A stretch of DNA of 64,000 nt, from the NCBI GenBank assembly GCA_032718475.1, contig JAUCBJ010007253.1, positions 156,974-220,973 of the forward strand. The letters run 5' to 3'. How positions within the stretch are numbered: the first letter of the stretch is position 1; the number at the start of each line of letters is the position of its first letter. Origin of the DNA: Nemertoderma westbladi. Lineage: Eukaryota > Animalia > Xenacoelomorpha. The position numbers and the translations under genes were made by a program. Under the pieces are notes generated by a model that was not told where the DNA came from, made no database searches, and saw nothing but the letters and a program-made list of their open reading frames with translations. Shown piece by piece: positions 1 through 64,000 of the stretch.

Positions 1-3000
1 TAATATAAACTAAACTTCTTTTGAGTTGGCTATTTTGTTGTAGTAATAAAAACTAACCTGGTATCTTTTGATTTGGATAGTTTTTTGTAGTAATATAAAC
101 TAAACTTCTTTTGAGTTGGCTATTTTGTTGTAGTAATAAAAACTAACCTGGTATCTTTTGATTTGGATAGTTTTTTGTAGTAATATAAACTAAACTTCTT
201 TTGAGTTGGCTATTTTGTTGTAGTAATAAAAACTAACCTGGTATCTTTTGATTTGGATAGTTTTTTGTAGTAATATAAACTAAACTTCTTTTGAGTTGGC
301 TATTTTGTTGTAGTAATAAAAACTAACCTGGTATCTTTTGATTTGGATAGTTTTTTGTAGTAATATAAACTAAACTTCTTTTGAGTTGGCTATTTTGTTG
401 TAGTAATAAAAACTAACCTGATATCTTTTGATTTGGATAGTTTTTTGTAGTAATATAAACTAAACTTCTTTTGAGTTGGCTATTTTGTTGTAGTAATAAA
501 AACTAACCTGGTATCTTTTGATTTGGATAGTTTTTTGTAGTAATATAAACTAAACTTCTTTTGAGTTGGCTATTTTGTTGTAGTAATAAAAACTAACCTG
601 GTATCCTTTTGATTTGGATAGTTTTTTGTAGTAATATAAACTAAACTTCTTTTGAGTTGGCTATTTTGTTGTAGTAATAAAAACTAACCTGATATCTTTT
701 GATTTGGATAGTTTTTTGTAGTAATATAAACTAAACTTCTTCTGAGTTGGCTATTTTATTGTAGTAATAAAAACTAACCTGATATCCTTTTGATTTGGAT
801 AGTTTTTTGTATTAATATAAACTAAACTTCTTCTGAGTTGGCTATTTTATTGTAGTAATAAAAACTAACCTGATATCTTTTGATTTGAATAGTTTTTTGT
901 ATTAATATAAACTAAACTTCTTCTGAGTTGGCTATTTTATTGTAGTAATAAAAACTAACCTGGTATCCTTTTGATTTGGATAGTTTTTTGTATTAATATA
1001 AACTAAACTTCTTCTGAGTTGGCTATTTCGTTGTAGTAATAAAAACTAACCTGGTATCCTTTTGATTTGGATAGTTTTTTGTATTAATATAAACTAAACT
1101 TCTTCTGAGTTGGCTATTTTATTGTAGTAATAAAAACTAACCTGGTATCCTTTTGATTTGGATAGTTTTTTGTATTAATATAAACTAAACTTCTTCTGAG
1201 TTGGCTATTTTGTTGTAGTAATAAAAACTAACCTGGTATCCTTTTGATTTGGATAGTTTTTTGTATTAATATAAACTAAACTTCTTCTGAGTTGGCTATT
1301 TTATTGTAGTAATAAAAACTAACCTGGTATCCTTTTGATTTGGATAGTTTTTTGTATTAATATAAACTAAACTTCTTCTGAGTTGGCTATTTTATTGTAG
1401 TAATAAAAACTAACCTGATATCCTTTTGATTTGGATAGTTTTTTGTATTAATATAAACTAAACTTCTTTTGAGTTGGCTATTTTGTTGTAGTAATAAAAA
1501 CTAACCTGATATCTTTTGATTTGGATAGTTTTTTGTAGTAATATAAACTAAACTTCTTTTGAGTTGGCTATTTTGTTGTAGTAATAAAAACTAACCTGGT
1601 ATCCTTTTGATTTGGATAGTTTTTTGTAGTAATATAAACTAAACTTCTTTTGAGTTGGCTATTTTGTTGTAGTAATAAAAACTAACCTGATATCTTTTGA
1701 TTTGGATAGTTTTTTGTAGTAATATAAACTAAACTTCTTCTGAGTTGGCTATTTTATTGTAGTAATAAAAACTAACCTGATATCCTTTTGATTTGGATAG
1801 TTTTTTGTATTAATATAAACTAAACTTCTTCTGAGTTGGCTATTTTATTGTAGTAATAAAAACTAACCTGATATCTTTTGATTTGAATAGTTTTTTGTAT
1901 TAATATAAACTAAACTTCTTCTGAGTTGGCTATTTTATTGTAGTAATAAAAACTAACCTGGTATCCTTTTGATTTGGATAGTTTTTTGTATTAATATAAA
2001 CTAAACTTCTTCTGAGTTGGCTATTTCGTTGTAGTAATAAAAACTAACCTGGTATCTTTTGATTTGGATAGTTTTTTGTATTAATATAAACTAAACTTCT
2101 TCTGAGTTGGCTATTTTATTGTAGTAATAAAAACTAACCTGGTATCCTTTTGATTTGGATAGTTTTTTGTATTAATATAAACTAAACTTCTTCTGAGTTG
2201 GCTAATTTGTTGTAGTAATAAAAACTAACCTGGTATCTTTTGATTTGGATAGTTTTTTGTAGTAATATAAACTAAACTTCTTCTGAGTTGGTTATTTTGT
2301 TGTAGTAATAAAAACTAACCTGATATCTTTTGATTTGGATAGTTTTTTGTAGTTATATAAACTAAACTTCTTCTGAGTTGGCTATTTTATTGTAGTAATA
2401 AAAACTAACCTGGTATCTTTTGATTTGGATAGTTTTTTGTAGTAATATAAACTAAACTTCTTCTGAGTTGGTTATTTTGTTGTAGTAATAAAAACTAACC
2501 TGATATCTTTTGATTTGGATAGTTTTTTGTAGTTATATAAACTAAACTTCTTCTGAGTTGGTTATTTTGTTGTAGTAATAAAAACTAACCTGATATCTTT
2601 TGATTTGGATAGTTTTTTGTAGTAATATAAACTAAACTTCTTCTGAGTTGGTTATTTTGTTGTAGTAATAAAAACTAACCTGATATCTTTTGATTTGGAT
2701 AGTTTTTTGTAGTAATATAAACTAAACTTCTTCTGAGTTGGCTATTTTATTGTAGTAATAAAAACTAACCTGGTATCTTTTGATTTGGATAGTTTTTTGT
2801 AGTAATATAAACTAAACTTCTTCTGAGTTGGTTATTTTGTTGTAGTAATAAAAACTAACCTGATATCTTTTGATTTGGATAGTTTTTTGTAGTTATATAA
2901 ACTAAACTTCTTCTGAGTTGGTTATTTTGTTGTAGTAATAAAAACTAACCTGATATCTTTTGATTTGGATAGTTTTTTGTAGTAATATAAACTAAACTTC

Positions 3001-6000
3001 TTCTGAGTTGGTTATTTTGTTGTAGTAATAAAAACTAACCTGATATCTTTTGATTTGGATAGTTTTTTGTAGTTATATAAACTAAACTTCTTCTGGGTTG
3101 GCTATTTTGTTGTAGTAATAAAAACTAACCTGATATCTTTTGATTTGGATAGTTTTTTGTATTAATATAAACTAAACTTCTTTTGAGTTGGCTAATTTAT
3201 TGTAGTAATAAAAACTAACCTGATATCCTTTTGATTTGGATAGTTTTTTGTATTAATATAAACTAAACTTCTTCTGAGTTGGCTATTTTGTTGTAGTAAT
3301 AAAAACTAACCTGATATCTTTTGATTTGGATAGTTTTTTGTAGTAATATAAACTAAACTTCTTTTGAGTTGGCTAATTTATTGTAGTAATAAAAACTAAC
3401 CTGATATCCTTTTGATTTGGATAGTTTTTTGTATTAATATAAACTAAACTTCTTCTGAGTTGGCTATTTTGTTGTAGTAATAAAAACTAACCTGATATCT
3501 TTTGATTTGGATAGTTTTTTGTAGTAATATAAACTAAACTTCTTTTGAGTTGGCTATTTCGTTGTAGTAATAAAAACTAACCTGATATCTTTTGATTTGG
3601 ATAGTTTTTTGTATTAATATAAACTAAACTTCTTCTGAGTTGGCTATTTTGTTGTAGTAATAAAAACTAACCTGGTATCCTTTTGATTTGGATAGTTTTT
3701 TGTATTAATATAAACTAAACTTCTTCTGAGTTGGCTATTTTATTGTAGTAATAAAAACTAACCTGATATCCTTTTGATTTGGATAGTTTTTTGTATTAAT
3801 ATAAACTAAACTTCTTCTGAGTTGGCTATTTTGTTGTAGTAATAAAAACTAACCTGATATCTTTTGATTTGGATAGTTTTTTGTAGTAATATAAACTAAA
3901 CTTCTTTTGAGTTGGCTATTTCGTTGTAGTAATAAAAACTAACCTGATATCTTTTGATTTGGATAGTTTTTTGTATTAATATAAACTAAACTTCTTCTGA
4001 GTTGGCTATTTTGTTGTAGTAATAAAAACTAACCTGGTATCCTTTTGATTTGGATAGTTTTTTGTATTAATATAAACTAAACTTCTTCTGAGTTGGCTAT
4101 TTTATTGTAGTAATAAAAACTAACCTGATATCCTTTTGATTTGGATAGTTTTTTGTATTAATATAAACTAAACTTCTTCTGAGTTGGTTATTTTGTTGTA
4201 GTAATAAAAACTAACCTGATATCTTTTGATTTGGATAGTTTTTTGTATTAATATAAACTAAACTTCTTCTGAGTTGGTTATTTTGTTGTAGTAATAAAAA
4301 CTAACCTGATATCTTTTGATTTGGATAGTTTTTTGTATTAATATAAACTAAACTTCTTCTGAGTTGGTTATTTTGTTGTAGTAATAAAAACTAACCTGAT
4401 ATCTTTTGATTTGGATAGTTTTTTGTATTAATATAAACTAAACTTCTTCTGAGTTGGTTATTTTGTTATAGTAATAAAAACTAACCTGATATCTTTTGAT
4501 TTGGATAGTTTTTTGTATTAATATAAACTAAACTTCTTCTGAGTTGGCTATTTCGTTGTAGTAATAAAAACTAACCTGATATCTTTTTGATTTGAATAGT
4601 TTTTTGTATTAATATAAACTAAACTTCTTCTGAGTTGGCTATTTCGTTGTAGTAATAAAAACTAACCTGATATCTTTTGATTTGGATAGTTTTTTGTATT
4701 AATATAAACTAAACTTCTTCTGAGTTGGCTATTTTATTGTAGTAATAAAAACTAACCTGATATCCTTTTGATTTGGATAGTTTTTTGTATTAATATAAAC
4801 TAAACTTCTTCTGAGTTGGCTATTTTATTGTAGTAATAAAAACTAACCTGGTATCCTTTTGATTTGGATAGTGTTTTGTATTAATATAAACTAAACTTCT
4901 TCTGAGTTGGCTATTTTATTGTAGTAATAAAAACTAACCTGGTATCCTTTTGATTTGGATAGTTTTTTGTATTAATATAAACTAAACTTCTTTTGAGTTG
5001 GCTATTTTGTTGTAGTAATAAAAACTAACCTGGTATCCTTTTGATTTGGATAGTTTTTTGTATTAATATAAACTAAACTTCTTCTGAGTTGGCTATTTTA
5101 TTGTAGTAATAAAAACTAACCTGATATCCTTTTGATTTGGATAGTTTTTTGTATTAATATAAACTAAACTTCTTCTGAGTTGGCTATTTTATTGTAGTAA
5201 TAAAAACTAACCTGATATCCTTTTGATTTGGATAGTTTTTTGTATTAATATAAACTAAACTTCTTCTGAGTTGGCTATTTTGTTGTAGTAATAAAAACTA
5301 ACCTGATATCTTTTGATTTGGATAGTTTTTTGTATTAATATAAACTAAACTTCTTCTGAGTTGGCTATTTTATTGTAGTAATAAAAACTAACCTGGTATC
5401 CTTTTGATTTGGATAGTTTTTTGTATTAATATAAACTAAACTTCTTCTGAGTTGGCTATTTCGTTGTAGTAATAAAAACTAACCTGGTATCTTTTGATTT
5501 GGATAGTTTTTTGTATTAATATAAACTAAACTTCTTCTGAGTTGGCTATTTTGTTGTAGTAATAAAAACTAACCTGATATCCTTTTGATTTGGATAGTTT
5601 TTTGTATTAATATAAACTAAACTTCTTCTGAGTTGGCTATTTTGTTGTAGTAATAAAAACTAACCTGATATCTTTTGATTTGGATAGTTTTTTGTAGTAA
5701 TATAAACTAAACTTCTTTTGAGTTGGCTATTTCGTTGTAGTAATAAAAACTAACCTGATATCTTTTGATTTGGATAGTTTTTTGTATTAATATAAACTAA
5801 ACTTCTTCTGAGTTGGCTATTTTATTGTAGTAATAAAAACTAACCTGATATCCTTTTGATTTGGATAGTTTTTTGTATTAATATAAACTAAACTTCTTCT
5901 GAGTTGGCTATTTTGTTGTAGTAATAAAAACTAACCTGATATCTTTTGATTTGGATAGTTTTTTGTAGTAATATAAACTAAACTTCTTTTGAGTTGGCTA

Positions 6001-9000
6001 TTTCGTTGTAGTAATAAAAACTAACCTGATATCTTTTGATTTGGATAGTTTTTTGTATTAATATAAACTAAACTTCTTCTGAGTTGGCTATTTTATTGTA
6101 GTAATAAAAACTAACCTGATATCCTTTTGATTTGGATAGTTTTTTGTATTAATATAAACTAAACTTCTTCTGAGTTGGCTATTTTGTTGTAGTAATAAAA
6201 ACTAACCTGATATCTTTTGATTTGGATAGTTTTTTGTAGTAATATAAACTAAACTTCTTTTGAGTTGGCTATTTCGTTGTAGTAATAAAAACTAACCTGA
6301 TATCTTTTGATTTGGATAGTTTTTTGTATTAATATAAACTAAACTTCTTCTGAGTTGGCTATTTTATTGTAGTAATAAAAACTAACCTGGTATCCTTTTG
6401 ATTTGGATAGTTTTTTGTATTAATATAAACTAAACTTCTTCTGAGTTGGCTATTTTATTGTAGTAATAAAAACTAACCTGATATCTTTTGATTTGGATAG
6501 TTTTTTGTAGTAATATAAACTAAACTTCTTTTGAGTTGGCTATTTCGTTGTAGTAATATAAACTAAACTTCTTCTGAGTTGGCTATTTTGTTGTAGTAAT
6601 AAAAACTAACCTGATATCCTTTTGATTTGGATAGTTTTTTGTATTAATATAAACTAAACTTCTTCTGAGTTGGCTATTTTGTTGTAGTAATAAAAACTAA
6701 CCTGATATCTTTTGATTTGGATAGTTTTTTGTAGTAATATAAACTAAACTTCTTTTGAGTTGGCTATTTCGTTGTAGTAATAAAAACTAACCTGATATCT
6801 TTTGATTTGGATAGTTTTTTGTATTAATATAAACTAAACTTCTTCTGAGTTGGCTATTTTGTTGTAGTAATAAAAACTAACCTGGTATCTTTTGATTTGA
6901 ATAGTTTTTTGTATTAATATAAACTAAACTTCTTCTGAGTTGGCTATTTTGTTGTAGTAATATAAACTAAACTTCTTCTGAGTTGGCTAATTTGTTGTAG
7001 TAATAAAAACTAACCTGGTATCTTTTGATTTGGATAGTTTTTTGTATTAATATAAACTAAACTTCTTCTGAGTTGGCTATTTTGTTGTAGTAATAAAAAC
7101 TAACCTGGTATCTTTTGATTTGTATAGTTTTTTGTAGTAATATAAACTAAACTTCTTCTGAGTTGGCTATTTTGTTGTAGTAATAAAAACTAACCTGGTA
7201 TCTTTTGATTTGGATAGTTTTTTGTAGTAATATAAACTAAACTTCTTCTGAGTTGGTTATTTCGTTGTAGTAATAAAAACTAACCTGGTATCTTTTGATT
7301 TGGATAGTTTTTTGTAGTAATATAAACTAAACTTCTTCTGAGTTGGTTATTTCGTTGTAGTAATAAAAACTAACCTGGTATCTTTTGATTTGGATAGTTT
7401 TTTGTATTAATATAAACTAAACTTCTTCTGAGTTGGTTATTTCGTTGTAGTAATAAAAACTAACCTGGTATCTTTTGATTTGGATAGTTTTTTGTAGTAA
7501 TATAAACTAAACTTCTTCTGAGTTGGTTATTTCGTTGTAGTAATAAAAACTAACCTGGTATCTTTTGATTTGGATAGTTTTTTGTATTAATATAAACTAA
7601 ACTTCTTCTGAGTTGGCTATTTTGTTGTAGTAATAAAAACTAACCTGATATCTTTTGATTTGTATAGTTTTTTGTATTAATATAAACTAAACTTCTTCTG
7701 AGTTGGCTATTTTGTTGTAGTAATAAAAACTAACCTGATATCTTTTGATTTGGATAGTTTTTTGTATTAATATAAACTAAACTTCTTCTGAGTTGGCTAT
7801 TTTGTTGTAGTAATAAAAACTAACCTGATATCTTTTGATTTGGATAGTTTTTTGTAGTAATATAAACTAAACTTCTTTTGAGTTGGCTATTTCGTTGTAG
7901 TAATAAAAACTAACCTGATATCTTTTGATTTGGATAGTTTTTTGTATTAATATAAACTAAACTTCTTCTGAGTTGGCTATTTTATTGTAGTAATAAAAAC
8001 TAACCTGATATCCTTTTGATTTGGATAGTTTTTTGTATTAATATAAACTAAACTTCTTCTGAGTTGGCTATTTTGTTGTAGTAATAAAAACTAACCTGAT
8101 ATCTTTTGATTTGGATAGTTTTTTGTAGTAATATAAACTAAACTTCTTTTGAGTTGGCTATTTCGTTGTAGTAATAAAAACTAACCTGATATCTTTTGAT
8201 TTGGATAGTTTTTTGTATTAATATAAACTAAACTTCTTCTGAGTTGGCTATTTTATTGTAGTAATAAAAACTAACCTGGTATCCTTTTGATTTGGATAGT
8301 TTTTTGTATTAATATAAACTAAACTTCTTCTGAGTTGGCTATTTTGTTGTAGTAATAAAAACTAACCTGATATCCTTTTGATTTGGATAGTTTTTTGTAT
8401 TAATATAAACTAAACTTCTTCTGAGTTGGCTATTTTGTTGTAGTAATAAAAACTAACCTGATATCTTTTGATTTGGATAGTTTTTTGTAGTAATATAAAC
8501 TAACCTGGTATCCTTTTGATTTGGATAGTTTTTTGTATTAATATAAACTAAACTTCTTTTGAGTTGGCTATTTTATTGTAGTAATAAAAACTAACCTGGT
8601 ATCCTTTTGATTTGGATAGTTTTTTGTATTAATATAAACTAAACTTCTTCTGAGTTGGCTATTTTGTTGTAGTAATAAAAACTAACCTGATATCCTTTTG
8701 ATTTGGATAGTTTTTTGTATTAATATAAACTAAACTTCTTCTGAGTTGGCTATTTTGTTGTAGTAATAAAAACTAACCTGATATCTTTTGATTTGGATAG
8801 TTTTTTGTAGTAATATAAACTAACCTGGTATCCTTTTGATTTGGATAGTTTTTTGTATTAATATAAACTAAACTTCTTTTGAGTTGGCTATTTTATTGTA
8901 GTAATAAAAACTAACCTGGTATCCTTTTGATTTGGATAGTTTTTTGTATTAATATAAACTAAACTTCTTTTGAGTTGGCTATTTTGTTGTAGTAATAAAA

Positions 9001-12000
9001 ACTAACCTGATATCCTTTTGATTTGGATAGTTTTTTGTATTAATATAAACTAAACTTCTTCTGAGTTGGCTATTTTGTTGTAGTAATAAAAACTAACCTG
9101 ATATCTTTTGATTTGGATAGTTTTTTGTAGTAATATAAACTAAACTTCTTTTGAGTTGGCTATTTCGTTGTAGTAATAAAAACTAACCTGATATCTTTTG
9201 ATTTGGATAGTTTTTTGTATTAATATAAACTAAACTTCTTCTGAGTTGGCTATTTTGTTGTAGTAATAAAAACTAACCTGGTATCTTTTGATTTGAATAG
9301 TTTTTTGTATTAATATAAACTAAACTTCTTCTGAGTTGGCTATTTTGTTGTAGTAATATAAACTAAACTTCTTCTGAGTTGGCTAATTTGTTGTAGTAAT
9401 AAAAACTAACCTGGTATCTTTTGATTTGGATAGTTTTTTGTATTAATATAAACTAAACTTCTTCTGAGTTGGCTATTTTGTTGTAGTAATAAAAACTAAC
9501 CTGGTATCTTTTGATTTGTATAGTTTTTTGTAGTAATATAAACTAAACTTCTTCTGAGTTGGCTATTTTGTTGTAGTAATAAAAACTAACCTGGTATCTT
9601 TTGATTTGGATAGTTTTTTGTAGTAATATAAACTAAACTTCTTCTGAGTTGGTTATTTCGTTGTAGTAATAAAAACTAACCTGGTATCTTTTGATTTGGA
9701 TAGTTTTTTGTAGTAATATAAACTAAACTTCTTCTGAGTTGGTTATTTCGTTGTAGTAATAAAAACTAACCTGGTATCTTTTGATTTGGATAGTTTTTTG
9801 TATTAATATAAACTAAACTTCTTCTGAGTTGGTTATTTCGTTGTAGTAATAAAAACTAACCTGGTATCTTTTGATTTGGATAGTTTTTTGTAGTAATATA
9901 AACTAAACTTCTTCTGAGTTGGTTATTTCGTTGTAGTAATAAAAACTAACCTGGTATCTTTTGATTTGGATAGTTTTTTGTATTAATATAAACTAAACTT
10001 CTTCTGAGTTGGCTATTTTGTTGTAGTAATAAAAACTAACCTGATATCTTTTGATTTGTATAGTTTTTTGTATTAATATAAACTAAACTTCTTCTGAGTT
10101 GGCTATTTTGTTGTAGTAATAAAAACTAACCTGATATCTTTTGATTTGTATAGTTTTTTGTATTAATATAAACTAAACTTCTTCTGAGTTGGCTATTTTG
10201 TTGTAGTAATAAAAACTAACCTGATATCCTTTTGATTTGGATAGTTTTTTGTATTAATATAAACTAAACTTCTTCTGAGTTGGCTATTTTGTTGTAGTAA
10301 TAAAAACTAACCTGATATCTTTTGATTTGTATAGTTTTTTGTATTAATATAAACTAAACTTCTTCTGAGTTGGCTATTTTGTTGTAGTAATAAAAACTAA
10401 CCTGATATCTTTTGATTTGTATAGTTTTTTGTATTAATATAAACTAAACTTCTTCTGAGTTGGTTATTTCGTTGTAGTAATAAAAACTAACCTGGTATCT
10501 TTTGATTTGGATAGTTTTTTGTATTAATATAAACTAAACTTCTTCTGAGTTGGCTATTTTGTTGTAGTAATAAAAACTAACCTGATATCCTTTTGATTTG
10601 GATAGTTTTTTGTATTAATATAAACTAAACTTCTTCTGAGTTGGCTATTTCGTTGTAGTAATAAAAACTAACCTGATATCTTTTGATTTGGATAGTTTTT
10701 TGTATTAATATAAACTAAACTTCTTCTGAGTTGGCTATTTTATTGTAGTAATAAAAACTAACCTGATATCCTTTTGATTTGGATAGTTTTTTGTATTAAT
10801 ATAAACTAAACTTCTTCTGAGTTGGTTATTTTGTTGTAGTAATAAAAACTAACCTGATATCTTTTGATTTGGATAGTTTTTTGTATTAATATAAACTAAA
10901 CTTCTTCTGAGTTGGCTATTTTGTTGTAGTAATAAAAACTAACCTGATATCCTTTTGATTTGGATAGTTTTTTGTATTAATATAAACTAAACTTCTTCTG
11001 AGTTGGCTATTTTGTTGTAGTAATAAAAACTAACCTGATATCTTTTGATTTGGATAGTTTTTTGTATTAATATAAACTAAACTTCTTCTGAGTTGGCTAT
11101 TTTGTTGTAGTAATAAAAACTAACCTGATATCCTTTTGATTTGGATAGTTTTTTGTATTAATATAAACTAAACTTCTTCTGAGTTGGCTATTTTGTTGTA
11201 GTAATAAAAACTAACCTGATATCTTTTGATTTGTATAGTTTTTTGTATTAATATAAACTAAACTTCTTCTGAGTTGGCTATTTTGTTGTAGTAATAAAAA
11301 CTAACCTGATGTCTTTTGATTTGAATAGTTTTTTGTAGTAATATAAACTAAACTTCTTTTGAGTTGGCTATTTCGTTGTAGTAATAAAAACTAACCTGAT
11401 ATCTTTTGATTTGGATAGTTTTTTGTAGTAATATAAACTAAACTTCTTCTGAGTTGGCTATTTTATTGTAGTAATAAAAACGAACCTGATATCTTTTGAT
11501 TTGGATAGTTTTTTGTAGTAATATAAACTAAACTTCTTCTGAGTTGGCTATTTTGTTGTAGTAATAAAAACTAACCTGATGTCTTTTGATTTGAATAGTT
11601 TTTTGTAGTAATATAAACTAAACTTCTTTTGAGTTGGCTATTTCGTTGTAGTAATAAAAACTAACCTGATATCTTTTGATTTGAATAGTTTTTTGTAGTA
11701 ATATAAACTAAACTTCTTCTGAGTTGGCTATTTTGTTGTAGTAATAAAAACTAACCTGATATCTTTTGATTTGGATAGTTTTTTGTAGTAATATAAACTA
11801 AACTTCTTTTGAGTTGGCTATTTCGTTGTAGTAATAAAAACTAACCTGATATCTTTTGATTTGAATAGTTTTTTGTAGTAATATAAACTAAACTTCTTCT
11901 GAGTTGGTTATTTCGTTGTAGTAATAAAAACTAACCTGATATCTTTTGATTTGGATAGTTTTTTGTATTAATATAAACTAAACTTCTTTTGAGTTGGCTA

Positions 12001-15000
12001 TTTTGTTGTAGTAATAAAAACTAACCTGATATCTTTTGATTTGGATAGTTTTTTGTAGTAATATAAACTAAACTTCTTCTGAGTTGGCTATTTTGTTGTA
12101 GTAATAAAAACTAACCTGATATCTTTTGATTTGGATAGTTTTTTGTAGTAATATAAACTAAACTTCTTTTGAGTTGGCTATTTCGTTGTAGTAATAAAAA
12201 CTAACCTGATATCTTTTGATTTGAATAGTTTTTTGTAGTAATATAAACTAAACTTCTTCTGAGTTGGTTATTTCGTTGTAGTAATAAAAACTAACCTGAT
12301 ATCTTTTGATTTGGATAGTTTTTTGTATTAATATAAACTAAACTTCTTCTGAGTTGGCTATTTTGTTGTAGTAATAAAAACTAACCTGATATCTTTTGAT
12401 TTGAATAGTTTTTTGTAGTAATATAAACTAAACTTCTTCTGAGTTGGTTATTTCGTTGTAGTAATAAAAACTAACCTGATATCTTTTGATTTGGATAGTT
12501 TTTTGTATTAATATAAACTAAACTTCTTTTGAGTTGGCTATTTTGTTGTAGTAATAAAAACTAACCTGATATCTTTTGATTTGGATAGTTTTTTGTAGTA
12601 ATATAAACTAAACTTCTTCTGAGTTGGCTATTTTGTTGTAGTAATAAAAACTAACCTGATATCTTTTGATTTGGATAGTTTTTTGTATTAATATAAACTA
12701 AACTTCTTTTGAGTTGGCTATTTCGTTGTAGTAATAAAAACTAACCTGATATCTTTTGATTTGATTAGTTTTTTGTAGTAATATAAACTAACTTGTATCT
12801 TGGGAGTTTGGTAGTGTTTTGTAGTAATATAAACCAACCTTATATCTTCTGAGTTCGGTAGTGTTTTGTATTAATATAAACTAACTTGTATCTTGAGAGT
12901 TTGGTAGTGTTTTGTAGTAATAAAAACTAACCTGATATCTTTTGATTTGATTAGTTTTTTGTAGTAATATAAACTAAACTTCTTCTGAGTTGGTTATTTT
13001 GTTGTAGTAATAAAAACTAACCTGGTATCTTTTGATTTGGATAGTTTTTTGTATTAATATAAACTAAACTTCTTCTGAGTTGGCTATTTTGTTGTAGTAA
13101 TAAAAACTAACCTGATGTCTTTTGATTTGAATAGTTTTTTGTAGTAATATAAACTAAACTTCTTTTGAGTTGGCTATTTCGTTGTAGTAATAAAAACTAA
13201 CCTGATATCTTTTGATTTGAATAGTTTTTTGTAGTAATATAAACTAAACTTCTTCTGAGTTGGCTATTTTGTTGTAGTAATAAAAACTAACCTGATATCT
13301 TTTGATTTGGATAGTTTTTTGTAGTAATATAAACTAAACTTCTTTTGAGTTGGCTATTTCGTTGTAGTAATAAAAACTAACCTGATATCTTTTGATTTGA
13401 ATAGTTTTTTGTATTAATATAAACTAAACTTCTTCTGAGTTGGCTATTTTGTTGTAGTAATAAAAACTAACCTGATGTCTTTTGATTTGAATAGTTTTTT
13501 GTAGTAATATAAACTAAACTTCTTTTGAGTTGGCTATTTCGTTGTAGTAATAAAAACTAACCTGATATCTTTTGATTTGAATAGTTTTTTGTAGTAATAT
13601 AAACTAAACTTCTTCTGAGTTGGTTATTTTGTTGTAGTAATAAAAACTAACCTGGTATCTTTTGATTTGGATAGTTTTTTGTATTAATATAAACTAAACT
13701 TCTTCTGAGTTGGCTATTTTATTGTAGTAATAAAAACTAACCTGATATCTTTTGATTTGAATAGTTTTTTGTAGTAATATAAACTAAACTTCTTCTGAGT
13801 TGGTTATTTTGTTGTAGTAATAAAAACTAACCTGGTATCTTTTGATTTGGATAGTTTTTTGTATTAATATAAACTAAACTTCTTCTGAGTTGGCTATTTT
13901 GTTGTAGTAATAAAAACTAACCTGATGTCTTTTGATTTGAATAGTTTTTTGTAGTAATATAAACTAAACTTCTTCTGAGTTGGCTATTTTGTTGTAGTAA
14001 TAAAAACTAACCTGATGTCTTTTGATTTGAATAGTTTTTTGTAGTAATATAAACTAAACTTCTTTTGAGTTGGCTATTTCGTTGTAGTAATAAAAACTAA
14101 CCTGATATCTTTTGATTTGAATAGTTTTTTGTAGTAATATAAACTAAACTTCTTCTGAGTTGGTTATTTTGTTGTAGTAATAAAAACTAACCTGGTATCT
14201 TTTGATTTGGATAGTTTTTTGTATTAATATAAACTAAACTTCTTCTGAGTTGGCTATTTTATTGTAGTAATAAAAACTAACCTGATATCTTTTGATTTGA
14301 ATAGTTTTTTGTAGTAATATAAACTAAACTTCTTCTGAGTTGGTTATTTTGTTGTAGTAATAAAAACTAACCTGGTATCTTTTGATTTGGATAGTTTTTT
14401 GTATTAATATAAACTAAACTTCTTTTGAGTTGGCTATTTCGTTGTAGTAATAAAAACTAACCTGATATCTTTTGATTTGAATAGTTTTTTGTAGTAATAT
14501 AAACTAAACTTCTTCTGAGTTGGTTATTTTGTTGTAGTAATAAAAACTAACCTGGTATCTTTTGATTTGGATAGTTTTTTGTATTAATATAAACTAAACT
14601 TCTTCTGAGTTGGCTATTTTGTTGTAGTAATAAAAACTAACCTGATGTCTTTTGATTTGAATAGTTTTTTGTAGTAATATAAACTAAACTTCTTTTGAGT
14701 TGGCTATTTCGTTGTAGTAATAAAAACTAACCTGATATCTTTTGATTTGAATAGTTTTTTGTAGTAATATAAACTAAACTTCTTCTGAGTTGGCTATTTT
14801 GTTGTAGTAATAAAATCTAACCTGATATCTTTTGATTTGGATAGTTTTTTGTAGTAATATAAACTAAACTTCTTTTGAGTTGGCTATTTCGTTGTAGTAA
14901 TAAAAACTAACCTGATATCTTTTGATTTGAATAGTTTTTTGTATTAATATAAACTAAACTTCTTCTGAGTTGGCTATTTCGTTGTAGTAATAAAAACTAA

Positions 15001-16316
15001 CCTGATATCTTTTGATTTGGATAGTTTTTTGTATTAATATAAACTAAACTTCTTCTGAGTTGGCTATTTTATTGTAGTAATAAAAACTAACCTGATATCC
15101 TTTTGATTTGGATAGTTTTTTGTATTAATATAAACTAAACTTCTTCTGAGTTGGTTATTTTGTTGTAGTAATAAAAACTAACCTGATATCTTTTGATTTG
15201 GATAGTTTTTTGTATTAATATAAACTAAACTTCTTCTGAGTTGGCTATTTTGTTGTAGTAATAAAAACTAACCTGATATCCTTTTGATTTGGATAGTTTT
15301 TTGTATTAATATAAACTAAACTTCTTCTGAGTTGGCTATTTTGTTGTAGTAATAAAAACTAACCTGATATCTTTTGATTTGGATAGTTTTTTGTATTAAT
15401 ATAAACTAAACTTCTTCTGAGTTGGCTATTTTGTTGTAGTAATAAAAACTAACCTGATATCTTTTGATTTGAATAGTTTTTTGTAGTAATATAAACTAAA
15501 CTTCTTCTGAGTTGGTTATTTCGTTGTAGTAATAAAAACTAACCTGATATCTTTTGATTTGGATAGTTTTTTGTATTAATATAAACTAAACTTCTTTTGA
15601 GTTGGCTATTTTGTTGTAGTAATAAAAACTAACCTGATATCTTTTGATTTGGATAGTTTTTTGTAGTAATATAAACTAAACTTCTTCTGAGTTGGCTATT
15701 TTGTTGTAGTAATAAAAACTAACCTGATATCTTTTGATTTGGATAGTTTTTTGTATTAATATAAACTAAACTTCTTTTGAGTTGGCTATTTCGTTGTAGT
15801 AATAAAAACTAACCTGATATCTTTTGATTTGATTAGTTTTTTGTAGTAATATAAACTAACTTGTATCTTGGGAGTTTGGTAGTGTTTTGTAGTAATATAA
15901 ACCAACCTTATATCTTCTGAGTTCGGTAGTGTTTTGTATTAATATAAACTAACTTGTATCTTGAGAGTTTGGTAGTGTTTTGTAGTAATAAAAACTAACC
16001 TGATATCTTTTGATTTGATTAGTTTTTTGTAGTAATATAAACTAACTTGTATCTTGGGAGTTTGGTAGTGTTTTGTAGTAATATAAACCAACCTTATATC
16101 TTCTGAGTTCGGTAGTGTTTTGTATTAATATAAACTAACTTGTATCTTGAGAGTTTGGTAGTGTTTTGTAGTAATAAAAACTAACCTGATATCTTTTGAT
16201 TTGATTAGTTTTTTGTAGTAATATAAACTAACTTGTATCTTGGGAGTTTGGTAGTGTTTTGTAGTAATAAAAACCAACCTTATATCTTCTGAGTTTGGTA
16301 GTGTTTTGTAGTAATA
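1..16316. repeat. AT-rich satellite with a 90-bp unit (47+43-bp dimer, some 91-bp variants), about 180 units; continues past the left edge
   Basis: GTAGTAATA recurs at 40, 87, 130 and onward. Near the gene the spacing is 46/47 bp (16075, 16122, 16168, 16215, 16261, 16308). Lies in the intron after gene A exon 3. Confidence 0.99.
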
Positions 16317-16480
16317 GAATACTGGGTGTAGAAAATTAGAATCGTGAGCGAACTCAGGTCCAGCAACGACGGGTGTTCCTGCTTGTAACAGATCTATCAT
16401 TTTGCTTGCTTCTCCAGTAAAGTTGGCTCCGTATTCGAAAGATACGAGAAATACTGGTTGTTCGCTCGTTACAGAATAAC
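16279..16480 (-). CDS. FOXRED2: FOXRED2-like gene A, exon 3
   Basis: Acceptor TTATTAG| and donor AG|GTTGGT. Peptide GYSVTSEQPVFLVSFEYGANF...AHDSNFLHPVFYYYKTLP aligns with gene B exon 4. Phase fits exon 2. Confidence 0.85.
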
Positions 16481-16899
16481 CTAATAACATAAGATATATT
16501 TAATATGTTAATTGATACAGGTTGTCAAATTCCGTTCTCACAATCCTCACTTTGTAACTCACAATCGATGCGTATTTACTCTATGTAGATTTTGTGGGAG
16601 CTGCAGTGCAGACACAACTGCCTGACAGTGGCGCAGCCAGAGTTTGTTACCTGTAGTAGTTTGCGACTATTTCTCGTCGAGTTATATAAAATAATTTAAT
16701 AAGACTACATCTATATAAGACATCGAATCGCGGGCAGCTAATCATCTCGGGCTAATATATTAATTAGGGTTCTATGTCTGATTTGGTTCTTTTGAGGTAG
16801 TTTTTTCTCCAATATCGGTCAGCCCATTTGGCTGCTAATTTAGTATCCTATTTAGTTTATATTATATTATAAAATAAAAATAAAATATTACTTGACTTC

Positions 16900-17145
16900 A
16901 TTATATAATTATTTATATATTATCTATAATTATTCTCAATCTGCTTCTATTTATAGCTATTCTACCCGATCGGCAGCCCGAGGTGACTACTATATCCAAA
17001 CTGTAAGACTCTCTTCATCTCAACGCTCTTTGAGCTTCCAGGGCCCTCAAATTTGGAATATCATCCCTTCGGACATTAGGTCTTCAAAAACAAAAACAAT
17101 CTTTTCTAAAAAATTTTAACAATATCTGTTAGCCTCTATCTGATT
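16900..17145 (+). mobile_element. 3' fragment of a CR1/L2-group LINE
   Basis: YSTR...SLSFQGPQIWNIIPSDIRSSKTKTIFSKKF resembles the C-terminus of a CR1-group ORF2; followed by an AT-rich tail. Confidence 0.65.
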
Positions 17146-17399
17146 AACTCTATTTTATTTTTATTTGTTTTTTTTTTTGTTAATTTTTTTTCCCTGAAAT
17201 TAAAATGTAATTAATTATTAATAATTAATTAATTAAATTATAATCCACAAAATGTAAAATTTATCAATATTGTATGTGTTAGTTTGCCTGCGTTGGTGCA
17301 TGGACCTGACCCCTCGTGTGTTATCGGTTGCTTGTGTGATGAGAATCTGCCTCCCAATAATAAAAAACGTCAGCAAGTTCTAAATTGGCAAAATTCCGA

Positions 17400-17830
17400 A
17401 TCTAGTATAAACTGAACCCCATAGAGGAGTACTGGAACTACTGCTGCTCTAAATAATCGGTCCTTAATTTCCTGACGTATTATGTGTGACTTCCAAATCC
17501 TGGAAAGCCCATTCAATGCTGCCCATGCATTTCCCTTACGTATTCTGAGGTTCTCACCTGACTTCCAGATCCATGATCTCAGGTAGTAGAAGTCATCCAC
17601 ATGCTCTAAGCAAGCACACCATCCTTTGAGCTAATGCTCATACGATCAGACATTTCATGACAAAATGTTAGTCTTATTGGAGTTAACAAAAGACCAACAC
17701 TAGAAGCAGCCTGTCCTAATGAGCCGAATAGCCATTGGGCTCCTTCTAGTGATTCTGAGAGTACTCCTAACTCATCAGCAAAGTCTAGATCAGTTAGGTA
17801 CTTGGGTGGGATTCCTCGACTTCTGGAGCC
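17400..17830 (-). mobile_element. degenerate non-LTR reverse transcriptase fragment (RTE/Proto2-like)
   Basis: Minus strand reads YLTDLDFADELGVLS...AASSVGL and then DDFYYLRSWI...RKGNAWAALNGLSRIWKS...LFRAAVVPVLLYG. Confidence 0.75.
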
Positions 17831-17899
17831 AGTGGGATGTGTTACTATACCACCCCAAACAAACGCCGAGTTAATTATATCAGTTCATCTCATACTAAC

Positions 17900-18009
17900 C
17901 TGTTACTTCAGCCAATCTGTCGATAAGTTTCAAAGGGAATTCTTGTATATGTTTCACGGTTATACTATCAGGATTTGCGTTCTCCACAATGAAAATATCT
18001 CCTAATGTG
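17900..18009 (-). CDS. FOXRED2: FOXRED2-like gene A, exon 2 (not in the ORF track)
   Basis: TTTTCAG|CACATTAGGA...GTAACAG|GTTAGT. Translates to STLGDIFIVENANPDSITVKHIQEFPLKLIDRLAEVTG, homologous to gene B exon 3. Confidence 0.88.
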
Positions 18010-18166
18010 CTGAAAATTATTAAGGGATGTAGTTAATTCAAATATAAATTGTTAACTATATTATAATGGTCTTTAAATAAATACAACGTCAGATGAATAT
18101 AATATACGTTTAATATAGATATAGATAAACTTTCATGGATTTATGTAACATATCGTCGGCTTTTAC

Positions 18167-19467
18167 CTGAACATTTGATAAGGAGCTGCCATTTCGTTAA
18201 TCCTTTTTATAATAACCGTTTCTAATGAAAACAATGGTATACTGACAGCAGGCCATGTGTTGCCGTGGTAACGCCGTTCCAGAATGTTATGCAAACTTTT
18301 TACAGTGTAGCGAAATCCGTGAATAAAACCTCCCGCGGCCAGTTTAAAATCATGAGAATGCGTCAATGTACCCATGACGTAGACATCTTGGATGACGTCA
18401 CCGTCGCGATTGATGGCCTGGTAATCGTAGTCAATCTGTGGGAACTTTCCACGAACTATACCAGCTGGTTTAGTTTCATTAGAGAATATATCGAAATCCA
18501 TTTTGAATCCGAGACATCGTAATACATAATCGTAGGTCTCTCCCCCTTCATACATCCCATCTCCATGACAGGCGACTTTTATCTGATCACCTTCTTTAGT
18601 AAACACCAACTCTTCCATATTGATAATGCCAGACTGCTGACAGCGAGTTTTAATATGTATGTTATCCAAGGGGAATACATTAATACCTCTAAGGTCTCCT
18701 ATGTAGTGACTATCCCATGCCAGAAGGAAGCTTTCTCTGCTCGTCATGTGAATACGTGACGTCACGTCTTGGATGTGACTCGCCGTTTCAAATCCGCTGT
18801 TTCCGGCTCCCAGAATTAGAACCGCTTTGTTCCGATATTCAGAAACGTTTAATGACATTTCTTCGTAGCCGGTTAATAAACTGTTTCCTTGGTTACCGAT
18901 ATCGTCGTTGGGTTTAACCCAACCAGTAGAAACCAACAGAATATCGCAAACAAACATATCTCTGTCTGCGCTTTGTAGTATAATTTTACTTTCAGTTTCA
19001 ATCGGGTCAGATTTCCCACGGTTCACACTCACAATGTCTGTATTGTATCGAATATTTAAATCGAATTTAACGGCGAAATCCTTTAGATATTTAACCATGA
19101 GATCAGCGTGTGGGAACATTTCGTCTGAGTAATGAGTGAAAAGCATCGATTCATCGTCTGATAGTAAACTATTCCAATCGTGGCGTTCGTTGAACATCTT
19201 GTTTGTTTGTCCGGTGAACTTTTTATTTATAGAAATCAGAGTGCGATGTCTCGGAAAAGTTTCGAAATAAGAACCACTTATTGAGTTTCTTTCCAATATA
19301 ATGTAGTCGCGTTGAGATTTTTCCAGGAAATATCCCATCTGGAGACCCCCTGGCCCAGCACCGATGATGCAATACTGATGACGGACAGGTGGGTTATTCC
19401 CTGTATCATCACCATTGCAGTTACTAACGTAAAGCAAGACAAATAAACTCCATATGTATTCCTTCAT
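18167..19467 (-). CDS. FOXRED2: FOXRED2-like FAD-dependent oxidoreductase gene A, exon 1
   Basis: Signal-peptide-like N-terminus. Motifs YCIIGAGPGGLQMGYFL, FPRHRTLISINK, RHDWNSLLS, GAGNSGFETA and GGFIHGFRY. Donor TTCAG|GTAAAA. Confidence 0.93.
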
Positions 19468-19764
19468 AATACTTTAAAGTTTATTACAGGCGGCTAATAA
19501 ATTAGTAACTTTCATCAAATACACACAAGAAATGGTACACTGGAACAAAATTTCAAGTTTTTACTTTGATTAATTAAATCAACACAATAAATGTACAAAC
19601 AACTGCTAATATAAAATATTTAAATTACACCACTAATTAGAATAATTATTAACTTAGATAATCTTGAAACTAAAATATTAATACGTTTCCAATTTTATAC
19701 TACTCACAAAGAAATCAAGAAATTCATGAAGCTTTAAAACCGGGGTATCAGGTAGCTAACTAAT

Positions 19765-22205
19765 ACTCAGTACCTCGAAAATATAGTACCGTAGTACCTG
19801 GTGCCGCGGCACTCAGTACTACCGTAGTACCTGGTGCCTCGGCACTCAGTACTACCGCAGTACCTGGTGCCGCGGCACTCAGTACTACCGTAGTACCTGG
19901 TTTCGCGACACTCAGTACTACCGCAGTACCTGGTGCCGCGGCACTCAGTACTACCGCAGTAACTGGTGCCGCGGCACTCAGTACTACCGTAGTACCTGGT
20001 GCCGCGGCACTCAGTACTACCGTAGTACCTGGTTTCGCGGCACTCAGTACTACCGTAGTATGTGGTGCCGCGGCACTCAGTACTACCGTAGTACCTGGTG
20101 CCGCGGCACTCAGTACTACCGCAGTACCTGGTGCCTCGGCACTCAGTACTACCGTAGTACCTGGTGCCTCGGCACTCAGTACTACCGTAGTACCTGGTGC
20201 CTCGGCACTCAGTACTACCGTAGTACCCGGTGCCTTGGCACTCAGTACTACCGTAGTACCTGGTGCCTCGGCACTCAGTACTACCACAGTACCTGGTGCC
20301 GCGGCACTCAGTACTACCATTGTACCTGGTTTCGCGACACTCAGTACTACCGCAGTAACTGGTGCCGCGGCACTCAGTACTACCGTAGTACCTGGTGCCT
20401 TGGCACTCAGTACTACCGTAATACCTGGTGCCTCGGCACTCAGTACTACCATTGTACCTGGTTTCGCGGCACTCAGTACTACCGTAGTACCTGGTGCCTC
20501 GGCACTCAGTACTACCGTAGTACCTGGTGCCGCGGCACTCAGTACTACCGTGGTACCTGGTGCCGCGGCACTCAGTACTACCGTAGTACCTGGTTTCGCG
20601 ACACTCAGTACTACCGTAGTACCTGGTGCCGCGGCACTCAGTACTACCGCAGTAACTGGTGCCGCGGCACTCAGTACTACCGTAGTACCTGGTGCCGCGG
20701 CACTCAGTACTACCGTAGTACCTGGTGCCTCAGCACTCAGTACTACCGGAGTACCTGGTGCCTCGGCACTCAGTACTACCGTAGTACCCGGTGCCTTGGC
20801 ACTCAGTACTACCGTAGTACCTGGTGCCTCGGCACTCAGTACTACCATTGTACCTGGTTTCGCGGCACTCAGTACTACCGCAGTAACTGGTGCCTCGGCA
20901 CTCAGTACTACCGTAGTACCTGGTGCCTTGGCACTCAGTACTACCGTAATACCTGGGGCCTCGGCACTCAGTACTACCATTGTACCTGGTTTCGCGGCAC
21001 TCAGTACTACCGTAGTACCTGGTGCCTCGGCACTCAGTACTACCGTAGTACCTGTTGCCGCGGCACTCAGTACTACCGTGGTACCTGGTGCCGCGGCACT
21101 CAGTACTACCGTAGTACCTGGTTTCGCGACACTCAGTACTACCGCAGTACCTGGTGCCGCGGCACTCAGTACTACCGCAGTAACTTGTGCCGCGGCACTC
21201 AGTACTACCGTAGTACCTGGTGCCGCGGCACTCAGTACTACCGTAGTACCTGGTGCCTCGGCACTCAGTACTACCGTAGTACCTGGTGCCTCGGCACTCA
21301 GTACTACCGTAGTACCTGGTGCCTTGGCACTCAGTACTACCGTAGTACCTGGTGCCTTGGCACTCAGTACTACCATTGTACCTGGTTTCGCGGCACTCAG
21401 TACTACCGTAGTACCTGGTGCCGCGGCACTCAGTACTACCGCAGTAACTGGTGCCGCGGCACTCAGTACTACCGTAGTACCTGGTGCCGCGGCACTCAGT
21501 ACTACCGTAGTACCTGGTGACTCGGCACTCAGTAATACCGTAGTACCTGGTGCCGCGGCACTCAGTACTACCGTGGTACCTGGTGCCGCGGCACTCAGTA
21601 CTACCGTAGTACCCGGTTTCGCGGCACTCAGTACTACCGTAGTACCTGGTGTCGCGGCACTCAGTACTACCGTAGTACCTGGTGCCTCGGCACTCAGTAC
21701 TACCGTAGTACCTGGTGCCGCGGCACTCAGTACTACTGTGGTACCTGGTGCCGCGGCACTCAGTACTACCGTAGTACCTGGTGTCGCGGCACTCAGTACT
21801 ACCGTAGTACCTGGTTCCGCGGCACTCAGTACTACCGTAGTACCTGGTGCCGCGGCACTCAGTACTACCGTAGTACCGGGTGCCGCGGCACTCAGTACTA
21901 CCGTAGTACCTGGTTCCGCGGCACTCAGTACTACCGTAGTACCTGGTGCCTCGGCACTCAGTACTACCGTAGTACCTGGTGCCTCGGCACTCAGTACTAC
22001 CGTAGTACCTGGTGCCGCGGCACTCAGTACTACCGTAGTACCTGGTGCCGCGGCACTCAGTACTACCGTAGTACCTGGTGTCGCGGCACTCAGTACTACC
22101 GTAGTACCTGGTTCCGCGGCACTCAGTACAACCGTCGTACCTGGTGCCTCTACAGTAGTACCTGGTACTACTGTAGTATTATCCGCCTCGGCAACTGGTA
22201 CTAAC
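19765..22205. repeat. 33-bp GC-rich quasi-palindromic minisatellite, about 73 copies
   Basis: Unit GCGGCACTCAGTACTACCGTAGTACCTGGTGCC. Confidence 0.98.
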
Positions 22206-24353
22206 TAGCTTCATCCCATTTATACCTTCGTATACTACGGTAGTATCTGGTGCCTACTGTAGGCACTTAGTATTCGGTATTACATGATGCCGAGTCTGAG
22301 TAGAACTGAGTATGGATATATCCAATATATCCAACTATATAACCTAATCCAATATTATATGTATAACTGCTTCAGCTTTGTTGTTGACATTGACCTTAAA
22401 GTAAGTTGTATAAGCATATTGAAATAAAAGCATTTAACTAAATAATACTGTTACAAATTTATCCAAATTCTTGAAATTAGTTTATTAGTTTTTAAACATT
22501 GGTATTAGATAGTTTTAATACTCATAAATTATGATCCCTTATAATAGTTGTACAACATCACTTGTACAAGTCATCTTAACATATGGCATCTCAATAAAAT
22601 GCAAAACTTCTACCAAACTTAAGGGCGGTATATTCTGAACACCCGTGCCTTAGGGCCGGTCACCATGGTAAAATGGAACAACGTGAGAGAGAGAACATTT
22701 AATGCAGTTTAATTGAGTAATGAGTGCAGTAATAGTTATTGGTAGATGACATTAACAACATTACACTAGAATTATCTATATACGTTTATTTATTCTACTT
22801 TTGAACATATAAATAATGTTTAATATTGATGTCTCTATCTATCTTAAGGGTAATAAAAAAAATACAATAAATCGTTAGTTTATTATTATTATTTTTTTCA
22901 CTGGAATTCTGACGTACAAGATTCATGAATTTAATTAACTAATTAACTATTAATGCGTTACATAATTTAAAACTACAAAATAATATGATTTGTAAATAAA
23001 AAAAAGTTGTTGGTTATTGTTGTACGTACACTGTTGTTAGTAGCGTTAAAAGACCGCGTTACTGCGTTTCTCACCGTTATCTTATACAGTTTAGGCCTAC
23101 AACAGTGTGCAGTCATTCCTGGTGGCAGAAGATAATTATCCTGGTTGTTGGTGTCATTAGTTGTCATTAGTTGTTGGTTGCCGTTTAAAATTATGTTGAT
23201 CGCAGTCGTATAAAAGCATCTGTCATTATCTAGCGTAAATTGCCTTTAATTACATTGCCAAACTACATAGATGCCTTAGTTTGTGTTGCTTTTAATGCTA
23301 ATAATACTGCCCTATTACCAAATGCGTACATTTAAGGCTACCGATAATAAATGAAGCAAGCGAGTTAATAATCTATTAGATACATCACCGCGAACCAACC
23401 CTTCATCAAATCTACAGTATAACAGAACATTATCGCGGCGTATATCACATAGTGGCCGGATGTTTGGGAAACATTCAGTTTCTATGTAATTTTGAAATAT
23501 TCACTTTTGTACCACAAGCTGGTATTTTTTATATAAGTTTCAGTTTGCCATTTCTCAGTAGTGTATTTGGTTGAATATAAATGGTAGTAAATTCATTTTT
23601 ATTTTAATATAATAATTGAATGAAATTTTTTATGAAACAATCATTTTTCAATAATTGAATTATTTGACCTACATTTATGGTGTCTATTACACTTTGCACG
23701 TCACCATGTATATATTTTTTATATTTTTAACTCTCAATATTTAAATGTCATTATATAAATTCAACATTACTGAATGAACGTACATTATGGAGCTTGGTAT
23801 ACCAATTTATATCACATATATTACGGAATAAAAAAGATCACTGCGTAATTTATCATAACAAGTCCGGTTATCAGTTTAATACTTGGAATATTAGTTACCA
23901 CTTATTAGCAGACTGTACGGGAACCGCTCATTTTCTATATACAATTTTTATGCATTTTTAAAATTTCTAAAAATCTGATGCGATTTAAAAAAATCGCTAA
24001 AATTTTCCATAAATTCTGAGAGGATGTGGGAAATTTTCTAATATTAAGTGCAAATCTTTACTTCTTTTATGATCTCTTATAATCGCTTTTATTAAAATTG
24101 AGAAATTCTACCAAAAATGTACATTTTACCCGCATTTTTCCATCTGCTATAGCGCTTCGCTATGTTAGTTGGCCCTATTGTAAGTAGCTATTAACATAAG
24201 AATTATCTGGTACTCGTGTATTTATTTGTTCTCACTCATTACGATCATTCATTTAACAGACCAATCGGACGGTAATTTTTAATTAGCGTCCTTAATTATT
24301 AATGAATAAGGCCTCTGATTCCTTCTTTAGATAAGGCCAATAGTTAATTAAAC

Positions 24354-25210
24354 ATGGGTATTTTATTGAATTATTTATTGTTGTGGTTTCTATGCCTACT
24401 GGCTCCCTATTTTCCGGGAATCTTGGCCGGATCATCAGCTGACCCTATCCGTCATCAGTATTGCATCATCGGTGCCGGGCCAGGGGGTCTCCAGATGGGA
24501 TATTTCCTGGAAAAATCTCAACGCGACTACATTATATTGGAAAGAAACTCAATAAGTGGTTCTTATTTCGAAACTTTTCCGAGACATCGCACTTTGATTT
24601 CTATAAATAAAAAGTTCACCGGACAAACAAACAAGATGTTCAACGAACGCCACGATTGGAATAGTTTACTATCAGACGATGAATCGATGCTTTTCACTCA
24701 TTACTCAGACGAAATGTTCCCACACGCTGATCTCATGGTTAAATATCTAAAGGATTTCGCCGTTAAATTCGATTTAAATATTCGATACAATACAGACATT
24801 GTGAGTGTGAACCGTGGGAAATCATATATTACTAAACTTATTACACTAGAAAGCGCAGACAGAGATATGTTTATTTGCGATATTCTGTTGGTTTCTACTG
24901 GTTGGTCAAAACCCAACAACGATATCGGTAACCAAGGAAACAGTTTATTAATCGGCTACGAAGAAATGTCATTAAACGTTTCTGAATATCGGGACAAAGC
25001 GGTTCTAATTCTGGGAGCCGGAAACAGCGGATTCGAGACTGCCAATCACCTACGTTCCGAAGTCGCCTTCATTCACATGTCAGCCCAGAACGACGTGAGA
25101 TTCTCTGGTCTTACGGGGTATCCTAGCGACCTGAGATCGCGGAACGCAGAGTTTATTGATCTGTTTCAGTTGAAGTCGTTGTCCGGCGTTGAAACTATAC
25201 CGATAGCAAA
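24354..25210 (+). CDS. FOXRED2: FOXRED2-like gene B, exon 1
   Basis: Signal-peptide-like start and the same FAD/NAD(P)H-binding motifs as gene A. Donor AA|GTTCGT chosen because its phase 2 fits the acceptor at 28400. Confidence 0.88.
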
Positions 25211-25242
25211 GTTCGTAAGATTGCATCTTTATATAAACAATA

Positions 25243-28165
25243 GTGGCCTTACACTGTACAGTACAGTAGGGTGTAGGCCTAAACTGTACAGTACAGTAGG
25301 ATGTAGGCCTACACTGTACAGTACAGTAGGATGTAGGCCTACACTGTACAGTACAGTAGGATGTAGGCCCACAATGTACAGTACAGTAGGATGTAGGCCT
25401 ACACTGTACAGTACAGTAGGATGTAGGCCTACACTGTACGTGTACAGTACATTAGGATGTAGGCCTACACTGTACAGTACATTAGGATGTAGGCCTACAC
25501 TGTACAGTACAGTAAGATGTAGGCCTACACTGTACAGTACAGTAGGATGTAGGCCTACACTGTACAGTACAGTAGGATATAGGCCCACAATGTACAGTAC
25601 AGTAGGATGTAGGCCTACACTGTACAGTAGGATGTATGCCTACACTGTACAGTACAGTAGGATGTAGGCTTACACTGTACAGTACAGTAGGATGTAGGCC
25701 CACAATTTACAGTACAGTAGGATGTAGGCCTACACCGTACAGAACAGTAGGATGTAGGCCTATACTGTACAGTGCAGTAGGATGTAGGCCTACACTGTAC
25801 AGTACAGTAAGATGTAGGCCTAAACTGTACAGTACAGTAGGATGTAGGCCTACACTGTACAGTAGGATGTAGGCCTACACTGTACAGTACAGTAGGATGT
25901 AGGCCCACAATGTACAGTACAGTAGGATGTAGGCCTACACTGTACATTACAGTAGCATGTAGGCCTACACTGTACAGTACAGTAGGATGCAGGCCTACAC
26001 TGTACAGTACAGTAGGATGTAGGCCTACACTGTACAGTACAGTAGGATGTGGGCCTAAACTGTACAGTACAGTAGGATGTAGGCCTACACTGTACAGTAG
26101 GATGTAGGCCTACACTGTACAGTACAGTAGGATGTAGGCCCACAATGTACAGTTAGGATGTAGGCCTACACTGTACAATACAGTAGGATGTAGGCCTACA
26201 CTGTACAATACAGTAGGATGTAGGCCTACACTGTACAGTACAGTAGGATGTAGGTCTAAACTGTACAGTACAGTAGGATGTAGGCCTACACTGTACAGTA
26301 CAGTAGGATGTAGGCCTACACTATACATTACAGTAGGATGTAGGCCTACACTGTACAGTACAGTAGGATGTAGGCCTAAACTGTACAGTACAGTATGATG
26401 TAGGCCTACACTGTACAGTAGGATGTAGGCCTACACTGTATAGTACAGTAGGATGTAGGCCTACACTGTACAGTACAGTAGGATGTAGGCCTACACTGTA
26501 CAGTAGGATGTAGGCCTACACTGTACAGTACAGTAGGTTGTAGGAATACACTGTACAGTACATTAGGATGTAGGCCTACACTGTACAGTACAGTAGGATG
26601 TAGGCCTACACTGTACAGTAGGATGTAGGCCTACACTGTACAGTACAGTAGGATGTAGGCCTACTCTGTACAGTACAGTACAGTAGGATGTAGGCCTACA
26701 CTGTACATTAGGATGTACGCCTACACTGTACAGTACAGTAGGTTGTAGGCCTACACTCTACAGTACAGTAGGCCTACACTGTACAGTACAGTAGGCCTAC
26801 ACTGTACAATACAGTAGGATGTAGGCCTACACTGTACAGTACAGTAGGGTGTTGGCCTACACAGTACAGTAGGATGTAGACCTACACTGTACAGTACAGT
26901 AGGATATAGGCCTACACTGTACAGTATAGTAGGATGTAGGCCTACACTGTAAAGTACAGTAGGATGTAGGCCTACACTGTACAGTACAGTAGGATGTAGG
27001 CCTACACTGTACAGTATAGTAGGATGTAGGCCTACACTGTAAAGTACAGTAGGATGTAGGCCTACACTGTACAGTACAGTAGGTTGTAGGCCTACACTGT
27101 ACAGTACAGTAGGATGTAGGCCTACACTGTACAGTACATTAGGATGTAGGCCTACACTTTACAGTACAGTAGGATGTAGGCCTAAACTGTACAGTACAGT
27201 AGGATGTAGGCCTACACTGTACAGTATAGTAGGATGTAGGCCTACACTGTAAAGTACAGTAGGATGTAGGCCTACACTGTACAGTACAGTAGGTTGTAGG
27301 CCTACACTGTACAGTACAGTAGGATGTAGGCCTACACTGCACAGTACATTAGGATGTAGGCCTACACTTTACAGTACAGTAGGATGTAGGCCTAAACTGT
27401 ACAGTACAGTAGGATGTAGGCCTACACTGTACAGTATAGTAGGATGTAGGCCTACACTGTAAAGTACAGTAGGATGTAGGCCTACACTGTACAGTACAGT
27501 AGGTTGTAGGCCTACACTGTACAGTACAGTAGGATGTAGGCCTACACTGTACAGTACATTAGGATGTAGGCCTACACTTTACAGTACAGTAGGATGTAGG
27601 CCTACACTGTACAGTACAGTAGGATGTAGGCCTACACTGTACAGTACAGTAGGATGTAGGCCTACACTGTACAGTATAGTAGGATGTAGGCCTACACTGT
27701 ACAGCACAGTAGGTTGTAGGCCTACACTATACAGTACAGTAGGATGTAGGCCTACACTGTACAGTACATTAGGATGTAGACCTACACTGTACAGTACAGT
27801 AGGATGTAGGCCTACACTGTACAGTACAGTAGGATGTAGGCCTACACTGTACAGTACAGTAGGATGTAGGCCTACACTGTACAGTACAGTAGGATGTAGG
27901 CCTACACTGTACAGTACAGTAGGATGTAGGCCTACACTGTACAGTACAGTAGGATGTAGGCCTACACTGTACAGTACAGTAGGATGTAGGCCTACACTGT
28001 ACAGTACAGTAGGATGTAGGCCTACACTGTACAGTACAGTAGGATGTAGGCCTACACTGTACAGTACAGTAGGATGTAGGCCTACACTGTACAGTACAGT
28101 AGGATGTAGGCCTACACTGTACAGTACAGTAGGATGTAAGCCTACGCTGTACAGTACAGTAGGAT
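25243..28165. repeat. 30-bp palindrome-rich minisatellite, about 97 copies, intronic
   Basis: Unit TGTAGGCCTACACTGTACAGTACAGTAGGA; 25-bp variants lack one ACAGT. Confidence 0.98.
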
Positions 28166-28400
28166 TTGCCCTAAATGTAACCCAATGAGGTCTTAGATTC
28201 CTACTGTAGACCAAAATCATTCCATAAATTATTATCTAAATGACATGGATTTAGATATTAGAAAACAATTTGAATAAATTGTAATATTGATAGAAACAAT
28301 AAAGTATTTAGTGCATCGTATTTACACTGATATTCTGAATTTACACAAAAATAATTGTTGGAAGGTGTACTTATTAATTATACTCAATAAATTCCCATAG

Positions 28401-28847
28401 ATTTAACTTCGTGAAGGACAAAAAAGGCATGATAGCTATAGTAAATCGTCCGGAACGTAACAAAGCTCTGGTTCCTCCTTACGATTACGTGTTTCGATGT
28501 CTCGGTTTCCGAATGGACTTCGATATATTTTCCAACGAGACTAAACCCGGCCCTATAAAACGTAACAAGTTCCCTCACATTGACCAGGACTACCAGGCTA
28601 TCGACCAGACAGGAGATCTCATCGAAGATCTCTACGTCATGGGTTCTCTCGCTCATTCTCTCGACTATAAACGAAGCGCGGGGGAGTTCATAGCCGGGTT
28701 CCGCTACACAACAAAGGCGTTGCATAGAATTCTGGAACACCGTTACCATGGTGTCCTGTGGCCATCTACAACGTATAAACTTGACGGTTATTTAACACAA
28801 CTGGTAAAACGAATAAATGAAATGGCCGGACCTAACCTTATGTCCGG
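28401..28847 (+). CDS. FOXRED2: FOXRED2-like gene B, exon 2
   Basis: CCCATAG|...TCCGG|GTAAGT. YDYVFRCLGFRMDFDIFSNETKP...GFRYT...KRINEMAGP matches the 3' part of gene A exon 1. Confidence 0.9.
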
Positions 28848-29330
28848 GTAAGTGAAATAATAAATTACAGTAGTTTGTTATATAAATAAATATTCGTTTT
28901 AATAGTAACATTTACAAAATCAGATGGTCGAAGTTGCAGATTTGATATTCTTTGGGGTGTGTCCGGTTAATTCGTGTCCGGACATCTCTTCATCGGAATC
29001 CGGTCTGTAAATCTGTAATCACCTTACTTGAGTTATAGGGCCTAGCTTATTGTTTTGGTTAGAAACTTCCGTCACTGTAACCTGCCCCTTAACCGGCCTA
29101 ACTAAATACTACAGTAGTATTTAGCTAGGCCCTTTAGTGAGTTTTACTATTAATTCTATTTACAGTTAATTCACTGAAGATGTCCACTACATGGATATAA
29201 TATATCTGGTCGAAATATATCTGGTAGCGCTTATCTCACTTTTATAAGTAGTTGGGTTATATTACTTTCTAGCATCCCGGTAATTACTGTGTTTCGCGTT
29301 GGAATTGTTATCTATTTGTTTTCTTTGTAG

Positions 29331-29461
29331 AACATTGGGAGATATATTGATAGTAAATGACGACGATTCGCTCAGTAATAATGGAAATAATGGATGGCCC
29401 TCAATAACTCATTTGGAAAATTTTCCTGTCAAATTACTTCATAGATTGGAGGAAATCACAG
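29331..29461 (+). CDS. FOXRED2: FOXRED2-like gene B, exon 3
   Basis: TTTCTTTGTAG|AACATTG...ATCACAG|GTGATA. Peptide TLGDILIV...ENFPVKLLHRLEEITG. Confidence 0.85.
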
Positions 29462-29510
29462 GTGATAAACATGCTGGTGTACAAAGCGGAGATAACTCCC
29501 ACTAGAAATG

Positions 29511-29733
29511 ACTCCCCAGTTATCTCAGCATATGCTGAGAACACTCCCCAGTTATCTCAGCCTAGGCTGAGAACACTCCCCAGTTATCTCAGCCTAGGCT
29601 GAGAACACTCCCCAGTTATCTCAGCATAGGCTGAGAACACTCCCCAGTTATCTCAGCCTAGGCTGAGAACACTCCCAGTTATCTCAGCATAGGCTGAGAA
29701 CACTCCACAGTTATCTCAGCCTAGGCTGAGAAC
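29511..29733. repeat. 32-bp tandem repeat, about 7 copies, with an 18-bp palindrome
   Basis: Unit CCCCAGTTATCTCAGCCTAGGCTGAGAACACT. Confidence 0.95.
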
Positions 29734-29740
29734 GGTAATG

Positions 29741-30217
29741 GTAAAAAATATTGAGAGTAAAAATAACGAGAGTAAAAATATCGAGAGTAAAAATAACGAG
29801 AGTAAAAATAACGAGAGTAAAAATATCGAGAGTAAAAATAACGAGTGTTGAAAATTAACGTGATTAAAAAATATCGAGAGTAAAAATAACGCGAGATGAA
29901 AAATATCGAAAATAACGAGTGTTGAAAAATAACGAGTGTTGAAAAATATCGAGAGTAAAAATATCGAGTGTTGAAAAATATCGAGAGTAAAAATATCGAG
30001 AGGAAAAATATCGAGTGTTGAAAAATATCGAGAGTAAAAATATCGAGTGTTGAAAAATATCGAGAGTAAAAATATCGAGAGTAAAAATATCGAGAGCAAA
30101 AATATCGAGTGTTGAAAAATATCGAGAATAAAAATATCGAGAGTAAAAATATCGAGTGTTGAAAAATATCGAGAGTAAAAATATCGAGAGTAAAAATATC
30201 GAGTGTTGATCGAGTGT
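29741..30217. repeat. mixed 15/17-bp tandem repeat
   Basis: Units AAAAATATCGAGAGT and AAAAATATCGAGTGTTG. Confidence 0.95.
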
Positions 30218-30902
30218 TTTAATCTGCACCCCAACCCAAAGGCGTACATAAGATTGATGGCAGAGAGGTGTTGGTTGGAAATGGTTGGACTGGTTCCCAG
30301 TTAGGCAATCCAATAGCAAGCACACCTGTGGAATGAGGGAGCTGGAAGTATAGGGTGTGGAGAGGCAGGGAATTTTAATAAGTTAATTACGTTTAGATCA
30401 ATTAAAAACTTAAAGCAAATCACTTGATCCAATTAGAAACTATAATGGAGTGGGGTATGGGGATTATAGTTTTTGAGAATAATTGTTTAACTCTTATACT
30501 AGAAAATAATTAATTTCCATTAAAAGGGCAAACAGAAAATGCTGTTTTTCACCGTAATCAACTTAATTATCTCATTTACTGCTTCTCCTCGAAGGCCACA
30601 CGTAAATTCTATTTTGAAAATTTCTAAACATTCGCCACTACTACTACTACTACTATTACAATAATCGGCCTGCTGCATTGAAACTGAACATTGAGCTAAG
30701 CTGAACATTGCCGGCTTAACAAAAATATTTTGTCACTACTATGCAATCCACAATTAGTAAGCCCAATGCAGCCTGCATTAAGAATGCTATGCCGGCTATT
30801 AAACAAAGTTGCACCGCCACAACTCCCTATACCCCCATGACTTTCCCGAGATTATCCACATCTTCAGGGCCAGTGTCCTTTATGAGGCGTCTTAAGAAAG
30901 TC

Positions 30903-31153
30903 ATAATAATAATAATATTGGTTATTTATATAGCGCTTTTCTACGCTCAGCATACTCAAAGCGCTTTAATTATCATTACCCCAGCAAAGCCAGTCAAGCG
31001 GTATAATGTTCCCAATATACCGCTGGGTTGACGTAAGCACTAATGTCTAAAGTGTCTTTTGCCTATGCTACAGCCTTTAGTCGGATTCGAACCTGCGCCA
31101 CAAAACACTATTGTGTAAGCAGTTCAGGCGCCGTATCCACTCGGACACTGCGA
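30903..31153 (-). mobile_element. tRNA-derived SINE with an L2-type tail
   Basis: Minus-strand A box TGTCCGAGTGG (31147-31137), B box GGTTCGAATCC (31093-31083), and 3' tail AGCGCTATATAAAT followed by (TTA)n. Confidence 0.7.
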
Positions 31154-31659
31154 CATGCTGTCATGGGCTATCCACCATGCTTATCTTCTCCATGAGGCTG
31201 CCAAAGCACAAGATTGTGCACAGGCTGGTCCTCACGGCAAAAACAATGTCCTACAAGCAGAAAATGCTGTTTTTTACCGTAATCAACTTAATTAACTCAT
31301 TTACTGATTTTATCTTAGCTTCTCGTGACACACGTAAATTCTATTTAGAAAGTTCTCCAGCAGTGCCCACTGAATCATAATCTGCGTTCATGGAGGGTTC
31401 TTGATACAGGTGGTATTGTACCATAAAGCTCGGCATTTGTCATGTGTTGTCTCCAGCTGATGTTTAGGGCTGCCCTTAGTAGTCTTGGGGGGTCAATATG
31501 ACCCCCCCCCCGTGGTTTTTTTATTATAATTCTGAAACAAACGCAGTTGGGAATCTGAAATTTTATGACTTTTCCTAAAAATCTATTGTCTTCCTATTAG
31601 TGAAAATCGTTTTTAAAAATATTGGGTAGTTTTCGAGTTATAGCACCATTTGTTAACCC

Positions 31660-31956
31660 TGTAGCTACGCTGAGAGTCGTCTCTTTAGCGTCCCACTTTA
31701 TAACATTATAATATTATAGCAAAATATAAGAATAGGTTTTATATTAGTGAGTTATATTGTCAATATTATGTTCAGACAATCAGAAGCCTGACAGCCTAAA
31801 GCAGTAGGCCTAAGTGCTACAGTATTGCACTGTATACTGAAAGTATATTCTCTAGTTGGGGCGAGCCATTCCGTGGGCGAGCCAACTAGTGAGTTATATT
31901 GAGCCAAGGGTCTATCAGTATCTTTTGTGTGCCCTTGTCCATGGTAGTCCGCTACA
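31660..31956 (-). repeat. Gypsy 3' LTR
   Basis: TGTAGC...GCTACA; adjacent PPT GGGGGGGTAG on the minus strand. Confidence 0.95.
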
Positions 31957-31965
31957 CTACCCCCC

Positions 31966-33052
31966 CTAGTGATAGATCCAAGGTGATTGATTTCCCGAGT
32001 AGTACGCCGGCGGTTGTGAAATGCGACCAGAGCGAGTTTTAGCGCAGGGCCGCGGTTGTGCGTTGTGTGGACACGGTGGGGTCTGGTTAGCGGCAGGTTT
32101 AGGTGTGGTCGGTTTGGGTACAGTTACAGCTGGAGCGGGATTGGGCGGATCGTCGAGGAATGCCGGTTTCAGTCGGTCTACTGAGACGTTGGTGTTGCGG
32201 CCGTTTACAGACAGGGAGAAATATTTGTCGGCCCGTTCTAGAACCTTAAAAGGTCCGTCGTACTGACACTGCAGGGGGCTCTTGTGGGCGTCGTGTCGGA
32301 CAAAAACGAATTCCGTCTGCAGCAGGTCGGCGGGGATGTGTGTCCGACGGTGTCCGTGGCGGGTGGTCGGGGTAGCACGGAGGCGGCTCATGGTCTGCTG
32401 GAGGCTGGTGATAAACTCGCTGGGATGGGCATGACAATCGTTCGTTGGGTCGGGGAGGAAAAATTCACTGGGAAAGCGGATCGTAGTCCCGTAGAGGAGT
32501 TCGGCCGGTGTGCAGCCAAGGTCTTCCTTCGGGGTGTTTCGGATTCCTAAGAGGACGAGGGGAAGTTCGTCCACCCAGTTCGCGCCAGTCAGCCGAGCTT
32601 TAAGGGACGCCTTAAGCTGTCTGTGGAAACGTTCCACAATTCCGTTAGACTGGGGGTGATAGGCGGTGGTGTGGTGTGATTGTGAGCCAAGCAACACGTT
32701 GAGGGAAGCCCACAGTTCGGATGTGAACTGGGCGCCGCGGTCGGATGTTATGTCGGCTGGAACTCCGTAGTGGGCCACCCAATGAGCGAGGAGTGCGCGG
32801 GCGCGGGATACGGCGGTGGCGTCGGCCATGGGGACAGCCTCGGGCCACCGGGTGAACCTGTCTATGATGGTGAAAAGATAAGTTGCGCCTTGGGAGGGGG
32901 GGGGGGGGGGGGGGACCCACGATGTCGACGTGGATCTTCTCGAAACGGCGATTCGGAGTTTGAAATGTCTCCAAGGGGGCCGATATGTGGCGTTGAGTTT
33001 TAGCTCGTTGACAACCGAGGCACTCCTTTGCCCACTTCCCGATGTCGCGGTG
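31966..33052 (-). pseudogene. Gypsy integrase of the left unit, frameshifted and cut off from RT by the BEL insertion
   Basis: Motifs [39 protein letters not shown] and TRSGR. Frameshift at a G19 run. Confidence 0.92.
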
Positions 33053-34281
33053 TGTAAAAGCTTTTGTGGGATAACTGATTCGTTTGCCTTGCCAACCAGT
33101 TCCCCCCCTGTCGCTAGAAATACTCAAAAGGGGATCTATAGTTAAAATAGTGTAAGCTACCAGCTTATTGGCTGATTTGCGGTATGCAGGTATCTGGGCT
33201 CTGTTTAATCGTCCAACTAGCCTAAGAGGGTTGCGTCATAGCCCTGTTTTTGTATCTCCCAATAGAATTTGAGTTATCCTGGATTTTAACCAATCCTGAG
33301 CTACTGAACTGAAATTTTCCTATCTCACTGCTCATCCTCTGTGTTGAACGGGAGCTTCGTGGAATAAGTGTAGTTGGTATTCTCGTAGTCACGAGTTTTT
33401 CAAAGCCACGAAAGAACGGCTTTATAGTGTTTTGTGCTTTTCTGCTTTTTAGCTCAACACTAGTAGGTTTAATTATAAGGACATATATCCTTTAACTAAT
33501 GACTGATCTAATCATACCTAACGACTTACGGACTAACAACACTCTGTGAATATCACTCTGCAAACACTGAAACATTGCAAACTCATAACAATCAGTGTTC
33601 AGTTGTTGTTTTATACTGCTATTTGCTGTCGGTTATTCATTATATTTGTGGATGAATTATTATATTTGGAATAACGAGAAACAACCCCGAAACCCAATAT
33701 TCTTGATATACCGAAGGTAAGAGAGAAAGGTTACAGATAAACGATTGTGACTTATGTTAAAGTGGTTTGAAGTGAATCTAATGTTATTTGATAGACCCTA
33801 CACGAGTCAGCCTGTGTTCCTTTTATATGTGACTAAAATCAGTGAAGATCGGCAGATTAGTGTGCAGTATTGTGCAGCATTGTGTATGCGTGAGTCTGTT
33901 AAAGAAGCATTTCCTAAAGAATGCGCCATATATGTTAATTATAACTAAACCATATCGTTGTGAGTAGTTTAAGTCATAACTCTGTTTATATAGATAGAGC
34001 GCCACGTCCTAAAGGAACTGTTAATATTCCCCGAAGGTGAATAATATTGTCAGAGATTATATAATACTGTCAGTCGAATAATACATTAGGCTTACATAGC
34101 AATAAGATTAAACCGTCGAACTCAATCTCCCGGGTATAACCAGCGGGTGAATGATCGCGCACGGATTGGTTTCGACTAGTGTAGTGAATCAAATACTTGT
34201 CGTAGGCAGAAAAGCGATTTAATATCTAGAAGACATCATAATTTGGCGGGTTAAACTGCCAAAGGTCTGAAAGCGCGAACA
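33053..34281 (+). repeat. BEL copy 1 5' LTR
   Basis: TGTAAAAG...GCGAACA; no difference from 44596-45824 noticed by eye. Confidence 0.95.
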
Positions 34282-34293
34282 TTAAAGGATATA
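34282..34293 (+). promoter_or_regulatory. non-tRNA primer-binding site complementary to the element's own LTR (33484-33495)
   Basis: TTAAAGGATATA is the exact reverse complement of TATATCCTTTAA; no TGG. Confidence 0.75.
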
Positions 34294-34581
34294 GCTTCTT
34301 TATTGCAGTAAGCAATAAAGTTGAAAGTACCGGTCAACCGGTAAACCTGAACGGTACATCTGTAGGTCAGTAGGCCCAACTGCAAGAACCGGTACTTCCG
34401 TATAAGTACAGCAGTATTATTCGATTTTGATAGTTGTATACCGGTAGGCCTTAATAATTAATCAGGGACTGCAGCCCTGGTTTTTTATTGAGATTTTTAC
34501 TTATCTCTGTCAAGTTTTATTTGTTTGTAGGCCAGTATTGAACAGAAGGCGTGTAAACCTGATCAGATTGTACAGACAATT

Positions 34582-35140
34582 TGTAGGCTGAGCTGTTGTC
34601 TGATTGCTGTTAGGTCTGAACGGATTGCAGTGTGTGTAGAGCAACTGTCCGGTTAAGTACGGTTAGGAAGTAGGGGCAGCGAATGCGGTAAGGTAAACCC
34701 CCAGCTAAAGAATAAGTCGTACTACTGGGTTAGAACGCATACTACCTAATCATTCCGGAGTCTGCATGTCCTGTAGTTTATTTAGGCTTGAGAGTAGTCT
34801 GCCATCGTTTAGTCTGTACTTTGTTTGTGTAAGTCTGTACAGGTAGCGTATAATATTATTTGGATAATTTGTAGGCTGGATAATTGTCTGGCTGTTATCA
34901 GGTCTGAACGGATTGTAGTGTGTGTAGAGCACCTGTCCGATTGAGTACGGTTAGGAAGTAGGGGCAGCGAACGCTGTAAGGTAAACCCCCAGCTAAAGAA
35001 TAAGTCGTACTACTGGGTTAGAACGCATACTGCCTAATCATTTCGGAGTCTGCATATACCGTAGTTTGTTTAGGCTTGATAGTAGTCTGTCGGTATTTGG
35101 TCTGCATTTTGTTTGAGTAGTTTGTACGCGTAGCGTAATA
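34582..35140 (+). repeat. 288-bp direct duplication in the BEL 5' leader
   Basis: TGTAGGCTG at 34582 and 34870; the same duplication is at 57218 and 57506 in copy 2. Confidence 0.9.
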
Positions 35141-36461
35141 TTTATTATTCAGAGTTTATGCGATTATTCGCAACCTTCATATTCCCCAAGTTTGTTCCTA
35201 CAGTAATTGTGTTTGTTATACATACCGCTATAGTTAAATTAACCCCGGTACTACACGGGCTGCTTGGCGTAGGTAAAGACTGGTGATTTTGTGCACCGGT
35301 TACTCCAGCAGATGCCGTGGTTCTTTTAGCTGTTCAAGTATATTTAACTACTGATTATCTGTTGTACAAGTACTCGTACCTAATTTAGGGTTTAGTGTAC
35401 AGTGCTTTCCGAAAGTAATTATTGTAGGCATTATATTTGTGTTGTAAAGTGGTTGATAGGCACCTTCGATTAGCTCTATTAGCTTCTAGGTAGGAACACT
35501 CCGTGATACATAACGTAGAACCTATAGCGATACGGCCATAGGTCGTCAGGCGGTGGTATTTTCCTATCTAGACAACGCAGTGTATTTACTACTACTTATT
35601 ATTTTCAAATACCGTAGTACCCTGTTCGTTGTAATAGCCAGATTCTAACCCTTTGTTAGGCTGGTTTGTAGACTTCTTGTAAAATTACCCTAAAAAATTC
35701 GTATTTTGTGTTTTTTTGTAAATTTTTGTGTTTATTTAGAGATTGTAATCTCAACCCGAATTGTACGTAATTTGTAGTATTAAGTAACTTAGGTAAATTA
35801 GAATTATTTGTTTTAGTGTCCTATAAGTAACACTTCACTGAAAGCGTACCGCTTTGTGCAGTGATTACCCCCAGAAATAATAACATTTATTTCAACATTG
35901 AAAAACCCAGTAAAACGGGTATATATATATTATAAATCAAATCTAACGATTTATAAATAGTAGGCCTACCATACAACCATTAGGTCTCAATATCAGTTGG
36001 ACTACTGCTCAAATAACGGTAATAAAGTAAGTAAAGTAACAAAGTAACCCTAAAGTACAGAAATTCAATTATTTAAAATAATTGATATACCGGTATTTAC
36101 GATAGGCCTATTATCTTTATTTCTGTAAATTTAGGCTGAAATTATACCGGTACTTGTAATTAATTCTAGTTCAGAATTATATATACTACAAACTGTAAGC
36201 TGTATACCGGTATTCCCGATAGGCCTATTATATATTTATATATATTTGTGCTAAAATTATACCGGTATTCTGAGATAAACCTAGTCTGTAATACTACTTA
36301 TATATAATATAAGCATACCGGTATTCTAATATATTATCTATATATCACTCTACATTGAGTAGCAGTATCGGTAGTTAATTACTAGGCTAGTAGTTAATAC
36401 TGAATTACTAGACTTGCTTAGACTGTAATATAGCAGTAGGCATTCAACTGTATATACAAAT

Positions 36462-39400
36462 ATGTCTGATACTAAGCAGAACCTGTCAGACAGTCTATTA
36501 GATGTAACTATCTGCGACTCGGATAGAGGTGTAGAACCCTCTAGTCGTAAGTCCAGTTCACCTCCCACTGTGAGGAAGGTCATCCCTCCAGTAGTAATAA
36601 CAGAACCTAGGCTAGTCCAACATCGTAGGTCTATCATAGGCACCCGAGCTCAGGTCAAGCGGGACCAAGAAGCAGCGGAACAGCAACAACCCGCGAGTCA
36701 AGAACTTATTACTCAGCGGCCCAGCAGCTCCAGTAGTGAGGATACTGTAGAGCTGACACCCGAGCGCGGAGCAGAGATGACGGATGCGGTTTATACGGAT
36801 CCCCTTCTCATCCTTCCTGCAGCCGTACTCACTAGGTTATTGATCGCGGTGGAAGAACACCAGATCGATTGGGCGAGAAGTCAACGACCAACTAGAGATA
36901 GTTATGCGGGATACACGAGTGAAGAACTGAAGTCTATTGTCGAGTCACAATGGAACTTCCCCGGACCCGGACTCCCGTTTGATTTATCAGAAGCTGCCTG
37001 GGAAGACATACACCGGATGGGAGTAGCCAAGGAAACCATCGATCCAGCTGTATGGAAGAGGTCCGCAGCCGGATACGCACAAGGATTCTTCAGCTCTATG
37101 GAGCGAGTAGAAAAACAACTGTTTCAACAACCTCAAGGACCTCAAGAGCAGGGATCGCTGCTTTATCAAGTTAGAGAAAGAGTTCTGCGAATTAGGCTAA
37201 TCTTATCCGCCTTTGAGGAGGCTTCTAAAAGAAGACAAGACACGTCGTTGCAAGTTGCCGTGAAGACTTGGTTTCAACGAGTGAGATGCCAGGTTCAAGG
37301 AGCAGCTCAGTGGAAAGCTCAGTTGGAGGAGCGCTCAACCCATGGAGAATCAACCGACGCTACTTTTTCCCAAGTGGAAAGTGAAGCGACGGCAGAGAAA
37401 CCACATAAGAAGGATGCCATTGACATCTATCTGTCAGACTATCAGCGCTTTGTAGGAGACGCAGAGTTGAGGAGAAGGTTAGAGGGACTTAGCCCTAATA
37501 GCGAAGGAGCCAAACTTGTGTTGGATGCAATTGATGTAGATAGGTTAGCGGCGAACCAAGCTAAATTCGATGAACAACTCCGCATCGCTAGAGAAAGGGA
37601 AGAACAAGTAAAGAAAAAACGTATAGAAGACAGAAAGGCAGCGGCAGTAGCAGCAGCAGTGGCATCTGCAGAGGCTGAAAGAAAAACGGCAGCGGCAGAG
37701 GCAAAAGCGGCAGCGGCAGAGGCAGCGGCAGAGGCAAAGGCAGCAGCCGAAGCTGAAAGAAAAACGGCAGCGGCAGAGGCAAAAGCGGCAGCGGCAGCGG
37801 CAGAGGCAAAGGCAGCAGCCGAAGCGGAAAGAAAAACGGCAGCGGCAGAGGCAAAAGCGGCAGCGGCAGAGGCAGCGGCAGAGGCAAAGGCAGCAGCCGA
37901 AGCGGAAAGAAAGGTGGCGGAGGCAGTGGTAGAAGCAGAACGGAGAGCGGCTGAAGAAACCAACCAATTAGAATTGGAAAACATTCAAGAGAATCAAGAC
38001 TGCATAAACAAACAGTTAACAGCTAGTAATATGCAGATGATGAATCGATCTACTCCCAAAAGACAGGGATATACATCATCTGAGGAAGGCGATACCACCG
38101 ATACGGAAGGCAAAGGAAATAGATCTTGTCTAAGCAGACGTAAAAGAACGTTCCACCGTCAAAAATTGCCTGATTTGCCTCCAGCTGTTAGAAGGCAACT
38201 AAATAGCACCAATTTAGGTAGTACAGAACCCACAGACCAAATAATTAAAATCGAAAGACTCCCTACTATAGTAGATGAGCCTGAAATAATTAGGCCTGTT
38301 CTTGAAATCACCCCTACGGTGATAGACACACCTGTGCTCCCTGAAATAACCGCTAAATTCCCTCTGCATAGCACTAAGCTACCTGTGCCCCGTAGAACTG
38401 CCCAGGAGACAGTTCAGGTCCTGTACCCCGAGCGAAATATTCATAATTTGTCGCCCGTTGTCCCTCGTCCGCCCGCTACATCGTTGGCGACTCCCGCTTC
38501 GGCGGTCGAATGGGTGGACGAGAGACGGCGGGGGATGGATATTCTGCTCGGGCAGATGCAGGAGACTGTCCAGCAGTTTAAGGGCACGGTAAGGGAAAGT
38601 AAACTAGAGTTGCAAGAAATGCAGCAAAGTATCGCGCTAGAGCGCGATAAATTAGTAAATACCCAAAGGGGTATACCACCACCCTCTGTAACAATGTGTC
38701 AACCCGTTAGGTCTGAAGTATCTCATGCGCAAGGTGTGGAGCCTACACGCATCTATACTGCTAGCGAAGTAGAAACTCCTATAGTGAACCCTATTAAGGG
38801 TAATTATAGACCTGTTGATAATGATATTCCCTATAGACCGGATCATAATCCAAGAAATTTATATACCGATAACTCGATATTAAATAACACGATGGCCCAA
38901 GAAAGTTTTACGCGTCAAATGGCTAGAACCGAAGCCCGGCAAGCGGTAAAGGTTGGAGAGATCGTCAAGTTCAATGGAGATGAGATGAAATGGTTACCTT
39001 TTAATGAATATTACAAAGATAACATACAGAACTCTGTACTGTCTAACGGAGAGAAACTTAGATTCCTCATCGAATGTTTGGAAGGACCTCCCAAGTCAAT
39101 GGCGTTAAAATTTATTGGACATCCAGATGGATTAAGACAAGTTTGGGATACACTAAACATCAGGTATGGTAATAGGACTAACATAGCTAGGTATTTATAT
39201 GCGAAATTAATGGCGCCCCGAAAGTTTCTTAGCAGCGGGATTATAGAGTTTTCCGATGAGATTCAGGAGATCTGTAGACAACTAGATTGGTTAGGTAAGT
39301 CTCATGAATACCAGAATTCTATGGTTGTAGGAGCCTTAGCATCTACTTTGCCCAAGGGTGGAGTAGGTACACGCTGGGACAAGAAGGTGTTATATATGAT

Positions 39401-41537
39401 GGAACAACAACGACGAGACCCTACCATGGCAGATTTCATGTCATTCCTGGATGGAGAAGTGAAATTGCAACTCCTCAAGCAATCCAGAGAGAAGACACCG
39501 GAAAGTAAGGTAAGTGAGAAACCCGTTTCTGGGAGAAGGGTAATACCAGTATGTTATACCGACGACGGTGAAAGCCAAACTTCTCAAGGAGAGGACAGCG
39601 GGAAAGACACTGACAGATCTTATGTCAATAAAATGCCTAAAGATCAGGTAAGTAAATCCAAGTCTCGACCCAATGACAGAAGGGAACCGGTACAAAAAAC
39701 CCCTCCTACGTCTCCTAAAAGAATTCAGATGAGAAAGCCCGAGGAAAGAACAAGTGTGCACCACACAGCACATGTTAAAGTAAGTAACATCAAGCCCAAA
39801 TGTGTGCTGTGCGACGGGCCCCACCGTTTAAATGCGTGTGATAAATTCCTGAGGAAATCACTAAAGGATAGACGTGAAGTCATGTGGGATAAGCGGTTGT
39901 GTTATAATTGCCTCAGACGAGGACACCAACGGCGAACCTGTAACTCCGACGCAAGGTGTGCAAAGTGCGGCGCAAAACATCATATCTTGTTGCACACGGA
40001 ATTCGAACGAAACAGCCTGAGTCAGGTAAGTGAGTCCGAACTACATGTCCAATTCAGTGATGTAAACGACACTGATCAATCTGAGATGGAAGGATTCTAT
40101 ACAGACGAGTTCTCCGACGAAAACGAATCCTGTTACTTGATAAATACCGCAGTGTATCGAGCACTCACATATGAAAAGGATACAGACAGCGACCTCACTC
40201 TAACTACTTCTGAACGACAACCGTCTTGGAAAAAGCCATCTTCCAATGTAGGGATTAGAGAATTTCCTGTGGTACAGGTAAGGGTTCACGGACCTAAACG
40301 GAGTTATGTAGTGAACGCCCTCCTTGACTCCGGTAGTACAGGAACATTCATCGACCAAGAGCTAGCCGAAGACATATTTGCTGGACAACCCAAGTTCCGA
40401 ACTACGCTCAACATGTCAGGCATTATGCAAGTCTGGAAATCCACAATAACAGCGGATTATTATGTAGGAGCGTTGTCCACCCCACAGGACGAACTAGGAG
40501 AACATATCATCCGGTCAGTGAAAATGGTAGCTATAAAGAACTTCGCTACTACTCAAGCAGACCTTTATAATTGGGACGAGGATGAGAGCATCCAACATCT
40601 TAACATACCTCGATTCCAGACTGATTATCCTGGAGTGCAAATACTCATCGGCCAAAACGCGCATGAGGCGCTGGAGACATTAGAGAAACGACCTGCTCAA
40701 CCGCAGCCACTACAGACCTATGCGGTAAGAACTAGAGTAGGTTGGTACCTTACTGGACCTTCCCGTAGAACGCTCAGGGAAAGACTGCTTCAAGATCGCG
40801 TCTGCCAGGTGAGTGAATGGGAAGATGATACTAGTGAGGGAGACGACCCAACTGAGGGAACACCACATTCCTCAGATAATGACAATCTTAACTCCAATGT
40901 AGATCAATGGAGATATTGCCCCAAGACGATGAATATAGTCGACATCGCTTCCGGAGGAGCAACTCCTCAAGAACTGACAGATACTATAGACCGGTTAGGT
41001 GAACCCGACTTCCTGAGTAAGGAGAATGAATGGCCTCCCCATCTTACTCCGACTGAGATTAGACCAGCCAAGGGAGCGGAGAAAGTTAAACCTAAAACCC
41101 GGACGGGTGGATCGGAGTTATTTGAACCCGGGATAGATCTGTCGGTATTACATGTTGCCAGGGACGACGCCGTGGATCTGGGCCTCCCCACCGCGAGTGG
41201 ATCCTTCATGAAGATCAGAGAGAGCGATTGGAGCTCTGGAACATCAGACGTCTCGCAGGGACTCTCACCTCTCCTGCAGAGAGCGACGGACCACTATAGC
41301 TCCTGGAATCGGCTTTGTGACGCCGTCATATACTTTGAGCGATGTTTCTATCGTCACTATTCCAGGACGAAGAGGAAACCTGGAATTGTATTCAGGATAC
41401 AGCGACTCAATCACCCAGTCGGTCGTTTGTGTTTATCGGAAGGGAATGGAGGACTCTCCGGAAACTGTGGAAGGCAAGATTCTCTTCCCACGACCACCTC
41501 CCTAATCCTTCAAACATCTAGGGACTCCATAACGTAA
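36462..41537 (+). CDS. BEL/Pao Gag-protease polyprotein fused to an RNase H C-terminal remnant; RT and integrase absent
   Basis: DUF1759-like KFNGDEMKWLPF, triple Cys-His knuckle CVLC...CYNCLRRGH...CAKCGAKHHILLH, protease ALLDSGSTGTFI, then QWRYCPKTMNIVDIASGG and YSSWNRL. Confidence 0.92.
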   Translation: MSDTKQNLSDSLLDVTICDSDRGVEPSSRKSSSPPTVRKVIPPVVITEPRLVQHRRSIIGTRAQVKRDQEAAEQQQPASQELITQRPSSSSSEDTVELTPERGAEMTDAVYTDPLLILPAAVLTRLLIAVEEHQIDWARSQRPTRDSYAGYTSEELKSIVESQWNFPGPGLPFDLSEAAWEDIHRMGVAKETIDPAVWKRSAAGYAQGFFSSMERVEKQLFQQPQGPQEQGSLLYQVRERVLRIRLILSAFEEASKRRQDTSLQVAVKTWFQRVRCQVQGAAQWKAQLEERSTHGESTDATFSQVESEATAEKPHKKDAIDIYLSDYQRFVGDAELRRRLEGLSPNSEGAKLVLDAIDVDRLAANQAKFDEQLRIAREREEQVKKKRIEDRKAAAVAAAVASAEAERKTAAAEAKAAAAEAAAEAKAAAEAERKTAAAEAKAAAAAAEAKAAAEAERKTAAAEAKAAAAEAAAEAKAAAEAERKVAEAVVEAERRAAEETNQLELENIQENQDCINKQLTASNMQMMNRSTPKRQGYTSSEEGDTTDTEGKGNRSCLSRRKRTFHRQKLPDLPPAVRRQLNSTNLGSTEPTDQIIKIERLPTIVDEPEIIRPVLEITPTVIDTPVLPEITAKFPLHSTKLPVPRRTAQETVQVLYPERNIHNLSPVVPRPPATSLATPASAVEWVDERRRGMDILLGQMQETVQQFKGTVRESKLELQEMQQSIALERDKLVNTQRGIPPPSVTMCQPVRSEVSHAQGVEPTRIYTASEVETPIVNPIKGNYRPVDNDIPYRPDHNPRNLYTDNSILNNTMAQESFTRQMARTEARQAVKVGEIVKFNGDEMKWLPFNEYYKDNIQNSVLSNGEKLRFLIECLEGPPKSMALKFIGHPDGLRQVWDTLNIRYGNRTNIARYLYAKLMAPRKFLSSGIIEFSDEIQEICRQLDWLGKSHEYQNSMVVGALASTLPKGGVGTRWDKKVLYMMEQQRRDPTMADFMSFLDGEVKLQLLKQSREKTPESKVSEKPVSGRRVIPVCYTDDGESQTSQGEDSGKDTDRSYVNKMPKDQVSKSKSRPNDRREPVQKTPPTSPKRIQMRKPEERTSVHHTAHVKVSNIKPKCVLCDGPHRLNACDKFLRKSLKDRREVMWDKRLCYNCLRRGHQRRTCNSDARCAKCGAKHHILLHTEFERNSLSQVSESELHVQFSDVNDTDQSEMEGFYTDEFSDENESCYLINTAVYRALTYEKDTDSDLTLTTSERQPSWKKPSSNVGIREFPVVQVRVHGPKRSYVVNALLDSGSTGTFIDQELAEDIFAGQPKFRTTLNMSGIMQVWKSTITADYYVGALSTPQDELGEHIIRSVKMVAIKNFATTQADLYNWDEDESIQHLNIPRFQTDYPGVQILIGQNAHEALETLEKRPAQPQPLQTYAVRTRVGWYLTGPSRRTLRERLLQDRVCQVSEWEDDTSEGDDPTEGTPHSSDNDNLNSNVDQWRYCPKTMNIVDIASGGATPQELTDTIDRLGEPDFLSKENEWPPHLTPTEIRPAKGAEKVKPKTRTGGSELFEPGIDLSVLHVARDDAVDLGLPTASGSFMKIRESDWSSGTSDVSQGLSPLLQRATDHYSSWNRLCDAVIYFERCFYRHYSRTKRKPGIVFRIQRLNHPVGRLCLSEGNGGLSGNCGRQDSLPTTTSLILQTSRDSIT

Positions 41538-44500
41538 CAACATATGGAGTGGGTGTGTGACTCTATTATTTTATATTATTTTATTATTTTTATATTTATG
41601 TATGTATTACTATGTAATTTTATTATAATCGTTTTATTTAATTTAGTAGAATATTATTTAGCGATTATTTAGTAGAATAGTGCAATATATTCGTGTTTAT
41701 TACGTACGTAATTAATTATATTATATTTAGTACGACGGCGAAGAAATAATTAATTTTTTCTCTTTCCTTACTGTCCGTATTATATTATAAATACGTAACT
41801 ACAGTAAGATGAAATGTCCGTACTTATTAAAGTACAATAAAGCCACTACTATATTAAAGTATTATTGGTAGGCAGAGTATTAGGAATGCAAAGTTCAGAT
41901 CCTCGTGTCTCGGCTAAACCAAGCTCTGGGTAGACCTTGGAAACGACTTGCCTCTTCACACTGACATTGCTTCGTGCGATATTGCTCTCATACCGTATAT
42001 TAAATAATACATATAGTAGCGTGATGTCCCTTTAACAGTAGCGTATAACGCAAAATAAATCTGTTAAACCCTTTGACCATCTGTAATTCTAGTCGATTAA
42101 GATATCGTGGCACCCACCGATATACTTGAAAGACAAATTATAGAATCAGTGGTTAACGTCCCCAGACAAGTTCTGGAATAAATCGGTGCCCATCTCAAAT
42201 ATTAATTAGTTAATATTTACAAATCAAATAAGTCAAAATCTGTAAAATTCAGATCCTTCAACAATTCTAGTCAATTAAGATATCGTAGCATTTACCGATA
42301 TTCTTAAAGAGACAATTTTCTTAGAATTAAGGATCTTGTGTCCCTAAACATGTTCTAGAATCAAAATATGTCTATTTAATTATCAAATAATAAAATTTCA
42401 GGGAATAAATTTAAATTCATGTCTTTTAATGAATTTAATAAATTGCCATTTTACGCAATTTATAACATTCCCAAAATTCCATTAATTAATAGATCAAGGG
42501 AGCGGAGATTTATATTATTATGCGTATGCGTGTACGAAAGTCTCCCAAACATAGTCAATAGCCGATAAAATTCATAAAGTCATGTATAAACAGGACATTG
42601 ACTATTAAAGAATTACTATTAAATAACATCCCAGATCTGTATGCATTGGAATTACTCTAATTCTACCGCTAGCTTTACATAATGTCACCATAGCAACAAC
42701 CACGCTAGAATTAGAATTGAGTTAAAGGAACAATAGAAAGCTTGTCCCATTGAATAGCATAGGGAATAAATAGCGCACTGCTAGTATCCAAGGATACATA
42801 ACAATACAGTGACATTCTGGAAGGCATTGACTAACGGACAAATGGCCCGAATGTGTGTAGTTGTGACAAGTTGTGCGGTATTTGTGAGTTTATAGGTGAA
42901 TGTTACTGCTAAAGTGTGTTTACAGTAGCTAGTCGCAATCGTAAAAGTAACCTAACTCTCCAAGGAAAACCTGACGTACATCTAAGCCTTTGGGACGGAC
43001 AGTGGAGTGACTTGTGCCGGTTGTCGTTGTCGTTGTGCGGCTACGTCGTTGGCGAAAGTACAGCGGAGACGACACATCGGCGCTGAGGATCTCATACTGT
43101 CCGGGGGTTGATTGGGGTAGGCAGCGACGCCCGCTCGCCTAAATATAAACTCATTATAATATGGATAAACTCATATATAGCAGATATGACGGAGTTGATA
43201 GAAGATGGTCTTGGTATCGGGGAGCGATATACTCTACTTTTACAAGCGTTTGTTGATAGCTTAATACGCGGCGACGTTAGTCCAACTGCTGCGGAGGACG
43301 ATGGTCGTTATATCGAACCGCCAATGTCCCAAGAGCAGCTCGCGCGCGAGTTGGACTATAGAAAATTCGCCGCTCGATATACGCAGCGTAATGGTACGTA
43401 TATGGTCTTCTTAACTACTGGTCATCCTATCGCTCTACATAATACGGACTATGTCGACTATATATCCTGCCCAGCGGAGTCGGAACCATAAACTGAAATT
43501 CGAGTGCGAAATTTCTATTCGAAATTGACTCGAAAGAAAAGACACTAAAGAAACAAATAAACGCGGTAACTCCAACGTATGTTTGGAATTCTTGACAGAA
43601 GCATTGTAACAACAAATAAATATCACCCGCGTTTCCCCTACCAGACGTGCGTCTTTGGTATTATTACGGTAAATGCCCTAGACCCAGCCAATAAACGGAA
43701 AGACATAAACATCCACGGAAACGTTGTGTTAAACACAGTTGTGTTCGTTATATTTACTCGAGTTTTGAGCAAAACTTGTTTGACGTATCACCTATGCTCA
43801 CTCGGTTCTAACGATCCTGGAGTAAACCTATGATCAAAGTCCCGGAATACTCGGTCAAACCTCCTCATTCCTCAGTTGGACCTCAGACCTGCGATCCTGG
43901 TGGTGTCGCGGATCCTCGCGGACTGTATTCACTGTTCAAAGATCTAGTGCTACCCTAACAATTAATCGGTAACACTCCGACAGTGATTTCTACCTAGCCG
44001 CCCATCTTACCTAGCCGGATTATGACGCGGACACCTAATATCACTATCCATCCGTATGGTCGTCCCGTTTAACGCGATACAACCCTTCATCAAGGTGAAG
44101 GAGAGCGTTGTACGAAACGAGTTAAACGCTATTCTATAAAGATCAAAAAAGAAATCTGCGTTTGTTCAGATAAACGTAAGTTATAACAGTAAGTCCAATC
44201 GATAAACGAATTGGCCTTATCTCAGTTCGATTGAGAAATCTCGAATCTCAAAGAAGATATCAAGCTTAGAAAACCCTATTCTTTGCGAGAGTTTTGTACG
44301 AACGTATCCCATGACAAGCGGAGGAAAATCAGCTCGAGGAGAAGCATATCGAAATGGACGAGACACCGACCGTAAACCCAAACCTTCTAATGCAATCATA
44401 TTGCACCCTTCGCCTAGGAGCTACAGCCCTCCTCATAAAGTGGCTCGCCCCAAGGAGAAAAGGACTCTCGCTAGCCTCAAGAAACTGCGTAAACGCCGTC

Positions 44501-44595
44501 CACGCAAGAAAGACTAACTGTTTAGAGTATTTTTATATTTTAGAAACTGTGATTTTGTATATTTTATAGACTTAAATCCCATTTTCTGGGAGCGG

Positions 44596-45824
44596 TGTAA
44601 AAGCTTTTGTGGGATAACTGATTCGTTTGCCTTGCCAACCAGTTCCCCCCCTGTCGCTAGAAATACTCAAAAGGGGATCTATAGTTAAAATAGTGTAAGC
44701 TACCAGCTTATTGGCTGATTTGCGGTATGCAGGTATCTGGGCTCTGTTTAATCGTCCAACTAGCCTAAGAGGGTTGCGTCATAGCCCTGTTTTTGTATCT
44801 CCCAATAGAATTTGAGTTATCCTGGATTTTAACCAATCCTGAGCTACTGAACTGAAATTTTCCTATCTCACTGCTCATCCTCTGTGTTGAACGGGAGCTT
44901 CGTGGAATAAGTGTAGTTGGTATTCTCGTAGTCACGAGTTTTTCAAAGCCACGAAAGAACGGCTTTATAGTGTTTTGTGCTTTTCTGCTTTTTAGCTCAA
45001 CACTAGTAGGTTTAATTATAAGGACATATATCCTTTAACTAATGACTGATCTAATCATACCTAACGACTTACGGACTAACAACACTCTGTGAATATCACT
45101 CTGCAAACACTGAAACATTGCAAACTCATAACAATCAGTGTTCAGTTGTTGTTTTATACTGCTATTTGCTGTCGGTTATTCATTATATTTGTGGATGAAT
45201 TATTATATTTGGAATAACGAGAAACAACCCCGAAACCCAATATTCTTGATATACCGAAGGTAAGAGAGAAAGGTTACAGATAAACGATTGTGACTTATGT
45301 TAAAGTGGTTTGAAGTGAATCTAATGTTATTTGATAGACCCTACACGAGTCAGCCTGTGTTCCTTTTATATGTGACTAAAATCAGTGAAGATCGGCAGAT
45401 TAGTGTGCAGTATTGTGCAGCATTGTGTATGCGTGAGTCTGTTAAAGAAGCATTTCCTAAAGAATGCGCCATATATGTTAATTATAACTAAACCATATCG
45501 TTGTGAGTAGTTTAAGTCATAACTCTGTTTATATAGATAGAGCGCCACGTCCTAAAGGAACTGTTAATATTCCCCGAAGGTGAATAATATTGTCAGAGAT
45601 TATATAATACTGTCAGTCGAATAATACATTAGGCTTACATAGCAATAAGATTAAACCGTCGAACTCAATCTCCCGGGTATAACCAGCGGGTGAATGATCG
45701 CGCACGGATTGGTTTCGACTAGTGTAGTGAATCAAATACTTGTCGTAGGCAGAAAAGCGATTTAATATCTAGAAGACATCATAATTTGGCGGGTTAAACT
45801 GCCAAAGGTCTGAAAGCGCGAACA
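44596..45824 (+). repeat. BEL copy 1 3' LTR
   Basis: Direct repeat of 33053-34281. Confidence 0.95.
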
Positions 45825-47944
45825 CGGTGTAAGCCGTGCCAAATGAATCGTTTGGCGATGAGTCGGCGTGAAGACCGGATGGAGGGGTGGGAGAATCCGT
45901 GGATAGAGTCGAACACTCTACGTCGCCATTGTTCCGGAATAATAGGCCGAGGGTTGGGGGTCGAAACGTCGCAGAGGACGGTGAACGCGCCGTTCTCGAA
46001 AGGGACGTCGTTGATGACAAGGCTCGTCATGGCGGTGCGGTACGACTGTACATCGGGGTCGTCGTGTTGGGCCTGGGACAATGCTGAATAGTCTATTTGT
46101 TGGTCGCGGGATGTAGCATTGAGTTCAGGTGGGTCTGGGATTTCAACTCGGGAAAGGGCGTCGGCGACGAAGTTGGACTTCCCAACAATGTGTCGGACGT
46201 CGGTGGTGAACTCGGACACGAAAGCGAGGTGTCGCTGTTGGCGTGGCGACCAGCGCTCCGAGGCACTGCGGAAGGCGAATGTGAGGGGTTTGTGGTCGGT
46301 GTATACATGGAAACTACGCCCCTCGAGGAAATAATGGAAGTGCCGAATACCCAGATACAACGCTAGGAGTTCGCGATCGAATGCACTGTATCGGGTTTCG
46401 GCTGGGTGAAGCTTCCGCGAGAAGAAAGCAACGGGTTTCCAGGAGCCGTCAAGGAATTGCTCAAGGACGCCACCAACTGCTTTGTCAGAGGCGTCGACGG
46501 TGAGGCTGGTGGCAGCGGTGTGGCTCGGGTGGACTAGGAGTGTGGCGGAGGCTAACGCGGACTTGGCGTTATCGAAAGCAGCCACCATGGTGGAAATCCA
46601 GACGATGGACTTTGCAGTAGAGGCGAGCGCATTGTGGAGTGGGTGGAGCAACTCGGCGGCGTGCGGGATAAACCTGTGATAAAAATTTATCATGCCGAGA
46701 AACTTCTGAAGGCCTTTCTTGTCGGAGGGGCGGGGGAAGTTCGCGATGGCCTCGACCTTCTCGGGTATGGGCTCAGCACCGGCGGCGGATATTCGGTGGC
46801 CCAGGAAGGTGAGTATCGGGACCCCGAAAATAGACTTCTTCAGGTTGATGATGAGTCCGTGGGGGGCGAGGCGGCTGAATAGCAACCGGAGGTGTTCGAG
46901 ATGTTCCTCGGGGTTCGAACTCGCGATCAGGATGTCGTCAAGATAGACAAATGCGAAATGGAGGCCCCGGCAGACGTTGTCCATCAGTCTTTGGAAGGAT
47001 TGTGCGGCATTACGGGTTCCAAAAGGCATTCGAATAAATTCGAATAACCCGAACGGAGTAATCACCCCAGTCTTTGGAATGTCTTCCTCCGCCACCGGGA
47101 TTTGATGGTATCCCCGAACTAGATCGACCTTCGAAAATATTCTAGTGCCGTCGAGTTGGGAGGAGAAATCCTGTAGGTGGGGGATCGGGTATCTGTCGGG
47201 GGTAGTCGCGTCGTTGAGGCGGCGGTAGTCGCCACAGGGGCGCCAACCGCCGCTCGGTTTGGGGGCGAGGTGTAGTGGGGATGCCCAGGTGCTCGATGAG
47301 CGGCGAATTATCCCCATCTGTTCCATCTGCTCGAATTTGCGTCGAGCGATCACGAGTTTATCGGGCGGTAGCCGGCGCGGTCGAGCGAACACTGGCGGTC
47401 CTTTCGTGGGGATATGGTGCTCGACGCCGTGTTTGGTGCTCGGTTGGGAGAAACACGGCTTGGTGAGAGCAGGATAATTCGATAGCAGTTCTCGATATAT
47501 GTTGCTCGGTTGGTCGAATGCGTGGAGACCGGGGGCGACAGTATCGGCGAGACGTGCTGGAATACTGGCGAAGGTTTCCGCGTCGATGAGGCGTTGACCG
47601 TGGATGTCGATGAGGAGTCCGTTGTCACTGAAAAAATCCGCGCCGAGAATTGGCTGTGAGACGTCGGCGAGGGTAAATTCCCAGTTCATCCGGCCAAGGT
47701 TTAAGTTCAGGGGAATATCCCGAGTTCCATACGTACGTATTGTGCTGCCGTTCGCGGCAACTAGCGGGTCGGTCAGTGTGGGAAAACGCCGTTCTCGTGG
47801 GGAGGCGGGAAAAACGCTCACCTCGGCCCCAGAGTCGATGAGGAAACGCAGACCGGCGTTTTTATCCCAAACGTAGAGTAGGCGACTGGAACTACTCCGA
47901 CCAGCTGAACTCGTCGCCACTAGCGGCTGGTCGGGCCGTTTCCC
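45825..47944 (-). pseudogene. Gypsy pol (PR-RT-RNase H) of the left unit, interrupted in the integrase zinc finger
   Basis: Motifs [26 protein letters not shown] and YTDHKPL; the frame runs into the BEL LTR. Confidence 0.93.
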
Positions 47945-48594
47945 GCCGGGAACGTGCACGGCCCACGGCAGTTCTTGGCTTTGGTACCGTACTTAGCATG
48001 GTACCAGCACAAGGTGGAGTCGCTGACGCGGCGATCGGATGTGCTCATCTTCGGTGGCGGTTTATCGCCTCGCGGTGGGCGACTAACTCCGTACGCCGGG
48101 GTTTGCTGAGCCTTCGCCTCGATGACGGCGTCGGCAGCGTTTGTGAGTTCGTGCACATCAGTGAGTTTGAGCGCGGAAACGGTTATCCGGACATCGTCGG
48201 GAAGCTGTTGAAGGAACAGCTGGAGGAAGAGGTGGTCGACTGGGTTGGTGCCGTGTAGGGCGAGCATGTAGTCGAGCAGCTCCGTTGGTTTCCTGTCACC
48301 GAGTCCCGGTAGGTTTAGTAGTTTTGCAGCCTTTTGGTTGGGGGTGAGGCTGTAAACTCGGAGCAGTGCGGCTTTCAGGAACTCGTATTTTCCTGTTGCA
48401 GGCGGGTTGGAAATGGTGGCTACTAACCGACTGGCCACGGTCTGGTCGAGCGCGGCAACGACGTAATAGTACCGCGTTTCGTCCGCGGTTATAGCGCGTG
48501 TGGCGAACTGGGCTTCGGCTTGGAGGAACCACACGTTGGGTTCCAGGGGCCAGAAACAGGGAAGTTTCAGCGAAACGGCGTTCTGTTCGGCCAT
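47920..48594 (-). CDS. Gypsy gag of the left unit
   Basis: KLPCFW...[10 protein letters not shown]-terminus; [18 protein letters not shown] knuckle. Confidence 0.9.
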
Positions 48595-48682
48595 GGCTGA
48601 GCAGCTGAGTTCGCGTTCGTCCGGGCTGACTCGTGGTTGTGGTTGCGTGTCGATTGGTAGACTAGAATCGCCGGGTCACCAA

Positions 48683-48979
48683 TGTAGGTACGCTGAGAGT
48701 CGTCTCTTTAGCGTCCCACTTTATAACATTATAATATTATAGCAAAATATAAGAATAGGTTTTATATTAGTGAGTTATATTGTCAATATTATGTTCAGAC
48801 AATCAGAAGCCTGACAGCCTAAAGCAGTAGGCCTAAGTGCTACAGTATTGCACTGTATACTGAAAGTATATTCTCTAGTTGGGGCGAGCCATTCCGTGGG
48901 CGAGCCAACTAGTGAGTTATATTGAGCCAAGGGTCTATCAGTATCTTTTGTGTGCCCTTGTCCATGGTAGTCCGCTACA
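48683..48979 (-). repeat. Gypsy shared middle LTR
   Basis: PBS on its left and PPT on its right. Confidence 0.95.
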
Positions 48980-48988
48980 CTACCCCCC

Positions 48989-51900
48989 CTAGTGATAGAT
49001 CCAAGGTGATTGATTTCCCGAGTAGTACGCCGGCGGTTGTGAAATGCGACCAGAGCGAGTTTTAGCGCAGGGCCGCGGTTGTGCGTTGTGTGGACACGGT
49101 GGGGTCTGGTTAGCGGCAGGTTTAGGTGTGGTCGGTTTGGGTACAGTTACAGCTGGAGCGGGATTGGGCGGATCGTCGAGGAATGCCGGTTTCAGTCGGT
49201 CTACTGAGACGTTGGTGTTGCGGCCGTTTACAGACAGGGAGAAATATTTGTCGGCCCGTTCTAGAACCTTAAAAGGTCCGTCGTACTGACACTGCAGGGG
49301 GCTCTTGTGGGCGTCGTGTCGGACAAAAACGAATTCCGTCTGCAGCAGGTCGGCGGGGATGTGTGTCCGACGGTGTCCGTGGCGGGTGGTCGGGGTAGCA
49401 CGGAGGCGGCTCATGGTCTGCTGGAGGCTGGTGATAAACTCGCTGGGATGGGCATGACAATCGTTCGTTGGGTCGGGGAGGAAAAATTCACTGGGAAAGC
49501 GGATCGTAGTCCCGTAGAGGAGTTCGGCCGGTGTGCAGCCAAGGTCTTCCTTCGGGGTGTTTCGGATTCCTAAGAGGACGAGGGGAAGTTCGTCCACCCA
49601 GTTCGCGCCAGTCAGCCGAGCTTTAAGGGACGCCTTAAGCTGTCTGTGGAAACGTTCCACAATTCCGTTAGACTGGGGGTGATAGGCGGTGGTGTGGTGT
49701 GATTGTGAGCCAAGCAACACGTTGAGGGAAGCCCACAGTTCGGATGTGAACTGGGCGCCGCGGTCGGATGTTATGTCGGCTGGAACTCCGTAGTGGGCCA
49801 CCCAATGAGCGAGGAGTGCGCGGGCGCGGGATACGGCGGTGGCGTCGGCCATGGGGACAGCCTCGGGCCACCGGGTGAACCTGTCTATGATGGTGAAAAG
49901 ATAAGTTGCGCCTTGGGAGGGGGGGGGGGGGGGGGGGACCCACGATGTCGACGTGGATCTTCTCGAAACGGCGATTCGGAGTTTGAAATGTCTCCAAGGG
50001 GGCCGATATGTGGCGTTGAGTTTTAGCTCGTTGACAACCGAGGCACTCCTTTGCCCACTTCCCGATGTCGCGGTGTAAGCCGTGCCAAATGAATCGTTTG
50101 GTGATGAGTCGGCGTGAAGACCGGATGGAGGGGTGGGAGAATCCGTGGATAGAGTCGAACACTCTACGTCGCCATTGTTCCGGAATAATAGGCCGAGGGT
50201 TGGGGGTCGAAACGTCGCAGAGGACGGTGAACGCGCCGTTCTCGAAAGGGACGTCGTTGATGACAAGGCTCGTCATGGCGGTGCGGTACGACTGTACATC
50301 GGGGTCGTCGTGTTGGGCCTGGGACAATGCTGAATAGTCTATTTGTTGGTCACGGGATGTAGCATTGAGTTCAGGTGGGTCTGGGATTTCAACTCGGGAA
50401 AGGGCGTCGGCGACGAAGTTGGACTTCCCAACAATGTGTCGGACGTCGGTGGTAAACTCGGACACGAAAGCGAGGTGTCGCTGTTGGCGTGGCGACCAGC
50501 GCTCCGAGGCACTGCGGAAGGCGAATGTGAGGGGTTTGTGGTCGGTGTATACATGGAAACTACGCCCCTCGAGGAAATAATGGAAGTGCCGAATACCCAG
50601 ATACAACGCTAGGAGTTCGCGATCGAATGCGCTGTATCGGGTTTCGGCTGGGTGAAGCTTCCGCGAGAAGAAAGCAACGGGTTTCCAGGAGCCGTCAAGG
50701 AATTGCTCAAGGACGCCACCAACTGCTTTGTCAGAGGCGTCGACGGTGAGGCTGGTGGCAGCGGTGTGGCTCGGGTGGACTAGGAGTGTGGCGGAGGCTA
50801 ACGCGGACTTGGCGTTATCGAAAGCAGCCACCATGGTGGAAATCCAGACGATGGACTTTGCAGTAGAGGCGAGCGCATTGTGGAGTGGGTGGAGCAACTC
50901 GGCGGCGTGCGGGATAAACCTGTGGTAAAAATTTATCATGCCGAGAAACTTCTGAAGGCCTTTCTTGTCGGAGGGGCGGGGGAAGTTCGCGATGGCCTCG
51001 ACCTTCTCGGGTATGGGCTCGGCACCGGCGGCGGATATTCGGTGGCCCAGGAAGGTGAGTATCGGGACCCCGAAAATACACTTCTTCAGGTTGATGATGA
51101 GTCCGTGGGGGGCGAGGCGGCTGAATAGCAACCGGAGGTGTTCGAGATGTTCCTCGGGGTTCGAACTCGCGATCAGGATGTCGTCAAGATAGACAAACGC
51201 GAAATGGAGGCCCCGGCAGACGTTGTCCATCAGTCTTTGGAAGGATTGTGCGGCATTACGGGTTCCAAAAGGCATTCGAATAAATTCGAATAACCCGAAC
51301 GGAGTAATCACCGCAGTCTTTGGAATGTCTTCCTCCGCCACCGGGATTTGATGGTATCCCCGAACTAGATCGACCTTCGAAAATATTCTAGTGCCGTCGA
51401 GTTGGGAGGAGAAATCCTGTAGGTGGGGGATCGGGTATCTGTCGGGGGTAGTCGCATCGTTGAGGCGGCGGTAGTCGCCACAGGGGCGCCAACCGCCGCT
51501 CGGTTTGGGGGCGAGGTGTAGTGGGGATGCCCAGGTGCTCGATGAGCGGCGAATTATCCCCATCTGTTCCATCTGCTCGAATTTGCGTCGAGTGATCACG
51601 AGTTTATCGGGCGGTAGCCGGCGCGGTCGAGCGAACACTGGCGGTCCTTTCGTGGGGATATGGTGCTCGACGCCGTGTTTGGTGCTCGGTTGGGAGAAAC
51701 ACGGCTTGGTGAGAGCAGGATAATTCGATAGCAGTTCTCGATATATGTTGCTCGGTTGGTCGAATGCGTGGAGACCGGGGGCGACAGTATCGGCGAGACG
51801 TGCTGGAATACTGGCGAAGGTTTCCGCGTCGATGAGGCGTTGACCGTGGATGTCGATGAGGAGTCCGTTGTCACTGAAAAAATCCGCGCCGAGAATTGGC

Positions 51901-52190
51901 TGTGAGACGTCGGCGAGGGTAAATTCCCAGTTCATCCGGCCAAGGTTTAAGTTCAGGGGAATATCCCGAGTTCCATACGTACGTATTGTGCTGCCGTTCG
52001 CGGCAACTAGCGGGTCGGTCAGTGTGGGAAAACGCCGTTCTCGTGGGGAGGCGGGAAAAACGCTCACCTCGGCCCCAGAGTCGATGAGGAAACGCAGACC
52101 GGTGTTTTTATCCCAAACGTAGAGTAGGCGACTGGAACTACTCCGACCAGCTGAACTCGTCGCCACTAGCGGCTGGTCGGGCCGTTTCCC
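48989..52190 (-). CDS. Gypsy pol (PR-RT-RH-IN) of the right unit, frameshifted at G19 (49919-49937)
   Basis: ORFs 49668-52205 and 48989-50266 join at the homopolymer: [26 protein letters not shown]. Confidence 0.92.
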
Positions 52191-52840
52191 GCCGGGAACG
52201 TGCACGGCCCACGGCAGTTCTTGGCTTTGGTACCGTACTTAGCATGGTACCAGCACAAGGTGGAGTCGCTGACGCGGCGATCGGATGTGCTCATCTTCGG
52301 TGGCGGTTTATCGCCTCGCGGTGGGCGACTAACTCCGTACGCCGGGGTTTGCTGAGCCTTCGCCTCGATGACGGCGTCGGCAGCGTTTGTGAGTTCGTGC
52401 ACATCAGTGAGTTTGAGCGCGGAAACGGTTATCCGGACATCGTCGGGAAGCTGTTGAAGGAACAGCTGGAGGAAGAGGTGGTCGACTGGGTTGGTGCCGT
52501 GTAGGGCGAGCATGTAGTCGAGCAGCTCCGTTGGTTTCCTGTCACCGAGTCCCGGTAGGTTTAGTAGTTTTGCAGCCTTTTGGTTGGGGGTGAGGCTGTA
52601 AACTCGGAGCAGTGCGGCTTTCAGGAACTCGTATTTTCCTGTTGCAGGCGGGTTGGAAATGGTGGCTACTAACCGACTGGCCACGGTCTGGTCGAGCGCG
52701 GCAACGACGTAATAGTACCGCGTTTCGTCCGCGGTTATAGCGCGTGTGGCGAACTGGGCTTCGGCTTGGAGGAACCACACGTTGGGTTCCAGGGGCCAGA
52801 AACAGGGAAGTTTCAGCGAAACGGCGTTCTGTTCGGCCAT
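52166..52840 (-). CDS. Gypsy gag of the right unit
   Basis: Same 224-aa protein as 47920-48594. Confidence 0.9.
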
Positions 52841-52917
52841 GGCTGAGCAGCTGAGTTCGCGTTCGTCCGGGCTGACTTGTGGTTGTGGTCGCGTGTCGAT
52901 TGGTAGACTAGAATCGC

Positions 52918-52928
52918 CGGGTCACCAA
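52918..52928 (-). promoter_or_regulatory. Gypsy PBS, probably tRNA-Trp (second copy at 48672-48682)
   Basis: TGGTGACCCG one base after the LTR; resembles the tRNA-Trp PBS TGGTGACCCCG. Confidence 0.7.
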
Positions 52929-53225
52929 TGTAGGTACGCTGAGAGTCGTCTCTTTAGCGTCCCACTTTATAACATTATAATATTATAGCAAAATATAAGA
53001 ATAGGTTTTATATTAGTGAGTTATATTGTCAATATTATGTTCAGACAATCAGAAGCCTGACAGCCTAAAGCAGTAGGCCTAAGTGCTACAGTATTGCACT
53101 GTATACTGAAAGTATATTCTCTAGTTGGGGCGAGCCATTCCGTGGGCGAGCCAACTAGTGAGTTATATTGAGCCAAGGGTCTATCAGTATCTTTTGTGTG
53201 CCCTTGTCCATGGTAGTCCGCTACA
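52929..53225 (-). repeat. Gypsy 5' LTR
   Basis: 297-bp repeat with adjacent PBS; TSD ACCC follows on the plus strand. Confidence 0.95.
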
Positions 53226-54793
53226 ACCCTACTTTTGGCTCTTTTTTTGAGACGTTTTTTGAAAATTGCATTTCATTAAATATGAATTGTAACATCTCTA
53301 TTATTGATTTACACCGGTTTTTTGGTGTTAGAAATTGGATGGAATTCATATAAATTGATTTAGAAATTTCAAACTTGTTTTTTTCGGCGGGTGCCAATTT
53401 TTGGTGCCAGCACCAAATTTTGAAATATGTCAATTTTGTAAATTGATTGTGTGAAACTTGTTTTTTACGCAATTGGGTTTTTTGGGGTTCTGGTTTCGAT
53501 GAAATATATACGAGTTGCACCAAGCGTATCAAACTTGTATTTTTCGGTGGTGGGTGCAAATTTTGGTGCTAGCACAAAATTTTGAAAATCCATTTAATTG
53601 ATAAAATTATTTGTGACAATTTATTTCTTGCGTTTTAGAGGTTTATGGCTATTCTGAATTGAATGGAATATATAATTTTCGATCTAGGCATCTCAAACGT
53701 GTATTTTTCGGAAGTGGGTGCAAAATGTGGTGCTATAGCACCAAATTTTGAAAACCATCAAATATATAAATTGATTGTGTCACCTTGTTTCTTGCGTTAT
53801 ACGGGTTTGTGAGGGTTCTGAATTCAATGGAATCAGTAAAAATTTCATGAGAGTTTTCAAACTTGTATTTTTCGCCGGTGGGTGAAAATTGTTGTGCCAG
53901 CACCAAATTTTGGAAAATAAGCAAATTGATCAGTAGATAGTATCATCTTGTTTATTGCGTTATACGGGTTTATGAGGGTCATGAATCCGATGGAATCAAT
54001 AAAAACAGCACTGGACATCGCAAACTTGTACTTTTTGGTAATGGGTACAAAATTTGGTCCTAGCACCAAAATTTGCCAAATTACGTCGAAAAATACAAGT
54101 AGCAATGATGGGGAATTTTAGAAATGTATTCCATTAGAATCAGCGCCCTAGAAAACCTGAAAATGTGAATTTATAGCATCGTATAAGTGAATTAAAAATT
54201 TTGTGTTCTAGCTGAAAAGTGCTGGTTACTTGTTTTTTTCATTTTTTTCCGACGCAGAGAGGACTAAACAGCCATTTATAGTAATCATATCATTTTTAAA
54301 TATTTTCCAATGTATTTTGCGCCCCAGAAAACCTGTATTGAAAAACAATTAGACGAAAAATGAAAGTTTCAAATTTTCTGAAAATTGTGCACTACTTGTA
54401 ATTTTGGTGCTGCAATATAACCACCCCAGTACATTTTTTCGAAACATTTTTTTTTCGGTCGGATGCTGACTAGTGATACCTACGTACAAACAAAAAATCA
54501 GACGTTTTCGTAAAAATTTGTAGATTTTAGAGGGGAGGGGGGGGGGGGGGGGGGGGTGGGAGTGGGGGTCAATATGACCCCCCCACCCGGTATTTTTACA
54601 ACATTTTATAGCCCGGTACTAATAGGGTTAAAAACACGGTTCTACAGAACGTCAGATCTACAGACACCCGTACAGTGGTACCTGTATGCTAAGCTCGCTT
54701 ACTTTCGTGGCTCATCCACAAATCACTATAAGCTTGAAGAATAACTGCAGTTTAACTGGTGCAATACCGACGGAGACTCATTTTTCAAAATTA

Positions 54794-55145
54794 GCAGCAG
54801 CTTAGTCTCGTGGTGACATACCTGGGCTGTCATTTAGGAAGCCCGGGTTCGATCCCTAGATGGGGTAGCACTGTTTGAACACAGTGCTTTAAATGCTTCA
54901 GCCTAGCCCAACCCTGGGTTTCATCCTTGACTGGTCGAAATGGGAACCAAGCCAACTTGGGAAACAGACTGGAAGGGTTTACTGTAGAAGATCACCCATT
55001 GTGGTAAACAGGTATTCCTTTAGGAAACAGAGTGGAAGGGTTTACTGTGGAAGATCGCCCATGGAAGGGTTTACTGTGGAAGATCACCCATGGTGGTGAA
55101 CAGGTATTCCTTGGCCTAACGAGCCTAAAAGATTATCCCATTTAT
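54794..55145 (+). mobile_element. tRNA-derived SINE with internal duplications
   Basis: A box TAGTCTCGTGG (54803), B box GGTTCGATCC (54846), and three copies of TGGAAGGGTTTACTGT. Confidence 0.65.
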
Positions 55146-55413
55146 TAAGATTTGTAAAATAATGCGGTAACAGTGTTTTCTACTACACCTTGACTTTATA
55201 GTTATTCATTGTTGCAATTCTAATAGTTTATAGGAAACCACTTGAGTGACTAACATAAGCCTCGCAATTGACATGTGCCACACCGAAAGGACTTAATTCC
55301 TAATCAGGCACCGCACCGGTTTCGAGCTGTAGACTCCTGTAGGAGTTGCTCAAACAACCCAACACTAATTACCTGTATTTTTCTATCATCCGTACTTATT
55401 ATTATTATTACAG

Positions 55414-55627
55414 GCTATTCCGGGGCCAACAATGGAATCTTTGTTGTCGATTTCGAGCGCGGATTTCTTGGCTATGCAAATAATAATACGAGAGTAAGGA
55501 ATACCGAATATTGGAATGACCCAGGAAAGGCTCATCTGTCTCCGTCATTACATCCGATCGTGTATTACTACAAAAAGCTGCCATCTTACCCGGATATACA
55601 AGAAATTCCAATCTATCTTGACATGAG
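55414..55627 (+). CDS. FOXRED2: FOXRED2-like gene B, exon 4
   Basis: TTACAG|GCTAT...ATGAG|GTTGGT. AHLSPSLHPIVYYYKKLP aligns with gene A exon 3; phase fits gene B exon 3. Confidence 0.82.
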
Positions 55628-55740
55628 GTTGGTTATGTTTTTTATTCCAAAATTATAACATTACTCAAAGCCGTTAGTATTAACAGCGAGTTGGTATTTA
55701 AAACTTTAAAACTTTAGAGGACATTACAGCATTGTATTGT

Positions 55741-56925
55741 TGTAAAAGCTTTTGTGGGATAACTGATTCGTTTGCCTTGCTAACCAGTTCCCCCCAGGCG
55801 CTGGAATACTCTAAAAAGGGATCTATAACTCGAATAGTGCAAGCTACCGGCTGATTGGCTGATTTGCTGTGCGAAGGGATCTGGGCTACGTTTGATCGTC
55901 CAACCAGCTTGGGAAGGTTGCCCCACAGCCCTGCTTTCTGTATCTGCCAATAGGATTTCAGTTGGTTTTGATTTCGACCTATCACAGATCTACTGAACTG
56001 AATTTTCCTATCTGTATGCTCATTCTCTGTGGTGGGTGGAAGCTTTTGTAAATAAGGTTATTCTTATCAGTTTTTAGTGTTGTTGGTGATCCTAAGCCAG
56101 GAGAGAGCGGCTTTGGAATATTTTGTGCTTTTCTGTTTTAGCCTTACACTAGTAGGCTTAATTATAAGGACATATATCCGTTATCAACCAACACACTGGT
56201 TAACTGGGATTTCACACTGCACTGCATACTGTGTAACACTGTGCATACTTTTATATTGTTATACTGCTATTTACTGTCGGTTCTTCATAATATGGTTGAT
56301 GAATTATTATATTTGGAATAACGATAAATAACCCCGAAACCCAATATTCTTGATATACCGAAGGTAAGAGAGAAAGGTTACATATAAAGATTGTGACTTA
56401 TGTTAAAGTGGTTTGAAGTGAATCTAATGTTATTTGATAGACCCTACATGATTCGGTCCGTGTTCCTTTTATATGTGACTAAAATCAGTGAAGATCGGCG
56501 GATCAGTGTGCAGTATTGTGCAGCATTGTGTATGAGTGAGACTGATAACGAAGCATTTCCTAAAGAATGCGCCATATATGTGAATTATAACTAAGCCATA
56601 TCGTTGGGAGTAGTTTAAGTCATAACTCTGTTTATATAGATAGAGCGCCACGTCCTAAAGGAACTGTTAATATTCCCGAAGGTGAATAATATTGTCAGAG
56701 ATTATATAATACGATCAGTCGAATAATACAGTAGGCTTACATAGCAATACGATTAAGCCGTCGAACCCAATCTCCCGGGTATATCCAGCGGGTGAATGAT
56801 CGCGCACAGATTGGTTTCGACTAGTGTAGTGAATAAAATACTTGTCAGAGGCTAAAAGCAATTTATTATCTAGAAGACATCCTAATTTGGCGGGTTAAAC
56901 TGCCAAAGGTCTGAAAGCGCGAACA
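55741..56925 (+). repeat. BEL copy 2 5' LTR (1185 bp)
   Basis: TGTAAAAG...GCGAACA; the 5' half is more diverged from copy 1 than the 3' half. Confidence 0.93.
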
Positions 56926-56940
56926 ATAACGGATATATGT
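56926..56940 (+). promoter_or_regulatory. non-tRNA primer-binding site complementary to the element's own LTR (56170-56184)
   Basis: ATAACGGATATATGT is the exact reverse complement of ACATATATCCGTTAT. Confidence 0.78.
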
Positions 56941-59105
56941 TCTGTATTGCAGTAGGCAATAAAGCTGAAGTACCGGTACCGGCAACCGGTACCCAGTAGG
57001 CCTGACTACCTAACCACCCGGACCGGTACCTACAGCAGTACAGGTACAGCAGTATTATTCGATTTTGATTATTATATACCAGTAGGTCTTAATAATTAAT
57101 CGGGGACGCCTGGTTTTTATTGGGATTTTACTTAGGCCTATTTCTGTCAGTTTTATTTATTTGTAGGTCAATATTGAACAGAAGGCGTGTAAGCCTGATC
57201 ATATTGTACAGACAATTTGTAGGCTGAGCTGTTGTCTGATTGTTGTTAAGTCTGAACGGATTGCAGTGTGTGTAGAGCATCTGTCCGATTAAGTACGGTT
57301 AGGAAGTAGGGGCAGCGAACGCTGTAAGGTAAACCCCCAACTAAAGAATAAGTCGCACTACTGGGTTAGAGCGCATACTCCCTAATCATTTCGGAGTCTG
57401 CATGTGCTGTATTTTATTTAGGCTTGAGAGTAGTCTGCCATCGTTTAGTCTGTACTTTGTTTGTGTAGTCTGTACAGGTAGCGTATAATATTTATTTAGA
57501 TAATTTGTAGGCTGGATAGTTGTCTGGCTGTTATTAGGTCTGAACGGATTGTAGTGTGTGTAGAGCCCCTGTCCGATAAAGAACAGTTAGGAAGTAGGGG
57601 CAGCCAATGCTGTAAGGTAAACCCCCATCTAAAGAATAAGTCGTACTACTGAGTTAGAACGCATACTACCTAATCATTTCGGAGTCTGCATATACCGTAG
57701 TTTGTTTAGGCTTGATAGTAGTCTGTTGGTATTTGGTCTGCATTTTGTTTGAGTAGTTTGTACGCGTAGCGTAATATTTATTATTCAGAGTTTATGCGAT
57801 TATCCGCAACATTCATTCCCCAAGTTTGTTCCTACAGTAATTGTGTTTGTTGTACATACCGTTATAGTTAAACTAACCCCGGTACTACACGGGCTGCTAG
57901 GCGTAGGTAAAGACTGGTGATTTTGTGCACCGGTTACTCCAGCAGATGCCGTGGTTCTTTTAACTGTTCAAGTATATTTAACTACTGATTATCTGTTGTA
58001 CAAGTACTCGTACCTAATTTAGGGTTTAGTGTACAGTGCTTTCCGAAAGTTATTAGTGTAGGCATTATATTTGTGTTGTAAAGTGGTTGATAGGCACGTT
58101 CGATTAGCTCTATTAACTTCTAGGTAGGAACACTCCGTGATACATAACGTAGAACCTATAGCGATACGGCTATAGGTCGTCAGGCGGTGGTATTTTCCTA
58201 TCTAGACAACGCAGTGTATTTACTACTACTTATTATTTTCAAATACCGTAGAACCCTGTCCGTTGTAATAACCAGATTTCTAACCCTTTGTTAGGCTGGT
58301 TTGTAGACTTCTTGTAAAATTACCCTAAAAATTCGTATTTTGTGTTTTTTGTAAATTTTTGTGTTTATTTAGAGATTGTAATCTCACCCGAATTGTACGT
58401 AATTTGTAGTATTAAGTAACTTAGATAAAGTAGAATTATTTGTTTTAGTGTCCTATAAGTAACACTTCACTGAAAGCGCACCGCTTTGTGTAGTGATTAC
58501 TCCCCAGAAATAATAACATTTATTTCAAATATTGACAAAACCCATTAAAACGGGTATATATATATTATAAATCAAATCTAACGATTTATAAATAAGTAGG
58601 CCTACCATACAACCATTAGGTCTCAATATCAGTTGGACTACTGCTAAAATAACGGTAATAAAGTAAGTAAAGTAACCAAGTAACCTTAAAATTCAGAAAT
58701 TCAATTATTTAAAATAATTGATATACCGGTATTTACGATAGGCCTATTATCTTTATTTCTATAAATCTAGGCTGAAATTATACCGGTACTTGTAATTAAT
58801 TCTATTCCAGAATTATATATACTACAAACTGTAAGCTGTATACCGGTATTCCCGATAGGCCTATTATATATTTATATATATTTGTGCTAAAATTATACCG
58901 GTATTCTGTGATAAACCTAGTCTGTAATAATACTTATATAGTTATATATACTATAAGTATACCGGTATTCTAATATATTATATATATATCACGCTACACT
59001 GAGTAGCAGTATCGGTAATTAATTACTAGGCTAGCAGTTAATACTGAATTACTAGACTTGCTCAGACTGTAATATAGCAGTAGGCATTCAACTGTACACA
59101 CAAAC

Positions 59106-62100
59106 ATGTCTGATACTAAGCAGAACCTGTCAGACAGTTTATTAGATGTAACTATCTGCGACTCAGATAGAGATGTAGAACCGTCTAGTCATAAGTTCAG
59201 TTCACCTCCCACTGTGAGGAAGGTCATCCCCCCAGTAGTAATAACAGAACCTAGGCTGGTCCAACATCGTAGGTCTATCATAGGCACTCAAGCTCAGGTC
59301 AAGCGGGACCAAGAAGCAGCAGAACAGCAACAACCCGCGAGCCAAGAACTTATTTCTCAGCGGCCCGACAGCTCCAGTAGTGAGGATACTGTAGAGCTGA
59401 CACTCGAGCGCGGAGCAAAGATGACGGATGCGGTTTATTCGGATCCCCTTCTCATCCTTCCTGCAGCCGTACTCACTAGGTTATTGATTGCGGTGGAAGA
59501 ACACCAGATCGATTGGGCGAGAAGTCAGCGATCAACTAAAGATAGTTATGCGGGATACACGAGGGAAGAACTGAAGTCTATTGTCGAGTCGCAATGGAAC
59601 TTCCCCGGACCCGGACTCCCGTTTGATTTATCAGAAGCTGCCTGGGAAGACATACACCGGATGGGAGTAGCCAAGGAAACCATAGATCCAGCTGTGTGGA
59701 AGAGGTCCGCAGCCGGATACGCACAGGGATTCTTCAGCTCTATAGAGCGATTAAAAGAACAACTGTTTCAACAATCTCAAGGACCTCAAGAGCAGGGATT
59801 GCTGCTTTATCAAGTTAGAGAAAGAATTCTACGAATCAGGCTAATATTATCGGCCTTTGAGGAGGCTTCTAAACGAAGACAAGACACGTCGTTGCAAGTT
59901 GCCGTAAAGACTTGGTTTCAACGGGTGAGTCTCCAGGTTCAAGGAACGGCTCAGTGGAAAGCTCAGCTGGAGGAGCGCTCAACCCATGGAGAATCAACAG
60001 ACGCTACTTTTTCCCAAGTGGAAAGTGAAGTGACGGCAGAGAAGCCGCATAAGAGGGATGCCATTGATATCTATTTGTCAGACTATCAACGTTTCTTAGG
60101 TGATGAAGAGTTGAGGAGAAGGTTGGATGGACTTCACCCTAATAGTGAAGGAGCACAGCGTGTGCTTGACGCCATCGACGTGGATAGGTTAGCGGCAAAC
60201 CAAGCTAAATTCGATGAACAACTCCGCATCGCTAGAGACCAAGAAGAAAAGGTAAAGAAAAAACGTATAGAAGACCGAAAGGCAGCGGCAGTAGCAGCAG
60301 CAGTGGAAGCTGCAGAAGCAGAAAGAAAAGCGGCAGCGGCAGAGGCAGCGGCAGAGGCAAAAGCGGCAGCGGCAGTGGCAGCGGCAGAGGCAAAAGCGGC
60401 AGTAGCAGCAGCAGTGGCAGCTGCAGAAGCAGAAAGAAAAGCGGCAGTGGCAGAGGCAGCGGCAGAGGCAAAAGCGGCGGAGGCAGTGGCAGAAGCAGAA
60501 CGGAGAGCGGCTGAAGAAACCACCCAATTAGAATTGGAAAACATTCAGGAGAATCAAGACTGCATAAATAAACAGTTAACAGCTAGTAATATGCAGATGA
60601 TGAATCGATCTACTCCCAAAAGACAGGGATATACATCATCTGAGGAAGGCGATACCACCGATACTGAAGGCAAAGGAAATAGATCTCGTCTAAGCAGACG
60701 TAGAAGAACATCCCACCGTCAGAAATTGCCTGATTTGCCTCCAGCTGTTAGAAGGCAACTAAATAACACCAACTTAGGTAGTACAGAACCCACAGACCAA
60801 ATAATTAAAATAGAAAGACTCCCTACTATAGTAGATGAGCCTGAAATAATTAGGCCTGTTCTTGAAATCACCCCTTCGGTGATAGACACACCTGTGCTCC
60901 CTGAAGTTACCTCTAAATTCCCTCTGCACAGCACTAAGCTACCTGTGCCCAGTAGAACAGCCCATGAGACAGTTCAGGTCCTGGACCCCGAGCGAAATAT
61001 TCATGATTTGTCGCCCGTTGTCCCTCGTCCGCCCGCTACAACGTTGGCGACTCCCGCTTCGGCGGTCGAATGGGTGGACGAGAGACGGCGGGGGATGGAT
61101 CTCCTGCTCGGGCAGATGCAGGAGACTGTTCAGCAATTTAAGGGCACAGTAAGGGAAAGTAGACTAGAGTTGCAAGAAGTGCAGCAAAGTATCGCGCTCA
61201 AACGCGATAAATTAGTAAATACACAAAAGGGTATACCACCACCCTCGGTAACAATGTATCAACCTGTTAGGTCTGAAGTATCTCATGCGCAAGGTGTGGA
61301 GCCTACACGCATATACACTGCTAGCGAAGTAGAAACTCCTATAGTGAACCCTATTAAGGGTAATTATAGACCTGTTGATAATGACATTCCCTATAGACCT
61401 GATCATAATCCGAGAAATTTATATACCGATAATTCGATATTAAATAACACGATGGCCCAAGAAAGTTTTACGCGTCAAATGGCTAGAACCGAAGCCCGGC
61501 AAGCGGTAAAGGTGGGAGAGATCGTCAAGTTCAATGGAGATGAGATGAAATGGTTACCTTTTAATGAATATTACAAAGATAACATACAGAACTCTGTACT
61601 ATCTAATGGAAAGAAACTTAGATTCCTCATCGAGTGCTTGGAAGGATCTCCCAAGTTAATGGCGTTAAAGTTTATTGGACATCCAGACGGATTAAGACAA
61701 GTTTGGGATACACTAAACATCAGGTATGGTAATAGGAATAACATAGCTGGGTATTTGTATGCAAAGTTGGTAGCGCCCCGAAAGTTTATTAGCAGCGGGA
61801 TTATAGAGTTTTCCGATGAAATTCAGGAGATCTGCAGACAATTAGATTGGCTAGGTAAGTCTCATGAGTATCAGAGTGCTATGGTTATTAGAGCAGTGGC
61901 TTCTACTTTACCGAAGGGTGGAGTAGGTACACGCTGGGACAAGAAAGTGTTATACATGATGGAACAACAACAACGAGACCCTACCATGACTTCCATGCCT
62001 ACCATGACATTCTTGGATGGCGAAGTGAAATTACAGCTCATAAAGCAGTCCAGAGAGAAGACATCGGAAAACAAGGTAAGTGAGAAACCCGTCTCCAGAA

Positions 62101-64000
62101 GAAAGGTAACACCAGTGTGTTATACCGACGACGGCGAAAGCCAAGCTTCCCAAGGGGAGGATAGCGGGAAAGACACTGAAAGATCTTATTATGTCAATAA
62201 AAAACCTAACAAACAGGGAAGTAAATTTAAGTCTCGATCCAATGACCAGAGAGAACAGGTAAGAAAAACTCCTCCTACGTCTCCCAAGAGAATTCAGGTG
62301 AGAAAGCCCGAAGAAAGAACGAGAGTGCAAAATGTTACCCAAAATAAGGTAAGTAACATCAAACCGAAATGTGCGCTATGCGACGGGACCCACCGTTTGA
62401 ATATGTGTGATGAATTCCTGAGGAAATCATTAACGGAGAGACGAGAAGTCATGTGGGATAAGCGGTTATGTTATAATTGCCTCAGACAAGGACACCAACG
62501 GCGTACCTGTTTCTCTGACATAAGGTGTGCAAAGTGTGGTGCGAAACATCATATCTTGTTGCACGCTGAATTCGAGCGAAATAGTCCGAATCAGGTAAGT
62601 GATTCCGAGCTACATGTCCAATTCAGTGATGTGAACGACACTGATCAATCTGAGATGGAAGGATTCTATACAGACGAGTTCTCCGACGAAAACGAATCCT
62701 GTTACATGATAAATACCGCAGTGTATCGAGCACTCACATATGAAAAAGATACAGACAGCGACCTCACTCTAACTACTTCTGATCGACAACCATCTTGGAA
62801 AGCACCATCTTCCAATGTAGGAATCCGAGAGTTTCCTGTGGTGCAGTTAAGGGTTCACGGACCTAAACGGAGTTATGTAGTGAACGCCCTCCTTGACTCC
62901 GGTAGTACAGGAACATTCATCGATAAAGAGCTAGCCGAAGACATCTTTGCTGGACAACCCAAGTTCCGAACCAAGCTAAACATGTCAGGGATCATGCAAG
63001 TTTGGAAATCTACAGTAACAGCAGATTATTATGTAGGCGCGTTGTCCACCCCCCAGGACGAACTAGGAGAACATAGCATAAGATCAGTGAAAATGGTGGC
63101 TATAAAGAACTTCGCTACTACTCAAGCAGACCTTTATAATTGGGACGAGGATGAGAGCATCCAACATCTAAAGATACCTCGGTTCCAGACTGATTATCCT
63201 GGAGTGCAAATACTCATCAGCCAAAACGCGCATGAGGCGCTCGAGACATTGGAGAAACGGCCTGCTCAACCGCAGCCACTTCAGACCTATGCGGTAAGAA
63301 CTAGAGTAGGTTGGTACCTTACTGGACCTTCCCGTAGAACACTCAGAGAAAGACTACCGCAAGAGCTCGTCTGCCAGGTGAGTGAATGGGAAGATGATAC
63401 TAGTGAGGGAGACGATTTAACTGAGGGAACTCCATACTCTTCAGATAACGACGACGTTCACCAGCTTTTTGATGAGGAGAATACCATCGATCTCCTTAAG
63501 GAAAACGAGGCTTGGCAAAACCAAGTGAACTTATGTCAACTTCTTTATCCATCTGAACGAGAAGCTTATAACGATGAGTTAAATGACGTCATTGAGCGTT
63601 GTAATGCCAAGACTCGAGATGAACATGCCGTACGATTCTTTACGCAAGAGGCAGTAGAGCCCAATTCCTACGATAAAGCATTATCGGTGGAAGAGGAAAG
63701 GGCCAAGCAGATCCAAGAAACCACTACGCGTTTCCTCAAAGATCAAGGTAGGTATGAAGTCGGTCTACCTTTCCGCAAGAGAGAACCAAAGTTCATCAAT
63801 AACAGACCTTTGGCGGAAAAAAGAATCGCGCAACTCCATCGACGCCTTACGGCTAATTCTTCAGCTAAAGCAATGTATCAAACACAGCTGGAAAAATTTA
63901 TTAGTAAGGGATACGCGGAGAGAGTACCGGAAGAAACACCTGTGACTGAAAGAACGTATTACTTAACCCACCATTACATTCCTAAACCCGGTAAACCCCA
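59106..64000 (+). CDS. BEL/Pao Gag-Pol, apparently open to the window edge
   Basis: Starts MSDTKQNL and ends GRYEVGLPFRK...YQTQLEKFISKGYAERV...YYLTHHYIPKPGKP, the typical start of Pao RT. Probably missing from the ORF track because it has no stop in the window. Confidence 0.88.
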   Translation, partial: MSDTKQNLSDSLLDVTICDSDRDVEPSSHKFSSPPTVRKVIPPVVITEPRLVQHRRSIIGTQAQVKRDQEAAEQQQPASQELISQRPDSSSSEDTVELTLERGAKMTDAVYSDPLLILPAAVLTRLLIAVEEHQIDWARSQRSTKDSYAGYTREELKSIVESQWNFPGPGLPFDLSEAAWEDIHRMGVAKETIDPAVWKRSAAGYAQGFFSSIERLKEQLFQQSQGPQEQGLLLYQVRERILRIRLILSAFEEASKRRQDTSLQVAVKTWFQRVSLQVQGTAQWKAQLEERSTHGESTDATFSQVESEVTAEKPHKRDAIDIYLSDYQRFLGDEELRRRLDGLHPNSEGAQRVLDAIDVDRLAANQAKFDEQLRIARDQEEKVKKKRIEDRKAAAVAAAVEAAEAERKAAAAEAAAEAKAAAAVAAAEAKAAVAAAVAAAEAERKAAVAEAAAEAKAAEAVAEAERRAAEETTQLELENIQENQDCINKQLTASNMQMMNRSTPKRQGYTSSEEGDTTDTEGKGNRSRLSRRRRTSHRQKLPDLPPAVRRQLNNTNLGSTEPTDQIIKIERLPTIVDEPEIIRPVLEITPSVIDTPVLPEVTSKFPLHSTKLPVPSRTAHETVQVLDPERNIHDLSPVVPRPPATTLATPASAVEWVDERRRGMDLLLGQMQETVQQFKGTVRESRLELQEVQQSIALKRDKLVNTQKGIPPPSVTMYQPVRSEVSHAQGVEPTRIYTASEVETPIVNPIKGNYRPVDNDIPYRPDHNPRNLYTDNSILNNTMAQESFTRQMARTEARQAVKVGEIVKFNGDEMKWLPFNEYYKDNIQNSVLSNGKKLRFLIECLEGSPKLMALKFIGHPDGLRQVWDTLNIRYGNRNNIAGYLYAKLVAPRKFISSGIIEFSDEIQEICRQLDWLGKSHEYQSAMVIRAVASTLPKGGVGTRWDKKVLYMMEQQQRDPTMTSMPTMTFLDGEVKLQLIKQSREKTSENKVSEKPVSRRKVTPVCYTDDGESQASQGEDSGKDTERSYYVNKKPNKQGSKFKSRSNDQREQVRKTPPTSPKRIQVRKPEERTRVQNVTQNKVSNIKPKCALCDGTHRLNMCDEFLRKSLTERREVMWDKRLCYNCLRQGHQRRTCFSDIRCAKCGAKHHILLHAEFERNSPNQVSDSELHVQFSDVNDTDQSEMEGFYTDEFSDENESCYMINTAVYRALTYEKDTDSDLTLTTSDRQPSWKAPSSNVGIREFPVVQLRVHGPKRSYVVNALLDSGSTGTFIDKELAEDIFAGQPKFRTKLNMSGIMQVWKSTVTADYYVGALSTPQDELGEHSIRSVKMVAIKNFATTQADLYNWDEDESIQHLKIPRFQTDYPGVQILISQNAHEALETLEKRPAQPQPLQTYAVRTRVGWYLTGPSRRTLRERLPQELVCQVSEWEDDTSEGDDLTEGTPYSSDNDDVHQLFDEENTIDLLKENEAWQNQVNLCQLLYPSEREAYNDELNDVIERCNAKTRDEHAVRFFTQEAVEPNSYDKALSVEEERAKQIQETTTRFLKDQGRYEVGLPFRKREPKFINNRPLAEKRIAQLHRRLTANSSAKAMYQTQLEKFISKGYAERVPEETPVTERTYYLTHHYIPKPGKP

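Follow-up and report, generated by a model that had tools for sequence, protein, structure and literature searches.

Complementarity between the primer-binding site and the LTR suggests self-priming in a BEL/Pao retrotransposon family

Self-priming has been shown for Tf1-type elements of the Ty3/Gypsy superfamily. According to the part of PMC7175516 available to us, the Tf1 RNA's first 11 bases anneal to its primer-binding site (PBS), with RNase H cleaving between bases 11 and 12; excerpts of PMC4600332 and PMC5341516 describe Tj1 and Tf2 as primed like Tf1. A PBS complementary to the own 5' LTR is the common feature of Tf1 and Tf2 (S. pombe), Tj1 (S. japonicus) and the Tf1/sushi and Tcn1 groups of Ty3/Gypsy. 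A plant survey, as far as its accessible sections go, predicts self-priming only for Tcn1/Tf1-sushi and for the TAR lineage of Copia, using as criterion a complementarity of PBS and LTR that covers at least 10 bp and starts 0-5 bp past the LTR (PMC6317226). Hairpin or self-priming has also been considered as possibly ancestral, in a model that, in the portion available, leaves out Bel/Pao (PMC3601003).

For Belpaoviridae, the ICTV gives a PBS of 18 nt that is complementary to host tRNA-Arg or tRNA-Gly, and calls the replication of the family poorly understood (PMC8742986). This agrees with the first-pass annotation of the locus described here, which stated that BEL/Pao elements are regarded as tRNA-primed. 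A report of a self-primed BEL/Pao element was not found in open-access papers, the scope of our search, with Repbase, GyDB and subscription journals outside it. Term searches in PMC3118150, PMC554778 and PMC6238403 returned neither PBS nor tRNA, and the accessible parts of PMC8220671, PMC5443660, PMC3286476 and bioRxiv 2021.11.23.469668 contain nothing on BEL priming. In the ICTV description, the choice of primer (host tRNA) characterises the family as a whole. Self-priming has been demonstrated for Tf1-type Gypsy elements, and for one lineage of plant Copia it is a prediction; a self-primed BEL/Pao element would add a third superfamily and, if true, bear on whether self-priming is ancestral. 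Such elements would be independent of host tRNA and might escape PBS-directed silencing by tRNA fragments, and annotation tools built to require a tRNA site would overlook them or set their boundaries wrongly.

Two BEL/Pao copies and their primer-binding sites

The window, a stretch of 64,000 nucleotides of animal DNA, contains two copies of the element, both on the forward strand. Copy 1 spans 33053-45824 and is flanked by a 5-bp TSD (CGGTG, 33048-33052, with the right copy at 45825-45829). Its 5' LTR (33053-34281) is 1229 bp long, has TG...CA ends and is 100% identical to the 3' LTR (44596-45824), which is directly adjoined by a purine-rich tract (44588-44595). Its single ORF (1702 aa, 36429-41537) encodes a Gag with DUF1759 as well as three Cys-His motifs and the protease motif DSGS; matches to RT, RNase H or integrase are absent, and the ORF diverges from the copy 2 alignment at about 40883. 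Copy 2 begins with an LTR of 1185 bp (55741-56925), also TG...CA, and its ORF (59073-63998) is open at the window end; it encodes a DUF1759 Gag, a protease and the start of a BEL/Pao-type Pol, leaving the window at the start of RT/Pol. PF05380 and/or PF03564 were detected in 54 of the 55 homologs of the copy 2 protease-RT region. By their proteins both copies are filed as BEL/Pao (Belpaoviridae), with homologs that are BEL/Pao and not the chromovirus Pol of the Ty3/Gypsy Tf1/sushi lineage. In agreement with the ICTV description are the LTRs of about 1.2 kb with TG...CA ends, the 5-bp TSD, the Gag with DUF1759 and Cys-His motifs, the protease and the PF05380 Pol homologs, and a purine tract is present as well. 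In a quick tree of Gag, PR and the start of RT (54 rows, after dropping rows with <250 matched residues, including L036 and L047) the window element sits on a branch of 3.65 and in no supported group.

Between the ORF stop of copy 1 and its 3' LTR lie about 3 kb (41538-44587) with no frame >134 codons. The leader is 2.2 kb long in both copies (34282-36461; 56926-59105) and contains a 288-bp tandem duplication. It also holds conserved acceptors at 35659 and 35739 and a donor at 36027; together with a donor in the LTR at 33717, these sites might permit a spliced mRNA without the PBS.

The claim that neither BEL copy has a TGG PBS was borne out: no TGG occurs within 185 nt of either LTR, the first one in the leader following at 197 nt (copy 1) and 186 nt (copy 2). 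Unlike the ICTV Belpaoviridae, the window copies lack an 18-nt site complementary to tRNA-Arg or tRNA-Gly. The Gypsy neighbour in the same window has a normal primer site, CA-T-TGG, and ARAGORN found no tRNA genes in the window. We take the missing tRNA-type PBS to mean that the present description of Belpaoviridae is incomplete.

In both copies the PBS position directly follows the terminal CA of the LTR and is complementary to the same LTR over at least 10 nt. The pairings noted earlier were reproduced in full. In copy 1, the 12 nt at 33484-33495, the candidate self-primer, have their exact reverse complement at 34282-34293, and five more pairs past a 2x2 loop extend the pairing to 33477-33495 (duplexfold -15.5 kcal/mol). 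In copy 2, the 15 nt at 56170-56184 have theirs at 56926-56940, and with one G-U counted the pairing comprises 18 pairs and includes 56167-56184 (-24.7 kcal/mol). The partner occupies LTR positions 432-443 in copy 1 and 430-444 in copy 2, at a distance of 787 and 742 nt from the PBS, and a second copy of it is present in the 3' LTR of copy 1 (45027-45038). Dinucleotide shuffles of the LTR matched the observed length in 1/5000 (copy 1) and 0/5000 (copy 2) cases, and the 1500 control start positions downstream of each LTR yielded just one unrelated 11-mer per copy.

Inside the 12-nt duplex the two copies differ at PBS positions 1 (T/A) and 5 (A/C), and both changes are mirrored in the LTR partner, as the first-pass annotation had noted; when 24 nt on the partner side are compared in reverse-complement orientation, no other position differs. 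When the copies are swapped, the PBS pairs with the LTR of the other copy for only 5 nt from position 1. The final 41 LTR bases, just before the PBS, are identical between the copies. PBS positions 13, 14 and 19 also differ and have no mirror in the partner, which suggests a functional duplex of perhaps about 12 nt. From the identical LTRs and the TSD we conclude that copy 1 recently moved with this PBS.

Two described lineages are closest in layout. Like the Tf1-type elements, the window element has no tRNA site and a duplex of about 11-12 nt, which a U5 stem may also adjoin here; unlike them, it has BEL/Pao Gag and Pol and a loop of 742-787 nt. The complementarity of both copies also corresponds to that by which the plant Ty1/Copia TAR lineage (Houba, Osr-1) was recognised; this lineage differs in belonging to Copia, in its plant hosts and, in the accessible part of the survey, in being a prediction only.

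The LTR and distant relatives

The partner lies at the edge of a conserved block. Between the copies, 36 of the 39 bases of 33457-33495 are identical, including a TATAAG at 33474-33479, and a hypervariable segment (33496-33610) begins at the 3' end of the partner. The previously described divergence just 3' of the partner was confirmed, with 41% identity (gaps counted) vs 92% in the block and 94% in the remaining LTR. Upstream of the block, a conserved pyrimidine tract ending in AG (33430-33452, also at 56141 in copy 2) resembles a splice acceptor or a U-rich element; no conserved donor precedes it. A splice-donor-like AAG/GTAAGA (33717-33722, also at 56364) is conserved, as a predicted site only. 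The predicted long-range U5 stem (34155-34278) pairs 34155-34160 with 34273-34278 and closes beside the PBS; it is also found in copy 2, with pair probabilities of 0.92-1.00 in both copies and without compensatory changes. Downstream of the partner, TATATA is conserved at 33987 and 34058; a conserved poly(A) signal is missing, as is, after 33495, a conserved GU-rich element, this segment being the most variable of the LTR. We assume that a CCAAT at 33259 and a TCAT(T/C)C motif at 33332 point to a transcription start near 33334.

Logan contigs of four public runs, mapped on 33300-34420, point to a family with many copies. Coverage is deep in the block that ends at the partner and not over the 70 bases that follow: in run X1 the summed depth of three successive bins falls from 385,356 (33452-33489) through 36,523 to 131 (33528-33565). 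Among the joints listed, 8 of 12 start at 33494-33497, the 3' end of the partner. An insertion of one A, converting TATAAG to TATAAAG, is common in contigs of runs X4 and X5.

Two further observations concern the LTR. Segment 33984-34059, which holds the TATATA motifs, is the most deeply covered in all four runs and includes a hairpin motif, CCGAAGGT, that recurs at 33712; it could be a second promoter for RNAs without the self-primer, as an excerpt of PMC5341516 describes for Tf2. Identity between the copies is 81% upstream of the partner (33053-33456 vs 55741-56145) and 94.5% downstream, with 90-92% in the body, a contrast that may reflect either faster change of U3 or recombination at the strand-transfer point.

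For comparison with other BEL/Pao elements, an alignment of 31 homologs was used to retrieve 61 BEL/Pao loci from metagenome contigs, of which 21 were scored, 21 were excluded for short flanks and 19 had no assignable LTR end or were duplicates; L008, with a 77% repeat pair, was left unscored. The LTR end was fixed by the own repeat pair in six loci (L009, L011, L022, L030, L036 and L043). In all six, 10-13 nt of the PBS, at an offset of 2-3, pair with the own LTR, and none has a TGG at the PBS. The partner is contiguous in L009, while the other five pair across a predicted GT-AG junction. None of 500 internal control windows reached the score in any of the six relatives, and the cross matrix of PBS against LTR is specific along its diagonal, except that L022, L036 and L043 share a PBS core.

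With 15 more loci, whose ends were assigned after seeing matches, so that they form a selected set and not a frequency, 20 of 21 reach 10-14 nt with about 13 different cores. The 21 loci contain near-duplicates (L022/L034 and L036/L039), and the LTR end is one base off in L013, L025, L055 and L060, which shifts the offset and leaves the match length unaffected. The exception, L055, has a perfect match of only 6 nt (bulged). Four of the 20 matching loci have contiguous partners. The LTRs of the other 16 (L003, L011, L013, L018, L020, L022, L023, L025, L030, L034, L036, L039, L043, L044, L047 and L060) match the PBS only across a predicted GT-AG junction, over 11-14 nt, with a core GTTCGAATTT common to several. 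In the LTRs of the window copies a partner of this kind was rejected, since none of the 111 and 56 candidate junctions gave at least 6 nt; here the partner is contiguous.

Loops are 45-290 nt long in the relatives vs 742-787 nt in the window copies, and the best identity of the window element to any relative is 30%. Since it is distant from all of them, the relatives reflect the behaviour of the superfamily and not the ancestry of this family. Protein scans found no relatives of the element in viral contigs, and a 21-nt LTR-end pattern had no match in metagenome and viral contigs. An independent evolution of self-priming, as suggested by the first-pass annotation, is so far not supported, given that the signature occurs in many relatives, that the window element lies on a long unplaced branch and that self-priming has been argued to be possibly ancestral (PMC3601003).

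Source of the primer

Complementarity of PBS and partner, covariation and a conservation boundary at the last base of the partner are present at this locus, and we consider self-priming of this BEL/Pao family likely. The proposal of self-priming gained support from the related elements, since all six independently bounded relatives pair the PBS with their own LTR. As to the source of the primer, we are somewhat inclined towards the 5' part of the genomic RNA, pairing with the PBS and being cut after 33495. With Tf1 as the model for cut, enzyme and primer source, the RNA's 5' part would fold back to the PBS, forming the duplex beside the predicted U5 stem, and a cut after 33495, probably by the element's own RNase H, would free a 3'-OH. 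Minus-strand DNA would be made from 34281 back to 33496 and then jump to the 3' LTR; first-strand transfer at 33496 could account for the rearrangement scar at 33494-33497. Plus-strand synthesis would recopy the primer into the PBS, and such rewriting would produce covariation without selection on both sites. Copy 1, having no Pol, presumably moved in trans. Two lengths are conceivable for the primer, a short one with its start near 33477-33484 and a longer, capped one starting near 33334.

This 5' origin is favoured by the exact complementarity, the shuffle counts and the mirrored changes, by the missing TGG next to a Gypsy element that has one, by the drop in depth in X1 together with the joints at 33494-33497, and by the six bounded relatives and the Tf1 precedent (part of PMC7175516). 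In the relatives, an AATAAA or ATTAAA lies downstream of the partner in 17 of the 21 scored loci, a position that would include the partner in R and speaks for a 5' primer released by cutting. However, in the folding model the duplex of copy 1 reaches a probability of 0.97-0.99 only for RNAs that start at or after 33477, falling to ~0.10 for a start at 33453 and to about 0.02 or less for 33334; the duplex of copy 2 has 1.0 for a start at 56142 and 0.43 for 56024. The TATAAG 10 nt upstream of the partner, together with the TATATA motifs, could also set the start downstream of it, the LTR has no conserved poly(A) signal after the partner, and the loop exceeds those of the relatives. Moreover, the covariation within the family rests on two linked PBS/partner pairs with three unmirrored positions, and the relatives are distant, 15 of their loci having been chosen after matches were seen.

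The geometry of Tf1, in which the first mRNA bases are the primer, had been taken over in the first-pass annotation and is so far not supported: TATAAG is only 10 nt away from the partner, and in L030, L036 and L057, spliced or contiguous, a clear TATA box 68-168 nt upstream of the partner would put it inside the transcript. L013 has a TATA-like match 38 nt before the donor. In Tf1 the partner consists of the first bases of the RNA, a position that is putative for the window element, and unlike Tf1, most relatives found here build the partner across a predicted splice junction. It is possible, though not the more probable case, that much of BEL/Pao is self-primed in a manner unlike Tf1, with an internal or 3'-terminal primer that in most relatives would be made by splicing within the LTR, and in the window element possibly with a processed 3' end at 45038 that loops back to the PBS.

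A primer taken from the partner copy in the 3' LTR (45027-45038), through an RNA 3' end at this site or by cutting a second packaged RNA, appears less probable to us but is a serious rival; the first-pass annotation had raised an RNA 3' end here as an alternative. The RNA could end there if TATAA(A) 16 nt upstream acted as poly(A) signal, with the U-rich tract playing the part of the upstream element, and if the tail were trimmed; alternatively, the motif could be a TATA box, the partner part of U3 and a second packaged RNA the source of the cut primer. TATAAG/TATAAAG at 33474 has the distance of a TATA box to a start near 33504 and also that of a poly(A) signal to 33495, and downstream there are TATATA motifs and no conserved AATAAA. 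Processing at 33495 is at odds with the segment that follows, highly variable and with no conserved GU-rich element, and the poly(A) signals after the partner in most relatives, as well as their frequent predicted splice-junction partners, suit the 5' copy better. Removal of R would also complicate first-strand transfer. The predicted RNA ends are exact, 33495/33496 and 45038, and hence directly testable.

The duplex might instead be an RNA element with another task, such as packaging, dimerisation or a translation switch, with priming left to a host RNA or a tRNA fragment that has escaped recognition. In the folding model the partner forms a small local hairpin and so does the PBS, as in switches, and tRNA-Arg/Gly priming is what the ICTV gives for the family (PMC8742986). 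We nevertheless hold such a role to be unlikely, since in the window copies and in all six bounded relatives the duplex lies at the position of the PBS, with differing sequences that are each matched to their own LTR, since positions 1 and 5 prevent any one host RNA from matching both window variants, and since no TGG site is nearby. That chance or a one-off templated copying event without function produced the pairing seems very improbable: the window contains only two linked pairs, and both sites are AT-rich, yet the shuffles and mirrored changes speak against it, and the shared layout of the relatives, with 0/500 controls each, has largely refuted it already.

Two other ways of generating the primer end are rejected or unlikely. 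Release of the 3'-OH by the spliceosome does not fit the bases after the partner, which are CT and CA and not GT. In tRNAs, position 33 is a U; neither PBS complement has a U at this place, which makes a half-tRNA ending at position 39 an unlikely primer. An Rfam search of 33000-36500 (E up to 1) returned one chance-level match only, so that no known ribozyme would make the cut.

Neighbouring repeats

The insertion site of copy 1 is in a Gypsy element on the minus strand, within its integrase region. This element belongs to two tandem Gypsy units (31660-53225, minus strand), which share a 297-bp LTR with copies at 31660-31956, 48683-48979 and 52929-53225 that are >99.5% identical; BEL copy 1 lies in the integrase of one unit. 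The canonical Gypsy PBS reads CA-T-TGGTGACCC, which we take to resemble tRNA-Trp sites.

At the start of the window (1-16281) a 90-bp satellite is repeated in about 180 copies with an internal 43/47 split, and a second variant of 90/91 bp occurs in blocks. Two FOXRED2-like ORFs follow in inverted orientation (18163-19473, minus strand; 24348-25667, plus strand) and share 95% identity over 615 bp. In the first, 436 codons run without a stop, and identity to animal proteins is at most 48% among the matches listed. Each ORF is adjoined by a minisatellite, of 33 bp x 72 (19787-22148) and 30 bp x 99 (25245-28165), respectively, the former being open in frames on both strands.
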